In this document: piece after piece, positions 1-64,000 of the stretch
How positions within the stretch are numbered: position 1 is the stretch's first letter
Layout of the letters: each line of letters starts with the position of its first letter
Assembly: GCA_011391125.1 (NCBI GenBank)
Contig: JAABRE010000015.1
Span: forward strand, 3,700-67,699
Origin: Synechococcales cyanobacterium S06
GTDB taxonomy: Bacteria > Cyanobacteriota > Cyanobacteriia > Cyanobacteriales > JAABRE01
Direction of reading: 5' to 3'
DNA length: 64,000 nt
The notes under the pieces: model-generated
Seen by the model: the letters and a program-made list of their open reading frames with translations, nothing else
Databases searched by the model: none
What the model was told of the DNA's origin: nothing
Made by a program: the position numbers and the translations under genes

Positions 1-1
1 C

Positions 2-2488
2 TTGATACAAGTTTTACCCACCTTGATCGAACACCATTGCTCCCCCGGCCATCGAGGAGGCTTTTTAGAACGGGTACAAAAAGGCACCATGATGGGCCAT
101 ATCATCGAACACATCGCCCTAGAATTGCAAGAATTAGCGGGAATGCCCGTGGGTTTTGGCCGCACCCGAGAAACTGCCACCCCCGGAATTTATAACGTCG
201 TCTTTGAATACGTCGAAGAACAAGCTGGACGTTATGCTGGTCGAGCAGCGGTACGATTATGTACCTCCTTAGTGGAAACCGGAACTTATCCCGCCGAGGA
301 GCTAGAACATGACATCAATGACATCAAGGAATTGTATGCAACCGCGGCCCTGGGACCGAGTACCGATACCATTCTTAAAGAAGTCGAAGCTCGTCGCATT
401 CCTTGGCTGCCCCTCAACGCCAGAGTCATGATTCAACTTGGCTACGGCATCCATCAAAAAAGGATTCAAGCAACCCTCAGCAGTCATTCAGGAATTTTAG
501 GAGTAGAATTAGCCTGCGATAAAGAAGGCACAAAAAACATCCTCAAAGATGCAGGAATACCCGTTCCCCGAGGCACAGTAATCCAATATTTAGACGACTT
601 AGAAGAAGCAATCAGGGAAGTTGGCGGCTACCCCATCGTAATCAAACCTTTGGATGGCAACCACGGCCGAGGAATTACCATTGACATTAATAGCTGGGTA
701 GAAGCTGAAGAAGCATACGATTTAGCCAGTGCCGCCTCCAAAACCCGTTTCGTGATCATCGAACGTTATTATAAAGGCAGTGATCACCGAGTTTTAGTCA
801 TCAATGGTAAACTTGTAGCCGTAGCGCAACGAATTCCCGCCCATGTGGAAGGAGACGGCCGCTCTACCATCGAACAATTAATCGAGATTACCAATAAAGA
901 CCCCAACCGTGGTGACGGCCATGATAATATTCTCACAAAAATCACCGTGGACCGCACTTCCAGCTCCGTTTTGTCACGCCAAGGGTATAAGTTGGACAGC
1001 ATCTTAGACAAAGGCCAAATCGCCTATTTACGCGCCACAGCTAACCTTAGCACCGGCGGCATTGCTGTCGATCGCACTGACGACATTCACCCGGAAAACA
1101 TTTGGCTCTGTCAAAGGGTAGCGAAAATCATCGGTTTAGACATTTGCGGCATTGACGTAGTTTCTCCTGATATTACCAAACCGCTGCGGGAAGTTGACGG
1201 TGTAATTGTGGAAGTAAACGCTGCCCCCGGGTTCAGAATGCACGCAGCGCCAAGTAAGGGACTGCCCCGCAATATTGCCGCTCCCGTCTTAGATATGTTG
1301 TTCCCACCAGGTACACCCACGCGAATCCCCATTATCGCCATTACCGGAACTAATGGGAAAACCACCACCACCCGTTTAACCGCCCATATTTGTCGCCAAA
1401 CCGGCAAAACCGTAGGTTACACCACCACCGATGGTATTTACATTCAGGAATATCTCGTGGAAAAAGGCGATAATACCGGTCCTGTCAGCGCCGCAGTTAT
1501 TCTCAAGGACCCCACCGTGGAAATGGCGGTTTTAGAATGTGCTAGGGGCGGAATCCTGCGCTCTGGACTCGCTTTTGATACCTGTGATATTGGCATTGTC
1601 CTTAATGTGGCCGCCGATCACCTGGACCTTGGCGATATTAATACCGTTGAACAAATGGCTCAGGTTAAGAGTGTTGTCGCTGAAACTGTCAATGGCGATG
1701 GTTACGCTATTTTAAACGCCGATGATCCCTTAGTCGCTGCCATGGCAGCTAAGGTTAAGGGAAAAGTAGCCTATTTTGCCATGAATCCGGATAATCCTCT
1801 GATTATTGAGCATATTCGTCGTGGAGGCTTGGCCGCAGTCTATGAAGGGGGCTATCTCTCCATTTTGGAAGGTGAATGGACCCTCAGATTAGAGGAAGCT
1901 GTCCATATTCCCGTCACCATGGGAGGTCTGGCCCCCTTTATGATTGCCAATGCTTTAGCCTCTAGTTTGGCCTGTTTCGCCCAAGGTATTGATATTGAGC
2001 TTATTCGTCAGGGTTTGCGCACTTTTAAACCAGGTGCTGACCAAACTCCCGGCCGCATGAATCTCTTTGACCTCGGTGGTTATCATGCCCTTGTCGATTA
2101 CGCTCACAACCCCCACGGCTATGAAGCTGTTGGCGGTTTTGTGAAAAATTGGCAGGGTCAGAAAATTGGCGTAGTTGGAGGTCCTGGCGATCGCCGTGAT
2201 GAAGACCTCATCCTGTTGGGTAAGCTTTCTGCGCAATTCTTTGACTACATTCTTGTTAAGGAAGATCAAGATCGACGAGGCCGAGAATCGGGAGAAGTGG
2301 CGGATTTGATTGCCAAAGGCATTGTTTCCGAAAATCCCGAAGCTCAGTACCAGATTATTTTAGATGAAACTGTGGCCGTGAATTTGGCTCTGGAACAGGC
2401 TAGTCAGTCTCATGGTAGTCTGATGGTGGTTTTCCCTGAAAGTGTCGATCAAACCATCGCTCTTATTCAACAACGTCAAGGTAGTTGA
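2..2488 (+). CDS. cphA: cyanophycin synthetase, 5'-truncated by the window edge
   Basis: The 828-aa ORF is open to the window start. An ATP-grasp region is followed by a Mur-ligase-like P-loop ITGTNGKTTT. The N-terminus lies upstream of the window. The stop TGA (2486-2488) sits in the first unit of a heptamer array. Confidence 0.9.
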   Translation: MIQVLPTLIEHHCSPGHRGGFLERVQKGTMMGHIIEHIALELQELAGMPVGFGRTRETATPGIYNVVFEYVEEQAGRYAGRAAVRLCTSLVETGTYPAEELEHDINDIKELYATAALGPSTDTILKEVEARRIPWLPLNARVMIQLGYGIHQKRIQATLSSHSGILGVELACDKEGTKNILKDAGIPVPRGTVIQYLDDLEEAIREVGGYPIVIKPLDGNHGRGITIDINSWVEAEEAYDLASAASKTRFVIIERYYKGSDHRVLVINGKLVAVAQRIPAHVEGDGRSTIEQLIEITNKDPNRGDGHDNILTKITVDRTSSSVLSRQGYKLDSILDKGQIAYLRATANLSTGGIAVDRTDDIHPENIWLCQRVAKIIGLDICGIDVVSPDITKPLREVDGVIVEVNAAPGFRMHAAPSKGLPRNIAAPVLDMLFPPGTPTRIPIIAITGTNGKTTTTRLTAHICRQTGKTVGYTTTDGIYIQEYLVEKGDNTGPVSAAVILKDPTVEMAVLECARGGILRSGLAFDTCDIGIVLNVAADHLDLGDINTVEQMAQVKSVVAETVNGDGYAILNADDPLVAAMAAKVKGKVAYFAMNPDNPLIIEHIRRGGLAAVYEGGYLSILEGEWTLRLEEAVHIPVTMGGLAPFMIANALASSLACFAQGIDIELIRQGLRTFKPGADQTPGRMNLFDLGGYHALVDYAHNPHGYEAVGGFVKNWQGQKIGVVGGPGDRRDEDLILLGKLSAQFFDYILVKEDQDRRGRESGEVADLIAKGIVSENPEAQYQIILDETVAVNLALEQASQSHGSLMVVFPESVDQTIALIQQRQGS

Positions 2489-2549
2489 TAGTTGACAGTT
2501 GATAGTTGATAGTTGATAGTTGACAGTTGATAGTTGATAGTTGATAGTT
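2483..2549. repeat. heptamer tandem array (AGTTGAT/AGTTGAC)n
   Basis: Direct reading shows 7-nt periodicity. The cphA stop codon is embedded in the array. Confidence 0.9.
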
Positions 2550-2911
2550 TTTCTGTCAACTATCTCTCTTGGCAGCCTAATCTTTTGTTTCTTCCTCACG
2601 CAAAAAGGTTCGTTGTTGCGCTTTAGCGCTTTTTTATTATCCTATTTTCTCGTAATTTTCTGTATATTTCGCTACAAAATAAAATGTTTTAATCGGATTT
2701 TTCTTCTTATTCTTAATAAAAAATCAGTGATCGGGTGGGCTATTAATCAAAATCCATCTTTTAAGCTTTATTATTTCGGTAATTTTCCACCAGACAACAC
2801 TGGAGCAAAGCAGTCAACTAATTCCCACTGATTGATCTTTAAGTGTATTTTTTAAGTCCCTTTAATCGAGAAATTTTATTTGATTGAGATACCGTTAGGC
2901 GATCGCTTAAA

Positions 2912-3126
2912 TAGGGTTTGCTGAATAAATGGCTGGTGAGGGCGAGTTGATAGTTGATAGTTGATAGTTGATAGTTTGACCGCGTCTTTTGACGAGCAAA
3001 AATCTTGATTAATCCCCGTAAATGTAAGGTTTTTTACTATTATTTGTTGAAATCCTTGCACTTAATTCAAGTCCAACCAACCTAAAAGTATTGATCTACA
3101 TAGCTTTCAGCTTTTTTCCGTAAACC
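2912..3126. repeat. about 215-bp dispersed intergenic repeat, copy 1 (inverted relative to 50857..51214); unoccupied MITE target at about 3027-3034
   Basis: By hand alignment, its reverse complement matches 50857-50956 plus 51091-51214 almost base for base. It includes an internal (CTATCAA)4 block. Confidence 0.85.
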
Positions 3127-3309
3127 ATAAATATAGCCAAATTCCCGAATTAGATTTACTCGCTAAAACTCCCTCTAATTTACCGATAACATTGGCGAAT
3201 ATTTAATCAAATTTAATCAGATTTATTGCTTTTCATTCCCTTAAAGTCACCCTTGTTTGTATTGAGATATATTAGATATTATAAAATCAAAATTTAACTA
3301 TATAATGCG

Positions 3310-3669
3310 ATGAAAAAACTGATTATTCTTCCTTTTGTTCTTCTTTTTTCTTTAATTAATCCTGTCGTTCTTGCAGTCCCTTCAGTTTCACCCGAAAAAG
3401 AAGCTGATTTTATCTCGGGTCTTTTACAATTTTGGGGAGAATCTGTACCTGATAATTCCCTGTTAAACCAGATTAATGATCCTGATACCAGAGAATTGGT
3501 TAATTTTGGTTATGAAATCTGCGATATGTTAATTGAAGTTACTAATGGAGAAGATTTTTTGCCTTCAGAATTGATACAAACTATGTTGGATGATGAAGAT
3601 CAAGAACTTAAAGAATATGCAGAAATTAGTCGAATTGCTGTTACTAATCTCTGTCCGAATTTACCCTAA
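3310..3669 (+). CDS. hypothetical small secreted protein
   Basis: 119-aa ORF with an N-terminal hydrophobic signal-like segment (KKLIILPFVLLFSLINPVVLA). It sits alone in AT-rich intergenic DNA. No recognisable domain. Confidence 0.5.
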   Translation: MKKLIILPFVLLFSLINPVVLAVPSVSPEKEADFISGLLQFWGESVPDNSLLNQINDPDTRELVNFGYEICDMLIEVTNGEDFLPSELIQTMLDDEDQELKEYAEISRIAVTNLCPNLP

Positions 3670-3910
3670 AATTGAGGGACTTTTTTGCTTCCTAAATATT
3701 AACATTCATACCTGATTGAGTTCTCATTTAGATAACCTTAATCATTTATCTACGAAAACCCAATCAATTTTTAAACATTATTTTACGTCAAACCTTGACA
3801 AATAATATTTTTTGTGCTATACGAACATAGAAAAACTGTTTTCAAATTTTAAACTAACATTAAGATATAAAATAGTAGTTATTACTCATTAAACTAATCA
3901 CAAATAACCA

Positions 3911-4972
3911 ATGATTGACAGTAAAGCCGTTTTAGAAGTTTTAAAACCAGTTCAAGATCCCGAACTGCAAAAAAGTTTGGTGGAATTGAACATGATTAGA
4001 AATGTTGCTATTGAAGGTAGTAAAGTAAGTTTTACCTTGGTTTTAACCACCCCTGCTTGTCCATTACGAGAATTTATTGTCGAAGACTGCCAAAAAGCTG
4101 TCAAAACTTTACCCGGTGTGGAAACGGTGGAAGTGGAAGTAACCGCCGAAACTCCCCAACAAAAAGAATTACCCGATCGCCAAGGAGTCCCCGGTATTAA
4201 AAATATTATCGCCATTTCTAGCGGTAAAGGTGGTGTTGGCAAAAGCACCGTGGCCGTGAATGTCGCAGTTGCTTTAGCACAACTAGGGTCAAAAGTGGGG
4301 TTATTAGACGCAGATATCTATGGCCCTAATACCCCCACCATGCTAGGGTTAGCAAGTGCCAAGGTGATGGTAAAACAAGCCCCTCAAGGCGAAGTTTTAG
4401 ACCCTGTCTTTAACTATGGTGTGAAATTAGTTTCCATGGCCTTTTTGATCGATCCCGATCAACCCGTGGTTTGGCGCGGTCCCATGTTAAACGGTATTAT
4501 TCGCCAATTCCTCTACCAAGTGGATTGGGGAGAGTTAGATTATTTAATCGTGGATATGCCCCCCGGAACGGGTGATGCCCAATTAACCATGGCTCAAGCT
4601 GTACCCATGGCCGGAGCAGTAATTGTAACGACTCCTCAAACTGTGTCTTTACTTGACTCCCGTCGTGGTTTAAAAATGTTCCAACAAATGGGGGTCAATG
4701 TGTTAGGAATTGTGGAAAACATGAGTTATTTTATCCCCCCGGATATGCCCGAAAAAAGTTATGATTTATTTGGTTCTGGAGGTGGAGAAAAAGCCTCGAA
4801 AGAGTTAGGTATTCCTTTACTTGGTTGTATTCCTTTGGAAATTGCTCTTCGCGAAGGTGGAGATTCTGGTATTCCCATTGTGATCTCAGATCCTGATAGC
4901 GTTTCCGCTCAATCTTTAAAAGCGATCGCCTCCCAAATTGCCGCTAAAGTCTCAATCGCAGCCTTAAGATAG
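3911..4972 (+). CDS. apbC: Mrp/ApbC/NBP35-type iron-sulfur cluster carrier ATPase with an N-terminal DUF59-like domain
   Basis: Deviant Walker A SGKGGVGKST. The N-terminal domain is MIP18/DUF59-like. Length of 353 aa is typical for the family. The stop TAG lies inside a heptamer array. Confidence 0.85.
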   Translation: MIDSKAVLEVLKPVQDPELQKSLVELNMIRNVAIEGSKVSFTLVLTTPACPLREFIVEDCQKAVKTLPGVETVEVEVTAETPQQKELPDRQGVPGIKNIIAISSGKGGVGKSTVAVNVAVALAQLGSKVGLLDADIYGPNTPTMLGLASAKVMVKQAPQGEVLDPVFNYGVKLVSMAFLIDPDQPVVWRGPMLNGIIRQFLYQVDWGELDYLIVDMPPGTGDAQLTMAQAVPMAGAVIVTTPQTVSLLDSRRGLKMFQQMGVNVLGIVENMSYFIPPDMPEKSYDLFGSGGGEKASKELGIPLLGCIPLEIALREGGDSGIPIVISDPDSVSAQSLKAIASQIAAKVSIAALR

Positions 4973-5006
4973 TTGACAGTTGATAGTTGATAGTTGACAG
5001 TTGACA
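4971..5006. repeat. heptamer tandem array (AGTTGAC/AGTTGAT)n
   Basis: 7-nt periodicity, abutting the mrp/apbC stop codon. Confidence 0.85.
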
Positions 5007-5034
5007 ATTAAATGATAGTAAACTCTATTACAGT

Positions 5035-5161
5035 TATAGTAATTCCAAATAAAAATTAAACAAAAGTTTTTAGTTTGTTGTTGGCTTTAGTCCTAAAAAG
5101 CCCGAAAGCGCAACTACCATCCTATTTTTCAACTGTTCTAATCTTAATTGAAATTACTATA
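5035..5161. mobile_element. MITE, TATAGTAATTCCAA-terminus family, carrying an internal nested hairpin-tag repeat
   Basis: Terminal inverted repeats are TATAGTAATTCCAA (5035-5048) and TTGAAATTACTATA (5148-5161, one mismatch). A shorter 81-bp copy lies at 59663..59743. The extra internal segment of about 46 bp carries the GCGCAACTAC tag. Confidence 0.75.
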
Positions 5162-5236
5162 ACTGTTAACTGTTAACTGTTAACTGATAACTGTTAACTG
5201 ATAACTGATAACTGTTAACTGATAACTAATAACTGA
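5161..5236. repeat. heptamer tandem array (AACTGTT/AACTGAT)n
   Basis: 7-nt periodicity. The array ends 4 nt before the ATG at 5241. Confidence 0.85.
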
Positions 5237-5240
5237 ATAT

Positions 5241-6503
5241 ATGTTAAGAAGTTTGGCTCCTAATCCGTGGAAATCCTTAAAAAAAATCGTAAAAGCTTGG
5301 GAAAAATTTGATTGGTTCTTATTTTTATTAATCGTCGGCTTGACTAATTTTGCAGGGGTAATGATTCAAAGTATCCAACTAGGCCAAGAAGGTAGAAGTG
5401 AATGGTTATTACACTTTATTTTCGCCGGAGTAGGAACTTTTCTCGTTTTAATTATGGCCCGTTTTCGCTATGAATTTCTGCTCCAATGGCATTGGGTCAT
5501 TTATGCGATCGCCAATATCTTATTAATTGGCGTATTTTTCTTGGGGGTAACAGTTAACGGAGCGCAAAACTGGCTTAGTTTAGGTGGTTTAACCATACAA
5601 CCATCAGAATTTGCCAAATTAGCGCTAATTATTAGCTTATCCGCCATTTTACACGAACATCCGGCCTCTAATCTTGGTTCTGTGTTTCGAGCTTTCGGTG
5701 TCACCATTATTCCTTGGATATTAGTCTTATTACAACCAGACTTGGGGACATCCTTGGCATTTGGGGCAATTACCTTGGGAATGCTTTATTGGGCCAATGC
5801 TAACCCTGGTTGGCTTATTTTAATCGTGTCTCCCCTAGTTTCGATTATTTTATTTACCCTATTTTTCCCTGCTTGGGTAATTTGGACGGTTTTAATGGGT
5901 ATAATCGCTTGGTTAACCCTTCCTTTACGGTTTTTCACCACCATCCTCACTGTAGCAATGAATTTGGTTGCTGGTGAATTGGGTAGTCTCCTTTGGGGTG
6001 TCTTAAAACCCTATCAAAAAGACCGTTTAACCCTGTTTCTGAATCCCGAAAAAGACCCTTTAGGGGGAGGTTATCACTTAATTCAATCCCGCATTGCCAT
6101 CGGTTCAGGGGAAATTTGGGGTAAAGGTCTTCATCACGGCACACAAACTCAGTTAAATTTTGTTCCCGAACAACATACGGATTTTATTTTTTCGGCAGTT
6201 GGAGAAGAATATGGCTTTATTGGCGCAATTTTAGTCTTATTGGTCTTTTGGTTAATTTGTTTCCGTTTAATTTATATTGCTTCCACCGCCAAGGAAAATT
6301 TTGGTTCTCTAATTTGTGTTGGTATTCTCTCGATGGTTATCTTTCAGGTAATTGTTAATATTGGCATGACTATTGGTGTAGCACCGATTACGGGTATTCC
6401 CTTACCTTGGATGAGTTATGGTGGTTCTTCCCTTCTAACTAATTTTCTCGCTCTTGGTATCGTCGAATCCATTGCTAGTTATCGACAGAAGAAACGTTTG
6501 TAA
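5241..6503 (+). CDS. SEDS family (FtsW/RodA/SpoVE) peptidoglycan polymerase, probably RodA
   Basis: 420-aa polytopic membrane protein with conserved SEDS blocks QPSEFAKLALII and PLPWMSYGGSS. Confidence 0.8.
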   Translation: MLRSLAPNPWKSLKKIVKAWEKFDWFLFLLIVGLTNFAGVMIQSIQLGQEGRSEWLLHFIFAGVGTFLVLIMARFRYEFLLQWHWVIYAIANILLIGVFFLGVTVNGAQNWLSLGGLTIQPSEFAKLALIISLSAILHEHPASNLGSVFRAFGVTIIPWILVLLQPDLGTSLAFGAITLGMLYWANANPGWLILIVSPLVSIILFTLFFPAWVIWTVLMGIIAWLTLPLRFFTTILTVAMNLVAGELGSLLWGVLKPYQKDRLTLFLNPEKDPLGGGYHLIQSRIAIGSGEIWGKGLHHGTQTQLNFVPEQHTDFIFSAVGEEYGFIGAILVLLVFWLICFRLIYIASTAKENFGSLICVGILSMVIFQVIVNIGMTIGVAPITGIPLPWMSYGGSSLLTNFLALGIVESIASYRQKKRL

Positions 6504-6572
6504 ATAGTCAATTGTCAATTGTCCATGGTTTAGATTAGATTATACTTGGTTTAGTTAATTTATCGAATTTCT

Positions 6573-7751
6573 ATGAAACTATTACAAACTTTCAAATTAG
6601 CTGCACTTTTAAGTGCCACGGTTGTTGCTTTCAACCCGATTATTCCGGTTTCGGCACAGGTTGTTTATAGCGAAAAAGCTGTTGAACAAGACAAGTTTGT
6701 TCCGGTAGCTTTACCTTTAAGTGGTGGTACTCGTTATAATCTACTTCTGATCGAACAAATCCCAGGTAAACAAAAATGTTGGGGTGAAATTGGTTCTAGC
6801 CCAGTTAAAATTGACCTACTACTGAATAATTTTGACTATACAGGTATTTGCAAAACCTTTAAAGATTCTAATGGTTATTCCATCCGTATTGATGGCACTG
6901 ATTACGGTTTAGATTATCGCCTTGATATTGAAAAAACTGACCAGGAATTACAACTGGTTGGCACACCAATCGGTGGTAGTAATAAATCAAAAATGGTCAT
7001 CGGTAGAACAAATGGTTTAGCTGATGGTAGTTTAAAATTTGAACTCGAACCGGGCTGGAGTTTTGCCCAACGTACCTACGAAAATAGAGCCCTTGGCCAC
7101 ATTTATTTAACAGGTGATTCCGTTGCTTTTGGTACTCCAGGAGGACCTGCTCCTGCTTTCCGTGATATTGGCAGGGATCTTTACCGCAATGAAATTGAAC
7201 AAGCAGTCGCCAGTGGTTTTATTAGTGGTTTTGAAGATAAAACCTTTAAACCCCAAGACCCTCTGACTCGGGCTCAAATTGTGTCCATGATTTTTGATTC
7301 CCTTAACTCCATCAAAGGTATCACTTTACCCGATGTCACCACGAAACCTAACGCTGCTCCTTTCCCCGATGTTCCTACTAGCCATTGGGCTGCGGCTAAA
7401 ATTAAATGGGCTCAAGATAACGAGATTGTTACTGGTTATAAAGATGGCTCTTTTAAACCCAATGAATCGGTCAAACGGGGTGAATTAATGGCTATTCTCA
7501 AGAAAACCACTTTATTTGCGCAAAAAAGCCGAAATCAAACCCCCGACATTTTAGCTGTTAATCCACCAGCTAATTTTAGCGATCTTAGTGGTCATTGGTC
7601 AGCTCCCATCGTGACTGAAATGTCCGGTTTCTGTAAAGTTGCTTCTCCCTTAAATGAGTCGGGTACTGCTTTCTTCCCCAATAATCCCGCTCAACGTAAC
7701 TACGCAGCCGCAGCTACTTTGCGGATGCTCAAATGTGTTAATCCTTCTTAA
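6573..7751 (+). CDS. S-layer homology (SLH) domain protein with an N-terminal signal peptide
   Basis: Signal-like N-terminus. Three C-terminal SLH-like repeats (FRDIGRDLYRNEIE..., FPDVPTSHWAAAKIKWA..., FSDLSGHWSAPIV...). Confidence 0.75.
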   Translation: MKLLQTFKLAALLSATVVAFNPIIPVSAQVVYSEKAVEQDKFVPVALPLSGGTRYNLLLIEQIPGKQKCWGEIGSSPVKIDLLLNNFDYTGICKTFKDSNGYSIRIDGTDYGLDYRLDIEKTDQELQLVGTPIGGSNKSKMVIGRTNGLADGSLKFELEPGWSFAQRTYENRALGHIYLTGDSVAFGTPGGPAPAFRDIGRDLYRNEIEQAVASGFISGFEDKTFKPQDPLTRAQIVSMIFDSLNSIKGITLPDVTTKPNAAPFPDVPTSHWAAAKIKWAQDNEIVTGYKDGSFKPNESVKRGELMAILKKTTLFAQKSRNQTPDILAVNPPANFSDLSGHWSAPIVTEMSGFCKVASPLNESGTAFFPNNPAQRNYAAAATLRMLKCVNPS

Positions 7752-7780
7752 TCGTTAATTGGGGCGGGAAAACCGCGCCC

Positions 7781-8083
7781 CTACACCGTTTTCTTTTTTT
7801 GAAACAGAACTTGAATACCAAGCGCAAATAAACCGAGGGCAATTAAACTACAAACGCAGGTTGCTAAAGCCATCATGCCCACCACTAAAGTCCTGACCGC
7901 CACACCGATCTTTAAAGCTGTTATGTTAGTGGTAGAAAGGGGTGAGTTGGCAAAAGCGTTGGCGATCGCATTCATCAAGAAGTAAGCTCCGACGGCCAAA
8001 CTGGCCGAAATAGATGAACCTAACCAACAACGCCAAGGGGTAAGATTTACTGGAATTGGTTTTTGCTCAGGGGAATTTGTCAT
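7781..8083 (-). CDS. small integral membrane protein (DUF3082-like)
   Basis: 100-aa ORF with two long hydrophobic segments. The family assignment is from memory only. Confidence 0.45.
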   Translation of the reverse strand: MTNSPEQKPIPVNLTPWRCWLGSSISASLAVGAYFLMNAIANAFANSPLSTTNITALKIGVAVRTLVVGMMALATCVCSLIALGLFALGIQVLFQKKKTV

Positions 8084-8229
8084 AATTATTAATTAAATTA
8101 AGAGTTAATTTTAACCGAACTGATCAAAGGGGGGTTTTTACTCTGATCTTGTTTGTAACATTTCGTTACAATATTTTTAACAAGGGAAACAATTTAAACC
8201 CTTAGTAAATTATAAAGGAGTAGTTCCTA

Positions 8230-9342
8230 ATGAATAATAATATTCGGGTTGGTAGCTTATTTGGAATTCCATTTTATTTGAATCCTTCTTGGTTTTTAGT
8301 CTTAGGATTAGTGACTTTAAGTTATGGTTCAGAATTAGCTAATTTGTTTCCCCAATTAGGTCCCATTGTACCTTGGTTTTTAGGTTTTATTGTTGCTATT
8401 GCCTTATTTAGTTCGGTTTTGGCCCATGAATTGGGCCATAGTTTTGCCGCGATGCAACAAGGAATTGAAGTTAAATCTATTACCTTGTTTTTATTTGGTG
8501 GTTTAGCGACTTTAGACAGGGAATCAGAAACACCATTACAAGCATTTTTAATTGCGATCGCCGGACCATTAGTTAGTATTTTAATTTTCGGTATCTTAAC
8601 AATAATTGGTGCAAATCTTAGTTTAGCAGCACCTTTAATGTTCATGTTATCTTTATTGGCATTAATTAACTTATATTTGGGATTATTTAACTTAATTCCG
8701 GGCTTACCTTTAGATGGTGGTAACATTTTAAAAGCACTTGTTTGGCAAATTACAGGTAATACAAATAAAGGCGTAATTTTTGCCAGTCGCGTTGGTCAAG
8801 CATTTGGTTGGTTAGCCGTCATTATTGGTGGTTTAGGAGTCGCAGGAATAACTCAATTTGGTAGTTTTTGGACCTTATTAGTAGGCTGGTTTTTGTTACA
8901 AAATGCCGGAGCTTCAGCCCAATCAGCCCAATTACAAGAAACCCTGAGCAAATTAACAGCAAAAGATGCCATTTTATCAGATAATCCGATTATTACTGGT
9001 GATTTAACCCTGAGAGAATTTGTTAATAATTATGTGATAGGTAAAGATAAATGGCGTAAATTTTTAGTTGTAAATTCCGAATCACAACTATTAGGAAATA
9101 TCGCCATAGATGATCTGAAAATTATCCCAACTTCCGACTGGAATCACGTATTAGTAAGCGATTTAACCAAAGAGATTGATAGTTATAGAATTATCAAATC
9201 TAATTTATCCTTATTAGAAGTTGCACAAATTTTAGAGAAAAATAAAATAAAAGAATTAACAGTCATTGGCGAAAATGGAACAGTGTTAGGATTATTAGAA
9301 AACACTTCAATTATCAGTTTATTACAGGAAAAATACAGTTAA
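8230..9342 (+). CDS. site-2 protease family (M50) zinc metalloprotease with a C-terminal CBS pair
   Basis: HELGH zinc motif in a membrane context, a second conserved block NLIPGLPLDGG, and CBS-like C-terminal repeats. Confidence 0.85.
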   Translation: MNNNIRVGSLFGIPFYLNPSWFLVLGLVTLSYGSELANLFPQLGPIVPWFLGFIVAIALFSSVLAHELGHSFAAMQQGIEVKSITLFLFGGLATLDRESETPLQAFLIAIAGPLVSILIFGILTIIGANLSLAAPLMFMLSLLALINLYLGLFNLIPGLPLDGGNILKALVWQITGNTNKGVIFASRVGQAFGWLAVIIGGLGVAGITQFGSFWTLLVGWFLLQNAGASAQSAQLQETLSKLTAKDAILSDNPIITGDLTLREFVNNYVIGKDKWRKFLVVNSESQLLGNIAIDDLKIIPTSDWNHVLVSDLTKEIDSYRIIKSNLSLLEVAQILEKNKIKELTVIGENGTVLGLLENTSIISLLQEKYS

Positions 9343-9373
9343 AATAAAAGTTTTAGTTTCTTAATTGAAAGTA

Positions 9374-9583
9374 GGTAGGGTGGGTAAAACGGCGAAAAAT
9401 TAAAATAAAAAACTTTGATTTATTATCCGTTTTGCCCACCAAGAATAGGTGGGCAAAACGGCAAATTATGTGTTTAATAATCATTGATTTATTATCCGTT
9501 CTGCACGGCAAGAATAGGTGGGCAATGGTGAAAATAATTGAAAATTTATTCCCTTAATTAATCCCACCATTACCCACCCTACC
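9374..9583. repeat. composite inverted-repeat element with internal tandem hairpin units
   Basis: Perfect 14-bp termini GGTAGGGTGGGTAA (9374-9387) and TTACCCACCCTACC (9570-9583). Inside are two copies of about 60 bp. The first forms a perfect 14-bp stem: CCGTTTTGCCCACC (9427-9440), 7-nt loop, GGTGGGCAAAACGG (9448-9461). The element lies between convergent gene ends. Confidence 0.8.
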
Positions 9584-9589
9584 AATTGA

Positions 9590-11869
9590 TTAAAGTGATC
9601 GCCACAATTTCGCAGTATTATTATTTAAAGTAGCAAAGGTCTGACCATCTGAACTAAAAGACATTACCCTTACTTCTTCGTTAATACTGTGTAATTCTTC
9701 TCCTGTGGGAATGTACCAAAATTTAACGGTTTTGTCTCCATAACTGCAGGCTAAAATTTTGCCTTCGGGATGAATGGCGATCGTGATAATATTACTTTTA
9801 TGGTCTGAAAATGTCCTGATTTCTTCTTTGGTATTAATGTCCCATTGTATAATTAAATATTCTTTTACTCCAAATAATGTTTTACTATCTGGACTAAAAA
9901 TCCGAGAATTACCTTGATTTATGTTAGGAAAATATTTATCCACTGATTCATTAAAAGATGCTAAAACTTCACTTAAGTTAATATCTTCAGTAAATTTTCC
10001 AGAATTAAAATCATAAGTTTGAGTACATAAACATGGGGAAGGTTTTTTAAACAAAGGCCTCAGATAAAATCCTTTAAATTGTACTACGAAATATTTATGA
10101 TCCGAAGAAATAGTTGTTTCGCGACTTCTTATTACACTCATATTAATGTTTATTGGTGAGCTAATTCCCAATTTTCTAATAACATTTAAACCCTCTAAAT
10201 ATGGAATAATAATTTCCTTGTCTATTTCTTCCTGAGATTTAGGAGGAATTTCCTCTACTTCTTCCTCAATTTCTAATTCCTCAATGATTACAGGTTCAGA
10301 AACATTGAAAGTAACTTTCATACTATCTTCATAACCAAGAATTGTTAAGAGTTGATTTAATTTATTGATATATTCCTGATCACTGAAAATTAAATTATCT
10401 TCAATCATTGACAAAAGGTCATTTATGCTCACATCGCTGGTTACTTCATTGTCTAAAAGGTAACGTTGTTTTAGCCATAATTTCAGGGAATTAATGACTT
10501 GGGATTTTGCCCAATCTGCTTGGGAAATTTGCGCTAAATTTAAGGCAAAATCTAACAGTAAATCTGGTAATAAAACGCCGTAAATTTCCGCTAAACTTTC
10601 ATATAATTGGTCATAATAAACCTTAACAGATTCCATAATTTCCGTTAGTAAATCACCTTCCTTAATCTCCTTAATTAAATCAGGGATAAAAGTTGGTAAT
10701 AAAGGAGTTAATTGATATTCGCGAATAAAATATTCATCAGCAACCAAACCAGTAAAAATACTGTGATAAATGATCAGAAATTGTGCCAAATTTTCGTAAT
10801 CTTTTTTATTAACAAGATAAGTTAAATTAACCGTATTAATCCCAGCTAATTTAAACTTTTCCGCCTTCTTTAAAGTCGCTAAATTCTGTACATTATCACC
10901 ACCATAAACCAGATCAACGTCTGCGGGAGTTTCCCCTAATTCTATTAATTGATTTCTCGTTTTTTCCCATTCTAAAGCTCTTTCCTTAGCGGAATTAAAC
11001 AGTATTTCTTGATAGGATAAACGGGAAATAATCGGCCGATAATTATAATTTGCACCATTTTTAAACCATTGGGCAATCCTGAAATTGAGATAATCGCCAT
11101 CTATTTCTGATTCTAAAACCAAAGTTGGCTCAGTTTTTAACACACTAAATAAAGACTTGATACTGGCCTCACTGTGAAAAGATTTACTCGTCCACGCACC
11201 CGCTAAAAAGTCAATTTGTTGCTCATAAGTGGTATAATTTTGTAAAAATTGCCTTAAACCTTCCGCAATAGTTAACTCCAAATTTGGTAAATTATCATGG
11301 GGATTATTTTTATTTTGTAAACTTTCAAACTGCAATTTTGGCGGCGCAAAAAAGATGCGTAAAGGAGTAATTTTGCTCGGATTAGTATTAGTAATAATGT
11401 CAGAAGTTACCAACCAAATAGGAGAATTGTCTAATTTTTTCTGCTCCTCTAAAACCTTTAAAGAAGTTTGTCTTTGATAACTTAAAACCTGAGTTTGTAA
11501 CCTGTGATTTAATTCTAAAACCTGTAATTGTAGAGCTTTTTCCTCTTGAAAACGCCATTTTTCAAAATCTAATTTTTTCTCTAACCTAGCATTTTCAGCA
11601 GATTGAATATAATGTTGAATTTCCTTAGCTTTCTCGTGATTTACTTGTGCTAACTGAGATTGTAACTTAATATTATCTTGATGTTGCAAATATTGTAACT
11701 TCATTTGAGCAATTTGTAAATCTTCATAATCATCAGCCACATCCTCATTTTGACTTCTCATATCAAACGCCGTACTAGCAACATGAACTATTGCTCCAGC
11801 AGGACCACCAATAAAAGATTTAGCAGAATTAACAATCGCCTTACCAATACCACCAATCATATCCCACAT
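9590..11869 (-). CDS. orphan multidomain protein: Gly-rich N-terminus, coiled coil, unknown central region, acidic linker, partial WD40 C-terminus
   Basis: 759-aa uninterrupted ORF. The C-terminus carries WD-like blades (GDKTVKFWYIPTGEE, NNTAKLWRSL). The N-terminus is GGIGKAIVNSAKSFIGGPAGAIV, followed by a Q/L/E/K-rich heptad-like stretch. Confidence 0.75.
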   Translation of the reverse strand: MWDMIGGIGKAIVNSAKSFIGGPAGAIVHVASTAFDMRSQNEDVADDYEDLQIAQMKLQYLQHQDNIKLQSQLAQVNHEKAKEIQHYIQSAENARLEKKLDFEKWRFQEEKALQLQVLELNHRLQTQVLSYQRQTSLKVLEEQKKLDNSPIWLVTSDIITNTNPSKITPLRIFFAPPKLQFESLQNKNNPHDNLPNLELTIAEGLRQFLQNYTTYEQQIDFLAGAWTSKSFHSEASIKSLFSVLKTEPTLVLESEIDGDYLNFRIAQWFKNGANYNYRPIISRLSYQEILFNSAKERALEWEKTRNQLIELGETPADVDLVYGGDNVQNLATLKKAEKFKLAGINTVNLTYLVNKKDYENLAQFLIIYHSIFTGLVADEYFIREYQLTPLLPTFIPDLIKEIKEGDLLTEIMESVKVYYDQLYESLAEIYGVLLPDLLLDFALNLAQISQADWAKSQVINSLKLWLKQRYLLDNEVTSDVSINDLLSMIEDNLIFSDQEYINKLNQLLTILGYEDSMKVTFNVSEPVIIEELEIEEEVEEIPPKSQEEIDKEIIIPYLEGLNVIRKLGISSPININMSVIRSRETTISSDHKYFVVQFKGFYLRPLFKKPSPCLCTQTYDFNSGKFTEDINLSEVLASFNESVDKYFPNINQGNSRIFSPDSKTLFGVKEYLIIQWDINTKEEIRTFSDHKSNIITIAIHPEGKILACSYGDKTVKFWYIPTGEELHSINEEVRVMSFSSDGQTFATLNNNTAKLWRSL

Positions 11870-11968
11870 AAAAATTAGGCCCTTTTTATTAAAATTAAAT
11901 ATTTAATATTTAATGATTGATTATACACTGTTAATTATATTTAAGCGCTAAAATATTTATTAAGCAAC

Positions 11969-12086
11969 TTTGCGTGAGACAAAACCCCTGGCCTATGATA
12001 CCAACAGAAAACCCCCTTAGCGCCTTTGCGTCTTTGCGTGAGACAAAACCCCTGGCCTATGATACCAACAGAAAACCCCCTTAGCG
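11969..12086. repeat. two direct copies of a 54-bp unit (11969-12022 and 12033-12086) joined by CTTTGCG-type short repeats
   Basis: Direct reading. The related CTTTGCG run recurs at about 49722-49750. Confidence 0.8.
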
Positions 12087-12230
12087 TGAGACACCAACCC
12101 AGGCTTATATGAAAAAAATCAATAAACATAATTATAATTTATCCCCTTACAATTGGAGATTAATTAAGTAGAAATAGATTGGGGTTAGAAAGCGGATTTT
12201 TTAAAAAAATCCGCTTTCTGGATGTTATAT

Positions 12231-12512
12231 TTAATTAGATTGACGACACTTTTTAACCATGTTAATTAAAGTTTGGTGTGCATCTTCAGAATCTTGTAAA
12301 ACGTGGTCAAAAGTAATTCTAATCTGCCTATTTTCGCCCTTAATAATAGTAGTTAAATCCATTCCTTCGGGGTCAATAAAAAGCATTTTCGCCGACTCAG
12401 AATCGGGGGAATTACCGAATATTTTAGCATAAAGTAAGACAGCTTCGCCGTGATCATCATTCATGTGTTTACAAATGCGATCGCTAATAGCGGGAGTAAT
12501 TAAATCAGCCAT
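12231..12512 (-). CDS. DUF2470-like small protein (haem-utilisation / GluTR-binding-protein-like fold)
   Basis: 93-aa ORF with N-terminal ...ICKHMNDDHGEAVLLYAK..., which resembles DUF2470. Recognition by eye only. Confidence 0.6.
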   Translation of the reverse strand: MADLITPAISDRICKHMNDDHGEAVLLYAKIFGNSPDSESAKMLFIDPEGMDLTTIIKGENRQIRITFDHVLQDSEDAHQTLINMVKKCRQSN

Positions 12513-12515
12513 ATT

Positions 12516-13289
12516 TCAACCTAAATTATCAAGAAAATAACGACAAAATGATAGCACCTTTTGGGGATCATTTGTTTGGTTTGGATAAGTAATTTTAGGA
12601 CGAGCAATAATAATCAAAGTAACCCCTAATTCTTGAGCTAAAATAGCCTTAATTTCCTCACCTCCTGCTTTACCTGAAGCTTTCGTCACAACCGTGTTAA
12701 TTTGCCATTGTTGCCATAAAGCGCGTTCTAAATTAAGATTAAGAGGAGGCCGAAAAGCAATCAGGCGATCGTTGGTAAAACCGCTATCTAAAGCAACCTG
12801 TAAAGAGTTAAGATTTGGTAAAATACGAGCAAATAAAGAAGCTTGTGAATGATAAGTTTTAAATAAGGGTAAATTTTGGTAACCAATTGTTAATAAAACT
12901 CGTTGTTTTAAGAGATAATTACTATTAATTAAACTAGAAAAACTATCTAACTCAAAAATTTTTGGGTGATCAAATTGCTCATAAATTGGACGTTCAAAAC
13001 GCAGATAAGGAAGATGATTAGAAGTAGTAAAATTAATTACATTTTGGGAAATTTCCACCGCAAAAGGATGACTGGCATCAATAATAACCCCAATCTGATA
13101 TAATTGTAAAAAATTAGCAATTTGTGAAGCTTGTATTTTTCCTGATTTAACTTCCAAAAAAGGTGTTTTTGGATAAAGTAATTGAGCTTCTGGGGTGGTA
13201 ACAGTTACCAAACAGGGTAACTTAGCTTGAACTAATAAAGTAGCCAAAATCACACTGTCTGAAGTACCACCAATTAACCAGATTTTCAC
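12516..13289 (-). CDS. cobK: precorrin-6A / cobalt-precorrin-6A reductase
   Basis: 257 aa. The N-terminal MKIWLIGGTSDS motif and the overall length are typical of CobK/CbiJ. Confidence 0.8.
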   Translation of the reverse strand: MKIWLIGGTSDSVILATLLVQAKLPCLVTVTTPEAQLLYPKTPFLEVKSGKIQASQIANFLQLYQIGVIIDASHPFAVEISQNVINFTTSNHLPYLRFERPIYEQFDHPKIFELDSFSSLINSNYLLKQRVLLTIGYQNLPLFKTYHSQASLFARILPNLNSLQVALDSGFTNDRLIAFRPPLNLNLERALWQQWQINTVVTKASGKAGGEEIKAILAQELGVTLIIIARPKITYPNQTNDPQKVLSFCRYFLDNLG

Positions 13290-13293
13290 CGTT

Positions 13294-13488
13294 TTATCTA
13301 CCTTTTAAAGCTTTCTGAAAATTATCACGATAGCTGGGATTTATGACAAATAAAACCGGCCAGAGAAGAGATAATTTAAGACGATTAGGTAATTCACGAT
13401 TGAAATTAGTACAGTTAAAACCCTGCCAAAATTTCCAAATTCCCACAATGTAAACAACAAACAGAACAACAGGCAATAATTTGATCAT
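13294..13488 (-). CDS. hypothetical small membrane protein
   Basis: 64-aa ORF with one hydrophobic helix, lying 4 nt upstream of cobK on the same strand. Confidence 0.4.
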   Translation of the reverse strand: MIKLLPVVLFVVYIVGIWKFWQGFNCTNFNRELPNRLKLSLLWPVLFVINPSYRDNFQKALKGR

Positions 13489-13608
13489 AATGAAAGTAAC
13501 CGAATTGATAATTGATAGTTGATAGTTAATCTATGTTCTCCTGACTGCTTTCTATTATGCAATATTAGAAAAGATTATCTAAAATAAACTTAAATTTAAG
13601 GAGAAATT

Positions 13609-16131
13609 ATGCGCGCAGTGTTGATGGCTGGAGGATCAGGGACTAGATTACGTCCTCTAACTTGTGATTTACCGAAACCCATGGTTCCGATTTTAAACAA
13701 ACCGATCGCCGAACATATTATCAACTTACTCAAACGCCACGATATTACCGAGGTAATTGCTACTTTACACTATTTACCCGATGTGATGCGGGATTATTTC
13801 CAAAATGGTGGGCAATTTGGGGTACAAATGACCTATGCAGTGGAAGAAGAACAACCTTTAGGAACAGCTGGTTGTGTAAAAAACATTGAAGAATTGCTTG
13901 ATGACACATTTTTGGTGATTAGTGGTGATAGTATCACGGATTTTGACTTGACGGCGGCGATCGCCTTTCACAAAGAAAAACAGGCCAAAGCCACCTTAGT
14001 GCTAACGAGAGTACCGAATCCCGTGGATTTTGGGGTGGTGATCACGGATTCCGAGCAACGAATTACCCGATTCTTGGAGAAACCTTCCACCAGCGAAATT
14101 TTTTCGGACACAGTTAATACAGGTATTTATATTCTCGAACCAGAAGTTTTAGCCTATCTCCCTGCCAACGAAGAAAAGGACTTTTCCCAAGATTTATTCC
14201 CCTTATTATTAGCGAAAAAAGAGCCCCTCTATGGTTTTATCGCCGAAGGATACTGGTGTGATGTGGGTCATTTAGATGCTTACCGAGAAGCGCAATATGA
14301 CGCATTAGAAGGCAAAGTAATCACGGATTTTCCCGATGAAGAAAAATGGCCCAGAATTTGGGTGGGTAAAAACACTTATATTGATCCGAGTGTCAAAATT
14401 GAAGCACCGGTGTTAATTGGTACTAATTCCCGTATCGGTCCGCGAACCAACATTGAAAGAGGCACGGTCATTGGTGATAATGTCACCATTGGTGCAGATG
14501 CCGACTTAAAACGGCCGATTATCTGGAATGGTGCGATGATTGGAGACGATACCCATTTAGAGGCCTGTGTGATTGCGAGGGGGACCAGAGTTGATCGTCG
14601 CGCCCATGTAATGGAAGGGGCGATTATTGGTCCGTTATCCACAGTAGGGGAAGAAGCACAAATTAGTCCCAACGTCAGGGTTTGGCCGAGTAAACGCATT
14701 GAATCCGGGGCAATTTTAAACATCAATTTAATTTGGGGAAATACTGCTCAAAGAAATTTATTCGGTCAAAGGGGAGTCACGGGTTTAGCCAATATTGACA
14801 TTACCCCCGAATTTGCCGTTAAATTAGGAGCGGCCTACGGTTCAACATTAAAACCAGGGGTGCAAGTTTTAGTATCAAGGGATCAACGCAGCGTGTCTCG
14901 GATGGTTAGTCGTTCGTTGATTGCCGGTTTAATGTCAGCAGGGATCAACATTCAAAATCTTGATTCCACGGCCATTCCCATTGCTCGAAGTATGGCTGCT
15001 AGTTTAGATGTCGCAGGTGGTATTCATGTTAGATTACATCCAGATCGCCCGGATTACATTTTAATTGAATTTTTGGATAAACAGGGAATTAATATTTCCA
15101 AGGCCAAAGAGAAAAAAATTGAGGGAACATATTTTAAAGAAGATCTGCGTCGAGTTTCCGTTAGTGAAATAGGTAACGTTTCCTACGCTTCAGGGGTGAT
15201 GGATCTTTACAGCGAAAGCTTTGAAAAGCACCTCAACGTAGAAGCATTGCGCAGAAGTGCGGCGAAAATTGTGATCGATTATGTGTATGCGGTATCAGGT
15301 GCAGTTTTACCCCAACTTTTGGCCAAATTTGATTGTGATGCGGTAGTATTAAATGCTAGTCTCAATCAAAATTCCCTTTCCACGGACCAAAGAGAACACC
15401 TGTTAACTCAATTAGGGCACGTAGTGGAAGCGTTAAAAGCGAACATGGGAGTACAAGTTTCAGCCAACGGGGAACAACTAATCCTTGTTGATGAATCTGG
15501 TTGGGCTATTCGGGATGAACAATTAACCGCTTTAATGGTGAATACCATTCTCACTTCTTACCCCAGAAGTACGGTGGTTGTACCAGTTCACGCTTCTTCG
15601 GCCGTCGAACAAATAGCCCGTCGTCATGACTCGCGAGTCATTCGGACAAAAGCGAATCCGACGGCCTTGATGGAAGCAACACAACATTATGATGTGGTAT
15701 TGGGAGGTAGTGGAGAAATGGGCTTTATTTTCCCCCAACTTCACCCCGGTTTTGACGCGATGTTTACCATCGCCAAATTAATCGAAATGTTGACTATCCA
15801 GGGGAGATCCCTCGCCGAAATTAGAAATGATTTGCCCAAAGTCTATCATAAATCCCATACCATGCGTTGTCCTTGGAGTGTCAAAGGTTCTTTAATGCGT
15901 CATTTAGTGGAAACCCATCCCACGGAAAATCTGGAATTAATTGACGGTGTAAAAATTATTGATCATCATAGCGACAATTGGCTTTTGATTCTGCCGGATG
16001 GAGGCGATCCCTTTGTGCATATTTACGCCAATAGTAATGACCGAGATTGGGTGGAACAGGCACTTTGGGATTACCGTCAACGTGTTCAAGATTTCATTGA
16101 TCAAGAACTCGAAGTTTCCAACAAAAGTTAG
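13609..16131 (+). CDS. bifunctional-type sugar-phosphate nucleotidyltransferase / phosphohexomutase-like protein
   Basis: N-terminal [11 protein letters not shown] nucleotidyltransferase motif, a left-handed beta-helix hexapeptide region, and a C-terminal PGM/PMM-like half. 840 aa. Confidence 0.85.
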
Positions 16132-16204
16132 GCAAAAATATTTGTCAATTGTCACAATCCTGATCTATCATTGTTTTATAAAGCAAAAAGGAGACTCAAT
16201 CAAG

Positions 16205-16669
16205 ATGAATAGTTGTATTTTAATGGCCAAAATAGTGACTAATCCGGAGTTGCGTTATACCCCAGATCAGTTAGCTTTAGCGAGTATGTTGGTGGAATTT
16301 TCCGGTGTTGGTCCTAATGATCCACCTGGAACGATGAAAGCAGTGGGTTTTGGCAATTTGGCCACAGAAATTCAGCAAAATTACCATGAAGGTGAACAGG
16401 TAATTATTCAAGGCCGATTAAGAATGAATACCATTGATAGACAAGAAGGTTTTAAGGAAAAAAAAGCGGAATTGACCATTTCCCATCTTTATAAAGTTGG
16501 TTCTCTTCATGAAAATTCTCCCTCATCTAATCCCGTGTCTTCGGGAAGTCCGAATAATGTTGTACCAATTAACCGTACAAGTTCACCGTCTTATGGTGAC
16601 AACAATAGTTATGATGATGAATTTCATGAAGAAGGAACTAAGGGTAATTTAGATGATATTCCCTTTTAA
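16205..16669 (+). CDS. ssb: single-stranded DNA-binding protein
   Basis: OB-fold N-terminus MNSCILMAKIVTNPELRYTP, a low-complexity tail and the canonical acidic tip DDIPF. AAGGAG lies upstream of the ATG at 16205. The longer ORF from 15998 overlaps the preceding gene and is rejected. Confidence 0.85.
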   Translation: MNSCILMAKIVTNPELRYTPDQLALASMLVEFSGVGPNDPPGTMKAVGFGNLATEIQQNYHEGEQVIIQGRLRMNTIDRQEGFKEKKAELTISHLYKVGSLHENSPSSNPVSSGSPNNVVPINRTSSPSYGDNNSYDDEFHEEGTKGNLDDIPF

Positions 16670-16704
16670 TATAGGGCATTTTCATTCTCGTTGGTGAAAA
16701 CGGT

Positions 16705-16875
16705 GGGGAATTAGGGTATTGGGGGATTGGGGAACTAAAGTGGGGGTGTTAGGGTTTTGGGGAATTGGGGAGAACTGGAATGAAAGCTAACTCCCGCGCC
16801 TCCCTATTCTTCTAACTCCCTAACTCCCTAACTCCCTAAATCCCTAGAAAAGTAGGGTATTGGGGGATTGGGGAG
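16705..16875. repeat. G-tract block / C-tract block / G-tract block
   Basis: 16705-16770 has nine runs of 3 or more G separated by 2-9 nt (GGGGAATTAGGGTATTGGGGGATTGGGG...). 16791-16846 is its C-rich counterpart, including (TAACTCCC)3. 16852-16875 repeats AGGGTATTGGGGGATTGGGGA. Confidence 0.85.
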
Positions 16876-17022
16876 ATTTTTCACTCTCGGATTTTCAATC
16901 ATAATTAAAAGTCATAAAATTCTCAATTTGTGGCTATAAATTCTCAAAAAAGATTGCTTATTGACTGTTTATCGTTCCTTGTTCAAAATAAAAAATTCAG
17001 AATGAAAACACCAGGCTTTTAA

Positions 17023-17125
17023 TATAGCAATCCTATTGAAATTGTGGGCCAGACGTTGCATGCAACGTCTCTACCGTAAAAGGTTAGTGAAAACAATTTT
17101 TTACAACCTATTTAGGATTGCTATA
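17023..17125. mobile_element. MITE, TATAGCAATCCTA-terminus family, containing a palindromic core
   Basis: Termini are TATAGCAATCCTA (17023-17035) and TAGGATTGCTATA (17113-17125). The core is AGACGTTGCATGCAACGTCTCTAC. It is an inverted copy of the element at 40405..40506 and ends 2 nt from the stop of the adjacent gene. Confidence 0.8.
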
Positions 17126-17126
17126 G

Positions 17127-18626
17127 TTAATTCTCTGGTTTTTTCTCCTCAGAAACTGGAGTTAAATCTGGTTTTTTCTCCTCAGAAACTGGAGTTAAAT
17201 CTGGTTTTTTCTCCTCAGAAACGGTGGAATTAACAGGGTTTAAATCTGGTTTTTTCTCCTCAGAAACGGTGGAATTAACAGGGTTTAAATCTGGTTTTTT
17301 CTCCTCAGAAACGGTGGAATTAACAGGGTTTAAATCTGGTTTTTTCTCCTCAGAAGGTTTAACCGATTGAGGAATATTATCAAGGAGGGGAGGAGTCGTA
17401 TTATTATTAGTTGACTGGGAATGTTTTTGATTAGCAGGTGGTAGTTGTTCAGGACAAATATTCTGATTATAAGCAAAATCAACGGTCACTAAATAGGGTT
17501 TAGGATTATCTTTTTTAAACTCATAAAAAGATATCTCAAATCGGGCATTTTCGTTAAAAATGGGGTATTCTGCACTTTTTATTAATTGTAAACTGGTTGG
17601 TTCACCCTGGCCGTTGACCAATACTCCATAGGTTGTACTACCTTCCAACTTTTGTAAACAAGCATCTTTGGGATACTTCCCTTTCAAGGTTAATTTTTCT
17701 GGTTCAACCTGATTAATCGTAATCAACCAATTGAGATAATTGGTGGTTGCTTCCTTGTCTGAAGTATTATTCGTATTTTTTGCCAATGCAGCGGCTCGTT
17801 GTTGAAGTTCCGTTCGGGCATTTTCCTGAGCCATGGCTAATAAATCCTGTTCCGAAGGGGGATTAATGTCTTGTTTCCCCGTGGGTGGTAAAAGGGGAAA
17901 TTCCCTGACATTAACGGGGTTTGGGGGGATTTCTGGGTCTTTTGGGGGTAATTTGGTTTCGGGATTCGGATTTTGATTAACTGGAGCATTGGAAAATTCC
18001 CTCAAAATATCGTTGGTACTACGAAGGGGAATTGAGTTAAGATCAACATTCATCTCGGTTTCGATTTCCTGTTGAGTTTCTAATTGTCTTTTTAATTCTT
18101 GTAAATCATCTTTCTGTGGTAGCGCTGGACTATTGTCAGATGGTTCATCAAAAGGCGGATTATTCAAAAGAGGAGGGGGAATGGGTACAGTTTTCGCAAC
18201 CGGTAACTCTTTAATCGCAGGAATTTCGGGGATTTCTGAGATTTCTGGTTTTTGATTGGTTTTATCAGCCAAGTCAGGAGGCAAAAATAAGGAAGTCGTG
18301 GGAAGAGGAGGAAGAGGAGTGGGAGTCGCCGGAAAAGGCAAAGCAAGCGCCGTTTCTAAGATGGGTGTGTTAGGGAGAGGTGTATTGGGAAATTCTGGCA
18401 CTTGAGTTGGTTTGGGCGACAAGTCCGGTAACCGTGCGACTTCTGTGTCGTTTAATTGTACAATGGGGACTGGATTTGTTTTAATATTTTTGTTTTCTAC
18501 CGAAAAGAGGGGCAAATTTGGGACAGCAAATAAAGCTCCATGACCAACCAAGGAAGCGATAATTCCTAGAATTGTACTAATAGGAATCTGATTAGAAAAA
18601 GAGGATTTTAAAGATAAATCAGACAT
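17127..18626 (-). CDS. proline-rich membrane-anchored protein, TonB-like architecture, with a tandem-repeat C-terminal tail
   Basis: One N-terminal TM helix, a long Pro-rich spacer, and a globular C-terminal-like region. The extreme C-terminus has three copies of a 15-aa unit and two of an 11-aa unit (SEEKKPDL...). The TonB assignment is architectural only. Confidence 0.6.
   Translation of the reverse strand: MSDLSLKSSFSNQIPISTILGIIASLVGHGALFAVPNLPLFSVENKNIKTNPVPIVQLNDTEVARLPDLSPKPTQVPEFPNTPLPNTPILETALALPFPATPTPLPPLPTTSLFLPPDLADKTNQKPEISEIPEIPAIKELPVAKTVPIPPPLLNNPPFDEPSDNSPALPQKDDLQELKRQLETQQEIETEMNVDLNSIPLRSTNDILREFSNAPVNQNPNPETKLPPKDPEIPPNPVNVREFPLLPPTGKQDINPPSEQDLLAMAQENARTELQQRAAALAKNTNNTSDKEATTNYLNWLITINQVEPEKLTLKGKYPKDACLQKLEGSTTYGVLVNGQGEPTSLQLIKSAEYPIFNENARFEISFYEFKKDNPKPYLVTVDFAYNQNICPEQLPPANQKHSQSTNNNTTPPLLDNIPQSVKPSEEKKPDLNPVNSTVSEEKKPDLNPVNSTVSEEKKPDLNPVNSTVSEEKKPDLTPVSEEKKPDLTPVSEEKKPEN
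17134..17356. repeat. perfect coding tandem repeats (2 x 33 nt, then 3 x 45 nt, plus a partial unit)
   Basis: Direct reading of TCTGGTTTTTTCTCCTCAGAAAC... units. All unit lengths are multiples of 3. Confidence 0.9.
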
Positions 18627-18721
18627 AAGGAATAGTTGATAGTTAACCTAAAATAGTTGATAGTTTTTTATAATTATTAATTATTGATGATCCATGATCA
18701 AGGATAAACTTTATTTTGGAT

Positions 18722-19195
18722 TTATGAGTTACCAGGATTGAGCCAAATCATTTCCCATGTGACATAAGTTCCGATGGGACTCCATAATAGATAGGGTAAC
18801 AGAAATAAGCTGCTCGTCGCCGATTGTTTGAACACCATTATAGCTAAAATTAATCCGAAGATAAATCCTGCTCCGCCGATGATTGTACCAACGGTTAAAC
18901 TACGCATTTTACACATGACGGGAGTATAAGCCAAGATGGCAAATTCAAGTAGTAAATAAAATACCATGAATCGCCAAGTTTCCCACGTATTTGGTTTAAT
19001 TTTCCAGATTAAATAGGCCGAGTATGAACCACAAGTAAAAATGAAGATCCAAATGAAAGGAATTAATATTTCAAATGTTAGCCATTTTGGTCTTTTTAAG
19101 CGAAAAAACCAGTTTCTTTCTTCGGGGGAAAGTCGATTAGTAATAAAGACAATTGAGAAGGAAATTACGAAGATAATTAGCCAAGAAGGTATCAT
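18722..19195 (-). CDS. TspO/MBR (tryptophan-rich sensory protein) family membrane protein
   Basis: 157 aa with five hydrophobic segments. The W..LKRPKW motif and the C-terminal PYLLWSPIGTYVTWEMIWLN resemble TspO. Confidence 0.55.
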   Translation of the reverse strand: MIPSWLIIFVISFSIVFITNRLSPEERNWFFRLKRPKWLTFEILIPFIWIFIFTCGSYSAYLIWKIKPNTWETWRFMVFYLLLEFAILAYTPVMCKMRSLTVGTIIGGAGFIFGLILAIMVFKQSATSSLFLLPYLLWSPIGTYVTWEMIWLNPGNS

Positions 19196-19428
19196 ATTTT
19201 ATTTTCTCACGCCAAGGTGCTCCAGAAGCAAAGGGGTTTTTGGGGGTTTGTTTCCTAACTTATTTTAAGAAAGGAGATTTTTTGCTAATTTGTTTGCTCT
19301 TTTAATGATTTTATCAATTATTTGATAAATATCGTATCCTATTTTAAACTAGATTCAAAAGTTAAATTTAAGAACAGATAAACTTGGTAAAAGTACAGAA
19401 ATTATTTAAACAATGAGGACATTAAATT

Positions 19429-20229
19429 ATGACCAATTTAGCCTCCAAACAACCGCAACCTAGTTGGTATGAGCCGATTTTTTCCCCGGAACATGGGGTT
19501 TATGTCATGCTATTGAGCTCTTTTCTCATTGGTGGAGCAGCCGCTCAACACTGGAATTTAAACACAACTTTAGCCCTGGTTGCTGCTTTCGCCGCTTTTC
19601 AAGCTGAACATCCTTTCATTTTGCAAATCAAACAACGTCGCCGTGTTAAACCCCGTTTGCTTTTTTGGGCAGGACTTTATGGTGCGATCGCCTTCGGTAT
19701 TGGTATTTATCTCTACTTAAGCACTCCCGTTTTAATTTGGCTTTATCTCGGTGCTGTTTCCGCTTTGATGGTGGATGCCATTGCTGTATTTTATCGACAA
19801 CAAAGGGCGATCGCTAATGAAATCTTGACATTTGGGGCAGTCTGTTTAGCAACCCCCTTGGCATACGGATCAACAACTGGCGCAATCACCCTGGGGGTAT
19901 TAGCCCTCTGGTTATTCAACACCCTATTTTTTGCCAGTGCGATTTTTCGGGTGAAATTAAGAAAACCAAAAACAAGTTCATGGGGACCAGGATTAATTTA
20001 CCATTTACTTGCCAGCTTAATCATTACAGGATTGTGGGCAACTAGCGGCTTAAGTACAACAACGGCGATCGCCTTTGGGGTAGCATTACTAACATTTGGC
20101 GTAATAAGCTGGCAACTAAAATGGTACAAAAGTACAGAAATCAAACATATTGCCTTAATCGAAACTTTAGTTGCACTGATTTTTTTAGGGATTACCGCAG
20201 TTTCCCTCTTACCAGTGCATCCTCTTTAA
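19429..20229 (+). CDS. YwiC-like polytopic membrane protein
   Basis: 266 aa and multi-TM. The N-terminal SPEHGVYVMLL matches the P-x-HGAW-x-ML signature I recall for YwiC-like proteins. Its stop overlaps the stop of the convergent gene (TTAA, 20226-20229). Confidence 0.55.
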   Translation: MTNLASKQPQPSWYEPIFSPEHGVYVMLLSSFLIGGAAAQHWNLNTTLALVAAFAAFQAEHPFILQIKQRRRVKPRLLFWAGLYGAIAFGIGIYLYLSTPVLIWLYLGAVSALMVDAIAVFYRQQRAIANEILTFGAVCLATPLAYGSTTGAITLGVLALWLFNTLFFASAIFRVKLRKPKTSSWGPGLIYHLLASLIITGLWATSGLSTTTAIAFGVALLTFGVISWQLKWYKSTEIKHIALIETLVALIFLGITAVSLLPVHPL

Positions 20230-20705
20230 CTCAACCCGCCAACCCGAATCCCTGCACCAACAATGACGAATAAAACCGCCAAAGTAGTAACACCGATAAT
20301 ATGGTAGGCGAGGGAATTTAAAGTTTCTTTGGTCAAATTGGGGATAATAAAAAAGCGAGCATGAATCGCCAAAGCAAGAGTAGCCAAAAGCAAACCCAAC
20401 TTAATGGCAATATAAACAGACAAAAAAGACTCAAATTGAAAGAAATTTTGCCACCCCGGAAAATAAATCCAAGTCAAAGAAAGACCAGTGATCACCTGTA
20501 ATAATAAACAAACAAGGCCAAAATTCTCAAAATTTTCCTCAAAATTGTGGATTAAATCAGGGTCACGATTTTTCAAGGCCTTGGGTAGAACTGTTACCGC
20601 AAGGACTAAATGACCACCAGTCCAAACCGTCGCGCCTAAAGTATGTAAAATGATCAAAATTTTAAACAGCATATAAAATCCGATTTTGAAAAAGCTGGTT
20701 ATCAA
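20226..20705 (-). CDS. small 4-TM membrane protein, CopD/HemJ-like
   Basis: The LHTLGATVWTGGHLVL motif in the first helix resembles the CopD-type family. It is the last gene of the co-directional nar array, 46 nt after narG. The true start may be the Met at 20672. Confidence 0.5.
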   Translation of the reverse strand: MITSFFKIGFYMLFKILIILHTLGATVWTGGHLVLAVTVLPKALKNRDPDLIHNFEENFENFGLVCLLLQVITGLSLTWIYFPGWQNFFQFESFLSVYIAIKLGLLLATLALAIHARFFIIPNLTKETLNSLAYHIIGVTTLAVLFVIVGAGIRVGGLS

Positions 20706-20706
20706 T

Positions 20707-20745
20707 GCTTTAGCACTATTTTAAGGCTAAAGCGCAACAACCAAC
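20707..20745. repeat. hairpin-plus-tag short repeat (GCTTTAGC...GCTAAAGC + GCAACAACCAAC)
   Basis: 8-bp inverted repeat (20707-20714 / 20726-20733) followed by the GCGCAAC[A/T]AC tag. Related copies lie at 2606-2632 (inverted), 5083-5117, 28739-28798 and 35121-35141. Confidence 0.7.
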
Positions 20746-20751
20746 AAAGCT

Positions 20752-23700
20752 TTAAAATTGAGGTTTACCCTCTAATTTGCGGACTAAGACAAAGGTATCA
20801 CGATTAACCCCCGTCGGTCCCCAATAATTGAAAGCGTAGGAAAATTGACCATAGCCGCCCATCATCAACACTGGTTTGAGTCGAATTCTGGTTAAACTAT
20901 TGTGCATTCCGCCACGTCGATTATTGCGTAAAGGAGATTTCGGAATACCCAAAGTGCGTTCCATCGCATGGTATAAAATACAGATACTGCGGGGAATGCG
21001 AGCACTGACAACAGCGCGGGTGACGACCACACCATGATCGTTATAGACTTCAACCCAATCATTATCCACAATGCCTAAATCCACAGCATCTTGATCATTC
21101 ATCCACAAAGGATCAATACCCCTAGACAAAGTTTGCATCCGCAAAGTATCGCCATAAGTTGAGTGAATGTGCCACTTGCCATGGGGAGTGAGATAATTCA
21201 TCACCAAAGATTTACCACCTTGATGACTTTCTAATAGATCGGTAGTAATCTGATAGTCAGGTTTGGGTTTATAGGTTGGTAAATTTTCCCCATAAGCGAT
21301 ATAACCTTCATGGTCTAAATAAAGGTGTTGACGGCCAGTTAAGGTGCGCCAAGGAACTAAATATTCCACATTCAAACAAAAAGCAGAATAAGCGCGACCA
21401 TTATTAGTTAAACCGCTCCAACAAGGTGTTGTTAATAAACGACGAGGTTGGGTCACTAAATCATTGAAATTATACCGAATTGCGCGGGTAGCTTCGGCCA
21501 ATTCAGTTAAAGGAAGACCGACCTTTTTTTCCTCCTCTTTAAAAGCACGATAGGCGATTTCCCCATTTGTTTCTGGAGCTAAATGTAAAACCACATTGGC
21601 CGCATCTTTAGCATCCATAAGAGAGGGATATTTCTGATTATTCCAAGTATAAGTTGGGTTATTTTCTACTAACTCTTGATAAAAATCTTCCACCGACCAA
21701 TTTAAACCGTGCATGCCGAGATTTTTGCCATTTTCACCAAAAGCGCAAAAACGATTATAAAGATTAGGATAATCTCTTTCTACTACGACAAAATTAGGCA
21801 TAGTTTTCCCCGGAATGGGATCACATTCTCCCTTACTCCAATCGAGAATATTTCTCTGAGCAATTTCCCCTGGAGTATCGTGTTGTAAAGGAACAGCGAC
21901 GACATCTCGTAATTTTTCTGGTAAATGTTTCTCGGATAATTCAGATACTTTTTTGGACAAAGTTTTGAAAATATCCCAATCACTTTTTGACTCCCAACAA
22001 GGAGGTACAGCAGCACTTAAAGGTTGGATATAGGAGTGCATATCGGTACTATTCAGATCATTTTTTTCGTACCAAGTTGCTGTGGGTAAAACAATGTCAG
22101 AATAGAGGGCAGAAGTATCCATGCGGAAGTTAATATCCACCACCAAATCTAATTTTCCGATGGGTGCATCTTCTCGCCATAAAACCTCATTAATGCCTTC
22201 TCCCGTACCTTCTTTAGCGATAATATTGTTGTGAGTTCCTAAATAGTTTTTCAGGAAATATTCGTGACCTTTTGCACTGGAAGCGAGCGCATTTCCCCGC
22301 CAAATTAAGAGAATTTTCGGTGAATTATTCGGAGCATCTGGGTCTTCGATCGCAAATTTCAAATCACCAGATTGCAAATTTTTCACAATCCAATCTTTAA
22401 TTTCCTGCTCCGTTTTTGCGCCATCAGCTTCCGCTTTTTTAACCACTTCTACGGGGTTATAATTAAAATGAGGGTGGAAAGGAAGCCAACCCATTCTAAC
22501 AGCTTTAACCGCTAAATCGATGGTATGAGTTGCTTTAAGATCGTCTCGATCTACCGTTTCCAATAATGTTTGTTCATATCGCCATTGGCCAGAATGAACA
22601 TAGTGAAAATTAGGGGTATTTTGTAATCTTGGCGGTTTTTGCCAATCCAACGCAAATGCAAGGGTGCTCCAAGAAGAATTCGGCGCTAGTTTTTCTTGAC
22701 CAACATAGTGGTTTAAACCGCCACCATTTTTCCCGACGCAACCACAGAGGATTAAACTGACAATGGGCGCTCGATACATCAAGTTATTGTGATACCAGTG
22801 ATTGATACCCGCACCAATAATGACGCTACATTTACCTTGTGTTGTTTCTGCGGTGTTGGCCCATTCCCGCGCCAATTGCAAGACGGTTTTTCTGTCAATA
22901 CCGGTGAATTTTTCCTGCCAAGCGGGCGTGTAGGCTCTATTTTCATCATCATAATTTTCGGGATATTCGCCCTCCAAACCACGTTTTACCCCAAATTGAG
23001 CCATTAAGAGGTCAAAAACCGTGGTAACAGCGATTTTTCCACTGCTGGTGTCCAAATATTTGATGGGTACACCCCTCTCAGAAACCCGCTCATTGTCGGC
23101 AAAATCCGTGAACCCAACTTGTAAATTTTCGTCAGCGTTGTCTAAAAAGCTTAACACAGGGTCAATGTCACTGTTGTCTAAGCCGTCTTTCATTTCTAAA
23201 TTCCATTGGCCTTTTTCCTCTTGCCAACGGAAACCGATTGTACCTTTCGGCATTTTGGGACTGTTGCTAGTTTTATCAAAAACCAGGAATTTCCAGTCAG
23301 CTTTTTCTACATCCTGATAAGATTGCAACTGACTCGCAGTTAACATTCGTCCGGGGTAGTATTTGCCCTCTTTTTCCTCTAATATTACCAAAAATGGCGA
23401 ATCACTGTATTTTTTGACGTAATTTTGGAAGTATTCGACTTGGCGATCGACATAATATTCCTGCAAAATCACATGGTTGATGGCCATCCACAATGCCCCA
23501 TCTTGACCAGCATTGACGGGAACCCACCAGTCGCCAAAGCGGGAAACTTGGCTAAAATCCGGGGATAAAACCACGAATTTTGAACCGTTATGCCTTGCTT
23601 CGGCGATGAAATGCACGTCAGGTGTGCGGGTCATGTTCAAGTTTGCCCCCATACAGACGATGTATTTGGAGTTGTACCAGTCGGCACTCTCAGCAACGTC

Positions 23701-24357
23701 CGTTTGTTCCCCCCAAACTTCGGGGGAAGCGTTAGGCAAGTCGCTGTACCAGTCATAAAAGCTGAGGTTTACTGCTCCCAATAGTTGCAAAAATCGTGAC
23801 CCAGCAGCATAACTCAACATGGACATGGCGGGAATGGGCGAAAAACCAATGATGCGATCGCCACCTTCTTTTTTGATGGTATGAATCAAGGAAGCGGAAA
23901 TAATCTCCAAAACTTCATCCCAATTACTGCGACGAAAACCACCTTTACCCCGCGCTTGTTGATATTCGCTACGTTTGGCTGGGTTATTCATTAAGGAAGT
24001 CCAAGCTTCGACGGGATCAGCATATTGTCGTTTAGCTTCCCGCCATAAATCGAGCAATTTTCCTCGAATATAGGGATATTTAACCCGTAACGGGCTATAA
24101 AGATACCATGAATAGGATATTCCCCGTTGACAACCCCTTGGCTCATAGGGCGGCAAACCCGCTTCTAAACAGGGATAATCGGTTTTTTGCATTTCCCAAG
24201 TGACAATGCCGTCCTTGACGTAAATTTCCCACGAACAGCCGCCGGTACAATTGACACCGTGGGTACTGCGGACTACTTTGTCATGTTGCCAACGATTGCG
24301 ATAAAATTCTTCCCATTGACGCAATTCGGGGTTTACGATATCTTTGATCCAACTCAT
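20752..24357 (-). CDS. narG: respiratory (membrane-bound type) nitrate reductase alpha subunit
   Basis: 1201 aa. The N-terminal FS0 motif is [11 protein letters not shown] (H-x3-C-x3-C), followed by EPRGCQRG. There is no twin-arginine leader. Length and conserved blocks are typical of NarG. Confidence 0.93.
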
Positions 24358-24477
24358 AATAATTACCTCTTGTTGTGTTCACTTTATTTGACTAATATTT
24401 TTCTGGTAAGATGGGCAAATTTCTTAACATTTATTAGGAGAATAATTGTCTTTGATAATTTACCCATTCTAGTTAAG

Positions 24478-25347
24478 TTAACTTATGTGATAAAGTTTTC
24501 TGACTTCTTCTAAAGAGGATAAATCAGGTAAACTATTCGCAATTTTTTCCAGTAATTCTAAATTTTTAATTTCGCTAATTGCTGGAAATAAAGTTAATCC
24601 ATTTTCTCCAAATTTTAAGCGTAATCCTAACTGGATTGCTAGTAAAAGTCCTTCGGCTTTACCTTCAATTTTGCCTTTTTCTTGTTCACGTTTGGCCATT
24701 TCTTGATACCAAGGAGATTGTTCTAAGATTGCCATATCCCACCTCATAATTTGTTGTACTAATGATGTTTTTAAGACAAAAGATGCGAAAAAAGCTAATA
24801 ATGTTTCTAATTCTTTTAAGTCTTCATCTTGACGTAATTCCGCTAAAGCTTTTCTAACTATTGTTTCTTCGTTTCCTCCTTTTAATATGGGAACAAAGGG
24901 TAATAAAGAGTTAATTTTGTCTCTAAAAACTAGGTTAACATCTACGGACCATAGATTAATAACTCGATAATCTTGATAGGCTTTTATTCCTAATTGATTC
25001 GATTCATAACAAGTCGGAATTACCGTATTATTACTAGGTTGTAAAATATTAACAACTAGGGGATAAACAAAACGTTTGTATTTTTCTTCTGCTAAAGCTG
25101 CGTAGGCTCTAATTCGACGGGGTATTTCTTCATCGTGTCTCAATTGTATTTCATTTAGCAACAAAAATTCGCCGGTTTCTGGAGAGGAAACTCTCATTAA
25201 GACATCCCCTTGACGACTTACCCATTGAAAATCAGAATTTATTATTTCTTGAGCTTTTAAATTGGGAATTTGTGTCACCCATTGTACCCAAGGATCAGGT
25301 GATAAACTGATTAATCTTTTGCTACCAATATCAGCGGTTTTTGCCAT
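24478..25347 (-). CDS. Rpn/YhgA-like PD-(D/E)XK putative transposase-nuclease with a DUF4351-like C-terminus
   Basis: 289 aa. The N-terminal MAKTADIGSKRLISLSPDPWVQWVTQ resembles the multi-copy cyanobacterial Rpn-family proteins. It sits between cytochrome c and narG on the same strand. Confidence 0.6.
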   Translation of the reverse strand: MAKTADIGSKRLISLSPDPWVQWVTQIPNLKAQEIINSDFQWVSRQGDVLMRVSSPETGEFLLLNEIQLRHDEEIPRRIRAYAALAEEKYKRFVYPLVVNILQPSNNTVIPTCYESNQLGIKAYQDYRVINLWSVDVNLVFRDKINSLLPFVPILKGGNEETIVRKALAELRQDEDLKELETLLAFFASFVLKTSLVQQIMRWDMAILEQSPWYQEMAKREQEKGKIEGKAEGLLLAIQLGLRLKFGENGLTLFPAISEIKNLELLEKIANSLPDLSSLEEVRKLYHIS

Positions 25348-25392
25348 ATTTAAGTCTCCTAACTTCCCTTAACTAAGAGAAAAATTAGATAA

Positions 25393-26364
25393 TTAATTTT
25401 CACCTTCCACCATTTTTTGACGTACTCCTGTGAAGCGATCAGCCCATGTCCAATTACTAACAATTAACAGGAATAAACAGCCTCCTAAAGCAATCAAAAC
25501 TAACTTAATTGTTGGGGTTAGGTTGGTTAACAAATTATCGGTTTTTACCGGTTCATTACTAACAGAATCCTGCTGTTTTAAGAAGGCTAAAAGTGCAGTT
25601 TGTTCGTCGTCGGTGAGGGGTTTATTTTGATAAATACCCTGCATACTTGGATAGGGCAAGGTTTTTAAAACACTACCTAATCCCATTTCACCATAACGAC
25701 CGAAAACATGGGTTAAATTTGGTCCTAATGTTCCTCCATTTAATGCGCCAATTCCGGCACTATGACAAGAATTGCAAGCTGGAGCTTTATTAGCAAAACG
25801 GGTTTTACCTAGAAATAAATCTTCCCCCTTTTTTTTTTGAGAATTATTAACCATAGCCACGTTATTTTGGTCAATTTCTGTTGTCTGATTGTCCAGATTA
25901 ACCTGATGGGAGTTATCAATTTGTTGGGCAATATTCTGGTCAGAATTGGCTAAAGCTTGGTCATTATTTCCGGCTAAATAATCGACAATTGCCTGACTTT
26001 GTTCTGTGGTTAAACCCATATTTGGCATCGGTACTCCGTTATATTTGGCCACAATTTCTTGAGCAATTGGATCACCATTTTCGATCATTTTATCCGGTGC
26101 AGCAATCCAGTTTACTAACCAATTTTTTTCCCGTCTTTCTGTGACTCCTTTTAAGTCCGGTGCAAATCCTTTTCCTGTACCATCTAAGGTGTGACAACCT
26201 GCGCAGTTTTGCTCGAATAAGACCTGTCCATTTTCGGCAGCTATTGCTGATGGTATGGGGGTCATTATTAATATTAGTAAACTAATTAGTCCCATTATTA
26301 GTAGTTTACGATTTCTCCCTTGAATTGATTTATTTTTTTTGATTACATTCAGCTTTGATAACAT
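25393..26364 (-). CDS. membrane-anchored dihaem c-type cytochrome
   Basis: Two CxxCH motifs (CAGCH, CNSCH), an N-terminal signal/anchor, a Q/N-rich linker and a C-terminal TM helix. Confidence 0.8.
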   Translation of the reverse strand: MLSKLNVIKKNKSIQGRNRKLLIMGLISLLILIMTPIPSAIAAENGQVLFEQNCAGCHTLDGTGKGFAPDLKGVTERREKNWLVNWIAAPDKMIENGDPIAQEIVAKYNGVPMPNMGLTTEQSQAIVDYLAGNNDQALANSDQNIAQQIDNSHQVNLDNQTTEIDQNNVAMVNNSQKKKGEDLFLGKTRFANKAPACNSCHSAGIGALNGGTLGPNLTHVFGRYGEMGLGSVLKTLPYPSMQGIYQNKPLTDDEQTALLAFLKQQDSVSNEPVKTDNLLTNLTPTIKLVLIALGGCLFLLIVSNWTWADRFTGVRQKMVEGEN

Positions 26365-26427
26365 TACTTTTTCTCCTTTTTTCCTGATTAAAAACTTTTT
26401 TTACCCTCCACAAGAGAGGAAAAAATA

Positions 26428-26766
26428 TTACGACTGAGGATTCTGGTTTTCTTTGTTGAGGACTTCATGAACCCAACTAAAAACAGCAACCGTTGAAGAC
26501 ATACCCAGTGTGCCGGGAGTTAAGGCGATGATTTGTTCGATTTCGGCGGCCGGAATCCCCATGGCCAAAGCTTTGCGGACTCCCGCCGAAATTGCTCCTT
26601 GTTTCATTGCTCCCATGGCGATCGCCAATTTGAGCAATCTTATGGTTTTCTCATCAAAACAGCCTTCTTGCCCAGCTTCGTTAATCAATTCCCAGGCTGT
26701 TTCTAACTTGGGATAACGTTCGACAAATTGTTGATAGGTTTTTGGTGGTTTTGGTAATTCGGTCAT
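26428..26766 (-). CDS. carboxymuconolactone decarboxylase (AhpD-like) family protein
   Basis: 112-aa all-helical small protein with a CMD-like pattern. Recognition by eye only. Confidence 0.6.
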   Translation of the reverse strand: MTELPKPPKTYQQFVERYPKLETAWELINEAGQEGCFDEKTIRLLKLAIAMGAMKQGAISAGVRKALAMGIPAAEIEQIIALTPGTLGMSSTVAVFSWVHEVLNKENQNPQS

Positions 26767-26796
26767 GGCTTTTTTTCAAAATAATTAGATATTGAC

Positions 26797-27987
26797 TTAA
26801 TTCGGATTCTGATTAGGTTTTACGGTGCGTAAAAGTGTCCAATTTAAGACTAACAAACACACTAAACCAAAGAGACTAAAAAGAATAAAAGAAGGAGTAT
26901 AATTGCCAAAATTCTTTTTAACAATTCCTAAGAGAATCGGTGGGAAAAAACCGCCGATTCCCCCTGCTGCTCCGACTAATCCCGTTACAGTTCCCGTATT
27001 TTGGGCAAAATATTGGGGAACTAATTTAAAGACTCCGCCATTTCCTAAACCTAATAAAATGGCACAAGCAAAGCAGCCTAAATTAAATAAAAGTAGGGAT
27101 GGTAAAGCTAATGTCCAACCGAGGATAAAAATGCCTCCAAAAATGAATAATAGTAGTTGTTCTCCACCTATGTGATCACTCAACCAACCGCCAAAGGGAC
27201 GACTTACTGTAGCAATAATGACGAATAAAGCTGTTAAACCTCCTCCTTGGGCGGGATTTAGTTGAAAAATATCGCTATAGAGGCTGGGGAGGGTGATACT
27301 CAAAGCAACAAAACCGCCGAATGTCAGACTATAAAAGAAACTCAGTATCCAAGAGACTTTTTCGGTTTTTAATACTTGCAGATTTTCTTCTAGTGTTCGT
27401 GGTTTGCCTTTTGTTTCAGCATTGCGCGCAAAGAGCCAGAAAACCACTCCCCAAATGAGAGAAATTAGACCAAATACCAGTAAAACTCCTGAAATTCCGA
27501 TGTATTTTGCTAACACTGGTCCGCCAAATACGGCGACGGATTGACCAATATTGCCCATGCCGTAAACTCCTAAAGCTGTTCCTTGAACTTCTGGGGGAAA
27601 CCACTTGGAGACAAAACCGACTCCGATGGCAAAGGATGACCCAGCCAACCCTAGTAAAAAGCCCCAAAAAAGCAGACTAGGATAGCTGTGATTGAGTGAT
27701 AAAGCCACAGTTGGCACGATTGAGAAGGCGAGCAGGAAGGAAAAAATCAGACGGCCACCATAGCGATCAGTTAAAATACCCATGGGGATACGGCCAACAG
27801 AGCCTAAAAGCACGGGAATCGCAATCATAAGGAATTTTTGCGAGTCAGAGAGAGCCAATTCCTTTTTTAAAATGGGTGCTAATCCGGCAATGCTTCCCCA
27901 ACAAGCAAAACCGACGGCAAAAGCAAGGGTTGCTAAGGCCAAATTACGATTTGCTTCTAAATTTTTTCCCTCATTACTGATAGTCAT
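26797..27987 (-). CDS. narK: MFS nitrate/nitrite transporter, NarK/NasA type
   Basis: 396 aa and about 12 TM segments. Gly-rich nitrate-signature-like blocks are present (GFVSKWFP, GAAGGIGGFFPP). The gene lies 11 nt after narI. Confidence 0.85.
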   Translation of the reverse strand: MTISNEGKNLEANRNLALATLAFAVGFACWGSIAGLAPILKKELALSDSQKFLMIAIPVLLGSVGRIPMGILTDRYGGRLIFSFLLAFSIVPTVALSLNHSYPSLLFWGFLLGLAGSSFAIGVGFVSKWFPPEVQGTALGVYGMGNIGQSVAVFGGPVLAKYIGISGVLLVFGLISLIWGVVFWLFARNAETKGKPRTLEENLQVLKTEKVSWILSFFYSLTFGGFVALSITLPSLYSDIFQLNPAQGGGLTALFVIIATVSRPFGGWLSDHIGGEQLLLFIFGGIFILGWTLALPSLLLFNLGCFACAILLGLGNGGVFKLVPQYFAQNTGTVTGLVGAAGGIGGFFPPILLGIVKKNFGNYTPSFILFSLFGLVCLLVLNWTLLRTVKPNQNPN

Positions 27988-27998
27988 AATTCCAATTG

Positions 27999-28700
27999 TT
28001 AACCTTTAATTTGAGAATTTGTTACCGCTCCCACTGACTGATTCCAAACCACAACTTGGGGCGATCTCCAGATATATTGAAGGGGTAAAGAGAGGAAGTG
28101 AACTAAACGAGAGAATGGCAATAAACTAACTAAGAAAAAGGCATCGATAATGTGAATTTTCACCATTAAAGGTAAATTTTCAACCAAGGAAATATTGGGA
28201 TTAAAGCTAAAAATTGACCATAAATAAGGAGCCGCTGCGGCTGCATACCATGATGAACCCCAACGATAGAAAATAGCTGTCCAAATTCCGGCGAATACCT
28301 GCACAAATAAAGCCAATAAAATAACCACATCCATGACAGAAGTTACCGCCCTAATTCTGGGTTGAACTGCCCTTCTGACCATTAACATTATTAAGCCAAA
28401 AATAGTTAAAAATGCTAAGGATAAACCAGTTCCTTCTAAGACATATAATCGCCAAGGAACGCCATTCCAAGCGAGGACAGATTGAGGAATTATTAACCCT
28501 AATAAATGCCCTCCTAATATTAGTATAATTCCATAATGCCATGGTACTGATCCCCAAAATAGTTGTTTATTTTCGAGGAATTGAGATGACAAACTAGAAT
28601 AGGAAAAACGCTTGACAAAATATCTAATTGGTGTCACCACTAAGGCAATAATTATTGTTACATAAGGGAAAACACTAAACATAAATTCATTGCTGGTCAT
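27999..28700 (-). CDS. narI: respiratory nitrate reductase gamma subunit (dihaem b, quinol-oxidising)
   Basis: 233 aa and five TM segments, with conserved His in helices II and V (WHYGIILILGH..., KIHII..., LVHFLSLP). Confidence 0.85.
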   Translation of the reverse strand: MTSNEFMFSVFPYVTIIIALVVTPIRYFVKRFSYSSLSSQFLENKQLFWGSVPWHYGIILILGGHLLGLIIPQSVLAWNGVPWRLYVLEGTGLSLAFLTIFGLIMLMVRRAVQPRIRAVTSVMDVVILLALFVQVFAGIWTAIFYRWGSSWYAAAAAPYLWSIFSFNPNISLVENLPLMVKIHIIDAFFLVSLLPFSRLVHFLSLPLQYIWRSPQVVVWNQSVGAVTNSQIKG

Positions 28701-28738
28701 AATTAATTCTCCTTTTATTATGGGAGTTTGTTGTCGAT

Positions 28739-28798
28739 GCTCTCGCCCTTTTTAAGGGCTAAAGTGCGATTACGGGGAGAGCGCTTTAGCGCAACTAC
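28739..28798. repeat. structured hairpin-plus-tag repeat in the narJ-narI intercistronic gap
   Basis: Outer stem GCTCTC (28739-28744) / GAGAGC (28777-28782), inner stem GCCCTT/AAGGGC, then GCGCTTTAGCGCAACTAC. Confidence 0.7.
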
Positions 28799-28802
28799 AA
28801 AC

Positions 28803-29336
28803 TTAACATTTGAGAGTTTCTTGGGGGATTTCCTGTTTAATTATTAACAATAATCCCTCTAATAATTGTCCATAATTATTAGAATCAGTAAAACCTTCTT
28901 TGATTTTTTCTAAAGTGGGAATTAAACCGTCTATGATTAATTCTTGACCTAAGATTTCTGAGGAATTTAAGGTTGCTAAAAATTCGAGGATAATTGTTAG
29001 ATGATCTGCTAATTCTTTGGAGTCTGAATTAAACCCAGTTTCCACATATTTTGCTTTTAATTTTACTAAGAATTCGCCTCTTTGATAGCCGTCGCCAAAT
29101 AGTTGATAACCGACATAGGGGTAACAAGTGGGATTTAGATCAAAGGTACTGGTATAAATTTCCTCTAGTCTATCTATTGAACTATTTTGATAAAAGTTAA
29201 CGAAGTCATTAATTAAGGGTTCAATTTCTGGATAATTTTCCTTAATTAATTCACTATTCTCCCCACTTTTTAACTTTACTTTTTCGGTGGGATAATTTAA
29301 CCAATCTGACATTATTTGATATACTTTTTGTTTCAT
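28803..29336 (-). CDS. narJ: nitrate reductase molybdenum-cofactor assembly chaperone
   Basis: 177-aa acidic helical protein between narH and narI. The position and size are those of NarJ/TorD-type chaperones. Confidence 0.8.
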   Translation of the reverse strand: MKQKVYQIMSDWLNYPTEKVKLKSGENSELIKENYPEIEPLINDFVNFYQNSSIDRLEEIYTSTFDLNPTCYPYVGYQLFGDGYQRGEFLVKLKAKYVETGFNSDSKELADHLTIILEFLATLNSSEILGQELIIDGLIPTLEKIKEGFTDSNNYGQLLEGLLLIIKQEIPQETLKC

Positions 29337-29375
29337 TTATTTAACCCCTTAATTTCTCTCTAAATTGTCTATTAT

Positions 29376-30872
29376 TTAAAGTCCTCTTTCTGGTTTTTCT
29401 GAAAATCCGACTCCCACTTCTCCTTTATGTTGTTGGGTGTCTTCTAACATGGAAATTGCATATTCCCGATGACTTGGTGGAATAACGAACCTGTCTTCAA
29501 GGGTTGGTAAGGAGGTTAAACGGAAAATCGCGTCGCAGGTTTCTTTCGTCAAGCCTGCTGTGGCGATCGCCTCTTCCACTTTGACTTCATCTAAGTCGCC
29601 CACTTCTTCTAATCGTTTCGATAAACGTACGGAAATCAATTTACGGTAGGTGTCTTTGATTATTTCTTGATTTCCAGCGCTAAACATTTTTGCTAAATAT
29701 TCAACAGGAACTCGCGCTTGTTCTAAACTGGTGAAAAATGTGTCACTGTTGCTTTCATAAGTACCGTTTTCCACTCTTCCTAAAACGGGCAGTAAGGGGG
29801 GAACATAAAATAACATGGGTAAGGTGCGGAATTCCGGATGCAGTGGTAAAGCTAATTTCCACTCTTTGACAAATTTGTAAACAGGCGATTTTTGCGCCGA
29901 TTCGATTACTGAGGCATGGATGCCGTCTTTTTCAGCTTGGGCAATTACTTTTGGGTCAAAGGGATCGAGGATCAATTCTCTCTGTTTTTCCACCAATTCT
30001 GATTCGTCACAGGAGGCAATTTCTTCAATGCGATCGGCATCGTACAGCAACATTCCTAAGTAGCGGATTCTACCAACACAGGAATGGAAACAAGCAGGAG
30101 GTTGACCTGTTTCTAAACGCGGGTAACAAAGAATACATTTTTCCGATTTCCCTGATTTCCAGTTGTAGTAAACTTTTTTATAGGGACAAGCTGTGACGCA
30201 AAAACGCCATCCTCGACACACGTTTTGATTTACTAATACAATGCCGTCTTCTCCCCTTTTATATATTGCACCTGAAGGACAAGAAGCGACGCAACTGGGA
30301 TTGGCGCAATGATTGCATATACGTGGTAAGTAAAAGAAGACTAGGCGATCAATTTCAAATAAGGTTTCTCGATCTTTTTCGCTGATTGCGCCTAAATTCG
30401 GGTCATTACTGGCATAAATGGGTGAGCCGCCTAAATCATCATCCCAATTGGGACCAGCTTTAATATCAATATCATCCCCGGTAATTAAAGAAATGGGTTT
30501 AGCGGTGGGTTGATCATCACCGGCGGGAGCATCAAATAAGTCACTATATTTATAAGTCCACGGTTCGTAATAATCGTCAATGGTGGGTAAATGGGGTTGG
30601 TGGAATAAGTTGGCTATTCCTTTGACCTTATTAGTCGAACGCAATTCGATTTTTTCTTTTTCTTCATCTTTTTTCCAACCACCCTTGTATTTGTCTTGAT
30701 CTTCCCATTTGGTGGGATAACCAGTCCCCGGTTTGGTTTCGACATTATTCCACCACATATATTCTGTACCTTGACGGTCTGTCCAAATGTTCTTACAAGC
30801 GACACTGCAAGTATGACAACCAATGCATTTGTCGAGGTGAAACATCATGGAAACTTGAGCTCTAATATTCAT
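29376..30872 (-). CDS. narH: respiratory nitrate reductase beta subunit (4 Fe-S clusters)
   Basis: 498 aa. Ferredoxin-type Cys groups are CIGCHTCSVACK, CNHCANPSCVASC, CRGWRFCVTACP and CILCYPR. Confidence 0.93.
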   Translation of the reverse strand: MNIRAQVSMMFHLDKCIGCHTCSVACKNIWTDRQGTEYMWWNNVETKPGTGYPTKWEDQDKYKGGWKKDEEKEKIELRSTNKVKGIANLFHQPHLPTIDDYYEPWTYKYSDLFDAPAGDDQPTAKPISLITGDDIDIKAGPNWDDDLGGSPIYASNDPNLGAISEKDRETLFEIDRLVFFYLPRICNHCANPSCVASCPSGAIYKRGEDGIVLVNQNVCRGWRFCVTACPYKKVYYNWKSGKSEKCILCYPRLETGQPPACFHSCVGRIRYLGMLLYDADRIEEIASCDESELVEKQRELILDPFDPKVIAQAEKDGIHASVIESAQKSPVYKFVKEWKLALPLHPEFRTLPMLFYVPPLLPVLGRVENGTYESNSDTFFTSLEQARVPVEYLAKMFSAGNQEIIKDTYRKLISVRLSKRLEEVGDLDEVKVEEAIATAGLTKETCDAIFRLTSLPTLEDRFVIPPSHREYAISMLEDTQQHKGEVGVGFSEKPERGL

Positions 30873-30990
30873 TTTATTTAAGTCCTTGAAGAATCTTAAA
30901 GAGACAATTAATTATGGGGGGACGATTATGTTACATAAATCTCATTAAATTTGAATTTGTTGTTCAAATAAATCGCCTTTTCAGTTTCTA

Positions 30991-31019
30991 TTGTTACAGA
31001 ATCATCATTTAAGAGTCAA
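30991..31019 (-). promoter_or_regulatory. putative sigma70-type promoter of the narH operon (copy A of the duplicated module)
   Basis: The minus strand reads TTGACT (31019-31014), 17 nt, TAACAA (30996-30991), about 110 nt upstream of the narH ATG. It is part of a 56-bp block repeated at 31667-31722. Confidence 0.45.
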
Positions 31020-31285
31020 GAATTCCTCACATATCTTCATATTATGACTTAACATTTCTTAAACAAAACTAATCGCTATTTTACTAGAAATCAATTGAGT
31101 AATTATACTTGAAAAGTAGCTTAAACTTAATCTCTATAAGTATCTGAACTGAAAAATTAGCACGATGTAGAGGCCGATTAGCTAAGTTTTTCTCATCAGG
31201 AAATATTAAAAAAATATTAAATTGACCTAAGCTTTTGTGAAAATCAATTTTAAAAATTTAATAACCTAAATTTAAACTTTTAAGA

Positions 31286-31311
31286 CCTTAGAATTCTCGT
31301 TAATTCTAAGG
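31286..31311 (-). terminator. stem-loop downstream of the small ORF 31349..31627
   Basis: Perfect 10-bp inverted repeat CCTTAGAATT / AATTCTAAGG with a 6-nt loop. The trailing sequence is only moderately U-rich. Confidence 0.4.
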
Positions 31312-31348
31312 CCTTAAATTTGGACTTATCAAAAAGTATTTCATCAAT

Positions 31349-31627
31349 TTATCGAGAAGGAATTACACAAAACTGTTGTACAGGGATAACTTGTTGACCA
31401 CAATCAGGATTCCACACCACCCATTCCGTATCAGAATAGGAACATAATAATAAAACATCCTGCTCAGAGCTAAGTAAATGTACCCAAGTATTATCTAAAG
31501 GAGGTAAAGAAACCACTTCTTGTTGAGCTTTATTAACGGAAATCCAACACCATTGAAGATTATTGACGGAATAGTTATTATTACTTAGATTATTTGAACG
31601 GGGGCGATTTAATAATGCAGTACCCAT
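31349..31627 (-). CDS. hypothetical 92-aa protein
   Basis: The start is chosen at MGTALL (31627) because the promoter-like -10 element lies at 31671-31676, inside the longer ORF-track model. No recognisable domain. Confidence 0.45.
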   Translation of the reverse strand: MGTALLNRPRSNNLSNNNYSVNNLQWCWISVNKAQQEVVSLPPLDNTWVHLLSSEQDVLLLCSYSDTEWVVWNPDCGQQVIPVQQFCVIPSR

Positions 31628-31670
31628 AACACTTCGACTCCTAAAATTTATTTTTTTAATTCTGTATTCA

Positions 31671-31699
31671 TTGTTACAGAATCCTCGATTAATAATCAA
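31671..31699 (-). promoter_or_regulatory. putative sigma70-type promoter (copy B of the duplicated module)
   Basis: The minus strand reads TTGATT (31699-31694), 17 nt, TAACAA (31676-31671). The spacing is the same as in copy A. Confidence 0.45.
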
Positions 31700-31829
31700 G
31701 AAAACTTAACATATTTTTACATAAAAATTTTTTTGAGTCTTATGACGCGTTGCCCAAAGTTGAAAGTTAACAGAATAATGCAAAATAAGTATCTCAAAAA
31801 TGCGTCTATTGCATTAACTGTTAAAAAAT

Positions 31830-31843
31830 GTAACAAAAGATAC
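31830..31843. promoter_or_regulatory. candidate NtcA-binding site (GTA-N8-TAC)
   Basis: GTAACAAAAGATAC matches the canonical palindromic NtcA consensus. It lies in the divergent gap between the small ORF (minus) and narB (plus). No -10 box at the ideal 22-nt spacing was found. Confidence 0.3.
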
Positions 31844-32219
31844 GAAGTTTTGAAGAAATTAATGTGATGCTAAGAATCAAGCAAACCATCTAGCAATCAG
31901 CTAAAGTTTGTTCCCTGTGAATTAGTTATTTAAAATTCAGTAAATGACCATGAAATTAAATCAAAAATTACCCGATATCCAAAGTGGAACTTGTCAAGAT
32001 CATTAACAAATTCCCATAAAAAAGGTTTAATCTGTCTCTAAATTGTCTTTTTATCGTTTGATTATTATTTTCAAAGTCTGCTCTCAAAACAGTAATAAAT
32101 TTTTCATTTGATTTTTGGAACTGATAAATTTTCCCTATTTAAACTTTTTTAACTTTCTGATTTGGCCGTTGTTATCATTTAGCAAAAATAGCCCCTATTA
32201 ATTAATTAATTCAAATATT

Positions 32220-34514
32220 ATGACTCATAAAACTGTTTGTCCTTATTGTGGTGTGGGTTGTGGGTTGCAAGTATCTCCTCCAGCCGAGTTGGGTAAAGCA
32301 ACGAATAGAGATAAAGACGGCAATCCCATGTGGAAGGTGATGGGCGATCGCACCCACCCCTCAAGTCAAGGTAAAGTATGTGTTAAGGGTGCTACCATCG
32401 CCGAATCATTAGACAAAAATCGCCTTAAATATCCCATGATTCGGGAATCATTGTCCGAGCCGTTTCGCCAAGCAACGTGGGATGAAGCTTATGACAAAAT
32501 TGTCGCCAGAATCAGAGAAGTTCTCGCCACCCAAGGACCAGACGGTATTTGTATGTATGGCTCCGGGCAGTTTCAAACCGAAGATTATTACATTGCCCAA
32601 AAATTACTCAAAGGCTGTTTAGGTACAAATAATTTTGATGCCAATTCTCGTTTGTGTATGTCCTCAGCAGTTGCTGGATATAGCCAAAGTTTCGGCACCG
32701 ATGGTCCACCTTGTTGCTATGAAGACTTGGATTTAACCGATTGTGCCTTTATTATCGGTAGTAACACCGCAGAATGTCACCCGATTATTTTTAATCGTTT
32801 GCATCAAAATATTAAACGCAATCGTCAAGCGAAAATGATTGTCGTTGATCCCCGACGCACGAAAACCGCCGAAGTTGCGGATTTACACCTGGCAATTAAA
32901 CCAGGTACAGACATTGATTTGCTCAACGGAATGGCCTATTTATTAATGCGTTGGGGTTACCTTGACACCTTTTTTATCGACGAATGTACGAAGGATTTTC
33001 CCGCTTATGCTGAAGTAATTCAACATTATCCCCCGGAATTGGTGGCCCGCAAATGTGGTATTAGAATTGACCATTTAGAGCAGGCTGCCCGTTATTGGGG
33101 AGAAGCAAAAAACGTCTTATCCCTGTGGTCCATGGGAATTAACCAATCCTCTGAAGGTACAGCCAAAGTGCGCACTATCATTAATCTGCACTTAATGACA
33201 GGAGAAATCGGTAAACCGGGGGCCGGTCCGTTTTCCTTGACGGGGCAACCAAATGCCATGGGAGGTCGAGAAGCTGGCGGTTTGTGCCATATTTTACCCG
33301 GTTATCGCTTAGTGGCAAATGCTCAACATCGCGCCGAATTGGAACAAGCTTGGAAATTGCCTGCGGGGTCAATGTCCGCCGTGCCGGGGAGAGATGCGTG
33401 GAGTCAAATCACGGGTTTAGAAAGCGCAAACGTTGGTCTATACTGGGTTGCGGCCACTAATCCGGCTGTTAGTATGCCCGATTTAAACCGCACTAAAGCA
33501 GCTTTGTTGAAGTCACCCTTCACTGTTTATCAGGATGCCTATTATCCCACCGAAACCTCTGAATTTGCCCATATTTTGTTACCTGCGGCGCAATGGGGCG
33601 AAAAAGCGGGAACAATGACCAATTCTGAGCGTACTGTTAGTTATTGCCCAGAATTTCGCCATCGGCCAGGAGTTGCTAAAGCTGATTGGGAAATTTTTGC
33701 CGAAGTTGGCCGTCGTTTGGGCTTTGAAAAGCAGTTCAGTTTTGCTAATTCGGCGCAAGTTTATGCGGAATTTGTACAACTTACCCAAGGAAGACCTTGC
33801 GATGTTTCTGGTTTAAGTCATCAAAAATTACAGGAATTAGGTCCCCAAGCTTGGCCCTATCCTGAACAAGAGTCAGAAATTCGCCAAAATGAACCGGAAA
33901 AGGCTAAAAATGGTCTGTTTGCTGGACTTTTTGCCGGTAAGGAGCCACACAAGTTACAGGGAAAACGCCTTTATACTGATGGCAAATTTAACACACCTGA
34001 CGGTAGAGCTAGGTTTGGGGCTTTTCATTCTCATGGGTTGGCTGAACCAACCGACAATGATTATCCCTTTGTGATTACGGTGGGTAGGCTTTATGGTCAT
34101 TGGCACACCATGACTCGCACAGGTCGAATAGATAAGCTAATGAAGATGCACCCGACTCCTTTTATTGAAATCCACCCCAAGGATGCGGAAAAGTTGGGTA
34201 TTGAGACTGATTCTTTGGTGGAAGTGCGCTCTCGTCGTGGAATGGCGCGTTTTCCGGCTTTGGTCACCAAGGCGATCGCCCCGGGTACAGTATTTGTACC
34301 TATGCACTGGGGCGCATTATGGGGCAAAGATACGGAAGCGAATATGTTGACTCATCCTGAAGCTTGCCCCATTTCCAAAGAGCCCGAATTGAAAGCTGCT
34401 GCGGTACAATTAATATTAGTTAACAGTAATAACTTAACTGTTAAAACTGAGCAATTAACTGTTAAAACTGAGCAATTAACAGCTAATACTAAACAATTAA
34501 CAGCCAACATTTAA
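32220..34514 (+). CDS. narB: assimilatory ferredoxin-dependent nitrate reductase, with a repeat-encoded C-terminal tail
   Basis: N-terminal CPYCGVGCG 4Fe-4S motif and a molybdopterin oxidoreductase body. The last 30 aa or so ([26 protein letters not shown]) are encoded by 21-nt tandem repeats. Confidence 0.9.
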
Positions 34515-34522
34515 TTGTTAAC

Positions 34523-34627
34523 TATAGCACTTGCCAAATTTATGGGGACTCTTTTCCCCCTCTCCCTTTGGGATGAGGGGGGTAGGGGGGTGAGGGGTTG
34601 TATCTCATTTAATCTGAAAATGCTATA
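34523..34627. mobile_element. MITE, TATAGCA-terminus family with a G-rich hairpin core
   Basis: Termini are TATAGCACTTG (34523-) and AAAATGCTATA (-34627). The core is CCCCCTCTCCCTTTGGGATGAGGGGGGTAGGGGGGTGAGGGG. A second copy lies at 59740..59845. Confidence 0.75.
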
Positions 34628-34628
34628 T

Positions 34629-34665
34629 TAACTATCAACTATCAACTATCAACTATCAACTATTA
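34629..34665. repeat. heptamer tandem array (CTATCAA)n
   Basis: 7-nt periodicity. The array ends 2 nt before the ATG at 34668. Confidence 0.85.
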
Positions 34666-34667
34666 AC

Positions 34668-35120
34668 ATGACTTTTTTTCAATTTGAAGCGGCTTTTATC
34701 GAGTCTTTGCGGTGCATTCCCATGCAGATTAGAATCAATTTAGATACCTGTGGAGTTAAACTTAAATTAGCTCATTGGAATAAGTTTGATGAACAGGAAA
34801 AACAGGCTTTAGTTAATCTTCCTTGCACATCTAAAGAAGAAAGTCAAGCCTATCAAAACTTTTTGCAAAGTTTGCTTGTTAAACAAACTGGCAAACCTGC
34901 CCAAATGCTAGAAATAGATGAGTTTCCTGACTGGTTAAATGATAGTAATATTCCCGTCAATGTTAAAGAAAAAGCCGCTGAATTTGGTTTAGAAATTAGT
35001 TTACAGCAATGGGAAAATTTGACTCCTTTACAACGTTTTACTTTAATAAAATTGAGCAGAAAAGGTCACGAAAATCTTAATTTTTACCCAGCTTTAAAAG
35101 AGTTTAATTTGATCAATTAA
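34668..35120 (+). CDS. nitrate reductase-associated protein (small cyanobacterial family found next to narB)
   Basis: 150 aa. The N-terminal FQFEAAFIESLRCIPMQIRINLDTCGVKLKL matches my recollection of the narB-associated family. It lies immediately downstream of narB. Confidence 0.65.
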   Translation: MTFFQFEAAFIESLRCIPMQIRINLDTCGVKLKLAHWNKFDEQEKQALVNLPCTSKEESQAYQNFLQSLLVKQTGKPAQMLEIDEFPDWLNDSNIPVNVKEKAAEFGLEISLQQWENLTPLQRFTLIKLSRKGHENLNFYPALKEFNLIN

Positions 35121-35137
35121 GTAGCGCTTAAGCGCAA

Positions 35138-37141
35138 CTACGAACCTTTTTGTTGTTGTTTGGGAATTTCGATGATAAATTCTGTTCCTGCTCCCATGGT
35201 AGAATTACAATAAAGTTTACCTTTATGATTTTCTACTATTAGTTGATAACTAATTGATAAGCCTAAACCTGTTCCTTTTCCTACTGGTTTGGTGGTAAAA
35301 AAGGGGTCAAATAAACGGTTTTTCACTTCTTCTTTGATTCCTTTTCCATTATCAATTATTTTAATTGCTATATGGTTATCTGGTAATTCTTGAATAATAA
35401 TTTCGATTTTTGGTGGTTTAGTTAGGGTGTTTTCTAGGGCTATTTGCTCAAGAGTTGATTCTTTAAGTGCATCAATTGCATTGGTAAGAATATTCATAAT
35501 TACTTGGGTAATTTGTCCGGGATAACATTCCATGGCTTCTAATTCAGCAAAATTTTTTATGACTTCAATTTGATAAGGAGTACCTTTAATTTTTAACTGA
35601 TTTTGCAAAATTAAGAGACTATTTTCAATGGGATCATTAATATTAATCCAACGTAAATCTGCTTGATCTAAATGGGAAAAGTTACGCAAAGAAATAACGA
35701 GATTTCTAATTCTTTCTGTACCTGATTTCATTGATTCTAATAATTTTTTCATATCAGTTATTATAAAATCTAAATCAATATCTTCCCTTTTTTCTCTAAT
35801 TTCAGGAGTAGCATTGGGATAAGATTTATCATATAATTCCAATAAATTTAGTAAATCTGTTATATACTCTTCAGCATAATTAATGTTACCATAAATGAAA
35901 TTAATTGGGTTATTAATTTCATGGGCAATTCCCGCAATTAACTGACCTAAACTGGACATTTTTTCAGTTTGGATTAATTGCATTTGGGTATTTTGTAAGC
36001 TATTTAAGGCTGTTTGAAGTTGCTTGGTTTGTTGTTGTAATTCATGTTCTACTTCTTGGCGTTGAATAATATCTTGTTCTAACTTTTGATTAGTTTCTGT
36101 TAGTTGAGCCGTTTTTTCTTCTACTAAGAGAAGTAACTTTTCTTGGACATTTTTTAACGCTATTTCTGCTTCTTGTTTCTGTTTAATTTCTGCTTTTAAT
36201 TGTAAGTTGCTTTCTTCTAATTCCCGAGTTCTTTCAGCCACTAAATCCTGTAAAATTTCAATAGTTCCATACATATAAGTAGGATTAAGAATTCGCAAAA
36301 TGCTAGTTTGAGAAACTAAACCCAATAATTCATTATTATCCCCTAAAACTACTAATCTTCTGACTCGTTTTTCTTCCATTTGTTCATTGGCAAATAAAAC
36401 AGAATCTTGAGGTTTAATGGATAATAAAGGATAACTCATTACTTGAGAAGCAATAGTTTTAGATAAGTCGAATTCTAACGCTTGAAACTGTACAATATCC
36501 CGCTCAGTAACTATTCCTAAAGGGGTTAAATATTCCCTAGTTAACTGCTCACAAATAACGACACAACTAACCTGATTTTCTGTCATCAATTTAGCGAGAG
36601 TTAAGACAGAATCTGTTAAATTAGCCCAAATTACTTCCTTTGACATAATATCTTGAACGTAACGTAATTTGGTAATAAAATTACTCGGTAAAAGCGATCT
36701 CCTTATGGTATTAGTGGTGATAATTCCCACTGGTTTTCCTTGGTTATTTATCACGGGTAAATGACGAATTTTGGATTGATTAAAGATAGCTAAAACCGTG
36801 AAAATATCTTTAAATTCTGATTCTTTTAAAGTAATGATTGGCTGTTTAATAACTTCTTTTAAAGTGATTTTTTTAATTGAAATACCATTAGCAGTAAGTT
36901 TAAGAATATCTCTCTGAGTAAAAATACCGATTAAGTCATCATTTTCCTTGACTAAAACGCAAGTTTGTCCCCATTCTTGAGGTAAAATAGCGTTATCACA
37001 ATCGTTAAAATCAAGGGAACAACTTCTCCATAAACGACTCATCATGGCTAAAATTTCACTAATTCTGGTGTGAATATCCACAACCATAAAGTTAGTATCA
37101 ATGGCCTTAATTAGAGATGGTGACAAATTAGATAAAGACAT
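35138..37141 (-). CDS. sensor histidine kinase with N-terminal tandem CBS domains and a long coiled coil
   Basis: Four CBS-like repeats, a coiled coil, the H-box GIAHEINNP, the N-box, and G-boxes DNGKGI / GTGLGLS. Confidence 0.85.
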   Translation of the reverse strand: MSLSNLSPSLIKAIDTNFMVVDIHTRISEILAMMSRLWRSCSLDFNDCDNAILPQEWGQTCVLVKENDDLIGIFTQRDILKLTANGISIKKITLKEVIKQPIITLKESEFKDIFTVLAIFNQSKIRHLPVINNQGKPVGIITTNTIRRSLLPSNFITKLRYVQDIMSKEVIWANLTDSVLTLAKLMTENQVSCVVICEQLTREYLTPLGIVTERDIVQFQALEFDLSKTIASQVMSYPLLSIKPQDSVLFANEQMEEKRVRRLVVLGDNNELLGLVSQTSILRILNPTYMYGTIEILQDLVAERTRELEESNLQLKAEIKQKQEAEIALKNVQEKLLLLVEEKTAQLTETNQKLEQDIIQRQEVEHELQQQTKQLQTALNSLQNTQMQLIQTEKMSSLGQLIAGIAHEINNPINFIYGNINYAEEYITDLLNLLELYDKSYPNATPEIREKREDIDLDFIITDMKKLLESMKSGTERIRNLVISLRNFSHLDQADLRWININDPIENSLLILQNQLKIKGTPYQIEVIKNFAELEAMECYPGQITQVIMNILTNAIDALKESTLEQIALENTLTKPPKIEIIIQELPDNHIAIKIIDNGKGIKEEVKNRLFDPFFTTKPVGKGTGLGLSISYQLIVENHKGKLYCNSTMGAGTEFIIEIPKQQQKGS

Positions 37142-37528
37142 AAAAATAACATTAGTAATTTAGAAAAAACTCTAATTAATTTTAAATCATTAATCTAGTC
37201 TTGAATAATAAATTGCAACAAATATTAAAAATAATTATCTTTTGTATTTCGGTTCTTAGTTGTAATTTATGGCTAAATAGAATGTGCATTTCCCTTACAA
37301 ACCTTTGCGTAAAAAAGGCAAAAATTAACCGAATTAATCTGAAATTAATTACAATAGACTTGGTGCAAAAAGTCTAATAGACAACTTCCAAAACTGCTGA
37401 TTTTTATTTCTTGATTTTGACTAAACCAATACATAGCTTGATAAAAAAGTCACAATTAGACGAAATGATTAAGTCCTTTTCAGTTAATCATTGATTTTTA
37501 TAAAGGTATAGCTTTATTCTCTTATCTG

Positions 37529-37537
37529 TGGTATAAT
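37529..37537 (+). promoter_or_regulatory. extended -10 promoter element (TGgTATAAT)
   Basis: TGGTATAAT lies about 250 nt upstream of the FBP/SBPase start and is followed by a CCCCAA...TTGGGG hairpin. There is no good -35 element. Confidence 0.3.
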
Positions 37538-37786
37538 AGCGCTCTTTGAGATGATTGACCCCAAGTTCCCGTTTTCCATTGGGGTGTATTCCCAATATCT
37601 TGCTTTGATTTAAGATTAAGAATGTCGTCAGAATAATAATCGCCCTAGAATAAGCAAAATTACCTGAATCTAAAAATTACTGATTTGAGTGTTAATTAAT
37701 TGTTAAATTTGATCCCCTCTTTCTGATAGTATGTCTGATTAGATTAGACAAAATAAATTTAACAGCTGTTCGGAGGCTCAAAAAAC

Positions 37787-38824
37787 GTGGATAATACTTT
37801 AGGTTTAGAAATTATTGAAGTAGTAGAATTAGCGGCGATCGCATCTTCAAAATGGATGGGTAAAGGCGAAAAAAACATCGCTGACGAAGTAGCTGTAGAA
37901 GCCATGCGCGAACGCATGAACAAAATCCACATGAGAGGTCGTATTGTCATTGGTGAAGGTGAAAGAGACGAAGCTCCCATGTTATACATTGGTGAAGAAG
38001 TCGGAATCTGTACCCGTGAAGATGCCAAAGCTTACTGTAACCCCGACGAATTAGTCGAAATCGACATCGCTGTTGACCCCTGCGAAGGTACTAACCTAGT
38101 AGCTTACGGTCAAAACGGTTCCATGGCAGTTTTGGCAATTTCCGAAAAAGGCGGTTTATTCGCAGCTCCTGATTTCTACATGAAAAAATTAGCCGCTCCT
38201 GCTGCTGCTAAAGGTCATGTTGATATTAACAAATCAGCTACCGAAAACCTCAAAATCTTATCTGACTGCTTAAATCGTTCCGTTGAAGAATTGGTTGTGG
38301 TAGTAATGGATCGCGAACGTCACACCGATTTAATCAAAGAAATCCGCGAAGCAGGTGCAAGAGTTCGTTTAATCAGCGATGGTGACGTTTCCGCCGCCAT
38401 TTCCTGTGCTTTCTCTGGTACAAATATTCATGCTCTTATGGGTATTGGTGCAGCTCCCGAAGGTGTTATTTCCGCAGCAGCCATGCGTTGTTTAGACGGT
38501 CACTTCCAAGGTCAATTAATCTATGATCCTGCTGTTGTTCAAACCGGTTTAATTGGCGAAAGCAGAGAAGGAAACCTCGCACGTTTAGCCGAAATGGGCA
38601 TCACTGACCCTGACAAAGTTTACAACGCTGATGAATTAGCTTCCGGTGAAACCGTACTTTTCGCAGCTTGTGGTATTACCCCCGGAACCTTAATGAACGG
38701 TGTTCGTTTCTTCCACGGTGGTGCAAGAACTCAAAGTCTGATCATTTCTTCCCAGTCAAAAACTGCTCGCTTTGTTGACACTGTCCACTTGCTTGATAAA
38801 CCCAAAGTTATTCAATTACATTAA
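37787..38824 (+). CDS. glpX: class II (GlpX-type) fructose-1,6-/sedoheptulose-1,7-bisphosphatase
   Basis: 345 aa. The GTG start gives [14 protein letters not shown]..., typical of the cyanobacterial dual FBP/SBPase. Confidence 0.9.
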
Positions 38825-38840
38825 GTAAGAGGTAAGATTT

Positions 38841-38867
38841 GGGTAGGGTGGGCCATGTCCACCCTAC
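38841..38867 (+). terminator. stem-loop downstream of glpX
   Basis: GGTAGGGTGG / CCACCCTACC form a 10-bp stem 17 nt after the stop, followed by ATTTCTT. Confidence 0.5.
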
Positions 38868-39019
38868 CATTTCTTAACAAAAGTTAAATAAGTTTAAAGA
38901 TTCTTTTCAAATTCTTTATTATTAATTAAGCACAAATCTTAGCCTTTATATATATATGTCACGGACAGCCCAGTGCTAGTCATCATTTAACATTCACCTT
39001 GGGAGAACACAGAAACAAA

Positions 39020-40306
39020 ATGAATATTGTAGTTGTTGGTCTATCTCACAAAACAGCACCAGTAGGAATTCGGGAAAAATTAAGCATTCCCGAAGGGAAA
39101 ATAGAAGCAGCGATTACTCAATTAAAAAGCTATCCTCATCTTGATGAAGTGGCGATCATTAGCACTTGTAACCGTCTGGAAATTTACGCTGTAGCCAAGG
39201 AAACCGAAACTGGAGTTCAGGCCATTGCCCAATTTCTCGCCGAATACGGCCACATTTACCTCCATGAATTGAGACGCTATTTGTTTGTCTTATTACGTCA
39301 AGATGCCCTACGTCATTTGATGCGCGTATCAGCAGGTTTAGAAAGCTTGGTTTTAGGAGAAGGTCAAATTTTGGCTCAGGTCAAAACTACCCACAAATTA
39401 GCACAAAAATATAAGGGTTTGGGGCGTTTATTGGATCGTCTCTTTAAGCAAGCGATGACGGCCGGTAAACGGGTTCGTACCGAGACTAATATTGGTACAG
39501 GAGCAGTGTCGATTAGTTCGGCGGCGGTGGAATTGGCTGACGCAAAAGTCGAGCATTTGGAAAATTATCGGATTAGCATTATTGGAGCGGGCAAAATGTC
39601 TCGCTTACTTGTGCAACATTTGGCCGCTAAAGGTTGTCAAAATATTGCCCTAGTCAATAGATCTCACACTAGGGCGCAGGAATTGGCCGATAAATTCCCC
39701 GAAGCAAAGTTGCAAATTCATCTGTTACCAGAAATGATGAATGTAATCGCCAATTCTGACTTGGTTTTTACTAGCACGGGAGCAACTGAACCGATTTTAA
39801 CTAAGGGCAATTTAGAAGCTGTTTTAAAACCCGATCAGGAATTAATGCTGATTGATATTTCTGTCCCCCTCAATGTAGCCACGGATGTTGCTACTATGCC
39901 CAATGTGGCTTCCTATAACGTCGATGACTTAAAAGCCGTGGTTGCTCAAAACCATGCTACCCGTCGCCAAATGGCCCAAGAAGCAGAAGCCTTGTTAGAA
40001 GAAGAGGTTGAAGCTTATGTCGTGTGGTGGCGATCGCTGGAAACTGTACCAACCATTAGCTCTTTACGCAATAAAATTGAGGACATTCGCGAACAGGAAT
40101 TGGAAAAAGCCTTATCCCGTTTAGGTTCGGAGTTTGCGGAAAAGCACCAAGAAGTAATCGAGGCTTTAACCAGAGGTATTGTCAACAAAATTTTACATGA
40201 ACCTATGGTACAATTAAGGGCGCAACAAGATATTGAAGCACGTCACCGTTGTCTGCAATCTTTGCAAATGTTGTTTGATTTAGAGATCGAAGAACAATAC
40301 AGTTAA
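39020..40306 (+). CDS. hemA: glutamyl-tRNA reductase
   Basis: [15 protein letters not shown], the catalytic-Cys context STCNRLEIY, and the NADPH motif IGAGKM. The ATG at 39020 is preferred over the TTG at 38999. Confidence 0.9.
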
Positions 40307-40404
40307 TAGTTGATAGTTGATAGTTGATAGTTGACAGTTGATAGTTGATAGTTGATAGTTGATAGTTGACAGTTGATAGTTGACAGTTGATAGTTGACAG
40401 TTGA
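40301..40404. repeat. heptamer tandem array (AGTTGAT/AGTTGAC)n, about 15 units
   Basis: 7-nt periodicity. The hemA stop TAA (40304-40306) lies in the first unit. Confidence 0.9.
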
Positions 40405-40506
40405 TATAGCAATCCTAAATTAGTTGTAAAAAATTGTTTTCACCAAACCCTTACTGTAGAGACGTTGCATGCAACGTCTCTACACAACGAACATAGAACT
40501 GCTATA
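40405..40506. mobile_element. MITE, TATAGCAATCCTA-terminus family, inserted into the heptamer array
   Basis: The left terminus is TATAGCAATCCTA; the right terminus is degenerate (...AACTGCTATA). It contains the perfect 28-bp palindrome GTAGAGACGTTGCATGCAACGTCTCTAC (40456-40483). Removing the element plus one TA restores ...AGTTGATAGTTGATAG. Confidence 0.8.
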
Positions 40507-40627
40507 GTTGATAGTAAAAAAATTAATATCTAGTTACTAACTTCTATTAACTATTATTCATTATATTTCAGGTAAAATGTATTATAATTAATGACAAGAA
40601 AAGCTGTCTAAGGCCTCCTTCCCCCTC

Positions 40628-40682
40628 AGTTACCAGTTATCAATTGTTAACTGTTAACTGTTAACTGTTAACTGATAACTGA
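40628..40682. repeat. heptamer tandem array (AACTGTT/CAGTTAC variants)
   Basis: 7-nt periodicity. The array ends 1 nt before the ATG at 40684. Confidence 0.8.
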
Positions 40683-40683
40683 A

Positions 40684-43623
40684 ATGACACAATCTTTATT
40701 CTTTAAATTCGTTAAATTTATTTTAATTTTATTAGCTTTGTGGGTGGGTTTTACCATTATCACTAGGTTGATAGTTGAGAGTTTTTGGTTTCAAGAAGTT
40801 GGTTATTTTGATACTTTTTTATTACGTTTACAAACCAAAGTTGGCCTAGGGGCGATCGCTTCAATTATTTCCTTATTATTATTACTAATTAACCTAAATA
40901 TTGCGGATCAAAATAAGTGGAATTATCTCCCACAAAATCAACCAAAATCTAACCAACTTTTACCGCAAACACCTGTTTTAAAATTACCTTTATTATTATT
41001 AATAATTACAGTTTTTTCCTTTTTAAGTGGGTTAATGTTACTTTATTATGGTGAAATTGCCAGCGAATTAAAGCAGGTTGATTTTACTTTACCTAATATT
41101 ATCCCACCCCTACCTTCACCCTTTAAAGTAATTGCTTATTTTAGTAAAATTGCTCCCCAATTTTCTGAGAATATCTTTCATTTATCAGTATTAATAGCTA
41201 CCACAGTCTTTATTATTACTCAAGTTAAACTTACTACAAAAATTATTGCTGGAATTTTAAGTCTGCTTTCTGGTTTTATCTTATCAGCGAATTGGACCAG
41301 ATTTTTAGAATATTTTGCACCCACAGAATTTAATCAAACTGATCCTATTTTTGCCAAAGATATTAGTTTTTATATCTTTAAATTACCTTTTTGGCAATTA
41401 TTAGATTTCTGGTTAAGTGGTTTGTTTTTATCTGGTTTAATCTCCTGTTGTTTAATTTATTTATTATCAGCAAATAGCCTATCTGAAGGAAGATTTCCCG
41501 GATTTTCTACCCCACAATTGCGCCATATTTATATCTTAAGTGGTTTATTTATCTTAACCCTTTCCTTACGTCATTGGTTAACACGTTATGAATTGCTTAA
41601 TTCCCAACGAGGTGTGACTTATGGAGCAGGTTTTACCGATATCAAGATCGAATTACCCATCCAAACTAACTTAGCAATTATTGCTTTAATCATTGCAATT
41701 TGGTTAATTTTGAAAGCCATATTTCATGGTAAAAATAGATTTAGATTATTCCTTAAACAAGATAAATTAGTCCAAAAAACAACCCCTTTAATTGCCGGGG
41801 TTATGGTAATCTATTTATTCCTAACAATTATTGGTTTTTTCTCAAGTCTGCTCATTCAAAGAATTAGCGTTCAACCCAATGAATTGGCCAGGGAAAAACC
41901 CTATATTGAACGAAGTATCGCATATACTAGAAAAGCATTTGGTTTAGATAATATAGACGCAAAAACCTTTGATCCAGAAGATAAATTAACCATTGAAGAT
42001 ATACAAAAAAATTATCTTACTATTGAAAATATCCGTCTTTGGGATACCCGACCAATTTTACAAACTAATCGTCAATTGCAACAAATTAGACTTTATTATA
42101 AGTTTAATGATGCCGATATTGATCGTTATAATTTAACCCTGAAAAAACAGCAAAAGATCGTTACTGAGAAACAACAAATTATTATTGCAGCTCGAGAATT
42201 AGATTATACTGCTGTTCCTAAAGAAGCACAAACTTGGGTTAATGAACATTTAGTCTACACCCATGGTTATGGTTTTACCATGTCTCCAGTTAATCAAGTT
42301 GCTGAAGCCGGCTTGCCTGACTATTATGTTAAAGATATTGGTACAGATACCATAGCAGATCAAGAAGGAAGTTTAAACATTTCTAATAAGTTAATTTCTA
42401 ATACTATTCCCATAGGAAAACCCCGTATTTATTATGGTGAATTAACGAATAATTATATTTTAACAGGGACAAATACTTTGGAATTTGACTTTCCTAGCGG
42501 GGAAGAAAATGTTTATAATACCTATGATGGGAAAGGAGGAATTTCTATTAAAAATATTGGGCAAAGATTATTATTTGGAAGCTATTTGAGGGATTGGCGC
42601 ATTCTTTTTGCTCAAAATATTACTCCGGAAACTAAACTTTTATTCCGTCGTAATATTAACATGAGAATAAGGGCGATCGCTCCTTTTTTGCATTACGATA
42701 AAAACCCTTATTTAGTAATTGCTGATGGAAACGATACTAATATAAATGGCGAAAAAAATTATTTATATTGGGTGATTGATGCTTACACCACAACAGATCA
42801 TTATCCCTACTCTGATCCCGGAAATAACAGTTTTAATTATATTAGAAACTCCGTTAAAGTTGTTATTAATGCCTATAATGGTGACATAAATTTTTATATT
42901 TCTGATCAGAATGATCCCATTCTACAAACATGGGAAAAGTTATTTCCTAACCTATTTAAACCCATTGAAAAAATGCCTGCAAATATTTTCGCTCATATTC
43001 GTTATCCCACGGATTTATTTACCATCCAATCCGAACGTTTATTGTCTTATCACATGACAGACCCCCAAGTATTTTATAATCGCGAAGATCAATGGGAAAT
43101 TCCCCAAGAAATTTATGCCAATCAGTCTCAACCCATTGATCCCTATTATTTGATCATGAAATTACCCACTGCAAAATCCGAGGAATTTATCCTACTTCAC
43201 CCCTACACTCCCCGAAGTCGACCTAATTTAATTGCCTGGTTGGCGGGACGTTCAGATGGCGAAGAATATGGTAAATTACTGTTATATCAATTCCCGAAAC
43301 AAAAATTAATTTATGGTCCTGATCAAATTGAAGCTTTAATTAATCAAGACCCCGTTATTTCCCAACAAATATCCCTCTGGAATCGGGAAGGTAGTAGAGC
43401 AATTCAAGGTAATTTATTAGTCATTCCCATTGAACAATCTTTATTATATGTGGAACCTTTATATTTAGAAGCAGAAAGAAATAGTTTGCCTACTTTAGCT
43501 AGAGTTATTGTAGTATATGAAAATAAAATTATTATGGCCGATAATTTATCCGATGCTTTAACAGCAGTTTTTACTCCCAAAAAACAGGAAAATACTGCCA
43601 TTATTCGACCACTTGGTAGTTGA
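40684..43623 (+). CDS. UPF0182 family large membrane protein
   Basis: 979 aa. The N-terminal third is multi-TM, followed by a large soluble region. The VYTHGYGF and WLAGRSDG-type blocks resemble UPF0182. Confidence 0.75.
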   Translation: MTQSLFFKFVKFILILLALWVGFTIITRLIVESFWFQEVGYFDTFLLRLQTKVGLGAIASIISLLLLLINLNIADQNKWNYLPQNQPKSNQLLPQTPVLKLPLLLLIITVFSFLSGLMLLYYGEIASELKQVDFTLPNIIPPLPSPFKVIAYFSKIAPQFSENIFHLSVLIATTVFIITQVKLTTKIIAGILSLLSGFILSANWTRFLEYFAPTEFNQTDPIFAKDISFYIFKLPFWQLLDFWLSGLFLSGLISCCLIYLLSANSLSEGRFPGFSTPQLRHIYILSGLFILTLSLRHWLTRYELLNSQRGVTYGAGFTDIKIELPIQTNLAIIALIIAIWLILKAIFHGKNRFRLFLKQDKLVQKTTPLIAGVMVIYLFLTIIGFFSSLLIQRISVQPNELAREKPYIERSIAYTRKAFGLDNIDAKTFDPEDKLTIEDIQKNYLTIENIRLWDTRPILQTNRQLQQIRLYYKFNDADIDRYNLTLKKQQKIVTEKQQIIIAARELDYTAVPKEAQTWVNEHLVYTHGYGFTMSPVNQVAEAGLPDYYVKDIGTDTIADQEGSLNISNKLISNTIPIGKPRIYYGELTNNYILTGTNTLEFDFPSGEENVYNTYDGKGGISIKNIGQRLLFGSYLRDWRILFAQNITPETKLLFRRNINMRIRAIAPFLHYDKNPYLVIADGNDTNINGEKNYLYWVIDAYTTTDHYPYSDPGNNSFNYIRNSVKVVINAYNGDINFYISDQNDPILQTWEKLFPNLFKPIEKMPANIFAHIRYPTDLFTIQSERLLSYHMTDPQVFYNREDQWEIPQEIYANQSQPIDPYYLIMKLPTAKSEEFILLHPYTPRSRPNLIAWLAGRSDGEEYGKLLLYQFPKQKLIYGPDQIEALINQDPVISQQISLWNREGSRAIQGNLLVIPIEQSLLYVEPLYLEAERNSLPTLARVIVVYENKIIMADNLSDALTAVFTPKKQENTAIIRPLGS

Positions 43624-43667
43624 TAGTTGATAGTTGATAGTTGACAGTTGATAGTTGACAGTTGATC
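43618..43667. repeat. heptamer tandem array (AGTTGAT/AGTTGAC)n
   Basis: 7-nt periodicity. The stop TGA (43621-43623) of the upstream gene lies in the first unit. Confidence 0.9.
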
Positions 43668-43704
43668 AGTCTTTTCTTATTTATTACTTCCTACTTTTTA
43701 CTTC

Positions 43705-44361
43705 TTACTTCCTACTCCTTACTTCTTTTAAAGCTTCATCTCTAATCCTACAAGAATCACATAAACCACAAGGTTCTTCCCCTCCTTGATAACATGACCA
43801 AGTTAAATCAATGGGTACATTTAAGGCAATGGCTTTTTTAACAATCGCTACTTTAGAATCATGTATTAAAGGAGCAATTAATTGCGGGGTTTTACCTTCA
43901 ATTCCTATTTTGGATGACAAATTCGCGAGATTTTGATATGCTTGTAAATATTCTGGCCGACAGTCTGGATAACCCGAATAATCCACCGCATTTATTCCTA
44001 AATAGATCGCTTCCGCATTTTTTGCTTCTGCTAAAGAAAGGGCGATCGCCATAAAAACTGTGTTCCTTCCTGGAACATAAGTAGAAGGAATTTCGTTCGG
44101 TTTTACACCATCTTTGGGGAGATTTAAAGACAAGTCTGTTAAGGATGATCCCCCCCATTGCGCTAAATTTATATCTGTGATAAAATGCTCCGAAATTCCT
44201 AACATTTTCCCTATTTTTTGCGCTATTTCTAACTCTTTCGCGTGTCTCTGTCCATAACGAAATGATAAACCGATTACTTCATAACCCTCTTTTAGGGCGA
44301 TCGCCGCCACGGTTGAAGAATCAAGTCCGCCTGACATTAAAACTACTGCTTTTTTTCCCAT
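43705..44361 (-). CDS. queC: 7-cyano-7-deazaguanine synthase
   Basis: PP-loop [12 protein letters not shown] and the C-terminal zinc Cys cluster [15 protein letters not shown]. Confidence 0.9.
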
Positions 44362-44730
44362 AATTTTTATTAGTTAATTGTTAAGAATTGTTACAAACAC
44401 TTGACCCAGTCCCCCCAAATACTTTATCATATCATTAATTACAATAAGGGGTAAAAAAAATTGCGCAAAATTCCCAGCGCCGAGGTTAGCCGCAACTTTT
44501 TTAGGTCAGATGCTCGCTAATCATCTAGGCAGCGCCAAAATAATTTTTGTATCAAATTATACCATTTTCTGAAAATCGCCAAATAACCGCATTATAAACG
44601 AGATTTGAGAAATAACATTTGAGACCAAAAATAACTTTTAACCGCGATTAAACCCTATTTAAACTGCGTTTATCAAGAAATTTAATCTGTGTTAATCTTT
44701 TTTTTTAAGTCAGTAATTGATAATTATTAA

Positions 44731-45357
44731 TTATCTTACTCCTAGTAGTTTATGAGTTTGTAAACTAATTCGCCATTGGGGATTTTTTAACACATATTGA
44801 AAAATAATATTTTCACTTTCTTTGGTATTCCATTCTGGTTGCAAATATTTAATTGTTTCCGAAGGTACTAAAGCAGCTTGTTGTTCTGCCCAAATTAAAT
44901 CCTGCTCATTTTTAATCACAATTTTTAACTCATTTACCTGATCATAAATACTTTCATGGGGTATTTTAAACTGTTTAGGCGAAAAAGTCACCCAATCAAA
45001 AATACCCGTAAAAGGATGACTTCCAGATGTTTCTAAATGTAGTCTTTTTCCTAGTTTTTTAATCCCCTTAGTTAAGGGGTTTAAATTGTGCATTAAAGGT
45101 TCTCCCCCTGTGATAATAATTATCGCAGGATTCGCTATTTTTACCTGATTTACTAACTCTTTGATCTCAATTTGTGGGTGTCTTTTTACATTCCATGATT
45201 GTTTAGTGTCACACCAAGGACAACCCACATCACAACCTCCCAATCTGATAAAAAAAGCATTGACTCCGAACCAATATCCTTCCCCTTGAACGGAATGGAA
45301 TGTCTCTACGATGGGATAAGTTTGGGTTTCTGACCTAATTTGTGTTGCTTGTAACAT
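44731..45357 (-). CDS. queE: 7-carboxy-7-deazaguanine synthase (radical SAM)
   Basis: N-terminal FHSVQGEG and the radical-SAM cluster CDVGCPWC. 208 aa. Confidence 0.85.
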   Translation of the reverse strand: MLQATQIRSETQTYPIVETFHSVQGEGYWFGVNAFFIRLGGCDVGCPWCDTKQSWNVKRHPQIEIKELVNQVKIANPAIIIITGGEPLMHNLNPLTKGIKKLGKRLHLETSGSHPFTGIFDWVTFSPKQFKIPHESIYDQVNELKIVIKNEQDLIWAEQQAALVPSETIKYLQPEWNTKESENIIFQYVLKNPQWRISLQTHKLLGVR

Positions 45358-45521
45358 CTTTTTCTTTTGGCGATCGCAGTTAAGGTTTTATTTTACCATT
45401 TATTCGTCAATTATAAAGTTTTGTAACGTAAATCACACACTTTTTTTTTTACTGATCTACAATTAAGGTAAAGAAAAGGTTAACAAATAATTAACACGAT
45501 TTAATAAAAGAGGTTTTAACC

Positions 45522-45686
45522 ATGTTAGGATTAATTTTTCATCGAAAAGGCAGAAAAGATCAGGATCAACTCCTAGTTAAAGATACTGACAATACTTTTA
45601 ACTTTAAACCCGATCGACCACAATTAGTAGCACACTGGATCAAAAATGAACAAAATCAACTAAGTTGCGAATGGGTTTATGATTGA
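45522..45686 (+). CDS. possible 54-aa small ORF (below the ORF-track cutoff)
   Basis: ATG preceded by AGAGG. Translates to MLGLIFHRKGRKDQDQLLVKDTDNTFNFKPDRPQLVAHWIKNEQNQLSCEWVYD. No known family recognised. Confidence 0.25.
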   Translation: MLGLIFHRKGRKDQDQLLVKDTDNTFNFKPDRPQLVAHWIKNEQNQLSCEWVYD

Positions 45687-45698
45687 CTGATTCAATAC

Positions 45699-45729
45699 AA
45701 AAAAGTAGGCGTGAACAGCAATTCACGCC
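45699..45729 (-). terminator. Rho-independent terminator downstream of the IscB remnant
   Basis: Stem GGCGTGAA (45708-45715) / TTCACGCC (45722-45729). On the minus strand the hairpin is followed, after 3 nt (TAC), by a T6 run (plus-strand A6 at 45699-45704). Confidence 0.6.
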
Positions 45730-45766
45730 GTATCATCTGATCGCCAATAATAGGAGTTAAACAGAG

Positions 45767-46855
45767 TTAAATGGAGTTAAATTCATAGATATAACCATCT
45801 TGTTGATGTATGCAAGCAAACAAGGAGAGTTTTCCACCAATACGTTTCCCATTAACTCTAACTTCTAATCTTGTAGCTGATTGAATGACCATTTTTCCTG
45901 TATAAGAAACACCATCTTTAATAATAGTTGCTATATCTCCTGTTTTCCAACCCATGTTATATTTTTGACGTGGTTTTGAGATAGGAAATCCATATTTATT
46001 AATTCGACATAATCTCCTTGTACCTTGTCCTTTTGCTGTTATTATTAAGGGATTTTTTGTTAATAATTTTAAGGTAGTAATATCTCCCACACAAGCAGCA
46101 TCAATCCAATGAGTTTTTGGGAAGTTTAATTTAATACGATTAAATTTGGTTTTACCTCCACTACTGGTAATAAGTGGTAATCCCATTTCTTTTCAAGAAT
46201 TAAACAGTTGCCAACGAGTTGTATTAACCGCAGTAGCGTCTTTTAATGGTTGTTTTGCTTGTGTTTTAATTTGTTGTAGTAATTGTGGTTGATCACTTAA
46301 AAAGTGATCAATTAATTGACTACCTTTTTTCTGATTACAACCTTTACAAGCAAGGGTTAAATTAGAAATGCGATTACTACCTCCAAGGGATTTGGGTTTA
46401 ATATGTTCAATTTCTAAAGGAACATCTTTTTTACCACAATAAACGCAATTTCTACCCCATTTTTCTAATAAATATTCTCGAATTTCATAACCTTGTAATT
46501 CACCTCTTTCAGTTACCAGTGAACAGTTACCAGTGAACAGATAATTAATAGTTAATAACTGATAACTGATAACTGATAACTGATAACTGAAATGACCACG
46601 ATGTTTTAATTCTGCTCCCCAAATTACTTGATTATTAGAAACTAAAGCAACTCCTGTAGTTTTTGAACCAGGGTCGAGTTTTAATTCTATAGGTTGACTA
46701 ACAACATTGAGTTTTACTTCCTTGAGAATAATTGTAAATGGATAACGTCTAAAAACCGATGCTTTCCTTTGTTTTAATAGCTTTCGAGCTACACTAGGGT
46801 GAGTGGGTTGTAAAGGTGTTTTGTTGGCATCTAAAACAAAAACATAATTGCTCAT
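45767..46855 (-). pseudogene. iscB: decayed IscB-type RNA-guided nuclease (RuvC-HNH, IS200/IS605-associated OMEGA family)
   Basis: The N-terminus is PLMP-like (VFVLDANKTPLQPTHPSVARKLLKQRKA). RuvC-I is LDPGSKTTGVAL, HNH is CVYCGKKDVPLEIEHIKPKSLGGSNRISNLTLACKGCNQKKG, and RuvC-III is THWIDAACVG. An in-frame TGA lies at 46193-46195 (LFNS*KEMGLP). The segment between RuvC-I and HNH is replaced by heptamer-repeat-encoded SYQLSVISYQLLTINYLFTGNCSLV. Confidence 0.75.
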
Positions 46856-47080
46856 TTCTAAGAACTCCTAAAATAGGGTAAAGTTGGCCTCAACCATGTT
46901 ATCGAAGCTTGTTAGGTCAAAGACACTATCCTTGCGGACTGTTTAATCAGTGACGACAGAGCTTAAAGCTGGCAAAACTTTAAGGTGTCTTGACGAGCGA
47001 TAACTGCTCCCCTTTTTTGGGGGGTCTGGTTCACACCAATTGATTACGAATTACTCCGTTTCTTGGTGATCCCTACTTTT
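46856..47080 (-). ncRNA. candidate omega RNA / HEARO-type structured RNA upstream of iscB (5' boundary uncertain)
   Basis: Position and orientation are as expected for IscB omega RNAs. Hand-found pairings include a long-range stem between 46916-46926 and 46985-46994 (one bulge), a CCCC-T6-GGGG hairpin at 47009-47024, ACCAA...TTGGT at about 47036-47070, and nested AAAG...CTTT and CTGT...ACAG stems. Confidence 0.45.
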
Positions 47081-47155
47081 TTACATCAGAATTAAAAACT
47101 TAGTAAATCAATTCTTGTCCAGAAAATATCAATTTCTTTACTTTTTACCTGTTAG

Positions 47156-48022
47156 TTAAATGATTTTCATGCTTAAATCTAACCAAGGTGATCTAGTTAT
47201 GGGTGCACTGCTGGAAATATAGTCCACTCCGGTTTCGGCCACTTGACGAATATTTTCTAAAGTAATATTACCAGATGCTTCAATTTTGAGGTTTGGTTTT
47301 TTGTTTCTAATTAATTCCACAGCTTGAATCATCTCAGAAATACCCATATTATCTAACATAATAATATCCGCACCATTTTCTAAGGCCTGCAATACTTCGG
47401 CCAGATTACTGGTTTCGACTTCGATGGTTAAAGGATAGGGACTATGTTTTTTTATTCTGGCGATCGCCTCAGCAATACTACCCGCAGCTTTGATATGATT
47501 ATCTTTAATCATCACACCATCATCTAAACCGTAACGATGATTAATTGCACCTCCTACGTGAGTGGCATATTTTTCTAAGATTCTTAATCCAGGAGTAGTT
47601 TTGCGGGTATCAACTAATTTGCAGGGTAAATCAGCGATCGCCTGCACAAATTCAGCGGTAAGTGTGGCAATTCCCGATAAACTCATAGTTAGGTTTAATG
47701 CTACCCTTTCACCCATGAGTAAACTATTTAACGGTCCATGAAGATGGGCAATTACTGATCCTTTTTGACAAAATTGACCTTCCAAACCGAGGGTTTCAAA
47801 TTTAACTTGGTCGTCTAACATAGTAAAGACTCTTTGAGCAAGGGGAAGTCCAGCAATTACTCCTGATTCCTTGACAATCCAATCTGCTTCACCGTGATTT
47901 ACTTCAAAATCAGCAAAAAGATTTTGGGTAGTGCGATCGCCTCTTCCTAAATCTTCAAGTAACCAACTATGTAAAAGAGGATCAACTAAAATCCAGTGAG
48001 GAATTGTTCCAGTAATATTCAC
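47156..48022 (-). CDS. nadC: nicotinate-nucleotide pyrophosphorylase (quinolinate phosphoribosyltransferase)
   Basis: 288 aa with typical NadC blocks (TRKTTPGLR, HRYGLDDGVMIKDNH, IMLDNM). Confidence 0.9.
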   Translation of the reverse strand: MNITGTIPHWILVDPLLHSWLLEDLGRGDRTTQNLFADFEVNHGEADWIVKESGVIAGLPLAQRVFTMLDDQVKFETLGLEGQFCQKGSVIAHLHGPLNSLLMGERVALNLTMSLSGIATLTAEFVQAIADLPCKLVDTRKTTPGLRILEKYATHVGGAINHRYGLDDGVMIKDNHIKAAGSIAEAIARIKKHSPYPLTIEVETSNLAEVLQALENGADIIMLDNMGISEMIQAVELIRNKKPNLKIEASGNITLENIRQVAETGVDYISSSAPITRSPWLDLSMKII

Positions 48023-48186
48023 AAAAAAGCTCCTAAGATAGTTGGTAGTTGAGAGTGAATAATGAGCCGTTTTTATAACAACAATTAATTATCCACTGTC
48101 AACTAAAATAATTGTTAATTGTTAATTGTTAATTGTCAATTATTAACCGCTATCTTAAAGAAATCCTTTCGTTATGTATATGTATT

Positions 48187-48888
48187 ATGGAAGAAAAATC
48201 CGACCAACAAATATCTGACTTAAAAAATCTACTAAACTGTGTGCCTTTTTTTCAAGGACTTCCTGATCAAAGTTTTTTGAAAGCAACGGGTCATGTTGTA
48301 ACCAGAATTCATCCTCCCAATCAAGTAATTTTGTTGGAAAATGATTGGGGAGGAGCAGTGTATTTTGTCCTAGAAGGATGGGTAAAAATCAGAACTTACA
48401 ACGTCGAAGGCAAAGAAATCACCTTAAATATTTTAGGAAAAGGGGAATTATTTGGCGAAATGGCCGCACTTGAAGATGTCCCCCGTTCCACCGATGTGAT
48501 TACTTTAACCGATACCAAAATTGGCAGTATTCCCGCAGCGGATTTTGTCGATTTAATCCATACAGAACCCATGGCCGGATTAAGTTTAACAAAATTAATG
48601 GCCAAAAGATTGCGTCAAGTAAATCGCAAATTAAGACTAAGGGAAGCTGATGCTATGTCTAGGGTAGCAGATACCCTAATGTTTTTAGCCGAAGGCCAAG
48701 GGAAAAAAGGAACTCAAGGTACAGAAATCCCCAATTTACCCCATCGAGAATTAAGTAGTTTATGTGGTTTGGCCAGGGAAACCGTAACCAGGACCTTAAC
48801 AAAATTAGAAAAGAAAAACGTGATTAAACGGGAACAAGATTATATTTGTATTCCCAATTTATCAGCTTTAGAACATCTCATTGGTTAA
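48187..48888 (+). CDS. Crp/Fnr family transcriptional regulator (not NtcA)
   Basis: A cNMP-binding beta-barrel (GELFGEMA...RSTDV) plus the C-terminal HTH ELSSLCGLARETVTRTLTKL. The ATG at 48187 is preferred over the TTG at 48133. There is no N-terminal Cys cluster of the Fnr type. Confidence 0.85.
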   Translation: MEEKSDQQISDLKNLLNCVPFFQGLPDQSFLKATGHVVTRIHPPNQVILLENDWGGAVYFVLEGWVKIRTYNVEGKEITLNILGKGELFGEMAALEDVPRSTDVITLTDTKIGSIPAADFVDLIHTEPMAGLSLTKLMAKRLRQVNRKLRLREADAMSRVADTLMFLAEGQGKKGTQGTEIPNLPHRELSSLCGLARETVTRTLTKLEKKNVIKREQDYICIPNLSALEHLIG

Positions 48889-48938
48889 TTAATAAGGATT
48901 AATTAGCTTCCCATTTAATCTTAAAGGAGATAAATCTT

Positions 48939-49655
48939 TTGATTGAGGATGACAACAATTGGGTTGATAGTGATCCCGAAATTACAACTTCACCCATTTT
49001 AACCAACGAAAAACCGGCCAACTCCCCACCCATAACCCCAAATCAAACCTTAATCTTAGTGGAAACTGCTTTTTTAGCCAGTGCAGCTAGTTTAATTTGG
49101 TTAATCAACTACTATTTTCCCCTAGGACCATTATTAAGGTTATTATTTCCCCTACCGATCGCCCTAATATATTTAAGATGGGGAAATCGTGCTTCATGGA
49201 TGACTGCTTTAGTATCAGGATTATTAATCACCATTTTAATGGGACCGGCAAGAAGCATCGTTTTTGTTATACCCTATGGAATCATGGGAGTACAACTAGG
49301 AGCATTATGGCACCGAAACGCCAACTGGAACTTATCCCTATTCATGGGAACAATCCTAGGTACATTTGGCTTTTTCTTCCGAATTTGGTTATTTTCCCTG
49401 CTATTAGGCGAAGATTTATGGCAATATGTCATTAATCAAATGACCGTATTCGCCGATTTGTTATTCATTAAACTAGGCATCTTAGCCGAACCAAGTTTCG
49501 GATTAATTTCCCTATTAGCCTTTATTTTAGTCGTAATTAATAGCTTATTTTATATCTTTGCCGTGCATTTAGTCGCTCTCTTAATACTAGATCGATTAGG
49601 AAACCCCATTCCTCGGCCACCAGAATGGTTAAAAATAATACTAGATTACGAATAA
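48939..49655 (+). CDS. DUF2232-like polytopic membrane protein
   Basis: 238 aa. The TTG start has AAGGAG 8 nt upstream. Several TM helices. The family call is from memory. Confidence 0.55.
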   Translation: MIEDDNNWVDSDPEITTSPILTNEKPANSPPITPNQTLILVETAFLASAASLIWLINYYFPLGPLLRLLFPLPIALIYLRWGNRASWMTALVSGLLITILMGPARSIVFVIPYGIMGVQLGALWHRNANWNLSLFMGTILGTFGFFFRIWLFSLLLGEDLWQYVINQMTVFADLLFIKLGILAEPSFGLISLLAFILVVINSLFYIFAVHLVALLILDRLGNPIPRPPEWLKIILDYE

Positions 49656-49772
49656 ATCGGTTTGTAAGGGGACTTTAAACAAGTAACTTAACTATTGCTC
49701 AAACCAGGACTTTGCGTTCTTCTTTGCGTCTTTGCGCCTTTGCGTGAGAAAAAAGCTAAAATTAAATTAACA

Positions 49773-50852
49773 ATGATCAAGATTTATACAGAACCGGAAA
49801 AAGCCTCCCACTGGTTAGCCAAATATCGGGCTAAAAAGCCAGTTTTTGCCTGTATTTTAGGCTTTACCGACACCGGTTTAATCACTGGTATCTCCGCCGC
49901 CGGATCAACCCCAGAAGACCGTAAATATACGGCTATAGCCGATGCAGAATATTTAATCGAGGGACAAAAACCAAACCCCAAATATCCCTTACCACCCTTA
50001 ACCCACGGAGCATCTCCGGTGTTAATTTCTCGTGCGGTGGTAAAATCTTTATCCATACCGGTTTATTTATTTAATGCTGGTCTTCCCCTCCCTCCAGCAG
50101 TACCTTATCTTAATTTAAACGGTAAACCAGCTAATTGTCTTACTTCTGGTCAAGCTTTACCCTTAGACCTAGTCAAACAATTATTTGAACAGGGGTTAAC
50201 TTGGGGAGAAAAATTAGCGCAGGAAACTGACTATTTAGTTATTGGTGAATGTGTTGTCGGTGGCACTACCACAGCTTTAGCCATTTTAACAGGTTTAGGA
50301 ATTAATGCCAAGGATAAGGTTAATAGTAGTCATCCCCAATGTAACCATCAGCAAAAATGGGACATCGTCGAAACTGGTTTAAGAAAGGCGAATTTATATC
50401 CAGTAGTAAGTCAACCTGACCCCTTTGAATTAGTCGCTGCTGTTGGCGATCCCATGCAGGTTGTAGCAGCGGGTATGGCGATTAGTGCTAGTCGTCACTC
50501 CGGGGTAATGTTGGCCGGAGGTACGCAAATGTTAGCTGTTTATAGTTTATTACTGGCGATCGTTAATTATCATAATTTATCAGTTATTTTAGATGAAATT
50601 GTCGTCGGAACTACCCGTTGGGTGGCCGAAGATTCCACCGGTGATACAATTGGTTTAGCTGAGGCGATCGGCAATGTCCCTTTATTCGCCACACAATTGA
50701 ACTTTACCGAGTCACCTTACCCAGTATTGCAAGTATATGAGCAGGGTTTCGTCAAGGAAGGTGTGGGAGCAGGGGGGTTGGCGATCGCCGCTAGTCTCTA
50801 CCAAGGGTGGACAAATGAACAGCTTTTAGCTCAAATTCATCAATTAATCTAA
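49773..50852 (+). CDS. CobT-like nicotinate-mononucleotide phosphoribosyltransferase homologue (UPF0284/TIGR00303-type)
   Basis: Typical blocks are FACILGFTDTGLITGISAAG and GECVVGGTTTA. The start is set at MIKIYTEPE because the upstream extension reads through a CTTTGCG repeat. Confidence 0.7.
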   Translation: MIKIYTEPEKASHWLAKYRAKKPVFACILGFTDTGLITGISAAGSTPEDRKYTAIADAEYLIEGQKPNPKYPLPPLTHGASPVLISRAVVKSLSIPVYLFNAGLPLPPAVPYLNLNGKPANCLTSGQALPLDLVKQLFEQGLTWGEKLAQETDYLVIGECVVGGTTTALAILTGLGINAKDKVNSSHPQCNHQQKWDIVETGLRKANLYPVVSQPDPFELVAAVGDPMQVVAAGMAISASRHSGVMLAGGTQMLAVYSLLLAIVNYHNLSVILDEIVVGTTRWVAEDSTGDTIGLAEAIGNVPLFATQLNFTESPYPVLQVYEQGFVKEGVGAGGLAIAASLYQGWTNEQLLAQIHQLI

Positions 50853-50856
50853 TTAG

Positions 50857-51214
50857 GGTTTACGGAAAAAAGCTGACAGCTATGTAGATCAAGACTTTTA
50901 AGTTGGTGGGACTTGAATTAAGGGCAAGGATTTCAACAAATAATAGTAAAAAACCTGGCGTTGCATGACTCTGAGATGAAATTGTAGGGGCAATCCCTTG
51001 TGGTTGCCCCCGAAACGCTGATAGGGTAGGGACAAGCCCTACCCCTACATTGAAAATAAATATCAAATCATCTTGCATAGGTGCAACGCCAAAAACCTTA
51101 CATTTACGGGGATTAATCAAGATTTTTGCTCGTCAAAAGACCCGGTCAAACTATCAACTATCAACTATCAACTATCAACTCGCCCTCACCAGCCATTTAT
51201 TCAGCAAGCCCTAA
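50857..51214. repeat. about 215-bp dispersed intergenic repeat, copy 2, interrupted by a 134-bp MITE
   Basis: Matches the reverse complement of 2912..3126 on both sides of 50957-51090. It fills the gap between convergent genes. Confidence 0.85.
50957..51090. mobile_element. 134-bp MITE with 9-bp terminal inverted repeats and an 8-bp target-site duplication
   Basis: TIRs are GGCGTTGCA (50957-) and TGCAACGCC (-51090), flanked by AAAAACCT at 50949-50956 and 51091-51098. Two internal hairpins are present: GGGGCAA/TTGCCCC (50987-51010) and GGGTAGGG/CCCTACCC (51024-51044). The paralogous site at 3027-3034 is empty. Confidence 0.85.
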
Positions 51215-51850
51215 TTACCTTTTCCTTTCTTCTAATTTGCGATAAACATCCCGCAAACTCACCTTATGATAAGCTAAGGCCACCAAAGTATGATAGAATA
51301 AATCCGCTACCTCCCCCGCAATCTCCTCTTTTACATCATCTTTGCAGGCCATAACAACTTCGGCGGATTCTTCACCAATTTTCTTTAAAATTTTGTTATC
51401 CCCTCCAGCCAATAACTTACAAGTGTAGGAAGTTTCGTTTGGGTGATCCCGACGATGTTCAATTACTGCAAATAAATCCGATAAGGTGTCGGCAGGAGGG
51501 GCAATTTTTCCCTCTTCTAATTGGTGGAAACAACTTCTTTCACCGGTGTGACAGGCAATATCACCAACTTGTTCAACGGTAACTAAAAGTGCATCACTAT
51601 CACAATCATAACGAATACTGCGCACTTTTTGAATATACCCTGATGTTTCCCCTTTATGCCAGAATTCTTGACGTGACCGACTCCAATACCAAGTTTCCCC
51701 AGTTGCTAAGGTTTTCTCTAGGGATTCTCGATTCATCCAGGCCAGCATTAACACTGTACCATCTAAATGATCTTGGGCGATCGCCGGTACTAAACCCTGT
51801 TCATTATAACGAATTTTATCTAAAGGGATTGCGTTACTAAAATTAGACAT
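51215..51850 (-). CDS. hisIE: bifunctional phosphoribosyl-AMP cyclohydrolase / phosphoribosyl-ATP pyrophosphatase
   Basis: 211 aa. The HisI block is [15 protein letters not shown]...DCD. The HisE half is the C-terminal helical NTP-pyrophosphatase. Confidence 0.9.
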
Positions 51851-51887
51851 AATTGAATTATTAATTTTTGACAGGATCTATTATCTG

Positions 51888-52280
51888 TTAGTTGCTACTA
51901 TTTTGTTCCTCTGCTTTCAAGACCCAAAAATGGTTTAAACCAGCTAAAGTTTCAAAATGGTAACTCGGTAAAGGTGTTGGGAGGGTTAAATCAGTAACAT
52001 AAATACTAAACAAGAGAAAATTCTTTCGTTGGGTATTTTTCTCAATTAGTCCTTGTAATTCCGGATTCATTTGTTCAATTAATAGTTTACATTGAGTTTG
52101 CAAAAAATTCCCGAAACTTTGAGGTATTTTTTCACAACCTTTTTCTTGAAGTTCTTGGCTAAGTTGAGCCGCGCCATATTTCTGATATTCTTCTTTATTA
52201 GGGTTAGTGATCCCAAAAGCGATCGTCCCAATCGTTACCAGCAAGACACTGACTATTAATGCTAATTGTGAATTTTTCAT
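51888..52280 (-). CDS. DUF4359-like small protein with an N-terminal membrane anchor
   Basis: 130 aa with an N-terminal hydrophobic helix followed by TNPNKEEYQKYGA. The family call is from memory. Confidence 0.45.
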   Translation of the reverse strand: MKNSQLALIVSVLLVTIGTIAFGITNPNKEEYQKYGAAQLSQELQEKGCEKIPQSFGNFLQTQCKLLIEQMNPELQGLIEKNTQRKNFLLFSIYVTDLTLPTPLPSYHFETLAGLNHFWVLKAEEQNSSN

Positions 52281-52326
52281 TTTGCTTTTTTGTCATAAAT
52301 TGACTTAAATTTAGCATAAAAAATAC

Positions 52327-52356
52327 TTGATCATTTTTAGGTGAGTGTGTTATATT
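52327..52356 (+). promoter_or_regulatory. putative promoter of tRNA-His
   Basis: TTGATC (52327-52332), 18 nt, TATATT (52351-52356), lying 12 nt before the tRNA 5' end. Confidence 0.3.
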
Positions 52357-52368
52357 ATAAATTGTCAT

Positions 52369-52442
52369 GGCGAGCGTGGCCAAGTGGTTAAGGCAGAGGT
52401 TTGTGGTACCTCCATGCGTGGGTTCAAGTCCCATCGTTCGCC
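52369..52442 (+). tRNA. tRNA-His (anticodon GUG) with encoded G-1
   Basis: Hand-folded cloverleaf. G-1 pairs with C73. The acceptor is GCGAGCG/CGTTCGC (one G-U). The anticodon stem is GAGGT/ACCTC with loop TTGTGGT. The T arm is GTGGG-TTCAAGT-CCCAT. CCA is not encoded. A T-run follows. Confidence 0.85.
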
Positions 52443-52635
52443 CTTATTTTTTTTCCTAATATTACTGATTGGTAAAATCAGTTTTCTACTCAGATTTTAC
52501 TCAACTGTTGATATTTTGATGCTTTTTGACCCAGCAAAGGGGTTAATTTATTTATTCAAAATATTGCTAATGCTATTAAAATTAGTTGACAATAAGTCTT
52601 ATAATTAGGAATTATTTTTATTTCTATTAATAATT

Positions 52636-55600
52636 ATGTCAATTACTCTTATTAATCAATATCGTCGGGATTTAGAAGCTAAAATTCGTTTTGGTGGTTC
52701 TCGTAACGAAAATTCTGTCAGATTTGCTTTCGGTAATTTGCTAAATTCCTATTGTAAAGCGCGGGATTTTGTCTTGGTTGATGAGTTAACTATTTCTAGT
52801 CGTTTTAATACTCAGATTCGCCTTGATGGCATTGTTAAAGATGCTTTAAGACTGGATTGGGGGTATTGGGAGGCTAAAGATGAAAAAGATAATTTAGATG
52901 AGGAAATTGAGTTAAAAATTAATCAGAAAGGTTATCCCACTGATAATATTTTATTTGAGGATACTAAGACTGCTGTTTTAATCCAAAATGGCCGAGAAAC
53001 CCTACGGATTAAGATGGAAAATGACACCGATTTAGATAAGATTATTAATCTATTTTTAGACTACGAAAGAGGAGAAGTTAAAGATTTTCGACAAGCAATT
53101 TCCTCTTTTAAGGAAGATTTACCCACGATTTTAACTACTCTGAGAAATCTAATTGATCAGCAACTTGTAGAGACGTACCATGGTACGTCTCTACAAACAT
53201 TTAAAGATAAATTTAACGTTTTTTTAAAAGTTTGTCAAGATTCCATCAATCCTAATCTTAATGAAGCTGATATTCGGGAGATGATTATTCAGCATATTTT
53301 AACTGAGGATATTTTTACTAATATCTTTAGTGAGGGACAATTTCACCAAGAAAATAATGTTGCTTGTCAGTTACAAGAACTAATTAAAACCTTTTTTACA
53401 GGTAGTCTTAAACGCCAGACTTTAAAAACTATTGAAAGTTATTATCAAGTAATTATTAGAACCGCTGCTAATATTGTCAATCATCAGGAAAAACAGAAGT
53501 TTTTAAAAGTAGTTTATGAGAATTTCTATCAGGCCTATAATCCTTTGGCGGCCGATCGCCTCGGAATCGTTTATACTCCGAATGAAATCGTTAAATTCAT
53601 GGTGGAAAGTACCGATTATTTATTAACCAAATACTTTCAAAAAACCTTGGGCGATCGGGGAGTTGAAATCTTAGATCCAGCCACGGGTACAGGTACTTTT
53701 ATCACCGAAATTTTAGAGTATTTATTAACCAGAGATATTACCTATAAATATCAGCATGAAATCCACTGTAATGAGGTTTCTATTTTGCCCTATTATATCG
53801 CAAATCTTAATATTGAATACAGTTATCAGCAAAAAACTGGACAATATTTAGAGTTTAATAATATCTGTTTAGTTGATACTTTGGAGCATAGTTCCTTTAG
53901 TGGTAAACAGATGGATATATTCGCCATGAGTCAGGAAAATACGGAGCGAATTAAGCGACAAAATGAACGAAAAATATCAGTCATTATTGGCAATCCTCCC
54001 TATAATGCTAAACAAGAAAACTTTAATCAAAATAATGCAAATCGTGGTTATCAAAGTATAGATAAACGTATCAAAGATACTTATGTAAAAGAAGGAAATG
54101 CACAAAATCAAATAGTATTGTATGATATGTACACTAGGTTTATAAGATGGGCAACAGACAGATTAAATGATAACGGAATTATTGCATTTATTACAAATTC
54201 CTCTTTTATTGATGCACTAACTTTTGATGGTTTTAGAAAGGTTATTTCCTCTGAATTTAGTCAGATTTATGTCATTGATTTAGGAGGTAATATTAGAGCA
54301 GGGGATAAAACAGGAAATGTGTTTAATATTATGGTGGGAGTTGCCATTACTTTCTTAGTGAAAAAATCCGACTCCCCTCACCATCTGGGAGAGGAGTCGG
54401 GAGTGAAGAAAAATTGTCAAATTTACTATCAAAAATTAGCTCAAAATAATAGCAAAGATAAGTTAAATTATTTAGCACAAACTCAATTTAAAGATATTCC
54501 TTTTGAACACCTTACCCCTGATAAAAAGCATAACTGGATTAATCAAGTAGATAATAATTTCGATGAATTACTACCTTTAATTGATAAAAATGTTAAGTCA
54601 GGAAAATCTGAGCAAGCAATTTTTAAGTTATTTTCGAGGGGAATTGGTACTTATCGAGATGATTGGGTTTATGATTTTTCTGAGGAAAATTTAACTAAAA
54701 AAGTAGCGTTTTTTATTGAAACTTATCAAAAAACCTTACAAGATAACGACTTTAAAGACAAAAATAACATAAAATGGGATCGGGAATTAACTAATTATTT
54801 AAAGAGAAGAATTCATAAAGAATTTAATCAAGAGCAGATTATTTCAAGTTTATATCGGCCATTTATTAAACAATATTTGTATTTTGATAAACATCTTAAT
54901 GGGATGACTTATCAATGGTTTGATATTTACAGAAAAAAAGATCAAGATAATAAATATATTGCATTTTTAACATTAGGAAATAGTAAATCTTTTCATTGTT
55001 TAGCAACAAATTTAATGGTTGATTTACACTTAACCGGTGATTCTCAATGTCTTCCCTTATCTAGTTATGATGAAAATGGCGAAAAAATTGATAATATAAC
55101 GGATTGGGGATTAGAACAGTTTAGGGAATATTATCAACCCTCACCCCCCCAACCCCCCTCTCTCTCAGAGAGAGGGGGGAGAAGACTTTCAGATAATTCT
55201 AGCTCCCCTCACCCTGTGGGAGAGGGGTTGGGGGTGAGGGCTAATCCGCCTACAGGAGAAAAGTTGGGGGTGAGGAAAATAACTAAACTAGACATATTCC
55301 ATTATATTTATGCAGTTTTACATAATCCGAAATACAGGGAAAAATACGAGCAGAATTTGAAACGAGATTTCCCAAGAATACCTTTTTATCCTAATTTTAA
55401 TCAGTGGAAAAATTGGGGTGAAAAATTAATGGAATTACATCTAAATTATGAGAGTATTTCACCTTATCCTTTGAAAAATGTAGAGACGTTGCATGCAACG
55501 TCTCTACATTCAATCCCAAAACCCAAATTAAAAGTAGATAAAACCAAGGGTCAAATAATCATTGATGAGATTACCATTTTAGAAAATGTCCCCGAAATTG

Positions 55601-55812
55601 CCTGGGAATATAAATTAGGCAATCGTAGTGCGATTGAGTGGATTTTAGACCAATATAAAGAGAAGAAAATTAAAGATGAAACCATTTCCAAACATTTTAA
55701 TAATTACCGTTTTTCTGATTATAAAGAGGAGGTGATCGACTTATTAATGCGTGTTACTACTGTTAGTGTGGAAACCATGAATATTATTAATCAAATGGAT
55801 AATCTCGACTAA
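52636..55812 (+). CDS. Type IIG-like fused restriction endonuclease / N6-adenine DNA methyltransferase with a C-terminal specificity region; carries in-frame repeat insertions
   Basis: The N-terminal PD-(D/E)XK-like motif is RLDG...WEAKD (D64, E79-x-K81). The SAM motif is LDPATGTGTF and the catalytic motif is IGNPPYN. 1058 aa, uninterrupted. Confidence 0.8.
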   Translation: MSITLINQYRRDLEAKIRFGGSRNENSVRFAFGNLLNSYCKARDFVLVDELTISSRFNTQIRLDGIVKDALRLDWGYWEAKDEKDNLDEEIELKINQKGYPTDNILFEDTKTAVLIQNGRETLRIKMENDTDLDKIINLFLDYERGEVKDFRQAISSFKEDLPTILTTLRNLIDQQLVETYHGTSLQTFKDKFNVFLKVCQDSINPNLNEADIREMIIQHILTEDIFTNIFSEGQFHQENNVACQLQELIKTFFTGSLKRQTLKTIESYYQVIIRTAANIVNHQEKQKFLKVVYENFYQAYNPLAADRLGIVYTPNEIVKFMVESTDYLLTKYFQKTLGDRGVEILDPATGTGTFITEILEYLLTRDITYKYQHEIHCNEVSILPYYIANLNIEYSYQQKTGQYLEFNNICLVDTLEHSSFSGKQMDIFAMSQENTERIKRQNERKISVIIGNPPYNAKQENFNQNNANRGYQSIDKRIKDTYVKEGNAQNQIVLYDMYTRFIRWATDRLNDNGIIAFITNSSFIDALTFDGFRKVISSEFSQIYVIDLGGNIRAGDKTGNVFNIMVGVAITFLVKKSDSPHHLGEESGVKKNCQIYYQKLAQNNSKDKLNYLAQTQFKDIPFEHLTPDKKHNWINQVDNNFDELLPLIDKNVKSGKSEQAIFKLFSRGIGTYRDDWVYDFSEENLTKKVAFFIETYQKTLQDNDFKDKNNIKWDRELTNYLKRRIHKEFNQEQIISSLYRPFIKQYLYFDKHLNGMTYQWFDIYRKKDQDNKYIAFLTLGNSKSFHCLATNLMVDLHLTGDSQCLPLSSYDENGEKIDNITDWGLEQFREYYQPSPPQPPSLSERGGRRLSDNSSSPHPVGEGLGVRANPPTGEKLGVRKITKLDIFHYIYAVLHNPKYREKYEQNLKRDFPRIPFYPNFNQWKNWGEKLMELHLNYESISPYPLKNVETLHATSLHSIPKPKLKVDKTKGQIIIDEITILENVPEIAWEYKLGNRSAIEWILDQYKEKKIKDETISKHFNNYRFSDYKEEVIDLLMRVTTVSVETMNIINQMDNLD

Positions 55813-55834
55813 ATTACCACTAAGAAATATAACC

Positions 55835-56509
55835 TTAAAAATCCAATTGAGCGATCCTTTGTTGTAACATTTGCGGGAATTTTGAGTAATATTTTATGTT
55901 TAATGGTGATGGGTGAGGTAAGGGTAATAATGTTATTAATTTTTCGTGTTTTTCTCCATTTTCGTCTATTGTAGTTAAGTTTATCTCAATTTTAGCCTCG
56001 TATCGATCGCCCCTTTGCCAAAAATTTTGGAGATTTTCCTTGTCATAAATGGTAAACCAAGTAAAGGCTTCTGTACCAAGAGTTATTATTTGATTCCCTT
56101 TCCAATGTAACACTAAAAAACGTTCAATAAAAGGCCGAAAACGTTTTTTTACTTTCTGGGAATAGGCTTTATTTTCTGGCGGTTTATAGGGTACAGTATT
56201 AGTAAGTAAAAGATGAGTACAAATAGTTTCTAAAAGTTTTTTATCAGTGGTATTTTGTCGATGAATAGCATAATAAAAACCTTGACGAACTAATGTACCT
56301 GCGGCTCCGTATAAAGGTTGACGAGCGAATACTTCATCTCGACCTAAATCACGGCCAAAAATACACAATTGACTGTTTAAGTTACCGGTATAAAGAATGG
56401 GTTGAGTCGGGGTGAGGCCAGCTTCGTGGTAAACTGGAATGTCAAGGGGAAAGTCGGCTTGTTCAGCTTCTTGTTTAATTTGCTCAATTAAAGTGATAAT
56501 TTCAGACAT
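55835..56509 (-). CDS. uracil-DNA glycosylase superfamily protein
   Basis: Motif A-like FGRDLGRDE...GAAG and motif B-like LPHPSPLN. 224 aa. Confidence 0.65.
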   Translation of the reverse strand: MSEIITLIEQIKQEAEQADFPLDIPVYHEAGLTPTQPILYTGNLNSQLCIFGRDLGRDEVFARQPLYGAAGTLVRQGFYYAIHRQNTTDKKLLETICTHLLLTNTVPYKPPENKAYSQKVKKRFRPFIERFLVLHWKGNQIITLGTEAFTWFTIYDKENLQNFWQRGDRYEAKIEINLTTIDENGEKHEKLITLLPLPHPSPLNIKYYSKFPQMLQQRIAQLDF

Positions 56510-56532
56510 TTTAACATTTATACCTAAAAAAT

Positions 56533-57021
56533 ATGAAAGAAAATAACCTAAATATTACTCAAGTTATCAAGGTAATTATCCAAGTGTTAATTTTCGGAAT
56601 CAGTAGTAGTTTAGCAGTAATTTTAGGAATTTTACTGGCTAATTTTTCACCGAAGTTGGACATAAATAAGCCTTTTTTAATTAAAGCTTATCAATCCCTA
56701 ATTCGTCAAGATATAGAGGAAATAAAAGAGGAAAAGAGTATTAAAAATAGTTTTTTATTTACGGAGGATGAGACAGAAATCTCAAAATTAGGAGCTGAGG
56801 TTTTAAATGATCTCATTTTGCAAATACAAACTAAACAAATTTCAATTATTAAAATAATAAGTTATACACAAAAAACCGAATCTTCCTCTTTAAAATTAGC
56901 TAATTTAGTTAAACAATATTTAGAAAAAAGTTTAACTAAAAACTATCATTGGGTAATTATTGGTTACAGTTTACCAGAAGATGACCAACTTAATTCTCGG
57001 GTCGAAATTAGGTTAGATTAA
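56533..57021 (+). CDS. hypothetical membrane-anchored protein
   Basis: 162-aa ORF with one N-terminal TM helix. No recognised domain. Confidence 0.4.
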   Translation: MKENNLNITQVIKVIIQVLIFGISSSLAVILGILLANFSPKLDINKPFLIKAYQSLIRQDIEEIKEEKSIKNSFLFTEDETEISKLGAEVLNDLILQIQTKQISIIKIISYTQKTESSSLKLANLVKQYLEKSLTKNYHWVIIGYSLPEDDQLNSRVEIRLD

Positions 57022-57511
57022 GGAAAAAAAGACCACCAAAAATAATTATAATTACTACAAAACCCACCAAAACAAAGTGATTATCTTTGCTATTAACCTG
57101 ACTTAAATCTATATCTTCTAAGGGTTTTTTAATCGGTGTCACCGATATTTTTTTCGCTGGAATTTTCGTCTCACTTTCCGATACTTTAGAAAGGTCCGGA
57201 ATTTCCGTTAACCATTCTTTAGGACGTTCTAAACGAGGAGCTTTCATAATATATAATAGGTCTCCTGCTTGTTTTTTTACCTTAAAAGAAGGATGCCTAA
57301 TTAACTCTTGACAAAGGGCGATCGCCTCCTCTATCATTCCATTAGCCTGATAAGCTGACACTAACCAAATTTGCGCTTCACCTCCCTTTTTAGAGAGGGG
57401 AGAAACGAGATCAATTGCATTTTTTAAATGTGCAATACTTAGTTGATATTGACCTCTTTCAATGGCTAATTTTCCTAAATTAAATTCCTGATCAAATTTT
57501 TCTAAATTCAT
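57008..57511 (-). CDS. TPR-like repeat protein with a C-terminal TM anchor
   Basis: Two or three TPR-like helical pairs and a C-terminal hydrophobic helix. Its 3' end overlaps the convergent ORF by 14 nt. Confidence 0.5.
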   Translation of the reverse strand: MNLEKFDQEFNLGKLAIERGQYQLSIAHLKNAIDLVSPLSKKGGEAQIWLVSAYQANGMIEEAIALCQELIRHPSFKVKKQAGDLLYIMKAPRLERPKEWLTEIPDLSKVSESETKIPAKKISVTPIKKPLEDIDLSQVNSKDNHFVLVGFVVIIIIFGGLFFLNLT

Positions 57512-57587
57512 ATTAATTGTGATTATTTATTTAGAATAAGTAAAAAGTCCGCAATTACTTACTTATTACTTATTACTTATTACTTCC

Positions 57588-58466
57588 CTAGGGTGTAATC
57601 ATTGAACCAATACCATCATTAGTAAATATTTCTAATAATAAAGCATGGGGAATACGACCGTCAATAATATGGGCAGCTTTGACTCCTTGGGCAAGTGATC
57701 GCACGCAACAGGTAACTTTAGGGATCATACCACCGCTAACAATTCCTTCTTCAATCAATTCCCGCGCTTTTTGAATCGATAACCGAGTTAATAAGGTGGA
57801 AGGATCGTGATAATCTTCTAAAATACCGGGAGTATCAGTTAAAAGGATCATTTTTTCAGCACCTAAAGCTGCCGCCAATTCACCGGCCACTGTGTCAGCA
57901 TTAATATTATAGGCCTGTCCATTTTCATCCGCTGCAACACTAGAAATAATCGGAACATAACCTTTATCTACCAAAGATTCAATTAATCTTGGATCCACTG
58001 AAGTTATCTCGCCGACAAAACCAACGCCTTCTTGATCCACGGGACGAGCTTGAATCATATTACCATCTTTGCCACAAAGACCGACAGCTAAACCACCTGC
58101 GCTATTGATTAAAGATACAAGCTCCTTATTAACTCGGCCAACTAAGACCATTTCAACGACATCCATGGTGGGAGCATCTGTGACACGAAGACCATCTTTA
58201 AATTGGGGTTCAATGTTTAATTTAGCTAACCAACTATTGATTTCTGGTCCTCCTCCGTGAACAACAACTGGCCTCATACCAACACAGGAAAGGAAGACAA
58301 TATCACGAATTACCTTATCTTTAAGATTACTATTTTTCATGGCTGCTCCACCATATTTAATCACAATGGTGCGGCCGCTAAATTGTTGAATATAAGGGAG
58401 GGCTTCACTTAAAATTCTCACACGAGTTGCTTCTTCTTGACGGAAATATTCGCTTTCACTGCTCAT
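57588..58466 (-). CDS. argB: acetylglutamate kinase
   Basis: [18 protein letters not shown] and [12 protein letters not shown] blocks. 292 aa. Confidence 0.92.
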
Positions 58467-58542
58467 GAATTTTACTAAATTATTTAGGATATTTAAACTC
58501 TATTTAATAATACTGGTTTAGGTTTTAAAGTAAAAAGCATAA

Positions 58543-59604
58543 TTACTTAGATTTCAGGGAATCTTGATAATTGATGAAGCGATCGCGTCCTTTTTTTTTC
58601 GCTTTATAAAGGGCTTTGTCAGCAAATTTGATCAACCATTGATGAGATTGTCTCGAATCTGGGATCAGACTAGCAATACCTAAACTAACGCTAACATAAG
58701 AGCTAATTTTTGATCCTTGATGGGGTATTTTTAAATCTTTAATTATTTGACGAATTATTTCAGCGACCTTAATTGCACCATTATTATCCGTATGGGGGAG
58801 AATAATCGCAAATTCTTCCCCCCCATAACGAGTTACTAAATCTTTTGGTCTTTTAACTGTTTTTTTCAAACTAGCGGCTATTTGCTTTAAACAGTCATCA
58901 CCAGCTTGATGTCCATAACTATCGTTATAGGATTTAAAATAATCCACATCACACATAATTAAGGAAATCCACTGTTTTTCCCTGGCCATTTGTTTCCATT
59001 CTCGTGATAAATATTCATCAAAATGACGTCGATTGGCAATTTGTGTTAAACCATCTAAAGTCGCTAAATTTTCTAATTCTTTGTTCTTAAGTTCTAATTG
59101 TTGATAAAGTTCTGTTACTAATTGGGTGGTTAATTGATGAATTTTTGATTGAGTAATTAATAATTGATGAATGTCTAAGATGCGATAAATTTTCGGCTCT
59201 ATTGCTACTATAATCGGCTCATCTAATAAATCTGGACTTCGTTGTAAAGCAATATTGGCAGTTTCTACTACTGAGGTCTGACTAGGTAAAATTAACATAT
59301 CAGTTTGTACAAAAGGATAAAGCACTTTTAAAGGCCTTTGTACAAATAAATCCAAACTATAGGGTTTGCTCATCTGTTCTAAAAACCGACGACGGGAAAT
59401 TATCCCCACTAAAAGGTTGTTTTCTGTCACGATTACTCCTGGTAATCTTGGCTCACTCTGAAATCTTTGATGGATTTTAGTTCCCGTGTCTGTTAGTTCA
59501 ATCTGAAAGTCATAAAGACACAATTCACCAATGGTTAACTCCACATTATAATTAGAATTACCATCAGACCAGGACCAGTTATCGAATAAATTATTAAAAT
59601 TCAC
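58543..59604 (-). CDS. diguanylate cyclase (GGDEF) with an N-terminal uncharacterised sensor region
   Basis: Active-site RYGGEEFAIIL, an upstream coiled-coil linker, and an inhibitory-site-like RPKD. Confidence 0.85.
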   Translation of the reverse strand: MNFNNLFDNWSWSDGNSNYNVELTIGELCLYDFQIELTDTGTKIHQRFQSEPRLPGVIVTENNLLVGIISRRRFLEQMSKPYSLDLFVQRPLKVLYPFVQTDMLILPSQTSVVETANIALQRSPDLLDEPIIVAIEPKIYRILDIHQLLITQSKIHQLTTQLVTELYQQLELKNKELENLATLDGLTQIANRRHFDEYLSREWKQMAREKQWISLIMCDVDYFKSYNDSYGHQAGDDCLKQIAASLKKTVKRPKDLVTRYGGEEFAIILPHTDNNGAIKVAEIIRQIIKDLKIPHQGSKISSYVSVSLGIASLIPDSRQSHQWLIKFADKALYKAKKKGRDRFINYQDSLKSK

Positions 59605-59662
59605 ACCGTCTAAAATAGACTTTCTCCATTTTGATTGGGGTTTTCACCTAGATAAACCATAT

Positions 59663-59743
59663 TTATAGTAATTCCAAATACAAATTAAACAATATAAAAC
59701 AAACCTATTTTTCAACTGTTCTAATCTTAATTGGAATTACTAT
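59663..59743. mobile_element. MITE, TATAGTAATTCCAA-terminus family (81-bp copy)
   Basis: Perfect 14-bp TIRs TATAGTAATTCCAA (59663-59676) and TTGGAATTACTATA (59730-59743). Confidence 0.8.
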
Positions 59744-59845
59744 AGCATTTTTAGTTGATATTTTGCCCTTTTCCCCCCTCTCCCTTTGGGATGAGGGGGG
59801 TTGGGGGGTGAGGGGGTATATAACACTTAATCAGAAAATGCTATA
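59740..59845. mobile_element. MITE, TATAGCATTTT-terminus family with a G-rich hairpin core, inserted at the terminal TA of the preceding MITE
   Basis: TIRs are TATAGCATTTT (59740-59750) and AAAATGCTATA (59835-59845). The core is CCCCCCTCTCCCTTTGGGATGAGGGGGGTTGGGGGGTGAGGGGG. Confidence 0.8.
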
Positions 59846-60053
59846 TAAAACTTTGAAACCCTTTTCTCTTAAACTTTTGACAAGAGCTCAAGGCCCTCTA
59901 AATTCCAGTTTATAACTGATTTATTGATCTGTGTGTGTGGTAAAATACCTAAACCCAGAAATCCCATTTCTTTCATTTTTGTTGTATCAAAATTTACTAA
60001 ACTAAAAATACAAATAGATTATTCTATATCAGTAAAGAAATAGTCTCTTAACC

Positions 60054-60998
60054 ATGCGAATTGAGCAGTTACAGTCTTTTTTAGCAGTCGCAGAAATGGG
60101 GAATTTTGGACAAGTCGCCCAAAAATTTCAAGTTACCCAATCAACTATTAGTCGTCAAATTCAAGCTTTGGAACAGGAGCTAGGACTCCCTTTATTTCAT
60201 CGCAGTAACCACGCTAAATTAACCGTCGGGGGGGAAAGATTATTATCGAGGGCCAAAAAAATTGTCGCCGAATGGGATACTGTAACTGCGGAATTTAACG
60301 ATTTAAAAGCGGGAAAACAGCCGGAATTATGCGTTGCTGCGATTCATTCCGTGTGTGCTTATTATTTGCCCCCGATTCTGCCCCAATTTTGCCGCGATTA
60401 CCCCGAAATTGAGCTACGAGTGACGGCCTTGGGGAGCGATCGCGCCTTAAAAGTTCTCCGAGATGGCTTGATTGATATCGCTATTGTCATGAATAATCGC
60501 TTTTTAACCACAAGTCCAGAAATGGTGGTTAAGGTGCTCTATGAAGAAACCATCGAAGTGTTGATGGCGGCATCTCATCCTTTGTCGCAATATCCGGAAG
60601 TTCCTTGGTCTGAGTTGGCAAATTATCCCCAAATTGTCTTTAAGGATGGCTACGGAATGCAACGTTTGGTCCAAGATTTATTTGCTCGTTACAACAAACC
60701 CCTGAAAATTGTCATGGAATTGAATACTTTGGACGCTTTCCGAGGTGTTGTCAGACAGGGCGAAATTATTGCTTTATTACCCCATGCAGCCCTAATTGAG
60801 GCTCGTTTTGACCCCACTTTGGCCGTTAGAAAAATTATTCCTCCTGAACATTTGCACAATGGCCAGACTAGCCCTGATTCTATTTTTACTCGTGAAGTGG
60901 TTTTGGTCACCACTGGCGATCGCCTCCAAATTCCTCCCATTGCCCATTTTTGTGATCTGGTTAAACAAATTGCCACCATGAGAGATAATAAGCTGTGA
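60054..60998 (+). CDS. LysR family transcriptional regulator
   Basis: N-terminal wHTH (FQVTQSTISRQIQALEQELGLPLF) plus a LysR substrate-binding domain. 314 aa. The subfamily (NtcB/CmpR/NdhR/RbcR) cannot be assigned by eye. Confidence 0.85.
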   Translation: MRIEQLQSFLAVAEMGNFGQVAQKFQVTQSTISRQIQALEQELGLPLFHRSNHAKLTVGGERLLSRAKKIVAEWDTVTAEFNDLKAGKQPELCVAAIHSVCAYYLPPILPQFCRDYPEIELRVTALGSDRALKVLRDGLIDIAIVMNNRFLTTSPEMVVKVLYEETIEVLMAASHPLSQYPEVPWSELANYPQIVFKDGYGMQRLVQDLFARYNKPLKIVMELNTLDAFRGVVRQGEIIALLPHAALIEARFDPTLAVRKIIPPEHLHNGQTSPDSIFTREVVLVTTGDRLQIPPIAHFCDLVKQIATMRDNKL

Positions 60999-61107
60999 GG
61001 CATTTAATTTTTACGGCTTGTGTTCTTAATCGCAATCACAAAAAGTAATTGATTTGTGTCGGAAATAAAGATAAATTCTTAGTCATTAATTTCCTTAACA
61101 ATTTATT

Positions 61108-62160
61108 ATGAGTAATCATTTTCGAGAATTATTAAAAAAAATAGGCAGTGGTCTCCATACGGGAAAAAATTTAAGTCGAGAAGAAGCCAAAGAAGCGACT
61201 AAAATGATGCTATTACAAGAAGCTACTCCTGCTCAAATTGGCGCTTTTATGATGGCTCATCGCATTAAAAGACCAACACCAGTGGAGTTGGCCGGAATGC
61301 TTGATGCATATCAGGAATTAGGACCTAAATTACTAACAGAAAATCTACCATTTGATCGCCCTATTGTGGTGTTTGGTAATCCCTACGATGGCCGAAATCG
61401 AACTTCGTCAGTTATGCCAATTACTGCTTTAATTTTAGCCTGTGCTGGTGTCCCAGTGCTAATGCACGGTGGCGATTCTATGCCTACAAAACATGGTATT
61501 CCTTTAATTAGAATGTGGCAAGAATTAGGAGTTAATTTTACCCATTTATCCCTCATTCAAACTAACAATTTAATCGCTAAAAGTGGGTTAGGATTTATCT
61601 ATTTACGACATAATTTTACCCTAGCTCAAAATTTAGTTCCCTATCGGGAAGAAATTGGGAAACGTCCTCCCTTTGCGACTTTAGAGTTAATTTGGTCACC
61701 CTGTTTGAGTAATTTTCATCTGGTTTCTGGGTTTGTTCATCCCCCCACAGAAGAGCGTTTTCTTGAAACATTTTCCCTGAGAAATGTTACCCAATTTACT
61801 ACTATTAAAGGATTGGAAGGAAGTTGCGATTTACCCCTAGGTCGTACCGCAATAATTGGTTTAGGTAAGGATGATTTTTCCCTAGAAAGATTACATTTAC
61901 ATCCCCAAGATTATGGTTTTCCTAACCATGATATTCCTTTAGAATCGGAAGAAAAACTGATAGAAAATCTGGCAAATATTATCAAAGGAAATACATCAGA
62001 ATTAACACCATTAGCTATTTATAACGCAGGTTTTTATCTCTGGAGGTTTGGTGTTTGTTCTGATTTAAAAACAGCTTTTACTCACGCTGAAACCATCATA
62101 AAAGAAGGGAAATTAAAAGATAAATTATTGAAAATACAAGCATTAATTAATAATCATTAA
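61108..62160 (+). CDS. anthranilate phosphoribosyltransferase-like (glycosyl transferase family 3, TrpD2-type) protein
   Basis: An N-terminal helical GT3 domain (LSREEAKEATKMMLLQEATPAQIGAFMMAHRIK) and a nucleoside phosphorylase-like body. Confidence 0.7.
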   Translation: MSNHFRELLKKIGSGLHTGKNLSREEAKEATKMMLLQEATPAQIGAFMMAHRIKRPTPVELAGMLDAYQELGPKLLTENLPFDRPIVVFGNPYDGRNRTSSVMPITALILACAGVPVLMHGGDSMPTKHGIPLIRMWQELGVNFTHLSLIQTNNLIAKSGLGFIYLRHNFTLAQNLVPYREEIGKRPPFATLELIWSPCLSNFHLVSGFVHPPTEERFLETFSLRNVTQFTTIKGLEGSCDLPLGRTAIIGLGKDDFSLERLHLHPQDYGFPNHDIPLESEEKLIENLANIIKGNTSELTPLAIYNAGFYLWRFGVCSDLKTAFTHAETIIKEGKLKDKLLKIQALINNH

Positions 62161-62307
62161 TGAAATAGACAAATAGGCTTTAATGATGATATTATTCTTG
62201 AATAAGTATTTTTTTTATTGCTCTAAATTGCCTAATATTCATCATTGATAGATGAATAAAATCCCACTAAAGACAACGTTGAATAATCTAAATAACAGGT
62301 AAAAAAC

Positions 62308-62625
62308 ATGAGTAAAGAAGTTCTCGATTTATTTTTTGAATCCTTAATGATGGATACAGCATTACAACAAACATTAATGAAAATAGATACCTTTGAGAAA
62401 TTCTCTGAATTGGCCCAAAAAGTAGGTGCAGAAAGAGGCTATATTTTTTCCGTTGAGGAAATGGAAGTTTATATTAAACGGGAAATGTTCCCAACTTCCA
62501 TGGTTGAAAAAGAAGCTGATTCAGAAAGTTGGTTAGAAACAGCCAAACCTTGGTTACAATTTATTAGTAAGTTAAAATGGGCTAGAGGAAAGAATAGTCA
62601 AGTCTGGGCAAGGTTTATTAATTAA
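62308..62625 (+). CDS. Nif11-like domain protein
   Basis: The N-terminal 60 aa or so resemble the Nif11 fold pattern (...ALQQTLMKIDTFEKFSELAQKVGAERGYIFSVEEME). There is no Gly-Gly leader cleavage motif. Confidence 0.5.
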   Translation: MSKEVLDLFFESLMMDTALQQTLMKIDTFEKFSELAQKVGAERGYIFSVEEMEVYIKREMFPTSMVEKEADSESWLETAKPWLQFISKLKWARGKNSQVWARFIN

Positions 62626-62715
62626 CATTAATAATCGTTATTTGTTGTTATTTTGAAGGAGTAAAAAGATAATAACTATGATTTGAATTATCTTTTTATT
62701 CCTTCATTTTTTCAC

Positions 62716-63036
62716 CTAATTACTACTTATTTTTTTCTCTAATTTTTCCCTCAATTGTTGAGATTGAAAGTTTTTTCTTCGAGAAGCTAAAATTAATTTA
62801 TAACTTGGCTCATCCTCATCTTGTGCTATTTCAACAATTCCCAACTGAACTAACTCCTCCAGAATTTTTACTATTTGGTCTTCTTCTTCTCCCATCTCGG
62901 TTTTAATTTGTCTTAATTTGCAAATAGATTGGCGACGCATCCAATTAGCTAATTTGCGTTGTTTCTCAGATAGATTGAGAAAACCAGCAAGACTTAATCC
63001 CTTGGTAGAAGAATCACATCTGTTGTCAGGAGTCAT
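62716..63036 (-). CDS. small predicted winged-helix protein, translationally coupled to the ParA/MinD-like gene
   Basis: 106 aa. Its ATG overlaps the upstream stop (TAATG). The central QIVKILEELVQLGIVEI segment is wHTH-like. Confidence 0.5.
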   Translation of the reverse strand: MTPDNRCDSSTKGLSLAGFLNLSEKQRKLANWMRRQSICKLRQIKTEMGEEEDQIVKILEELVQLGIVEIAQDEDEPSYKLILASRRKNFQSQQLREKLEKKISSN

Positions 63037-63812
63037 TATTCTCCTTGAAGACTAAGCGCAATTTTTTCCAATTCCTTAGTAAAAGGATGATCAGGGTAAC
63101 GTAAAGAGAAAATACCTTGACTTGCTAAACGAATCATCTCATTACAAATGGGAAGAATGGCTGTCACAGAAGCATTGTAAGTAAGTTCTACATTTTCTTT
63201 TAAAGCGTCAAAATCAAGATCAGGTAATACTTTATTAACCACTAACATTAATTTCGGAACGTCTAATTCTTTGGCAACTTCCACCGTTACAGCAGTTCCT
63301 TGATAGTCTTGATAATCGGGACGTAAAATAATTACAGTTACATCAGATAGACCAATGGAAATAATGGTTTCTTCATTTAATCCGGGGTGAGTATCAATTA
63401 ATAAATAATCTAACTTTAATTCCTTATTTAATTGTTGAAAACCTTGGTTAAGTAACTCTACATCATAGCCTTCACTAAGAATTTGCGCAATTTCATTTAC
63501 TTTAATACTCGAAGGAATTAAATAAACTTTACCTTCAATTTTTCCCTTTTCTCCTAACTCTTTTTGTAAGGTTTCTGTACAGTCATAAGCTGTTTTTTCG
63601 ATGTCACATTTACCCCATAAATAATCATTGAGAGTATAGGGCAATTTGCCTTCTTCCAGACCAAATAAAACATGAATACCGGGAGATTGAATATCAGTGT
63701 CAATGACTCCGACTCTTTGGCCATTTAAAGATAACAAAGCAGCCACATTTGCTGTTAAATTAGATTTACCTGTACCACCTCTAAACGAGTGAATTGAAAT
63801 AATTTTAGTCAT
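63036..63812 (-). CDS. ParA/MinD-family P-loop ATPase with a variant Walker A
   Basis: The deviant Walker A is SFRGGTGKSN (R in place of the usual signature K). Walker B is LLIDTHPG. 258 aa. Confidence 0.8.
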   Translation of the reverse strand: MTKIISIHSFRGGTGKSNLTANVAALLSLNGQRVGVIDTDIQSPGIHVLFGLEEGKLPYTLNDYLWGKCDIEKTAYDCTETLQKELGEKGKIEGKVYLIPSSIKVNEIAQILSEGYDVELLNQGFQQLNKELKLDYLLIDTHPGLNEETIISIGLSDVTVIILRPDYQDYQGTAVTVEVAKELDVPKLMLVVNKVLPDLDFDALKENVELTYNASVTAILPICNEMIRLASQGIFSLRYPDHPFTKELEKIALSLQGE

Positions 63813-64000
63813 GATTCATTTCCTTGGTAAAAATTAGATTTTTGATTAGTATTCTTTAAAGATTTTACCTTTTTTCTGATTCTTTGAAAAAAGGGCGTTG
63901 TCGTAATTTCCTCTACTTGACGAGCTTTTTTTACCTCATCAATGGAAATAGAAAGTTTTTCTTTAATTTTTATTTGACTTACTTTTAAAGCTTCAGCTTT
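63809..64000 (-). CDS. 3' end of an unidentified upstream gene (open to the window edge)
   Basis: The minus-strand frame is open from 64000 (...KAEALKVSQIKIKEKLSISIDEVKKARQVEEITTTPFF...). It ends in a TGA that overlaps the ParA-like ATG (ATGA). It is absent from the ORF track because it has no start in the window. Confidence 0.4.
   Translation of the reverse strand, partial: KAEALKVSQIKIKEKLSISIDEVKKARQVEEITTTPFFQRIRKKVKSLKNTNQKSNFYQGNES

Follow-up and report, generated by a model that had tools for sequence, protein, structure and literature searches.

A cyanobacterial protein with a shortened WD40 propeller belongs to a large, so far unnamed family with interchangeable C-terminal modules

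Introduction

A 64-kb stretch of cyanobacterial DNA, referred to here as the window, contains a gene for a 759-residue protein that ends in fewer WD40 blades than a propeller is expected to have. A closed WD40 ring normally consists of 6 to 8 blades from one chain, typically 7, and in STAND NTPases a P-loop NTPase with Walker A (GxxxxGK[ST]) and Walker B motifs is located N-terminal to the repeats. What kind of protein is this, where does its short tail come from, and is the gene still functional or in decay?

Results

The 2280-nt ORF (Table 1) runs without interruption, and its ATG start matches the alignment of homologues, which open with M-x-x-K-x-x-x-GIGK. A first-pass annotation of the DNA had described a long minus-strand ORF standing alone, and no paralogue was found within the 64-kb window. 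The locus consists of a single stand-alone gene amid housekeeping genes.

Table 1. Features of the gene, its product and the flanking DNA (positions in the window)
Feature	Position	Strand	Remarks
Complete ORF	9590..11869	-	759 aa plus stop codon, ATG start; identical to public protein P0001
N-terminal amphipathic, small-residue-rich helices (GIGKAIVNSAKSF...)	11759..11869	-	aa 1-37; putative membrane-association element
Q/L/E/K-rich helical (coiled-coil-like) segment	11435..11752	-	aa 40-145; 54% Q/L/E/K, without Pro or Gly
Conserved alpha/beta domain, 5 strands	11015..11377	-	aa 165-285; AF2
Conserved helical bundle (YHC...D378 motif)	10325..11014	-	aa 286-515; AF2 pLDDT mostly >90
Acidic linker (EELEIEEEVEEIPP) and spacer	10124..10309	-	aa 521-582; site where sister copies are split
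Divergent first blade (TTISSDHKYFVVQF...YDFNSG), then deletion junction	9908..10123	-	aa 583-654; alignment with P0004-6 and L002
Three canonical WD40 blades (ancestral blades 5-7)	9593..9907	-	aa 655-759; PF00400, propeller models, PDB matches, WD-repeat HMM
Upstream intergenic region	11934..12108		promoter-like -35/-10 and 64-nt-period tandem repeat
Downstream intergenic repeats	9379..9516		two 69-nt direct repeats with 19-nt hairpin (9422-9466); outside the protein

The protein had initially been called an orphan, which proved incorrect. Residues 1-640 have 95 homologues with identities of 31-78%, and 628 family representatives were found at E <= 1e-3 (323 at E <= 1e-30) in a library of 1.84 billion proteins. 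The representatives stand for clusters at 50% identity, and 628 is a lower bound on family size. By sequence comparison, the 759-aa protein falls into a large family that has no name as yet and is found almost exclusively in cyanobacteria. The core family, defined in this analysis by a full-length match to the core profile together with the invariant residues, was present at 62 genome loci, nearly all of them in Cyanobacteriota. The hosts are mostly filamentous or colonial and carry several paralogues per genome; tandem paralogues with differing tails occur at L008, L011, L014 and L021.

The window copy aligns with the 907-aa relatives P0004-6 at 100% coverage and 55% identity, and with the remaining members at 31-52%. 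It retains 89 of the 97 columns with at least 90% conservation and all 15 invariant residues, among them E198, Y212, G224, W226, P248, E253, N262, W268, W301, G312, N329, D378 and P389.

The first-pass view that the architecture fits no nameable family was borne out, since profile and fold searches place the protein in none. The domain-wise profile check that had been proposed assigned the central region to no characterised family (Pfam, NCBIfam, PADLOC, PDB, BFVD), and literature searches found no published description of the N-terminal module of the core family. Scans with Pfam, NCBIfam and PADLOC gave no match in residues 1-640 and WD40 matches alone in the whole protein. WD40 matches were also the only result of a phmmer search of the protein against the PDB; hmmsearch of the core profile against the PDB returned no match, and Foldseek of the core model against PDB and BFVD none with E <= 1e-3. 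YjjX/VC0702 was the top Foldseek match of the core at only E 5e-3, with a TM score of 0.34 and an rmsd of 14 A. It was rejected as a fold relative because the alpha/beta domain, re-modelled alone, scored just E 0.08-0.14 with TM ~0.2.

These searches also bear on the class of the protein. The central ~400 residues had been described as free of catalytic or NTPase motifs, in agreement with our results: the Walker A pattern is absent from the protein, Pfam and NCBIfam detected no NTPase domain even at E <= 1, and the fold search revealed no P-loop relative of the core above noise. STAND-type C-terminal superstructure repeats do occur, as WD40 in the window protein and as WD40, TPR and FGE-sulfatase in relatives. 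No family among the PADLOC-DB v2 anti-phage models matched at E <= 1, and according to Pfam a dynamin-type GTPase domain is absent from the window protein.

The AF2 model of the core (mean pLDDT 81, pTM 0.83) suggests that its roughly 520 residues comprise an amphipathic or hydrophobic N-terminal helix, a coiled-coil-like segment of about 100 residues, an alpha/beta domain and a helical bundle. At the N-terminus, helices are predicted for residues 2-19, with a hydrophobic moment of 0.51, and 25-37. The first 35 residues include 15 G/A/S, as expected from their earlier description as rich in small residues. The accompanying label "Gly-zipper-like" could not be upheld. Conservation is lacking in the GGPAG stretch, where relatives show GDP-ISQ or PSS-IAS and the window copy has a 3-residue insertion seen in no other, and a conserved small-xxx-small run ((G/A/S)xxxGxxxG, the glycine zipper) was absent from this segment among the aligned relatives. 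The conserved N-terminal feature across the family is instead an amphipathic or hydrophobic helix. With a KD value of 1.1, the N-terminus of the window copy is under the TM threshold; among 231 family members, 41 show TM-like hydropathy within the first 60 residues and 42 more are borderline, so that a hydrophobic N-terminal segment with KD >= 1.3 is found in 83.

For the Q/L/E/K-rich segment, first estimated at about 130 residues, the composition was confirmed and helices are predicted (residues 42-143), while the length had to be revised to about 105 residues. It varies across the family, with insertions in relatives. The alpha/beta domain, with predicted strands at 170-175, 219-223, 249-257, 260-268 and 276-285, carries most of the invariant polar residues (E198, E253, N262) and features a GAWxSKxFHSEAS loop and an acidic invariant beta-hairpin, LESExDGDYLNFR. 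Residue 370 is Cys in 91 of 95 sequences and Ser in the window copy, and R217 is replaced by Gln in the window copy only, among close relatives. We also note that the many invariant acidic and polar residues of the core could signal an enzyme instead of a scaffold.

WD40 similarity is limited to residues ~650-759, which gave many PDB WD40 matches and a PF00400 match at residues 682-718 (E 3.1e-10, 40.6 bits, cut-off 27). A WD-repeat HMM identified three canonical blades at residues 657-685, 690-726 and 731-757, and alignment to relatives added one divergent blade at about 583-630. The original count of 3-4 WD-like blades up to the last residue thus resolves into three canonical blades and one divergent blade, and the chain, like that of relatives, stops where the array naturally ends (...AKLWRSL). 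The acidic linker reported after the central region was found at residues 526-543 (PVIIEELEIEEEVEEIPP). With this number of blades in one chain, a closed monomeric 7-blade ring is impossible.

The origin of the short tail became apparent from the relatives. P0004-6 have the same C-terminal end and about 140 extra internal residues, and the WD HMM recognised five canonical blades in P0005 versus three in the window copy, with divergent blades preceding both sets. Relative to the ancestral 7-blade array, blades 2-4 are missing at a junction at about residues 640-654, which accounts for the incomplete propeller noted at first pass. The alignments indicate that the 4-blade tail arose by in-frame internal deletion of blades 2-4 from a 7-blade array. 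L001, an independent metagenome copy, has a deletion junction identical to that of the window copy, and L002/L003 have kept all blades; judged by this comparison, the deletion predates the split of the window copy from the L001 lineage. The 4-blade form is known from two lineages only, in one of which the tail is detached from the core.

The selection pattern differed between parts of the protein. The core evolved with dN/dS of 0.19-0.26, and its rate is not accelerated in the window copy (28 versus 31 changes). The canonical blades 5-7 had a dN/dS of 0.23 (p = 1.8e-6) over the divergence accrued in the 4-blade state. The linker (0.61) was indistinguishable from neutral, and the value for the first blade and junction (residues 583-654; 0.62) was not significant. 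In the remaining blades, 10 versus 3 lineage-specific changes indicated borderline faster evolution in the window copy (p = 0.05), and the blade adjoining the junction has lost its usual Asp and carries a 1-residue deletion.

In two of the four close relatives the gene is broken at the linker: L001 carries a TAA stop there together with a 13-nt insertion, and L002/L003, from two independent samples, a deletion with a frameshift. The downstream WD40 ORF is still open in both split relatives and constrained, with an L001-L002 tail dN/dS of 0.19, and the splits therefore resemble gene fission more than decay. It had been suggested that the C-terminus might be the truncated remnant of a 7-blade array in a decaying gene. 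The 7-blade origin was correct; the loss occurred by internal deletion and not by truncation, and "decaying gene" is not a simple answer, because the three canonical blades stay under purifying selection. Signs of relaxation in the subclade comprise the near-neutral linker and first blade, C370S, R217Q, the excess of blade changes and the split relatives.

Behind the core, family members carry WD40 arrays of 7 to 14 blades, TPR, TPR with FGE-sulfatase, GTPases, or nothing. Dynamin_N, MMR_HSR1, CobW, FGE-sulfatase and a 14-blade WD40 array were identified in the family, and L050, in which the core is joined to Dynamin_N and PF21808 (E 2e-57), contains a complete bacterial dynamin-like protein. 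Natural core-only members (P0064, P0073, P0075, P0090, P0094) suggest that the core is workable without any C-terminal module.

Clustering of 765 ORFs from 65 loci revealed no conserved neighbour across the family. Three recurrent upstream clusters consist of sub-clade-specific His-rich proteins, some with a sub-threshold beta-flower match, and neighbour clusters about as large as these comprise unrelated genes (TerC, DEP, response regulator). Genes farther upstream are housekeeping or sporadic (transglutaminase, GmrSD, MurD, aldehyde dehydrogenase, BioB), and the four close relatives lie in four different genomic contexts.

Discussion

Our best inference, which we hold at a probability of about 0.5, is that the 759-aa protein acts at the membrane as a scaffold or sensor, forms oligomers and has its partner-binding module in reduced form. 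The core would be the constant working part, held at the membrane by its N-terminal helix and self-associating, probably via the helical segment. The C-terminal module would be the variable part that binds partners or ligands, in the window copy reduced yet not dead. The persisting constraint on the three canonical blades makes it probable that they retain a binding partner, which may be another copy of these blades. Membrane association of the N-terminus is plausible in view of its hydropathy and of the fusion to a membrane-remodelling dynamin-like protein. Oligomerisation is a conjecture, because AF2 packs the N-terminal helices onto the core and not as an extended coiled coil.

The family invites comparison with modular proteins of cyanobacteria, such as PkwA-type Ser/Thr kinases, orthocaspases and STAND/VMAP conflict components with C-terminal WD40/TPR/FGE-sulfatase (PMC7159879, PMC8283722). 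As in those proteins, an N-terminal "working" module is followed by repeats or lectin-like modules that can be swapped, FGE-sulfatase invariably comes last in the chain, and the hosts are filamentous or colonial with several paralogues per genome. Unlike them, the core belongs to none of the kinase, caspase, TIR, vWA or P-loop NTPase types and has no counterpart among the models and structures searched, and the neighbourhood survey of the core family turned up neither MoxR/vWA nor another conserved partner gene. Along their whole length, the three C-terminal blades can be aligned with repeats of the 7-blade propellers WRAP (PDB 2YMU; E 4e-55 summed over repeats) and PkwA (5YZV). The close relatives of the window protein have the full 7 blades like WRAP and PkwA, whereas the window chain itself, with three canonical blades and one divergent blade, does not. 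Some members (L050, P0197) have the core fused directly to bacterial dynamin-like proteins (BDLPs; PF00350 + PF21808). Core and BDLPs are both rich in helices and may both be membrane-associated; unlike BDLPs, the window protein has no GTPase domain, and the fold search revealed no similarity of the core to the dynamin stalk or paddle.

Several other explanations have to be weighed against the scaffold or sensor reading. The gene could be turning into a pseudogene, with the 4-blade tail a non-functional leftover and at most the core still active. The loss of three of seven blades, the insertion with nonsense codon in L001 and the frameshifting deletion in two independent samples (L002/L003) would fit, as would the near-neutral linker and first blade (dN/dS ~0.6), the replacement of the near-invariant C370 and R217, the borderline faster change in the remaining blades and the restriction of the 4-blade form to two lineages. 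We nevertheless consider this explanation unlikely, though worth keeping in view: the 2280-nt ORF is intact, the core (dN/dS 0.26) is not accelerated, the canonical blades are constrained in the 4-blade state, and the downstream WD40 ORF of the split relatives is open and constrained. Alternatively, the protein might be a single-gene conflict (anti-phage or abortive-infection) system in which the C-terminal repeats sense the invader and the amphipathic helix and coiled coil damage the membrane. WD40, TPR and FGE-sulfatase (FGS) are typical variable modules of conflict systems in multicellular cyanobacteria (PMC7159879; PMC10907252) and occur in this family; the tandem paralogues with different tails, the varying genomic locations of close relatives, occasional defence-like neighbours (GmrSD in L049, NERD/PD-(D/E)XK-like genes in L003) and the resemblance of the N-terminus to an amphipathic peptide also point this way. 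Such a role is still rather unlikely given that PADLOC gave no match, that neither an NTPase switch nor a known effector was found, and that neighbours are mostly housekeeping genes without an apparent defence island. Moreover, the composition is not foreign (GC3 0.24, in the range of neighbours), core-only members have no sensor, and the window copy has a short N-terminal helix that does not reach TM hydropathy.

The alpha/beta domain might also be an enzyme of a kind not yet described, such as a metal-dependent hydrolase or a nucleotide-binding domain, that is targeted or regulated by the C-terminal modules. An unusually large number of polar residues are invariant or nearly so (E198, K229, H232, E234, E253, E255, N262, R264, N329, H369, C370, D378), in the AF2 layout they appear to concentrate on one beta-hairpin and the adjacent loop, and the weak top Foldseek matches are nucleotide-binding folds (YjjX, KaiC, Hsp70 NBD). 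Every one of these matches is insignificant (E >= 5e-3, TM <= 0.34, rmsd > 11 A), and weaker still for the domain alone, and both a known catalytic motif and a P-loop are absent, which leaves an enzymatic role doubtful. A further possibility, raised in the first-pass annotation, concerns the tail: homo-oligomerisation could complete the partial propeller. Two 4-blade tails might, for instance, form an 8-blade ring within a dimer that the N-terminal helices keep together. There is an engineered precedent: 4-blade fragments designed from the cyanobacterial WD40 proteins WRAP and PkwA dimerise, and in the case of WRAP the product is an 8-blade propeller (PDB 6R5Y; PMC6805158), which makes completion a live minority hypothesis. 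The window tail has the same number of blades and comes from the same WD40 lineage, 6R5Y is among its direct sequence matches, the remaining canonical blades are under purifying selection, and a helical, possibly dimerising segment lies upstream. Against this, the designs had identical blades, whereas the natural tail was made by deletion and its blades differ, the first being almost neutral; the junction-adjacent blade is without its usual Asp and has a 1-residue deletion, and one of the only two lineages has the tail detached from the core. On balance, completion seems distinctly unlikely. The more elaborate idea of a natural half-propeller that is kept by selection and closes an 8-blade ring across a helix-held dimer, on a new membrane-associated domain also fused to dynamin-like GTPases, TPR and lectin-like sensors, is a long shot. 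If true, a half-propeller on a membrane-associated core would define a new class of membrane-linked proteins with a sensor or remodelling role.

Independent of which reading applies, the core represents a sizeable family: it numbers at least 628 clusters at 50% identity, its structure is predicted with confidence, and it lacks a model in Pfam, NCBIfam or PADLOC and a fold relative in PDB or BFVD. The swappable modules attached to it (WD40, TPR, FGE-sulfatase, dynamin-like GTPase) are the same ones by which signalling and conflict systems are recognised. A name and a characterisation for this core would close a gap in what is known of cell biology or immunity in cyanobacteria. In the window copy and L001, a 7-blade propeller has naturally lost three of its blades through an in-frame deletion and the canonical rest stayed under purifying selection, which bears on blade gain and loss in propellers and on the viability of sub-propeller fragments in nature. 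To our knowledge, such viability has so far been demonstrated with engineered fragments only.

The DNA flanking the gene is repetitive, as the first-pass annotation had noted for the upstream side. Downstream, the reported hairpin element is part of the direct repeats, whose CCGTTTTGCCCACC motif occurs in three copies in the window, all of them local; the repeats are possibly a terminator or a small repeat element. There is no sign that repeats truncated the gene, because the protein ends at the natural C-terminus of the family. A mobile element was rejected, both repeat types being confined to this locus in the window, as was an origin from foreign DNA, since the GC and GC3 (0.24) of the gene fall inside the range of neighbouring genes. 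The 360-bp upstream spacer contains a perfect 55-nt repeat at 64-nt spacing (11968-12086), with a third partial copy extending to 12108. The promoter-like -35/-10 on the minus strand (11963-11934) matches the consensus no better than expected from shuffled sequence. The same spacer has a perfect 16-bp hairpin at 12187-12219, which looks like the terminator of the upstream gene.

The conserved front part is an undescribed domain family

The minus-strand ORF 9590..11869 was found intact (2280 nt, 759 aa, ATG start), as the first-pass annotation had described, and its start agrees with that of its homologues, which begin M-x-x-K-x-x-x-GIGK. The product is the same protein as P0001 of the public collection. 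The gene had been called an orphan, a label that did not survive database searches. A query with aa 1-640 retrieved 95 proteins (31-78% identity), all from cyanobacteria or cyanobacterial metagenome bins. A profile (A3) made from the window core, i.e. the conserved N-terminal ~520 aa, and seven natural core-only members matched 628 of 1.84 billion representative proteins with E <= 1e-3, 323 of them with E <= 1e-30. A one-genome-per-species scan gave 62 loci in Oscillatoriales, Nostocales, Microcystis, Pseudanabaena, Aphanothece, Gomphosphaeria and others. Non-cyanobacterial bins among them were two proteobacterial MAG contigs (loci L047, Thiotrichaceae, and L057, Pseudomonadota) and one bin labelled 'Obscuribacterales' (contigs L024 and L044), which could stem from wrong binning or from horizontal transfer. 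At L057, a biotin-synthase-like radical-SAM gene precedes the gene for the 826-aa family protein. Several genomes carry tandem paralogues (L008, L011, L014, L021).

Source annotations name the tails ('tetratricopeptide repeat protein', 'WD40 repeat protein', 'SUMF1/EgtB/PvdO family') or read 'hypothetical', and no Pfam domain was found in core-only members. The N-terminal part they share therefore constitutes a domain family not yet described. Its syntax, in which the N-terminal module stays constant and the C-terminal one varies and is made of repeats or is lectin-like, has been described for kinases and orthocaspases of cyanobacteria and for conflict systems of multicellular bacteria, and in these proteins FGS domains are always C-terminal to their partners (PMC7159879). 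The window protein works like those modular cyanobacterial proteins in which an N-terminal functional module is joined to a WD40, TPR or FGE-sulfatase tail. The defining domains of kinases, caspases, STAND, vWA and dynamin proteins were tested in the window protein and are absent, placing it outside these families. Architectures of this type are familiar; the N-terminal module has not been described before, and the 4-blade tail is unusual as a natural derivative. Of the functional hints for the family, the fusions of the core to a dynamin-like protein and other GTPases are the strongest. GTPase/dynamin-like fusions also occur in P0197.

Features of the gene, its flanks and its relatives (nt, window positions; aa, window protein; P, proteins of the public collection; L, genome or metagenome loci)
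Feature	Location	Remark
Upstream spacer	360 bp	carries tandem repeat, hairpin and promoter-like element
Perfect 55-nt repeat, 64-nt spacing	11968-12086, to 12108 with third copy	upstream spacer; third copy partial/degenerate
16-bp perfect hairpin	12187-12219	upstream spacer
Promoter-like -35/-10	11963-11934	upstream spacer; consensus matches not enriched over shuffles
Downstream spacer	247 bp	two 69-nt direct repeats with 19-nt hairpin, 9379-9516
N-terminal helices	aa 2-19, 25-37	AlphaFold2
Long helices	across aa 42-143	AlphaFold2
Alpha/beta unit strands	aa 170-175, 219-223, 249-257, 260-268, 276-285	AlphaFold2
Helical bundle	aa 286-510	AlphaFold2, pLDDT mostly >90
Acidic linker	aa 526-543	
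Window protein blades	657-685, 690-726, 731-757	3 canonical, 1 divergent ahead, total 4
P0005 / P0004 blades		5 canonical, 2 divergent ahead, total 7
7-blade WD40 array	C-terminal to core	family variant
TPR + WD40	C-terminal to core	family variant
14-blade WD40 array	C-terminal to core	P0102
TPR alone	C-terminal to core	family variant
TPR + FGE-sulfatase	C-terminal to core	family variant
TPR + CobW GTPase	C-terminal to core	P0168
MMR_HSR1-like GTPase	C-terminal to core	P0220, L055
Complete bacterial dynamin-like protein	L050:7851-11678	Microcystis aeruginosa MAG; Dynamin_N + bacterial dynamin helical domain PF21808, E 2e-57
No tail (core-only)		P0064, P0073, P0075, P0090, P0094

The AlphaFold2 model of aa 1-530, run with the 95-sequence alignment, was confident (mean pLDDT 81, pTM 0.83). 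In agreement with the first reading of a central part lacking an NTPase motif, the window protein contains no Walker A motif, and aa 1-640 matched no Pfam, NCBIfam or PADLOC model even at E <= 1. Comparison of the core model with 350,542 PDB chains and BFVD (Foldseek) gave no match with E <= 1e-3, and the core profile found nothing among PDB sequences, so that the central region was not placed in any characterized family. As modelled, the core appears to have no known fold among solved and viral structures. YjjX/VC0702, the best match (E 5e-3, TM 0.34, rmsd 14 A), was rejected as a fold relative, since a search with a separate model of the alpha/beta domain gave only E 0.08-0.14 and TM ~0.2. 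The 95 sequences have fifteen invariant residues in common (E198, Y212, G224, W226, P248, L250, L252, E253, N262, W268, W301, G312, N329, D378, P389), and many more residues are conserved in at least 90% of them, among these a GAWxSKxFHSEAS loop, an LESExDGDYLNFR hairpin and a YHC...D motif.

The small-residue-rich N-terminus (15 G/A/S in the first 35 residues) and the Q/L/E/K-rich helical stretch (aa 40-145, 54% Q/L/E/K, zero Pro/Gly, predicted helical) were both recovered, and all the sequence features listed in the first-pass annotation proved real. A Gly-zipper was not supported: the GGPAG stretch lacks conservation and includes a 3-residue insertion peculiar to the window copy. The feature that does recur among family members is a short N-terminal segment, amphipathic or hydrophobic, with charged helices behind it. 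The hydrophobic moment of aa 2-19 is 0.51 in the window protein, whose Kyte-Doolittle mean over 19 residues reaches 1.1 at best. With a mean of 1.6 over 19 residues as the cut-off for TM-like segments within the first 60 residues, 41 of 231 family members qualified, and 42 more fell between 1.3 and 1.6. This pattern suggests a possible membrane association.

The partial propeller results from an internal deletion

WD40 similarity in the window protein is confined to aa ~650-759, where the few blades run to the last residue as first noted. By sequence a WD40-repeat protein, it falls short of the blade number required for a closed single-chain propeller. Blades were counted with a WD-repeat HMM built on regular cyanobacterial arrays. 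The nearest full-length relatives, P0004-6 (907 aa, 55-57% identity overall), share the ...AKLWRSI type of ending and have ~140 additional residues within the tail. The seven blades counted in P0005 and P0004 and the common ending, set against four blades in the window protein, show that ancestral blades 2-4 were removed by an in-frame internal deletion. The tail is thus a remnant of a 7-blade array, as the first-pass annotation had allowed, but its end is not truncated.

The junction ...NES[VM]DKYFPN[IK]N[QK]G[NK]S... is common to the window and L001, an independent metagenome contig with a 78-80% identical core, which rules out an assembly artefact and implies that the deletion predates the split of the two lineages. 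A third close lineage, found in two samples (L002/L003), has kept all seven blades. A tail-only search matched just two relatives, the L001 and L002/L003 lineages; the 4-blade form is therefore rare.

The repeats downstream of the gene are 77% identical, each ending in GGTGGGYAAAACGG/CCGTTTTGCCCACC arms that form the hairpin, and copies of their motif within the window are all local. They were ruled out as a cause of tail truncation because the window protein is complete at its C-terminal end. A flanking GGTAGGGTGGGTAA...TTACCCACCCTACC pair resembles the terminal inverted repeats of a small MITE-like element.

Function or decay of the tail?

Beyond the observed family membership, domain layout, deletion and selection pattern, we give a probability of about one half to the reading that the window protein is a membrane-associated scaffold or sensor with a reduced binding module. 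The core would then be the working part that stays constant, with partners or ligands bound by a variable C-terminal module. Action at the membrane, probably as an oligomer, would fit an N-terminus that is recurrently hydrophobic or amphipathic, the helical segment of variable length and the fusions to a dynamin-like, membrane-remodelling GTPase. Natural core-only members show that the core needs no tail, which explains how the tail could shrink, as in the window, or detach, as in L001 and L002.

Decay of the window gene towards a pseudogene is an alternative of some weight, though on balance improbable. In L001 (7500-7800) two lesions interrupt the fused frame, a 13-nt insertion (codon ~518) and a GAA>TAA change (codon 531), and in L002:1600-1680 and L003:3175-3245 the same acidic linker carries a deletion that shifts the frame and leaves ORFs of 517 and 339 aa with a 70-nt overlap. 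In the window copy, the linker and first blade evolve at dN/dS ~0.6, indistinguishable from neutral, near-invariant C370 (Cys in 91/95) and R217 are both replaced, and the last three blades have accumulated 10 lineage-specific changes vs 3 in L002 (p = 0.05, outgroup the intact L066 gene); the core shows no such difference (28 vs 31). Against decay, the ORF is uninterrupted, core dN/dS is 0.19-0.26, and the three canonical blades have a dN/dS of 0.23 between window and L001 (Nd 32, Sd 26; chi-square against neutrality p = 1.8e-6), a divergence that by parsimony arose wholly in the 4-blade state. Since in both split relatives the WD40 ORF remains open and under constraint (dN/dS 0.19 for the L001-L002 tail), gene fission at a labile linker fits the splits at least as well as pseudogenisation. 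The independent splits of two close relatives at one linker, with the two halves each open and constrained, may thus reflect recurrent fission, not decay. We read the tail as a reduced module, derived from a larger one, whose canonical blades still serve some purpose or did so until very recently.

The family shares the modular syntax of conflict systems, yet it seems unlikely to be itself such a system of one gene whose N-terminus damages membranes. We are more doubtful still that the alpha/beta domain, with its invariant residues, is an undescribed enzyme. Completion of the propeller by oligomerisation, as first proposed, has a precedent in WRAP and PkwA, cyanobacterial WD40 proteins whose engineered 4-blade fragments dimerise, the WRAP dimer being an 8-blade propeller (PDB 6R5Y; PMC6805158). 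6R5Y is also a sequence match of the tail. We hold such completion to be equally doubtful; it is compatible with the scaffold or sensor reading.

Genomic surroundings

The locus is that of an ordinary stand-alone gene; it is the family and the selection-maintained sub-propeller that merit specialist follow-up. When 765 ORFs from 65 loci were clustered, no neighbour was conserved across the family, the only family-wide cluster being the family itself, in line with the first description of a gene standing alone. The window gene is flanked by a site-2-protease-like gene on one side and by a small conserved gene and then cobK on the other, with ftsW/rodA-type, SLH, sugar-nucleotide and SSB genes further away; in L001, L002 and L066 the gene sits among housekeeping genes that differ from locus to locus. 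Neither a paralogue nor a second WD40 gene was found in the window. The gene is apparently monocistronic and its location not conserved. Its GC (0.318) and GC3 (0.241) lie inside the range of neighbouring genes.

The 55-nt upstream repeat has no copy elsewhere in the window and creates a spurious 62-aa ORF (11941-12129). The upstream hairpin looks like the terminator of the gene upstream. Window positions 1-2000 have a GC of 0.49 vs 0.37 for the whole window; Rfam found no rRNA there, and the sole RNA gene found in the window was a tRNA (52370-52442).

Upstream genes specific to sub-clades code for His-rich proteins, some with a sub-threshold beta-flower match; the remaining neighbour clusters are unrelated. 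In TPR + FGE-sulfatase or core-only sub-clades, a gene for a ~230-aa protein lies directly upstream on the same strand (L022:6892-7596, L023, L024, L025, L028:496-1197, L029:7011-7691, L065:1369-2079). The N-terminal half of this protein is rich in His, Pro and Gln, and its C-terminal region matches the 5-fold beta-flower domain (PF21785) below threshold, with E values down to 5e-8. In loci of the Microcystis type its place is taken by a ~212-aa His-rich protein with a charged helical C-terminus. At L003:2-1392, two tandem ~200-aa genes upstream of the P0003 copy weakly matched models for PD-(D/E)XK/NERD nucleases and for DUF8196, and a defence-type neighbourhood is possible in that one lineage.

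Follow-up and report, generated by a model that had tools for sequence, protein, structure and literature searches.

A nine-gene, co-directional array on the minus strand occupies positions 20226-30872 (10.6 kb) of the window, by which we mean the whole 64-kb stretch of DNA from the cyanobacterium S06 that was analysed, and its open reading frames lie where the initial annotation had placed them (Table 1). From narH to the CopD-like gene, the intergenic gaps measure 39, 102, 11, 30, 63, 45, 120, and 46 nt. The genes for a CMD-family protein and a dihaem cytochrome c were found after narK as described, with an Rpn-like reading frame between the cytochrome gene and narG; the CopD-like gene ends the array, and the convergent YwiC-like gene abuts it, the 3' ends overlapping by 4 nt. 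The resulting order, narHJIK-CMD-narC-narG, is a circular permutation of narCGHJIK that is common to the closest relatives of the S06 locus and is most simply explained by a tandem duplication after which the outer halves were lost. Both flanks are cyanobacterial and include cphA, DUF3747, DUF4359, narB-narM, glpX, and hemA, along with a UPF0182 protein whose named homologues are all from cyanobacteria.

Table 1. Features of the nar cluster and its surroundings in the S06 window.
Feature	Positions	Strand	Basis
YwiC-like membrane protein, 266 aa	19429-20229	+	Pfam YwiC 109 bits
CopD-like membrane protein	20226-20705	-	Pfam CopD 35 bits
narG, Mo-bisMGD catalytic subunit, 1201 aa	20752-24357	-	TIGR01580
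Rpn-like (YhgA/'transposase YdaD'-like), 289 aa, intact	24478-25347	-	homologues annotated Rpn family nuclease
narC, membrane-anchored dihaem cytochrome c, 323 aa	25393-26364	-	two CxxCH; Thermus homology
CMD-family small protein, 112 aa, without CxxC	26428-26766	-	Pfam CMD below cut-off; orthologues
narK-type MFS nitrate/nitrite porter, 396 aa	26797-27987	-	MFS_1; alignment to E. coli NarK
narI, dihaem b quinol-oxidising membrane subunit, 233 aa	27999-28700	-	TIGR00351
narJ, Mo-cofactor insertion chaperone, 177 aa	28803-29336	-	TIGR00684; Pfam Nitrate_red_del
narH, Fe-S subunit, 498 aa, first gene of permuted cluster	29376-30872	-	TIGR01660
narH/narB divergent intergenic region	30873-32219	.	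small ORF, palindrome, and repeat
narB, assimilatory ferredoxin-type	32220-34514	+	cluster mates named ferredoxin-nitrate reductase
narB and narM, genomic context, outside the Nar enzyme	32220-35120	+	narM: TIGR02664 172 bits

Family assignments, which relied on NCBIfam equivalog cut-offs and Pfam profile scores, placed NarG (1565 bits, cut-off 1084), NarH (669 bits, cut-off 524), NarI (125 bits, cut-off 105.6), and NarJ (64.2 bits, cut-off 59.35) above their models' thresholds, confirming the earlier identification of narJ and narI. NarG scored 1311 bits against the Escherichia coli NarG structures, and its motif HGVNCTGGC (H33, C37, C41), together with C76 and D206, matched the E. coli FS0 ligands and the Mo-ligand aspartate, so that the loss of these residues contemplated in the initial annotation has not occurred; N36, H520, and R78 were also retained in the alignment. 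Inspection of the sequence revealed no twin-arginine (RR) motif in NarG, and the description of a 1201-residue protein with an FS0 motif and without a Tat leader was upheld. Because NarG is without a Tat signal, nitrate reduction would be cytoplasmic, with the active site facing that compartment. In NarH, which had been credited with four Fe-S cysteine groups, 15 of 15 FS1-FS4 cysteines and the tryptophan of the 3Fe-4S site (W222) aligned with E. coli NarH, while H55, H65, H183, and H201 of NarI aligned with E. coli H56, H66, H187, and H205. The lysine of the E. coli quinol site (K86) is replaced by arginine (R84) in S06 NarI, as it is in Thermus. The FS0, Mo, FS1-FS4, and haem b ligands of E. 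coli NarGHJI (structures 1Q16, 1R27, and others) are thus all conserved, as are the absence of a Tat signal on NarG and the substrate-site residues of NarK, yet E. coli NarG is only 48% identical to that of S06, and E. coli has NarXL/FNR regulation and the order narK|narGHJI in place of the permuted one. Taken together, these alignments point to a complete and apparently functional Nar of the respiratory type.

The dihaem cytochrome c, initially treated as a loose accessory gene, is instead assigned by homology, operon position, and full-length alignment as the fourth subunit, NarC, of the narCGHJIK enzyme known from Thermus; the role of NarC in Thermus has been reviewed (PMC7694296). The S06 protein has CxxCH motifs at residues 54 and 197, a hydrophobic, signal-like stretch near the N-terminus, and a transmembrane helix at the C-terminal end, and this combination of signal peptide and anchor would place it on the periplasmic or lumenal side. 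Every match from the plasmid collection that covered both haem domains (73% of the query) was to the Thermus thermophilus cytochrome encoded directly upstream of narG (28.5% identity, E=7e-10), and the full-length alignment with Thermus NarC includes both CxxCH motifs, GVPMPN, PxPxM, and the C-terminal helix; by analogy, the methionines of GVPMPN and PxPxM are candidate axial ligands. A narC homologue lies near narG in 80 of the 88 loci carrying a NarG of the S06 lineage; the E. coli nar locus yielded none. The CMD protein scored 20.9 bits against Pfam CMD, under the cut-off of 23, and an unmarked CMD match is on record for its orthologues, which are 63-78% identical and lie immediately upstream of narC in L003, L004, L005, L007, L085, and L093; the gene is an accessory found mainly in cyanobacterial Nar clusters. 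NarK fell short of the NarK-family cut-off (237 bits against 311.7), although its description as an MFS transporter stood, given an MFS_1 match and NarK-type residues: R66 and R263 aligned with R89 and R305 of E. coli NarK, and Y219, F223, F27, and F119 were matched too. Orthologues of narK, 61-76% identical, occupy the matching position in cyanobacterial relatives.

The closest characterised counterpart, narCGHJIK(T) of T. thermophilus, has the same subunit set, including NarC, NarJ, and an MFS porter, in one cluster, and its NarG is 62-63% identical to that of S06, compared with at most 50% for classical NarG. The Thermus cluster is mobile (PMC7694296). Unlike Thermus, S06 is a cyanobacterium of mesophilic type whose membrane is plastoquinone-based; the menaquinone chain, the Nrc NADH dehydrogenase, and the dnrST/drpAB regulators of Thermus have no counterpart in the window, and S06 differs further in its permuted order, its Rpn-like gene between narC and narG, and its extra CMD-family, CopD-like, and YwiC-like genes. 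A very similar cluster acts as the cytoplasmic nitrite oxidoreductase (NXR) of Nitrobacter, with NarG-, NarH-, and NarI-like subunits and a NarC-like cytochrome c gene, as compared here from its description in a review (PMC7694296). Operation in this reverse direction, with electrons from nitrite leaving via NarI and NarC for cytochrome c6 or plastocyanin, and from there for photosystem I or the oxidase, would suit a NarC located on the membrane side where those carriers operate. Nevertheless, we consider it very improbable, as NarG passes the narG equivalog model, its nearest relatives belong to anaerobe-rich lineages and are annotated as nitrate reductases, and the NarK-type porter and nitric-oxide-stress context suit nitrate reduction.

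Microseira wollei NIES-4236, Microseira sp. BLCC-F43, Phormidium sp. R1S1, an Oscillatoriaceae MAG (Prado104), and many metagenome contigs encode the same enzyme. Nar is rare in cyanobacteria, with a handful of carriers besides S06, and the initial view that it is no standard part of their metabolism was sustained, whereas any uniqueness of S06 was not. Our literature search found no paper studying cyanobacterial Nar and no expression or activity data for any cyanobacterial carrier; these clusters are known by automatic annotation only. Their NarG and NarH are 72-78% identical to those of S06, and CMD, narC, narK, and the copD-like gene are shared where present, with narC and CMD absent from the M. 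wollei locus (L066), where the missing narC is one sign of decay among cyanobacterial carriers. In contrast to S06, they keep the canonical order CMD-narC-narGHJI-narK, and in several the cluster is immediately preceded by norB, glbN, or ric or includes a narM paralogue (the latter in L001, L005, and L066). In Phormidium R1S1, a gene of the HPP family, a nitrite-transporter family, follows narK, and an ammonium-transporter gene lies approximately 4 kb further on.

In neighbour-joining trees, which contained no NXR reference sequence, the 18 cyanobacterial NarG sequences, including those of Microseira, Phormidium, and an Oscillatoriaceae genome, formed one clade with 100% bootstrap support (99-100% over the trees), resolved into two subclades with 100% support each in the 99-sequence tree. 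This clade is nested among Chloroflexota, Desulfuromonadales, and other NarC-type enzymes, which argues for an ultimately horizontal origin, as had been proposed. A recent foreign island, on the other hand, was contradicted by codon usage, which matched that of the flanks (RSCU correlation r=0.98) and suggests that the acquisition by the phylum is old, and by the GC content of cyanobacterial nar loci, which ranges from 35 to 52%. The dN/dS values of all nar genes (0.03-0.25 at dS 0.5-2.3; narH 0.029 against L085, narJ 0.20, CMD 0.08, and narG 0.05-0.07) indicate purifying selection on every gene of the cluster. The window comes from a 71-kb contig whose own genome did not figure among the scanned species representatives, which leaves some room for a chimeric assembly or a binning error that brought in non-cyanobacterial nar genes. 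The chance of this appears negligible, because the cluster has cyanobacterial genes to either side of it on a single contig, with identical codon usage, the cyanobacterium-specific copD-ywiC pair and Rpn-like gene lie in or next to it, and the same enzyme is encoded on the complete Phormidium sp. R1S1 chromosome and in the two Microseira assemblies, which are non-MAG strain assemblies.

The Rpn-like reading frame matched no Pfam or NCBIfam model even at E=10. Its homologues, 53-55% identical, reside on Aphanizomenonaceae and Acaryochloris plasmids, where they are annotated as Rpn family nuclease/putative transposase, and those in the plasmid collection are exclusively cyanobacterial. By parting narC from narG, the gene could disturb stoichiometric expression: the two lie approximately 1 kb apart in S06, as against 2-28 nt in L085 and the canonical-order loci and 161 nt in L082, and the junctions of L082 and L085 are without it. 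This division, along with the inversion of ywiC relative to copD and the decay known from Limnospira PCC 8005 (narG/narH fragments; PMC8400943) and L001 (an in-frame stop in narG), might signify a nonfunctional cluster in which the insertion has cut narG off from narC and narHJI, with decay under way. We find this improbable, since all reading frames are intact, all ligands are kept, and the Rpn-like gene lies on the same strand as the nar genes, with no terminator-like site found between 24357 and 25393. Moreover, L093-L096 bear the gene at the same site, split into 91 and 202 aa, which indicates that the insertion predates the split from L093 and is no marker of recent arrival; the values for narG since that split (dS 0.49, dN/dS 0.068) suggest that purifying selection persisted after the gene arrived. 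The cluster would have reached cyanobacteria in a single ancient transfer from a NarC-type lineage outside the phylum, the operon would have been circularly permuted in the S06 sub-lineage, and the Rpn-like gene would have been gained later, with selection on narG kept.

The CopD-like protein probably starts at the ATG at 20672, giving 148 aa, the length annotated in many cyanobacteria whose homologues are 78-86% identical. By comparison across loci, the CopD-like and YwiC-like genes constitute a conserved cyanobacterial pair normally tied to the nitric-oxide-stress genes norB-glbN-ric, as in L091 and L092, where they are linked to norB-glbN-(ric). Relative to this module in Pseudanabaena PCC 6802 and Fischerella thermalis, the S06 proteins are 82% (CopD) and 61% (YwiC) identical, but the pair is joined to the 3' end of narG, not to norB-glbN. 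In Pseudanabaena PCC 6802, ywiC follows copD co-directionally, as it does in Leptolyngbya PCC 7376 and Fischerella, whereas in S06 it is inverted and the partners are convergent. Nar clusters of other cyanobacteria sit within the norB-glbN-ric-copD-ywiC module, and a CopD-like gene also ends those of L005, L007, and L066. The 64-kb window contains neither norB, glbN, or ric nor a nitrite, NO, or N2O reductase gene, a point against the reading favoured below.

The assimilatory narB lies 1347 nt from narH in divergent orientation, in agreement with the 1.3 kb noted initially, and narM was found downstream of it, so that one cyanobacterial contig carries the respiratory-type Nar beside narB, as claimed, and beside narM. 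The spacer contains an unannotatable small ORF (31349-31699), an NtcA-type palindrome, TGTA-N8-TACA (31663-31678), and a related GATTCTGTAACAAT repeat near 31005. The region may have a regulatory role, although the two NtcA-type palindromes in the window, against 0.88 expected, are not above chance, and L082 and L085 show no conservation of this region ahead of narH. The NarGHI of Mycobacterium tuberculosis supplies nitrite for assimilation, and the S06 enzyme might similarly serve assimilation or redox balancing by delivering cytoplasmic nitrite to NirA when darkness leaves NarB short of reduced ferredoxin. The proximity to narB-narM, the palindrome, the lack of a downstream dissimilatory reductase in the window, and the narM paralogues and Phormidium transporter genes described above all favour such a role. 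We nevertheless judge it unlikely, because the conserved neighbours in relatives are nitric-oxide-stress genes rather than assimilation genes, and the narB adjacency is specific to S06, the cluster flanks varying among the relatives examined. NarGHI is also proton-motive regardless of the fate of nitrite, and the respiratory and assimilatory roles are thus not exclusive.

On balance, we favour, with somewhat better than even confidence, an intact NarC-type membrane nitrate reductase, encoded together with NarJ and NarK by an oxygenic-type cyanobacterium; the cluster would have entered the phylum once and long ago, and the enzyme would perform plastoquinol-driven nitrate reduction in the dark or under anoxia. 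This last activity is the most likely function, and either dark or anoxic nitrate respiration or an electron valve for plastoquinone is plausible. Plastoquinol is the one membrane quinol known to be abundant in cyanobacteria, and we infer it to be the donor to NarI, in which the quinol-site Lys86 of E. coli is Arg. NarI would oxidise plastoquinol, releasing protons on the positive side, and electrons would pass through two haems b and four Fe-S clusters to FS0 and the Mo-bisMGD, where nitrate would be reduced to nitrite, with NarK bringing nitrate in and nitrite out. In dark or anoxic cells, where NarB would lack reduced ferredoxin and the oxidases would lack O2, nitrate could thereby accept electrons and so maintain the plastoquinone pool in its oxidised state. 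The conserved association of Nar with norB, glbN, ric, and the copD-like and ywiC-like genes elsewhere in cyanobacteria suggests that this module may handle the nitrite and NO by-products. A cyanobacterium with light-driven NarB also carries an intact, selection-maintained, 'breathing-type' four-subunit Nar, as known from Thermus.

The open reading frame (ORF) map of the window reproduced the coordinates of the NarGHJI island proposed in the initial annotation, an array of nine co-directional genes facing a convergent YwiC-like gene (see the table). Curated family models identified the core subunits. NarG, a member of the DMSO-reductase type II family, scored 1565 bits with TIGR01580 (cut-off 1084) and 1311 bits against the E. 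coli NarG structures, NarH reached 669 bits with TIGR01660 (cut-off 524), NarI 125 bits with TIGR00351 (cut-off 106), and NarJ passed TIGR00684 by a narrow margin (64.2 bits, cut-off 59.35). Pfam agreed with the names that these models gave to the nar core. The narK-like MFS protein stayed under the TIGR00886 cut-off (237 bits, cut-off 311.7), and the match of the CMD gene was sub-threshold in the window, its orthologues having an unmarked CMD match on record (E ≤ 1e-5).

A rival reading of such a cluster is loss of function, and the initial annotation had named a missing Mo-ligand Asp or missing FS0 ligands in NarG as telling against its own claim. Alignment against subunits from annotated E. 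coli and Thermus records showed all of these residues in place: H33, C37, C41, and C76 correspond to E. coli H49, C53, C57, and C92, and D206 corresponds to D222 (mature-protein numbering), with N36, H520, and R78 conserved as well. The proposed lack of a Tat leader was also borne out, as residues 1-60 of NarG, whose N-terminus is shorter than that of E. coli NarG, contained no RRxF-type (twin-arginine) motif. The four Fe-S Cys groups described for NarH aligned with all 15 cluster Cys residues and the Trp at the 3Fe-4S site conserved, which fits three 4Fe-4S clusters and one 3Fe-4S cluster. NarI retained four His ligands for two haems b (H55, H65, H183, and H201). In NarK, R66 and R263 correspond to E. 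coli R89 and R305, and Y219, F223, F27, and F119 were conserved too; from NarK structures, we take these to be the substrate-site residues that matter.

The cytochrome c gene proved to be dihaem, as initially described, but not an accessory gene; by homology and operon position it encodes the NarC subunit. In tblastn across 7.3 Gb of plasmid sequence, every match that spanned both haem domains (73% of the query) was to one protein, the cytochrome whose gene immediately precedes narG in Thermus thermophilus (E = 7e-10, 28.5% identity). The full-length alignment showed that both CxxCH motifs and the GVPMPN and PxPxM motifs are shared. Hydrophobic segments at residues 19-44 and 281-308, together with an AIA/AE-like cleavage motif, suggest a signal peptide and a C-terminal membrane anchor in a periplasmic, membrane-bound protein. 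Thermus NarC is a membrane-anchored periplasmic fourth subunit that NarG requires, as shown for Thermus only, in order to mature and attach to the membrane, and it has been proposed to hand electrons to other acceptors (PMC7694296). A NarC homologue was located near narG in 80 of the 88 loci of this NarG lineage, the NarC-bearing loci spanning Chloroflexota, Acidobacteriota, Gemmatimonadota, Myxococcota, Planctomycetota, Beggiatoaceae, and Thermus, and none was found in the E. coli nar locus. NarG identity was bimodal, at 62-63% with the Thermus protein and no more than 50% with the classical enzymes of proteobacteria and Bacillus. Together, these results identify the enzyme as a NarC-type Nar, a form described as a peculiarity of Thermus that is common across many phyla. 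Thermus has already made this type familiar, and automatic annotation has labelled the genes in public cyanobacterial genomes; the cyanobacterial Nar therefore joins a known kind, that of the Thermus narCGHJIK enzyme, with a variant operon layout.

Our literature search across 8 million full texts found no study of NarGHI in cyanobacteria, consistent with the initial impression that the enzyme is not standard there; several of its matches concerned heterotrophic community members, and the sole relevant item was a table entry on narG/narH fragments in Limnospira PCC 8005. The cluster is nevertheless not confined to this genome. The nearest relatives of NarG include at least four named cyanobacteria (Microseira wollei NIES-4236, Microseira sp. 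BLCC-F43, Phormidium sp. R1S1, and Oscillatoriaceae Prado104), and many further contigs matched as well. This survey is non-exhaustive, its genome scan relying on query-derived peptide patterns and retaining the best 80 of 405 matches. Neighbour-joining trees of 99 sequences (100 bootstraps) and 43 sequences (200 bootstraps) recovered one cyanobacterial-type NarG clade with 99-100% support, and its sister group lay among Anaerolineae and Desulfuromonadales with support of ≤52%. The larger tree divided the clade into two subclades (100% each); L001, a metagenomic locus added in the smaller tree, formed the basal branch of the canonical-order group.

The suspected horizontal origin of the island stood in part. 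The comparison of GC and codon usage drew no distinction between island and flanks (GC3 0.36 versus 0.31, within the host range of 0.19-0.46; RSCU correlation 0.98), which rules out recent transfer on compositional grounds. Among carriers, the GC content of the nar loci spans 35-52%, which gives the impression of amelioration in different hosts; this range and the host-like composition point to one old acquisition by the phylum, which vertical descent, loss, and possibly intra-phylum transfer would have followed. The flanks of the cluster differ among the relatives examined, and no narG was found on cyanobacterial plasmids in the plasmid collection.

Composition also bears on an assembly artefact as a rival explanation. 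Among the products of the flanking genes are cyanophycin synthetase, DUF3747/SLH and DUF4359 proteins, NarB-NarM, class II FBPase, HemA, and a UPF0182 protein whose named homologues are all cyanobacterial. Homologues of the Rpn-like gene within the island were solely cyanobacterial in the plasmid collection, and the same enzyme is encoded on a complete Phormidium chromosome and in the assemblies of two Microseira strains that are not MAGs. Taken with the matching composition, these observations make a chimeric contig very unlikely. The nearest named UPF0182 homologue is just 64% identical and metagenome proteins are 73-88% identical, so the lineage is poorly sampled.

Gene order separates the carriers. 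The Microseira/Phormidium subclade has CMD-narC-narG-narH-narJ-narI-narK, and the window and all its closer relatives (NarG 83-94% identical) have narH-narJ-narI-narK-(variable gene)-CMD-narC-narG, a circular permutation of the former. By inference, the simplest route is that the operon was duplicated in tandem and then lost its outer halves, which fits the variation at the narK/CMD joint, where Sua5 lies in L085, DUF438-hemerythrin in L093, and no gene in the window. The gene for narC adjoins narG in most relatives examined; in the window and in the related loci L093-L096, a same-strand Rpn-like gene lies between them, which rules out an insertion specific to the window. It is absent from L082 and L085 and is split into 91 + 202 aa in L093-L096. 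The encoded protein had no Pfam or NCBIfam match at E = 10 and nothing meaningful in the PDB; homologues 53-55% identical are annotated as Rpn family, a D...E-x-Q motif was noted by eye, and the representative of its 90%-identity cluster is named "predicted transposase YdaD". The gene is not bounded by clear terminal repeats or a target duplication; the inverted repeats around it are weak (21 nt, 76% complementary).

Collinearity between the window and L093 begins at narK and ends 6 nt beyond the stop codon of narG. Since the shared insertion, narG has diverged from L093 with a dS of 0.49 and a dN/dS of 0.068, and all nar genes showed dN/dS values of 0.03-0.29 against L085 and L082. The cluster has therefore stayed under purifying selection despite the Rpn-like insertion, which argues against loss of function.

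Some carriers showed individual peculiarities. In L001 (MAG "binchicken_co135_64", 52% GC, canonical order, narM paralogue nearby), narG is interrupted at codon 349 by an in-frame TAG, which marks a pseudogene or else reflects a sequencing error. Microseira wollei NIES-4236 has narGHJI-narK-narM-copD with neither narC nor CMD upstream of narG, and an opposite-strand animal-haem-peroxidase gene sits where they would be. In Phormidium sp. R1S1, narK is followed by a gene for an HPP-family membrane protein, which we take to belong to a nitrite-transporter family of cyanobacteria and chloroplasts, with an ammonium-transporter gene ~4 kb further.

The CopD-like and YwiC-like genes at the narG end of the array link it to nitric-oxide (NO) stress genes. 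The CopD-like protein is 78-86% identical across many cyanobacteria, and the copD-like/ywiC-like pair of the window shares 82% and 61% identity with that of Pseudanabaena PCC 6802. In this strain and in Fischerella thermalis, the pair closes a norB-glbN-(ric)-... cluster. Elsewhere, Nar clusters lie inside the NO module, as norB-glbN-ric-CMD-narC-narGHJI-...-narM-copD (L005), glbN-CMD-narC... (Phormidium sp. R1S1), ric-CMD-narC... (L004), and norB-ric-narHJIK-...-narG (L085). The window itself gave no tblastn match to NorB, GlbN, or ScdA, and norB, glbN, and ric are absent from its 64 kb; copD-like directly follows narG. The pair is convergent here with a 4-nt overlap and is co-directional, CopD-like gene first, in Leptolyngbya PCC 7376, Pseudanabaena PCC 6802, and Fischerella thermalis (gap ~35-50 nt in the three cyanobacteria examined), which implies a local inversion of ywiC. 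A TspO-like gene adjoins ywiC, and none lies beside the nar cluster in any relative. Nar generates some NO from nitrite, and the link to NO-stress genes makes physiological sense because the enzyme makes nitrite. In Limnospira indica PCC 8005, narG and narH fragments lie few genes from norB-glbN, and the narG fragment is induced ~10-fold by gamma irradiation (PMC8400943); they fit a decayed copy of the same module.

The nar cluster is separated by 1.3 kb from opposite-strand genes for the ferredoxin-dependent assimilatory enzyme, narB and narM, and a rival reading of this neighbourhood is that Nar supplies nitrite for assimilation. The narH/narB spacer holds a perfect NtcA-type palindrome, TTCTGTA-N8-TACAGAA, and a related direct repeat, GATTCTGTAACAAT, lies nearer narH. 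Counts of FNR-type and NtcA-type sites in the window were not above chance, the narH upstream regions do not align between relatives, and the palindrome region is not conserved. Three carriers have a narM paralogue inside the Nar cluster with no narB nearby (L001, L005, and L066, the Microseira wollei locus); these paralogues are 54% identical to the NarB-linked NarM of the window, a hint that NarM-like proteins may also serve NarG.

The promoter and terminator scan gave counts no higher than in shuffled sequence, and Rfam found tRNA-His alone, with no riboswitch, including the Moco riboswitch. Between narH and a small ORF, just downstream of the latter, lies a hairpin (TTTAAGGCCTTAGAATT...AATTCTAAGGTCTTAAA); among the related loci, a counterpart of this ORF exists solely in the Logan contig L081, which is identical. 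A CRP-family gene was ruled out as NtcA (47 bits, cut-off 245). A gene for a LysR-family regulator, possibly the nitrite-responsive NtcB, precedes one for a TrpD-like protein (PRK07394, 505 bits). Just downstream of narG, L085 encodes a pair of NarL/NarX-like architecture, in which a GerE-type response regulator is joined by a HisKA_3 histidine kinase, with no counterpart adjoining the nar cluster of the window. A Type ISP restriction-modification gene immediately follows narG in L082, and one lies 28 kb from the cluster in the window, which also has a stand-alone RRXRR + HNH endonuclease gene beside a 139-aa ORF without a family match.

Coordinates of features in the window and in related loci (L-numbers)
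Feature	Locus	Position	Strand	Remark
TspO-like tryptophan-rich sensory protein gene	window	18722-19195
YwiC-like gene	window	19429-20229		convergent with array
copD-like/ywiC-like pair	window	19429-20705
nar array, nine genes	window	30872-20226	minus	gaps 11-120 nt
copD-like start codon	window	20672	minus	ATG; probably 148 aa
narG	window	20752-24357	minus
Rpn-like gene	window	24478-25347	minus
narC	window	25393-26364	minus
narH	window	29376-30872	minus
Direct repeat	window	~30990-31010		~120 nt upstream of narH
Hairpin	window	31279-31318		17-bp stem
Small ORF	window	31349-31699
NtcA-type palindrome	window	31663-31678
RRXRR + HNH gene	window	46193-46855
CRP-family gene	window	48133-48888
Type ISP gene	window	52636-55812
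LysR-family and TrpD-like genes	window	60054-62160
narG in-frame TAG	L001	~11045-11047
narM paralogue	L001	19538-19981
narM paralogue	L005	15903-16346
narM paralogue	L066	18067-18510
Nar cluster without upstream narC or CMD	L066	7670-13603
HPP-family gene	L003 (Phormidium sp. R1S1)	18386-18967
Type ISP gene	L082	13922-16960
NarL/NarX-like pair	L085	13261-15336

By its sequence, the locus encodes an intact NarC-NarGHI whose active site faces the cytoplasm and whose cytochrome c is placed on the positive side, along with a chaperone and a porter. In the most likely mechanism, plastoquinol would be the electron donor, because it resembles ubiquinol in potential and cyanobacteria have, to our knowledge, no free menaquinone pool. 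The enzyme would serve nitrate-dependent electron disposal and generation of proton-motive force in the dark or under anoxia, as initially suggested, and the norB/glbN/ric/copD/ywiC module would handle by-products. A reversed reaction is another rival: in the light, NarC-NarGHI would act as a nitrite oxidoreductase passing electrons via NarI and NarC to cytochrome c6/plastocyanin and photosystem I, and in the dark as a plastoquinol:nitrate reductase, so that the complex would tie nitrogen-oxide chemistry straight into photosynthetic electron transport. We regard this scheme as highly improbable; if true, its light branch would amount to nitrite-driven anoxygenic photosynthesis in an oxygenic phototroph.

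Dark-anoxic survival of cyanobacteria is ascribed to fermentation, with nitrate a nutrient reduced by ferredoxin-dependent NarB, and we know of no anaerobic respiratory chain in textbook cyanobacterial bioenergetics. A respiratory Nar that selection, judging from substitution patterns, maintains in several cyanobacteria of mat and benthos type would alter this view and surprise specialists, and the idea is testable in cultured carriers, the two non-MAG Microseira strains with the cluster offering such material. Operating as a dark or anoxic plastoquinol:nitrate reductase, a proton-motive Nar would give cyanobacteria an anaerobic electron acceptor and a means of oxidizing the plastoquinone pool at night, and its carriers would be direct contributors to the production of nitrite, and possibly N2O, in mats and blooms.

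What the first reader, a model, noticed from the sequence alone, without database searches (positions are those of the whole stretch)
30987..31722. Duplicated 56-bp promoter-like module upstream of narH and of a small unknown ORF
Seen:
- 30987-31042 and 31667-31722 (offset exactly 680 nt) align without gaps at 42 of 56 positions by my hand count. This includes a perfect 14-nt block ATTGTTACAGAATC.
- Read on the minus strand, both copies give a -35/-10 pair with identical 17-nt spacing: TTGACT-N17-TAACAA and TTGATT-N17-TAACAA.
- Both also carry a conserved ATATGT block about 15 nt upstream of the -35.
- Copy A lies about 110 nt upstream of narH. Copy B lies about 45 nt upstream of the MGTALL start of ORF 31349-31627.
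- A stem-loop (31286-31311) separates the two units.

Inference: the two transcription units share a promoter and probably a regulator-binding site, so the 92-aa protein would be co-regulated with the Nar operon. Conservation beyond the hexamers suggests an operator rather than chance.
Basis: seen in the sequence. Interest (0 to 1): 0.6.

Follow-up and report, generated by a model that had tools for sequence, protein, structure and literature searches.

The report
Duplicated nirP1 promoter drives nar operon
The repeat is real: the "unknown" small gene is a homologue of NirP1, a nitrite-reductase inhibitor, and its promoter (an NtcA repressor site plus an activator repeat, both tested in Synechocystis) has been copied in front of a respiratory nitrate reductase operon, so the two are probably switched on together.

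Summary
No such repeat appeared in 300 shuffles of the intergenic DNA (z = 9.1).

The 92-aa ORF (31349-31627, minus strand) is a homologue of NirP1, the nitrite-reductase-interacting protein of Synechocystis (hhalign 98.3%, E = 1e-14). Two members of its family are listed as NirP1 homologues in that paper.

Copy B is therefore the orthologous nirP1 promoter. It has an octamer pair, 6 nt, TTGATT, then a TGTA-N8-TACA box of NtcA type over the -10 and start site. In Synechocystis the NtcA box represses and the repeat, centred at -51.5, is essential.

Copy A is a paralogous copy in front of narH-narJ-narI-narK-...-narG. It keeps the repeat, the -35 and GTA-N8-AAC. Related contigs show the module belongs to nirP1. 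nirP1 carries it where no nar operon is nearby, and two related nar operons lack it.

It is not a dispersed repeat. Co-regulation of nar with nirP1 by C/N balance is inferred, not shown.

The promoter type is known; its use on a nar operon appears new.

The parts
   Evidence: hhalign of family alignment A3 against Synechocystis NirP1: probability 98.3%, E = 1.1e-14. BLASTP E = 1e-7. Family members P0177 and P0138 are listed as NirP1 homologues in PMC10907346 Datasets 1 and 2. Invariant residues W48, C62, W69, W72. AF2 predicts four beta strands in the conserved half.
31706..31723 (-). Copy B tandem octamer repeat (sense TATGTAAA-AA-TATGTTAA); predicted activator site at about -59..-42
   Evidence: It occupies the same place (6 nt upstream of the -35) as the TTTGT(T/C)AA-N2 repeat of Synechocystis PnirP1, which lies at -43..-60 and is essential for transcription. 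It matches the HLR1 consensus at 15 of 16 positions in reverse orientation.
31694..31699 (-). Copy B -35 hexamer TTGATT
   Evidence: It has the same 6-nt distance from the repeat as TTGGCT in Synechocystis PnirP1.
31664..31677 (-). Copy B NtcA-type box GTAACAATGAATAC (full palindrome TTCTGTA-N8-TACAGAA, 31660-31681). It overlaps the -10 (TAACAA 31671-31676; TG-extended AACAAT) and the predicted start site near 31663-31664.
   Evidence: Exact TGTA-N8-TACA occurs only twice in the window. GTA-N8-TAC is present in 8 of 9 nirP1-family promoters examined. The paper's Dataset 2 reports the same sites as the NtcA motif in NIES-970 and PCC 7376.
31279..31318 (-). Terminator-like hairpin after nirP1 (17-bp stem)
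   Evidence: It is conserved in L001-L003. L005 has a different hairpin at the same place.
31044..31069 (-). Extension specific to the narH copy (sense TTTTGTTTAAGAAATGTTAAGT); reads as a second octamer pair
   Evidence: Conserved between the window and L001 upstream of copy A and absent upstream of the nirP1 copies. That it is a second activator site is inference.
31026..31043 (-). Copy A tandem octamer repeat (sense AATATGAA-GA-TATGTGAG), degenerate
   Evidence: In register with copy B at offset 680. Matches HLR1-type consensus at 12 of 16 in the window and 14 of 16 in L001.
31014..31019 (-). Copy A -35 hexamer TTGACT
   Evidence: TTGACT-18-AACAAT with extended-10 TG, 9 of 12 matches.
30984..30997 (-). 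Copy A NtcA-like box GTAACAATAGAAAC (GTA-N8-AAC). It overlaps the -10 (30990-30996). The predicted start site near 30983 gives a narH leader of about 111 nt.
   Evidence: The T12-to-A change is shared with L001 and is a fixed difference between A and B copies.
20752..30872 (-). narH-narJ-narI-narK-like MFS-CMD-cytochrome c-unknown-narG operon downstream of copy A
   Evidence: Pfam. NCBIfam equivalogs pass their cut-offs: narG 1565/1084, narH 669/524, narI 125/106 bits. The best hit of the MFS protein is the NarK family.
32220..35120 (+). narB-type assimilatory nitrate reductase (32220-34514) and narM (34668-35120), divergent from nirP1
   Evidence: NarM TIGR02664 scores 172 bits against a cut-off of 110.

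Best explanation
The two 63-65-nt blocks are two copies of one regulated promoter.

**Copy B** is the native promoter of a nirP1 homologue. NirP1 is a small protein that in Synechocystis binds and inhibits ferredoxin-nitrite reductase.

Layout on the minus strand: an octamer pair (TATGTAAA-AA-TATGTTAA), 6 nt, -35 TTGATT, 15 nt, then the palindrome TGTAACAATGAATACA. The left half of the palindrome doubles as a TG-extended -10. With an assumed start site about 7 nt after the -10, the repeat centre falls near -50/-51 and the palindrome spans about -13 to +1.

By homology with the tested Synechocystis promoter:
- an as yet unidentified activator binds the repeat and is required for transcription;
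- NtcA, loaded with 2-oxoglutarate under nitrogen limitation, binds the palindrome and blocks RNA polymerase.

**Copy A** is a paralogous copy of this promoter, made before the window and L001 lineages split. It sits after the nirP1 terminator and in front of a respiratory-type nar operon that looks horizontally acquired. It keeps the repeat position, the -35, the -10 and left half-site, and G1, T2, A3, A13 and C14 of the NtcA box. The T12-to-A change is fixed.

**Consequence (inferred).** nar is transcribed under the same conditions as nirP1 (low 2-oxoglutarate, that is nitrogen excess or low inorganic carbon) and is shut off under nitrogen starvation. Nitrate reduction to nitrite by Nar, nitrite export by the NarK-like transporter and NirP1 inhibition of nitrite reductase would then act together.

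**Shown here:** the repeat, its conservation, the NirP1 homology and the match of motif content and spacing. **Taken from the literature:** the function of the two elements in Synechocystis. **Inferred:** the start sites, NtcA binding to either copy in this organism, and co-regulation.
For: 1. **The repeat is far beyond chance.** z = 9.1, 0 of 300 shuffles.

2. **The ORF is a NirP1 homologue.** hhalign 98.3%, E = 1.1e-14. P0177 is identical to WP_015134654.1. The promoter of P0138 is listed with the same NtcA motif instance in PMC10907346 Dataset 2.

3. **The box is conserved across the family.** GTA-N8-TAC occurs in 8 of 9 nirP1-family promoters from distant cyanobacteria. Each has a chance probability of about 0.04 per 150 nt. 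The half-sites are invariant and the spacer varies.

4. **The geometry is that of a repressor.** The box lies 28-54 nt from the ATG in those 8 promoters, and 99 nt in the one-mismatch L069 site. In the window and L074, for example, that is too close to the ATG or Shine-Dalgarno sequence for activation from -41.5. This matches the repressor role shown by reporter and ChIP-seq data (PMC10907346 section 7; PMC5714215).

5. **The octamer repeat sits at a fixed place.** It scores 12-15 of 16 in 6 of 9 nirP1 promoters and in both narH copies. The probability of 15 or more at a fixed position is 5e-6. It has the same 6-nt gap to the -35 as in Synechocystis.

6. **Both copies are conserved in L001** (NirP1 80% identical) while the flanking DNA has diverged. 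Four fixed differences between A and B copies indicate a single old duplication.

7. **Direction of copying.**
   - L005 has nirP1 with the module and no nar operon within about 10 kb.
   - The nar operons of L065 (NarH 87% identical) and L066 (84%) lack the module.

8. **It is not dispersed.** Scans of 185,579 genomes and of the metagenome collection for TTCTTGA-N14-TTCTGTAACAAT returned only unrelated matches. None carries the ATATGT block or the right half-site.
Against: - No transcript or binding data exist for this organism. The start sites are assumed.
- The NtcA box of copy A is imperfect (GTA-N8-AAC), and its first octamer in the window has slipped register (12 of 16).
- In two metagenome populations (L002, L003) a 59-nt deletion removes the repeat and -35 of copy A. 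That half is therefore dispensable there, or nar expression has been lost or depends on read-through.
- The box lies 10 nt closer to the -35 than in Synechocystis, so the mechanism is transferred from a non-identical layout.
- nar operons elsewhere are usually controlled by oxygen and nitrate sensors, and additional control here is not excluded.
Confidence: 0.72

Rival explanations
1. Copy A is a decaying relic of a local duplication with no promoter activity. On this view nar is transcribed by read-through from the nirP1 promoter or from another promoter in the 476-nt spacer.
For: - The L002/L003 populations lack the upstream half of copy A.
- The NtcA box and first octamer of copy A are degenerate.
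- The nirP1 hairpin has only a weak T-tract.
- Other conserved islands exist in the spacer.
Against: - Copy A is retained in two lineages whose NirP1 proteins differ by 20%.
- The invariant columns fall on the functional parts: ATATGT, TTCTTGA and TTCTGTAACAAT.
- The neighbouring spacer has large insertions and deletions.
- The A-specific upstream octamer pair is also conserved.
Confidence: 0.13
2. The shared palindrome, at least in copy A, is bound by a different Crp/Fnr-family regulator that senses oxygen or nitrate, for example the protein at 48133-48888, rather than by NtcA.
For: - Crp-family proteins recognise similar dyads.
- The right half-site of copy A carries fixed changes (AACTGAA / AACGGAA), which could mean altered specificity.
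- A Crp-family gene lies in the window.
- nar operons in other bacteria are Fnr-dependent (general knowledge).
Against: - The box matches GTA-N8-TAC, not TTGAT-N4-ATCAA or TGTGA-N6-TCACA.
- For nirP1, NtcA binding and repression are experimentally supported in Synechocystis (PMC10907346, PMC5714215).
- The box position overlaps the -10, which fits repression and not Fnr-type activation.
Confidence: 0.12
3. The block is a small mobile or dispersed repeat, or a recombination site flanking the ORF, not a promoter.
For: Two direct copies flank a small gene.
Against: - Only two copies occur in 64 kb.
- No true copy was found in the genome or metagenome collections.
- There are no terminal inverted repeats or target duplications.
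- L005 has one copy only, upstream of the gene.
- The content matches a characterised promoter.
Confidence: 0.02
4. The palindrome acts as an RNA hairpin in the 5' leader rather than as a DNA operator.
For: A 7-bp inverted repeat with an 8-nt loop could fold.
Against: - The half-sites are invariant rather than covarying.
- The variants (CGTA...TACA in L073, TGTT...TACA in L069, the AACT/AACG halves in the narH copies) break pairing without compensation.
- The predicted start site lies inside the palindrome.
- There are no Rfam matches.
Confidence: 0.02

Closest known systems
PnirP1, the promoter of nirP1 (ncr1071) of Synechocystis sp. PCC 6803 (Kraus et al. 2024, PMC10907346)
   Same: - The downstream gene family is the same.
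- The parts come in the same order: a tandem octamer pair separated by 2 nt, 6 nt, a -35, then an NtcA box GTA-N8-TAC followed by AGAAA.
- The repeat is centred near -51.
   Different: - Here the NtcA box is 10 nt closer to the -35 (15 nt against 25 nt). It therefore overlaps the -10 instead of lying just downstream of it.
- The octamers read TATGTWAA rather than TTTGTYAA.
- A second copy of the promoter serves a different operon.
NtcA-repressed promoters of gifA, gifB and pirA (ssr0692) in Synechocystis (PMC5714215)
   Same: Genes for small regulatory proteins, with an NtcA box placed where it excludes RNA polymerase. They are expressed when nitrogen is plentiful.
   Different: They are unrelated proteins and lack the upstream octamer repeat. 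None is known to be duplicated onto an enzyme operon.
HLR1 boxes bound by RpaB at activating positions (centred near -51; PMC6525291)
   Same: Two 8-nt direct repeats separated by 2 nt. Copy B matches (G/T)TTACA(T/A)(T/A) at 15 of 16 positions in reverse orientation and L070 at 15 of 16, at the activating distance. The nirA promoter is co-controlled by RpaB and NtcA.
   Different: - Binding has not been tested.
- nirP1 is induced at low inorganic carbon. By the logic of PMC6525291, RpaB has left DNA under that condition, because RpaB-repressed pgr5 is induced then.
- The Synechocystis repeat deviates at the core T (TTAACA / TTGACA).
Fnr/NarL-controlled narGHJI promoter of E. coli and other proteobacteria (general knowledge)
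   Same: It drives the same type of enzyme operon.
   Different: - There is no Fnr-type TTGAT-N4-ATCAA site at -41.5 here.
- The gene order is narH-J-I-K...narG.
- The promoter is borrowed from a cyanobacterial nitrogen-control gene.

Membership tests
NirP1 protein family (small ORF) | Sequence homology to Synechocystis NirP1 | tested here: met
   hhalign 98.3%, E = 1.1e-14 over 49 columns. BLASTP E = 1e-7. The family search recovers WP_015134654.1 (P0177) and WP_024545550.1 (P0138), both listed as homologues in the paper.
NirP1 protein family (small ORF) | Conserved C-terminal ~50 aa with an absolutely conserved central Cys and three Trp; length mostly 76-86 aa | tested here: met
   W48, C62, W69 and W72 are invariant in 16 sequences. 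C27 is nearly invariant and C87 is invariant. The length is 92 aa, slightly long because of an N-rich N-terminus.
NirP1 protein family (small ORF) | Four beta strands in the conserved part (AlphaFold model in the paper) | tested here: met
   AF2 predicts strands 47-51, 57-63, 68-73 and 77-82, with pLDDT 78-94 over residues 41-90. PDB fold matches are weak (E >= 0.008; SH3/KOW/Tudor-like).
NirP1 protein family (small ORF) | Binds and inhibits ferredoxin-nitrite reductase; promotes nitrite excretion | not testable with these tools
   Needs co-immunoprecipitation and a nitrite assay.
PnirP1-type promoter, copy B | NtcA box GTA-N8-TAC over the core promoter or start site | tested here: met
   GTAACAATGAATAC at 31664-31677. 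Its position relative to the start site is inferred from the -35 and -10.
PnirP1-type promoter, copy B | Tandem octamer repeat with a 2-nt spacer, upstream of the -35, centred near -51.5 | tested here: met
   TATGTAAA-AA-TATGTTAA at 31706-31723, 6 nt from the -35 as in Synechocystis. It matches TTTGTYAA at 13 of 16 positions (my count). The centre near -50.5 assumes the start site.
PnirP1-type promoter, copy A (narH) | NtcA box GTA-N8-TAC | tested here: inconclusive
   GTAACAATAGAAAC matches 5 of 6 core positions. The strongly conserved G1, T2 and C14 are kept and the medium-weight T12 is changed.
PnirP1-type promoter, copy A (narH) | Tandem octamer repeat at the same distance from the -35 | tested here: inconclusive
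   The register is the same, but the match to WWTGTAAM-N2-WWTGTAAM is 12 of 16 in the window and 14 of 16 in L001. An extra upstream pair is present at 31044-31069.
PnirP1-type promoter, both copies | Repression by NtcA, dependence on the repeat, induction at low inorganic carbon or on ammonium | not testable with these tools
   Reporter, 5' end and gel-shift experiments are needed.
HLR1 / RpaB regulon | (G/T)TTACA(T/A)(T/A)-N2-repeat centred at -66..-45 for activation | tested here: inconclusive
   Copy B matches 15 of 16 and copy A 12 of 16. Window-wide, matches with up to 2 mismatches number 14 against 9.1 expected. The expression logic argues against RpaB.
Respiratory nitrate reductase NarGHI | narG, narH and narI equivalog models above their cut-offs, plus a NarJ chaperone | tested here: met
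   narG 1565/1084, narH 669/524, narI 125/106 bits. NarJ matches Pfam PF02613.
Dispersed or mobile repeat | Many copies at unrelated loci | tested here: not met
   Two copies in the window. Only chance matches in the genome and metagenome scans.

The most novel reading that the evidence does not exclude
A cyanobacterial lineage wired a horizontally acquired, quinol-dependent respiratory nitrate reductase into the NtcA / carbon-nitrogen balance circuit by copying the nirP1 promoter in front of it.

Under low inorganic carbon or nitrogen excess, three things would then happen together:
- Nar burns plastoquinol on nitrate.
- NarK exports the nitrite.
- NirP1 blocks nitrite reductase.

This would be a dedicated nitrate-to-nitrite electron valve. 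It would give the long-observed nitrite excretion of cyanobacteria a bioenergetic purpose.

A side lead concerns the unidentified activator of nirP1. It may be an OmpR-class response regulator that recognises an HLR1-like direct repeat.
Probability: 0.3. Interest if true: 0.65.

Novelty: new member of a known kind. Interest (0 to 1): 0.45.

Why it matters
NirP1 was described in 2024 as the switch that makes cyanobacteria excrete nitrite when carbon is short. That paper's main text does not mention nitrate reductase genes or gene neighbourhood.

Here nirP1 sits between an assimilatory narB and a respiratory nar operon, and its promoter has been copied onto the nar operon.

If the copy works as the original does, two things follow:
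- It is a natural example of a foreign operon being wired into a host regulon by promoter duplication.
- It predicts that Nar-type nitrate reduction in these cyanobacteria responds to carbon/nitrogen balance rather than only to oxygen.

It also supplies independent, diverged copies of the essential octamer repeat. These may help to identify the unknown activator.

Tried and rejected
- **Dispersed repeat.** A search for the 14-nt core with up to 2 mismatches found only the two copies in the window. Pattern scans of genome contigs (25 hits) and metagenome contigs (32 hits) gave only unrelated matches. None has the ATATGT block or the right half-site, and the one checked against an ORF map (Nostoc, L031) lies inside a 704-aa ORF. 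These collections evidently do not hold the source organism or the L001-L005 samples, so no regulon scan was possible.
- **Known RNA family.** None in 30700-32300 at E <= 1.
- **Class II NtcA activation.** Rejected. No TAN3T lies 20-24 nt downstream of the box in any copy, and in the window and L074 the ATG or Shine-Dalgarno sequence is too close.
- **Divergent use of the palindrome for narB.** No -10 at the right distance on the plus strand.
- **RpaB as the activator.** The motif match is good, but the published expression logic conflicts with it. I kept it only as a lead.
- **Protein fold search for the small protein.** Only weak matches to small beta-barrels.
- **Pfam and NCBIfam.** No family for the small ORF.
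- **Organism name.** Not recoverable.
- **ssr1038.** This NtcA-repressed unknown protein of Synechocystis was considered as a possible homologue but could not be checked. nirP1 corresponds to ncr1071 instead.
- **25-nt repeat 29349-29373 / 32027-32051.** Not above chance for a 5-kb region and not conserved in L001.
Full report
**1. The observation.** The two blocks exist as described.
- At offset 680, 30987-31042 and 31667-31722 share 42 of 56 positions, including ATTGTTACAGAATC.
- The repeat finder extends the pair to 63 nt at 75% identity (30980-31042 / 31660-31722).
- Within the 1347-nt intergenic stretch it is the top ungapped direct repeat, with score 23. Three hundred dinucleotide shuffles gave 12.5 +/- 1.15 and a maximum of 17.5, so z = 9.1.
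- The hexamers, the ATATGT block, the distances to the two start codons and the stem-loop at 31286-31311 (extendable to 31279-31318, terminator-like on the minus strand) are all as stated.

**2. Context.**
- The minus strand carries narH (29376-30872), narJ, narI, a NarK-like MFS transporter, a CMD-family protein, a cytochrome c, an unknown protein and narG (20752-24357).
- narG, narH and narI pass NCBIfam equivalog cut-offs.
- Upstream of the small ORF, on the other strand, lie a narB-type assimilatory nitrate reductase and narM.
- The rest of the window is ordinary cyanobacterial chromosome, with cphA, argB and hemA among others. G+C is 37%.

**3. Relatives of the locus.**
- The 92-aa protein has two close relatives, at 80% and 72% identity.
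- Contigs with the 80% relative (L001-L003) have the same order, small ORF then hairpin then narH. L001 carries both module copies.
- L002 and L003 come from two other metagenomes and are about 99% identical to L001 over the 588 nt compared. They have a 59-nt deletion between ATTAT microhomologies that removes the upstream half of the narH copy.
- The 72% relative (L005) sits among unrelated genes, with no nar operon within about 10 kb. It nevertheless has the complete module in front of it.
- Conversely, the closest other nar operons lack the module. These are L065 (NarH 87% identical, preceded by glbN) and L066 (84%).
- The module therefore belongs to the small gene and was copied to nar, not the reverse.
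- Over the 65-nt block the identities are:
  - orthologous B copies: 51-60 of 65;
  - the two A copies: 51 of 65;
  - A against B: 46-53 of 65.
- Four positions are fixed differently in A and B, which indicates one duplication before the two lineages split.

**4. What is conserved.** An alignment of the five distinct copies shows identity confined to about 65 nt. The invariant blocks are ATATGT, TTCTTGA and TTCTGTAACAAT, followed by A-AC-GAA.
- In the three small-ORF copies the last block is part of a perfect palindrome, TTCTGTA-N8-TACAGAA.
- Exact TGTA-N8-TACA occurs only twice in the 64-kb window.

**5. The gene family and its promoters.**
- An exhaustive profile search showed that the small ORF belongs to a family of 75-105-aa proteins spread through cyanobacteria.
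- I fetched six distant members: L069-L072, plus L073 and L074. The named ones are Synechococcus NIES-970, Myxosarcina, a PCC 7376-like Leptolyngbya and Fischerella.
- Five of the six have GTA-N8-TAC upstream of the ATG, and the sixth has one mismatch.
- The chance of such a site in 150 nt is about 0.04 per promoter.
- The half-sites are constant while the spacer varies. The variants are not compensated, which argues for a protein-binding DNA site and against an RNA hairpin.
- Anchoring on the box also lines up a direct octamer repeat (WWTGTAAM-N2-WWTGTAAM) and a -35-like hexamer at fixed distances in most members.

**6. Identification.** The pattern matches the published nirP1 promoter.
- Kraus et al. 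2024 (PMC10907346) describe NirP1 as follows:
  - It is an 81-aa protein of Synechocystis.
  - It has one absolutely conserved central cysteine and three conserved tryptophans.
  - It binds nitrite reductase and causes nitrite excretion at low inorganic carbon.
- The paper's section on nirP1 regulation reports:
  - an NtcA site 'over the TSS', which is a repressor site and is conserved in 435 of 456 homologues;
  - a tandem repeat of two octamers TTTGT(T/C)AA separated by a dinucleotide, centred at -51.5;
  - that mutation of the repeat abolishes transcription and that the activator is unknown.
- The family alignment matches Synechocystis NirP1 with hhalign probability 98.3%, E = 1.1e-14.
- P0177 is identical to the paper's WP_015134654.1.
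- The paper's Dataset 2 lists, as the NtcA motif, the same sites I found in NIES-970 and PCC 7376.
- The AF2 model has four strands in the conserved half.

**7. Anatomy compared.**
- Synechocystis: TTTGTCAA-GA-TTTGTTAA, 6 nt, TTGGCT, 17 nt, TATCAT, 3 nt, TGTAAATATGGATACAGAAA.
- Window copy B: TATGTAAA-AA-TATGTTAA, 6 nt, TTGATT, 15 nt, TGTAACAATGAATACAGAA.
- The parts and their order are the same. The NtcA box is one helical turn closer, so that TG-T-AACAAT (or TAACAA) serves as the -10.
- With a start site about 7 nt downstream, the repeat spans about -59 to -42 and the box about -13 to +1.
- According to PMC5714215, NtcA activates from -41.5 and represses from positions that exclude RNA polymerase. 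G1, T2 and C14 are the most conserved positions of the box, and A3, T12 and A13 are moderately conserved.
- Copy A reads GTAACAATAGAAAC. It keeps all six core positions except T12.
- Copy A also has a conserved extension of its own (31044-31069) that reads as a second octamer pair.

**8. Mechanism and confidence.**
- Copy B is the orthologous nirP1 promoter: about 0.9.
- Copy A is a functional promoter derived from it: about 0.7.
- NtcA represses nar through copy A: about 0.5.
- The physiological reading is inference. It holds that Nar, the NarK-like transporter and NirP1 act together as a nitrate-to-nitrite sink when 2-oxoglutarate is low.
- The activator is unknown. The repeat resembles HLR1, the RpaB site, at the activating distance (PMC6525291). 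However, nirP1 is induced at low inorganic carbon, a condition in which RpaB-repressed genes are derepressed. This argues against RpaB.

**9. Rivals.**
- A dead relic of a duplication: the L002/L003 deletion supports it and the conservation argues against it.
- A different Crp-family regulator acting on copy A.
- A dispersed repeat: excluded at the depth available.
- An RNA hairpin: no covariation.

**10. Novelty and score.**
- The promoter type and the protein are known since 2024, and copy B is another instance of them.
- The new element is the paralogous copy on a respiratory nar operon, together with the nirP1-narB-nar neighbourhood. The NirP1 paper's main text does not mention these, and I found no paper describing them.
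- This is a solid, testable regulatory link of moderate interest, not a new kind of system.

Noticed in passing
L002:2178-2210 and L003:674-706 (compare L001:1068-1162): Two metagenome populations carry a 59-nt deletion between ATTAT microhomologies. It removes the octamer repeats and the -35 of the narH promoter copy but keeps the NtcA-like box. L001 is about 99% identical over the 588 nt compared and is intact.
   Followed up: yes
window 31044-31069 (minus strand): A conserved extension lies upstream of the narH copy only (sense TTTTGTTTAAGAAATGTTAAGT). It looks like a second octamer pair, similar to TTTGTCAA-GA-TTTGTTAA of Synechocystis PnirP1.
   Followed up: partly
window 31830-31843: A second perfect GTA-N8-TAC (GTAACAAAAGATAC) lies between nirP1 and narB. 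It overlaps two HLR1-like matches (31817-31837). No canonical -10 lies 20-24 nt downstream on either strand.
   Followed up: partly
window 2658-2679: TTCTGTATATTTCGCTACAAAA is a one-mismatch match to the extended palindrome and an exact TGTA-N8-TACA. It lies 170 nt downstream of cphA (cyanophycin synthetase, 2-2488).
   Followed up: no
window 2480-2550 and 2944-2975: Runs of the heptamer GTTGATA/GTTGACA in tandem flank the region downstream of cphA.
   Followed up: no
window 29349-29373 and 32027-32051: A 25-nt direct repeat (88% identity) occurs at the narH-narJ junction and in the narB leader. Because the genes are on opposite strands, the two mRNAs would be complementary there. It is not above chance for 5 kb and is absent from L001, where narJ starts 4 nt after narH.
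   Followed up: partly
window 20752-30872: The gene order narH-J-I-narK...narG is unusual, with narG last and CMD, cytochrome c and an unknown gene in between. It is shared with L001, L065 and L066. The nearest named NarH relatives are Parabeggiatoa and Thiomargarita at about 70-73% identity, which suggests horizontal acquisition.
   Followed up: partly
L066:3833-3850: The upstream region of a related narH that lacks the module contains AATGTAAA-GT-TATGTATT, an octamer-pair-like element (14 of 16). No NtcA box follows it. The significance is marginal.
   Followed up: partly
L065:971-1612: In another related nar cluster a truncated haemoglobin (glbN) and a 47-aa ORF precede narH. Limnospira indica PCC 8005 is reported to have norB, glbN and narH/narG fragments together (PMC8400943).
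   Followed up: no
window 35138-37141 and 48133-48888: A sensor histidine kinase lies directly after narM. A Crp/Fnr-family regulator that is not NtcA (47 bits against a 245-bit cut-off) lies 17 kb away. Both are candidates for additional control of the nitrate genes.
   Followed up: no

Follow-up and report, generated by a model that had tools for sequence, protein, structure and literature searches.

A probably recently inactivated, non-autonomous IscB/omega-RNA element downstream of nadC in a cyanobacterium

The locus and the limits of the element

The locus lies in cyanobacterial DNA of low GC content (37%) that is rich in tandem heptamers; we use "the window" for the whole analyzed stretch of 64 kb. 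Following the minus strand past the end of nadC, one meets a spacer (82 nt) and a structured region (about 218 nt), next a frame of 363 codons related to iscB, and finally a hairpin followed by TAC and a run of six T residues. The features are:

47156-48022 (-): nadC (quinolinate phosphoribosyltransferase), the host gene upstream of the element; 288-aa ORF with Pfam QRPTase_N and QRPTase_C domains
47074-47155 (-): spacer between nadC and the element, 82 nt
47074-47093 (-): putative guide segment, the host flank directly 5' of the scaffold, placed from the known architecture of IscB systems
46856-47073 (-): omega RNA (HEARO) scaffold, with P1 in its 5' domain, then the core helices and a small hairpin at the end; from Rfam HEARO and our model R1
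46593-46855 (-): N-terminal part of the iscB pseudogene, PLMP-like domain and RuvC-I, codons 1-87; Pfam RRXRR, 81% nucleotide identity to the relative L033
46506-46592 (-): 87-nt replacement, a palindromic heptamer-repeat hairpin (TTTCAGTTA...TAACTGAAA); from blastn break points, junctions, TRF and DNA folding
46196-46505 (-): HNH domain and linker of the iscB pseudogene; Pfam HNH and HNH_5, alignment to intact homologs
46193-46195 (-): in-frame TGA in place of a conserved Leu codon; from the frame and the homolog alignment
45767-46192 (-): RuvC-III (HWIDAA) and C-terminal beta-rich (TAM-interacting-like) domain of the iscB pseudogene, to its TAA stop; from the homolog alignment, 75% nucleotide identity to L033
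45727-45766 (-): conserved 3' terminal segment, ending ...GATCAGATGATACGGC; a terminus common to the sub-family, with divergence right after GGC/GAC
45699-45729 (-): terminator-like hairpin GGCGTGAA-TTGCTG-TTCACGCC, then TAC and T6; from a terminator scan

An earlier note on this DNA, made from its letters alone, had placed the unit directly after nadC, and the Pfam domains of the upstream gene bear this out. The scan likewise recovered the downstream hairpin that the note had described as followed, after 3 nt, by a T6 run (45729-45708, 9 pairs, then TAC and TTTTTT). A survey of ORFs and profiles gave nadC and queE as the neighbors of the element, and the ORF list holds no transposase ORF adjoining it, as is the case for most ISC elements.

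The limits of the element were set where homology to its relatives stops, which gives a span of 45727-47073 on the minus strand, or 1347 bp; an intact copy would measure about 1527 bp. Its 5' limit is the GGGATCA at 47073, for it is exactly there that sub-family elements at different insertion sites become similar, their upstream sequences being unrelated. At the other end the sub-family shares a terminus with the consensus ...GATYAGATG....GRC, with which the window copy ends at 45727; the terminator-like hairpin overlaps this boundary and is mostly host flank. The 3' flanks of five sub-family elements hold no common motif that could be proposed as a TAM. We regard it as confirmed that the region between nadC and the terminator-like hairpin is a non-autonomous IscB/omega-RNA (OMEGA, HEARO) element.

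The insertion site of such an element would be the 3' untranslated region of nadC, immediately before the terminator-like hairpin. In a related organism with a 78%-identical nadC ortholog the upstream synteny is the same, the gene has its own terminator about 50 nt past its stop codon, and no IscB is found within 275 nt downstream. This arrangement is consistent with an insertion in the window lineage, the comparison being with a relative of 78% NadC identity and not with an exact empty site. The exact empty site was not recovered; the nearest orthologs encode NadC proteins 78-80% identical to that of the window, and their intergenic DNA is not alignable.

The iscB frame and its two lesions

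IscB proteins are usually 400-500 aa long and carry an Arg-rich bridge helix and RuvC-II between RuvC-I and the HNH domain. The window frame (45767-46855, minus strand; 1089 nt, 363 codons) shows the IscB hallmarks that the first reading had assigned to it, each where it had been placed: an N-terminal PLQP that resembles PLMP, the LDPGSKTTG of RuvC-I with its Asp in LDPGS, an HNH motif with CxxC...CxxC around EIEHI, and the HWIDAA (HxxD) of RuvC-III. Profile searches returned matches to Pfam HNH (6.6e-14), Pfam RRXRR (1.6e-28, confined to profile positions 1-83 of 174, with 84-174 unmatched) and NCBIfam NF040563 guided_IscB, on which the frame scores 294.2 bits in two stretches against a curated cut-off of 175 bits; an intact relative (P0121) reaches 470 bits in a single stretch.

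Homologs number in the thousands, and the best 120 are 401-456 aa long, bar the 220-aa ORF of the window itself. Several are annotated as "RNA-guided endonuclease IscB", a name also given to plasmid-borne relatives in Nostoc, Tolypothrix, Gloeothece and others, and relatives with solved structures include OgeuIscB (PDB 7xht, 7utn). The closest intact relatives (P0001 and P0121, both 425 aa) are about 73-74% identical, and an intact-looking IscB of 401 aa (P0002) is 77% identical (73% in the multiple alignment). In its domain order (PLMP, RuvC-I, the place of the bridge helix and RuvC-II, HNH, RuvC-III, C-terminal domain), in having a structured RNA directly 5' of the ORF, and in scoring above the family cut-off, the element agrees with the IscB/omega-RNA (OMEGA) systems of the ISC group of IS200/IS605, such as those of OgeuIscB and cyanobacterial IscB. 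It differs from them in that the bridge helix and RuvC-II, with its catalytic Glu, are absent and the frame has an in-frame stop, leaving ORFs of 220 and 139 aa in place of an uninterrupted one of 400-500 aa.

The first lesion is a replacement within the coding sequence. In a DNA alignment to the closest intact relative (L033), 267 nt (3264-3530) correspond to 87 nt in the window, flanked by blastn matches of 78.6% identity on one side (window 47073-46593 against 2781-3263) and 73% on the other (46505-45727 against 3531-4309). Both junctions are clean (CATCGTGGTCA / TTTCAG...CTGAAAG / AGGTGAATTA), and the net loss of 180 nt keeps the reading frame. Gone between ...HRG and GELQGYE are about 90 residues, the equivalents of residues 88-177 of P0121 (QQIKEALNTRRAVRRSRRYRHTRYRKARFLNR...SIAQELVKFD...EYQQ), which make up the Arg-rich bridge helix and RuvC-II; the protein alignment, the blastn matches and the unmatched part of the RRXRR profile agree with the loss of these two parts that had been deduced from the frame. 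The bridge region is present in all 119 close homologs of at least 395 aa. The sole product shorter than 395 aa among the 120 best homologs is the window ORF, so that no short IscB natively lacking the bridge, a form the earlier note had allowed for, occurs among them.

In place of the lost DNA stands one long hairpin, (CAGTTAT)5 opposite (TTCACTGGTAACTG)2, which folds as DNA at -18.3 kcal/mol (z = -7.3). TRF resolves it into 5.1 perfect copies of ATAACTG (46555-46590) and 2.2 copies of a 14-mer (46510-46540), and together with the alignment this upholds the observation that heptamers encode the stretch between RuvC-I and HNH. Matches to microRNA families on 46500-46596 were set aside as artefacts of the long hairpin.

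The heptamers here are presumably of the STRR type, the short tandemly repeated heptamers of cyanobacteria. Members of the same family occur throughout the window (13 matches against 0.06 expected), and the other arrays examined are intergenic only, abutting gene ends or start codons; one of them (40627-40683) is also palindromic. Like STRR-type repeats, the iscB array consists of tandem 7-mers of a genome-wide family that is normally intergenic at gene ends; unlike them, it is palindromic and sits inside former coding sequence, where it replaces exactly 267 nt. PMC3542288 and PMC5088731 refer to heptamer probes and to fingerprinting by STRR.

Three relatives matched the query over residues 1-88 only, and a recurrent break at residue 88 was considered and rejected. 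Two of the sequences concerned (L014 and L016) run normally into bridge-helix coding until their contigs end, the match having stopped where the query turns repetitive, and in L017, from a Xenococcaceae metagenome-assembled genome, iscB is interrupted by an IS element. The L017 locus resembles that of the window in that an inactivated iscB lies next to a still recognizable omega RNA, and differs from it in the cause, an IS insertion after the Arg-rich helix as opposed to a repeat-hairpin replacement and a nonsense codon.

The second lesion is the single in-frame TGA, found as it had been reported. The position is Leu in 98% of 119 intact homologs and is encoded by CTA in L033; TGA is one step from TTA, from which it probably arose. 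The frame carries exactly these two lesions, and what lies outside them is strikingly well kept. Among 125 columns with conservation of 95% or more in the 119 intact homologs, 87 are retained, and the 38 lost ones fall almost entirely in the replaced segment (36), the remainder being the stop codon and a conservative R-to-K change; outside the lesions, 87 of 89 positions with at least 95% conservation are thus kept. Between the window and L033, dN/dS is 0.12 (321 shared codons). Measured to an outgroup (L040), the window and the intact L033 have nearly the same dN (0.298 and 0.299, respectively), and the window lineage therefore shows no excess of amino-acid change. This is the pattern of a gene under purifying selection over nearly all of its history. 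The term "decayed" used in the earlier note is accordingly right as to the two inactivating lesions and overstated as to the rest of the frame. Judged from its sequence, the frame cannot be an active nuclease.

The omega RNA

In an intact element of this kind, the 5' flank gives rise to an RNA in which about 16-20 nt of flanking sequence serve as guide and are joined to a scaffold of about 200 nt; IscB attaches to the scaffold and then cuts matching DNA through its RuvC and HNH sites. An RNA gene had been predicted upstream of iscB, and the covariance-model search suggested for it gave a match to Rfam HEARO (RF02033) over the full model (1-211) at 46878-47099 on the minus strand, with 76.5 bits and an E value of 3e-15, ending 22 nt before the iscB ATG. 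The score lies below the gathering score of 83 bits and is the lowest of 12 copies scored, the 11 relatives reaching 85-140 bits and the nearest of them (L033 and L035) 91.8 bits. Of the 5' UTRs of surveyed HEARO nucleases, 65% contain RF02033 matches (PMC9755519). No second HEARO or IscB copy occurs in the 64-kb window.

A more closely fitted model (R1) was built from the omega RNA cores of ten relatives, in which 25 of the 36 consensus pairs show compensatory changes. On it the window copy scores 106.2 bits (46876-47032), ranking 43rd among 89 matches. Canonical pairing is retained at 32 of the 36 positions; the four broken pairs compare with a median of about two, and a range of 0-6, in copies that stand beside other IscB genes. 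Two of the four form a CU/UU internal loop that also occurs in members of the sub-family (L086, L040, L036 and L037) and is therefore ancestral and not a product of decay. Of 37 bases with at least 90% conservation across 86 other copies, 36 are kept, the median copy missing one. We considered the low HEARO score as a sign of decay and rejected it, given the ancestral loop behind two of the broken pairs and the normal count of conserved bases.

The P1 helix (CACCAA, 47063-47068, with TTGGTG, 47034-47039) covaries across the sub-family (CACCAA/UUGGUG, CAUCGA/UCGAUG, CAUAA/UUAUG), and the last small hairpin of the scaffold bears the Shine-Dalgarno sequence ahead of the ATG. The one departure peculiar to this copy is in the long stem, where a 3x2 internal loop (GUUAUCG-CUC-GU / GC-UU-CGAUAAC) stands against 11 perfect pairs in relatives; in the same stem, one U-A pair has become G-C by a compensated change. 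The loop may impair the RNA slightly. In its full-length model match, its helices, which covary in relatives, and its position relative to the ORF, the RNA agrees with HEARO; it differs in its lower score, in the loop of the long stem, and in the shorter 5' domain and conserved CU/UU loop of its sub-family. The predicted structure of the omega RNA is, on these comparisons, essentially intact.

Two details of the earlier description need amending. The structured region had been given as about 225 nt; structured RNA is indeed there, with the scaffold starting at the GGGATCA at 47073 and not further upstream. A long-range 10-bp pairing had also been pointed out (46985-46994 with 46916-46926, GUCAAGACAC / GUGUCU[U]UGAC, with one bulge). 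It exists and appears in the centroid fold, yet it lies outside the covariation-supported structure: helices that covary compete with it, neither L086 nor L040 has it, and we rejected it as a real, conserved helix.

A scan of the DNA between nadC and the omega RNA found neither a sigma-70-like promoter nor a terminator, and read-through from nadC would therefore be the simplest source of transcription. The omega RNA may thus still be transcribed. The candidate sequence matched by its putative guide would be CTGATGTAAAAAAGTA, and the window holds no other close match to that guide.

Age of the damage and competing explanations

The core of the earlier reading, an iscB that lacks the bridge helix and RuvC-II and carries a nonsense codon, with a HEARO RNA 5' of it, is supported. 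We consider it very probable (roughly 0.85) that the locus is a recently killed, non-autonomous IscB/omega-RNA element of the ISC branch of IS200/IS605, inserted in the 3' untranslated region of nadC. According to this reading, an element that once encoded a complete nuclease would have suffered two events, the exchange of 267 nt, which code for the Arg-rich bridge helix and for RuvC-II with its catalytic Glu, for an 87-nt heptamer palindrome, and the change of a Leu codon to TGA; we infer both the order and the mechanism of these lesions. Because the frame is barely worn outside them, the inactivation is recent. The contrast between a dead nuclease and a persisting RNA is just the picture that a recent inactivation would give. 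On its own, the omega RNA would have no nuclease to guide.

One rival reading, which we think unlikely, takes the persistence of the RNA as the work of selection: intact IscB paralogs elsewhere in the genome would load the omega RNA in trans, which would safeguard this copy through homing once it has been excised, or the RNA would have another role. Its scaffold is structurally equal to typical copies beside other IscB genes, and one NCBI record contains an IscB (P0002) that is 77% identical and looks intact. Furthermore, independent contigs of the same strain (Logan, SRR29699977), which match the window exactly at 46922-48135 and 44477-45872, stop inside the element before the lesions, hinting at other copies in that sample. 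Against this, recency alone explains an intact RNA: the protein frame outside the lesions is equally preserved, so that the state of the RNA is no evidence of selective retention. The absence of a second HEARO or IscB copy from the window and the internal loop peculiar to the long stem of this copy also count against the idea. Two bolder readings are also unlikely. In one, the heptamer palindrome is no passive debris and would be the footprint of an active process by which hairpin-forming heptamer arrays invade and replace DNA; were this true, the locus would offer a rare before-and-after view, since relatives still show the 267 nt that were lost. In the other, a paralogous IscB would still use the orphan omega RNA in trans, the RNA being transcribed together with nadC.

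We have also weighed whether the true iscB is intact and the hairpin, the TGA or both stem from metagenome assembly. Both lesions are carried by a single assembly, the only one to cover 45873-46921, and assemblies typically go wrong at heptamer arrays and multi-copy elements. Such an error nevertheless seems quite improbable here. The two junctions are clean and collinear and join the same gene in the same frame, an 86-nt palindrome with perfect terminal symmetry is not something an assembler can invent, and the flanking 1.2-1.4 kb are base-for-base identical in the independent assembly.

Small HNH-only proteins are known as IshB. Least probable of all is that the 220-aa product (PLMP, RuvC-I, a repeat-encoded linker and HNH) or a read-through product works as a short HNH-type nuclease resembling them, for although the replacement is in frame and free of stop codons and the HNH motifs are intact, by our calculation the frame would be kept without a stop by chance at about 0.1-0.15, since repeats of period 7 like (CAGTTAT)n are free of stop codons in all frames, and the product would have lost 36 conserved residues, the RNA-binding Arg-rich helix among them, to a repeat-encoded junk linker, would be cut by the TGA before RuvC-III, and would be the one product below 395 aa among the 120 best homologs.

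The preferred reading, a recently killed element, makes the locus an ordinary dying mobile element of the IscB/omega-RNA kind, which is already well known; its only mildly unusual point is the palindromic heptamer array in place of a defined coding stretch. For annotation, the region should be recorded as an iscB pseudogene with an omega RNA (HEARO) gene and not as two "HNH endonuclease" ORFs. For the family, it would represent a cleanly dated case of the death of an OMEGA element, in which the nuclease went first, through a single repeat-mediated replacement and a single nonsense mutation, at a time when neither the RNA nor the remaining ORF showed visible wear. The exchange of a 267-nt coding stretch for a palindromic array could, in addition, help to explain the origin and spread of the heptamers of cyanobacteria.

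Genes and contig ends around the IscB element

Downstream, the IscB element is followed by two ORFs on the minus strand, and a short plus-strand ORF, for which no Pfam matches were found, faces its 3′ end:

43705-44361, minus: ORF of 218 aa, putatively QueC-like from reading of the sequence
44731-45357, minus: putative queE, an ORF of 208 aa that matches radical-SAM
45522-45686, plus: ORF of 54 aa

Logan contigs L025 and L026, assembled independently from the same strain (SRR29699977), end at window positions 46922 and 45872, respectively. Both ends fall inside the element, and such breaks on either side would be expected if similar further copies were present in that sample.

Repeats across the window

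Tandem heptamer arrays occur window-wide, with AGTTGAT, CAGTTAT/CAGTTAA and TTGATAG among their units. Gene ends and start codons directly adjoin the arrays examined, and the palindromic array at 40627-40683 has its terminus, TAACTGAAATG, at a start codon. The window also carries a MITE-like family of small repeats with a unit of about 100 bp, for which the chance expectation of matches is 0. Its central palindrome, ACGTTGCATGCAACGT, is found at 3/3 sites and its terminal inverted repeats, TATAGCAATCCTA, at the first two. Perfect tandem repeats encode the C-terminal SEEKKPDLNPVNSTV-type repeats of a Pro-rich protein of 499 aa (ORF 17127-18626, minus strand).

Heptamer arrays (examples): 2482-2549, 4971-5006, 5159-5236, 40301-40406, 40627-40683, 43613-43727
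MITE-like copies: ~17023-17125, ~40405-40510, ~55450-55540
Tandem repeats with units of 33 nt and 45 nt (100% identity): 17134-17355, inside the Pro-rich protein ORF

Omega RNA sub-family and IscB copies elsewhere

The omega RNA cores of the window and of four relatives' loci (L086, L040, L036 and L037) share a conserved CU/UU 2x2 internal loop within a 9-bp helix (window 46916-46955), and the pairs flanking this loop covary within this sub-family of HEARO/omega RNAs. The lower Rfam scores of these RNAs are attributable to the shared loop. A further IscB copy, in a Xenococcaceae MAG (JASJCP010000046; L017 4330-5243), is broken by an IS-like insertion right after the Arg-rich helix, a second way for IscB to become a pseudogene; the HEARO RNA upstream of it scores 103.5 bits. 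The nearest intact relatives of the window IscB, proteins P0121 and P0126 (metagenome contigs L027-L035), lie in one conserved neighbourhood with DUF5895, Sipho_Gp157, DUF932 and AbiEii, and this setting looks plasmid- or phage-borne.
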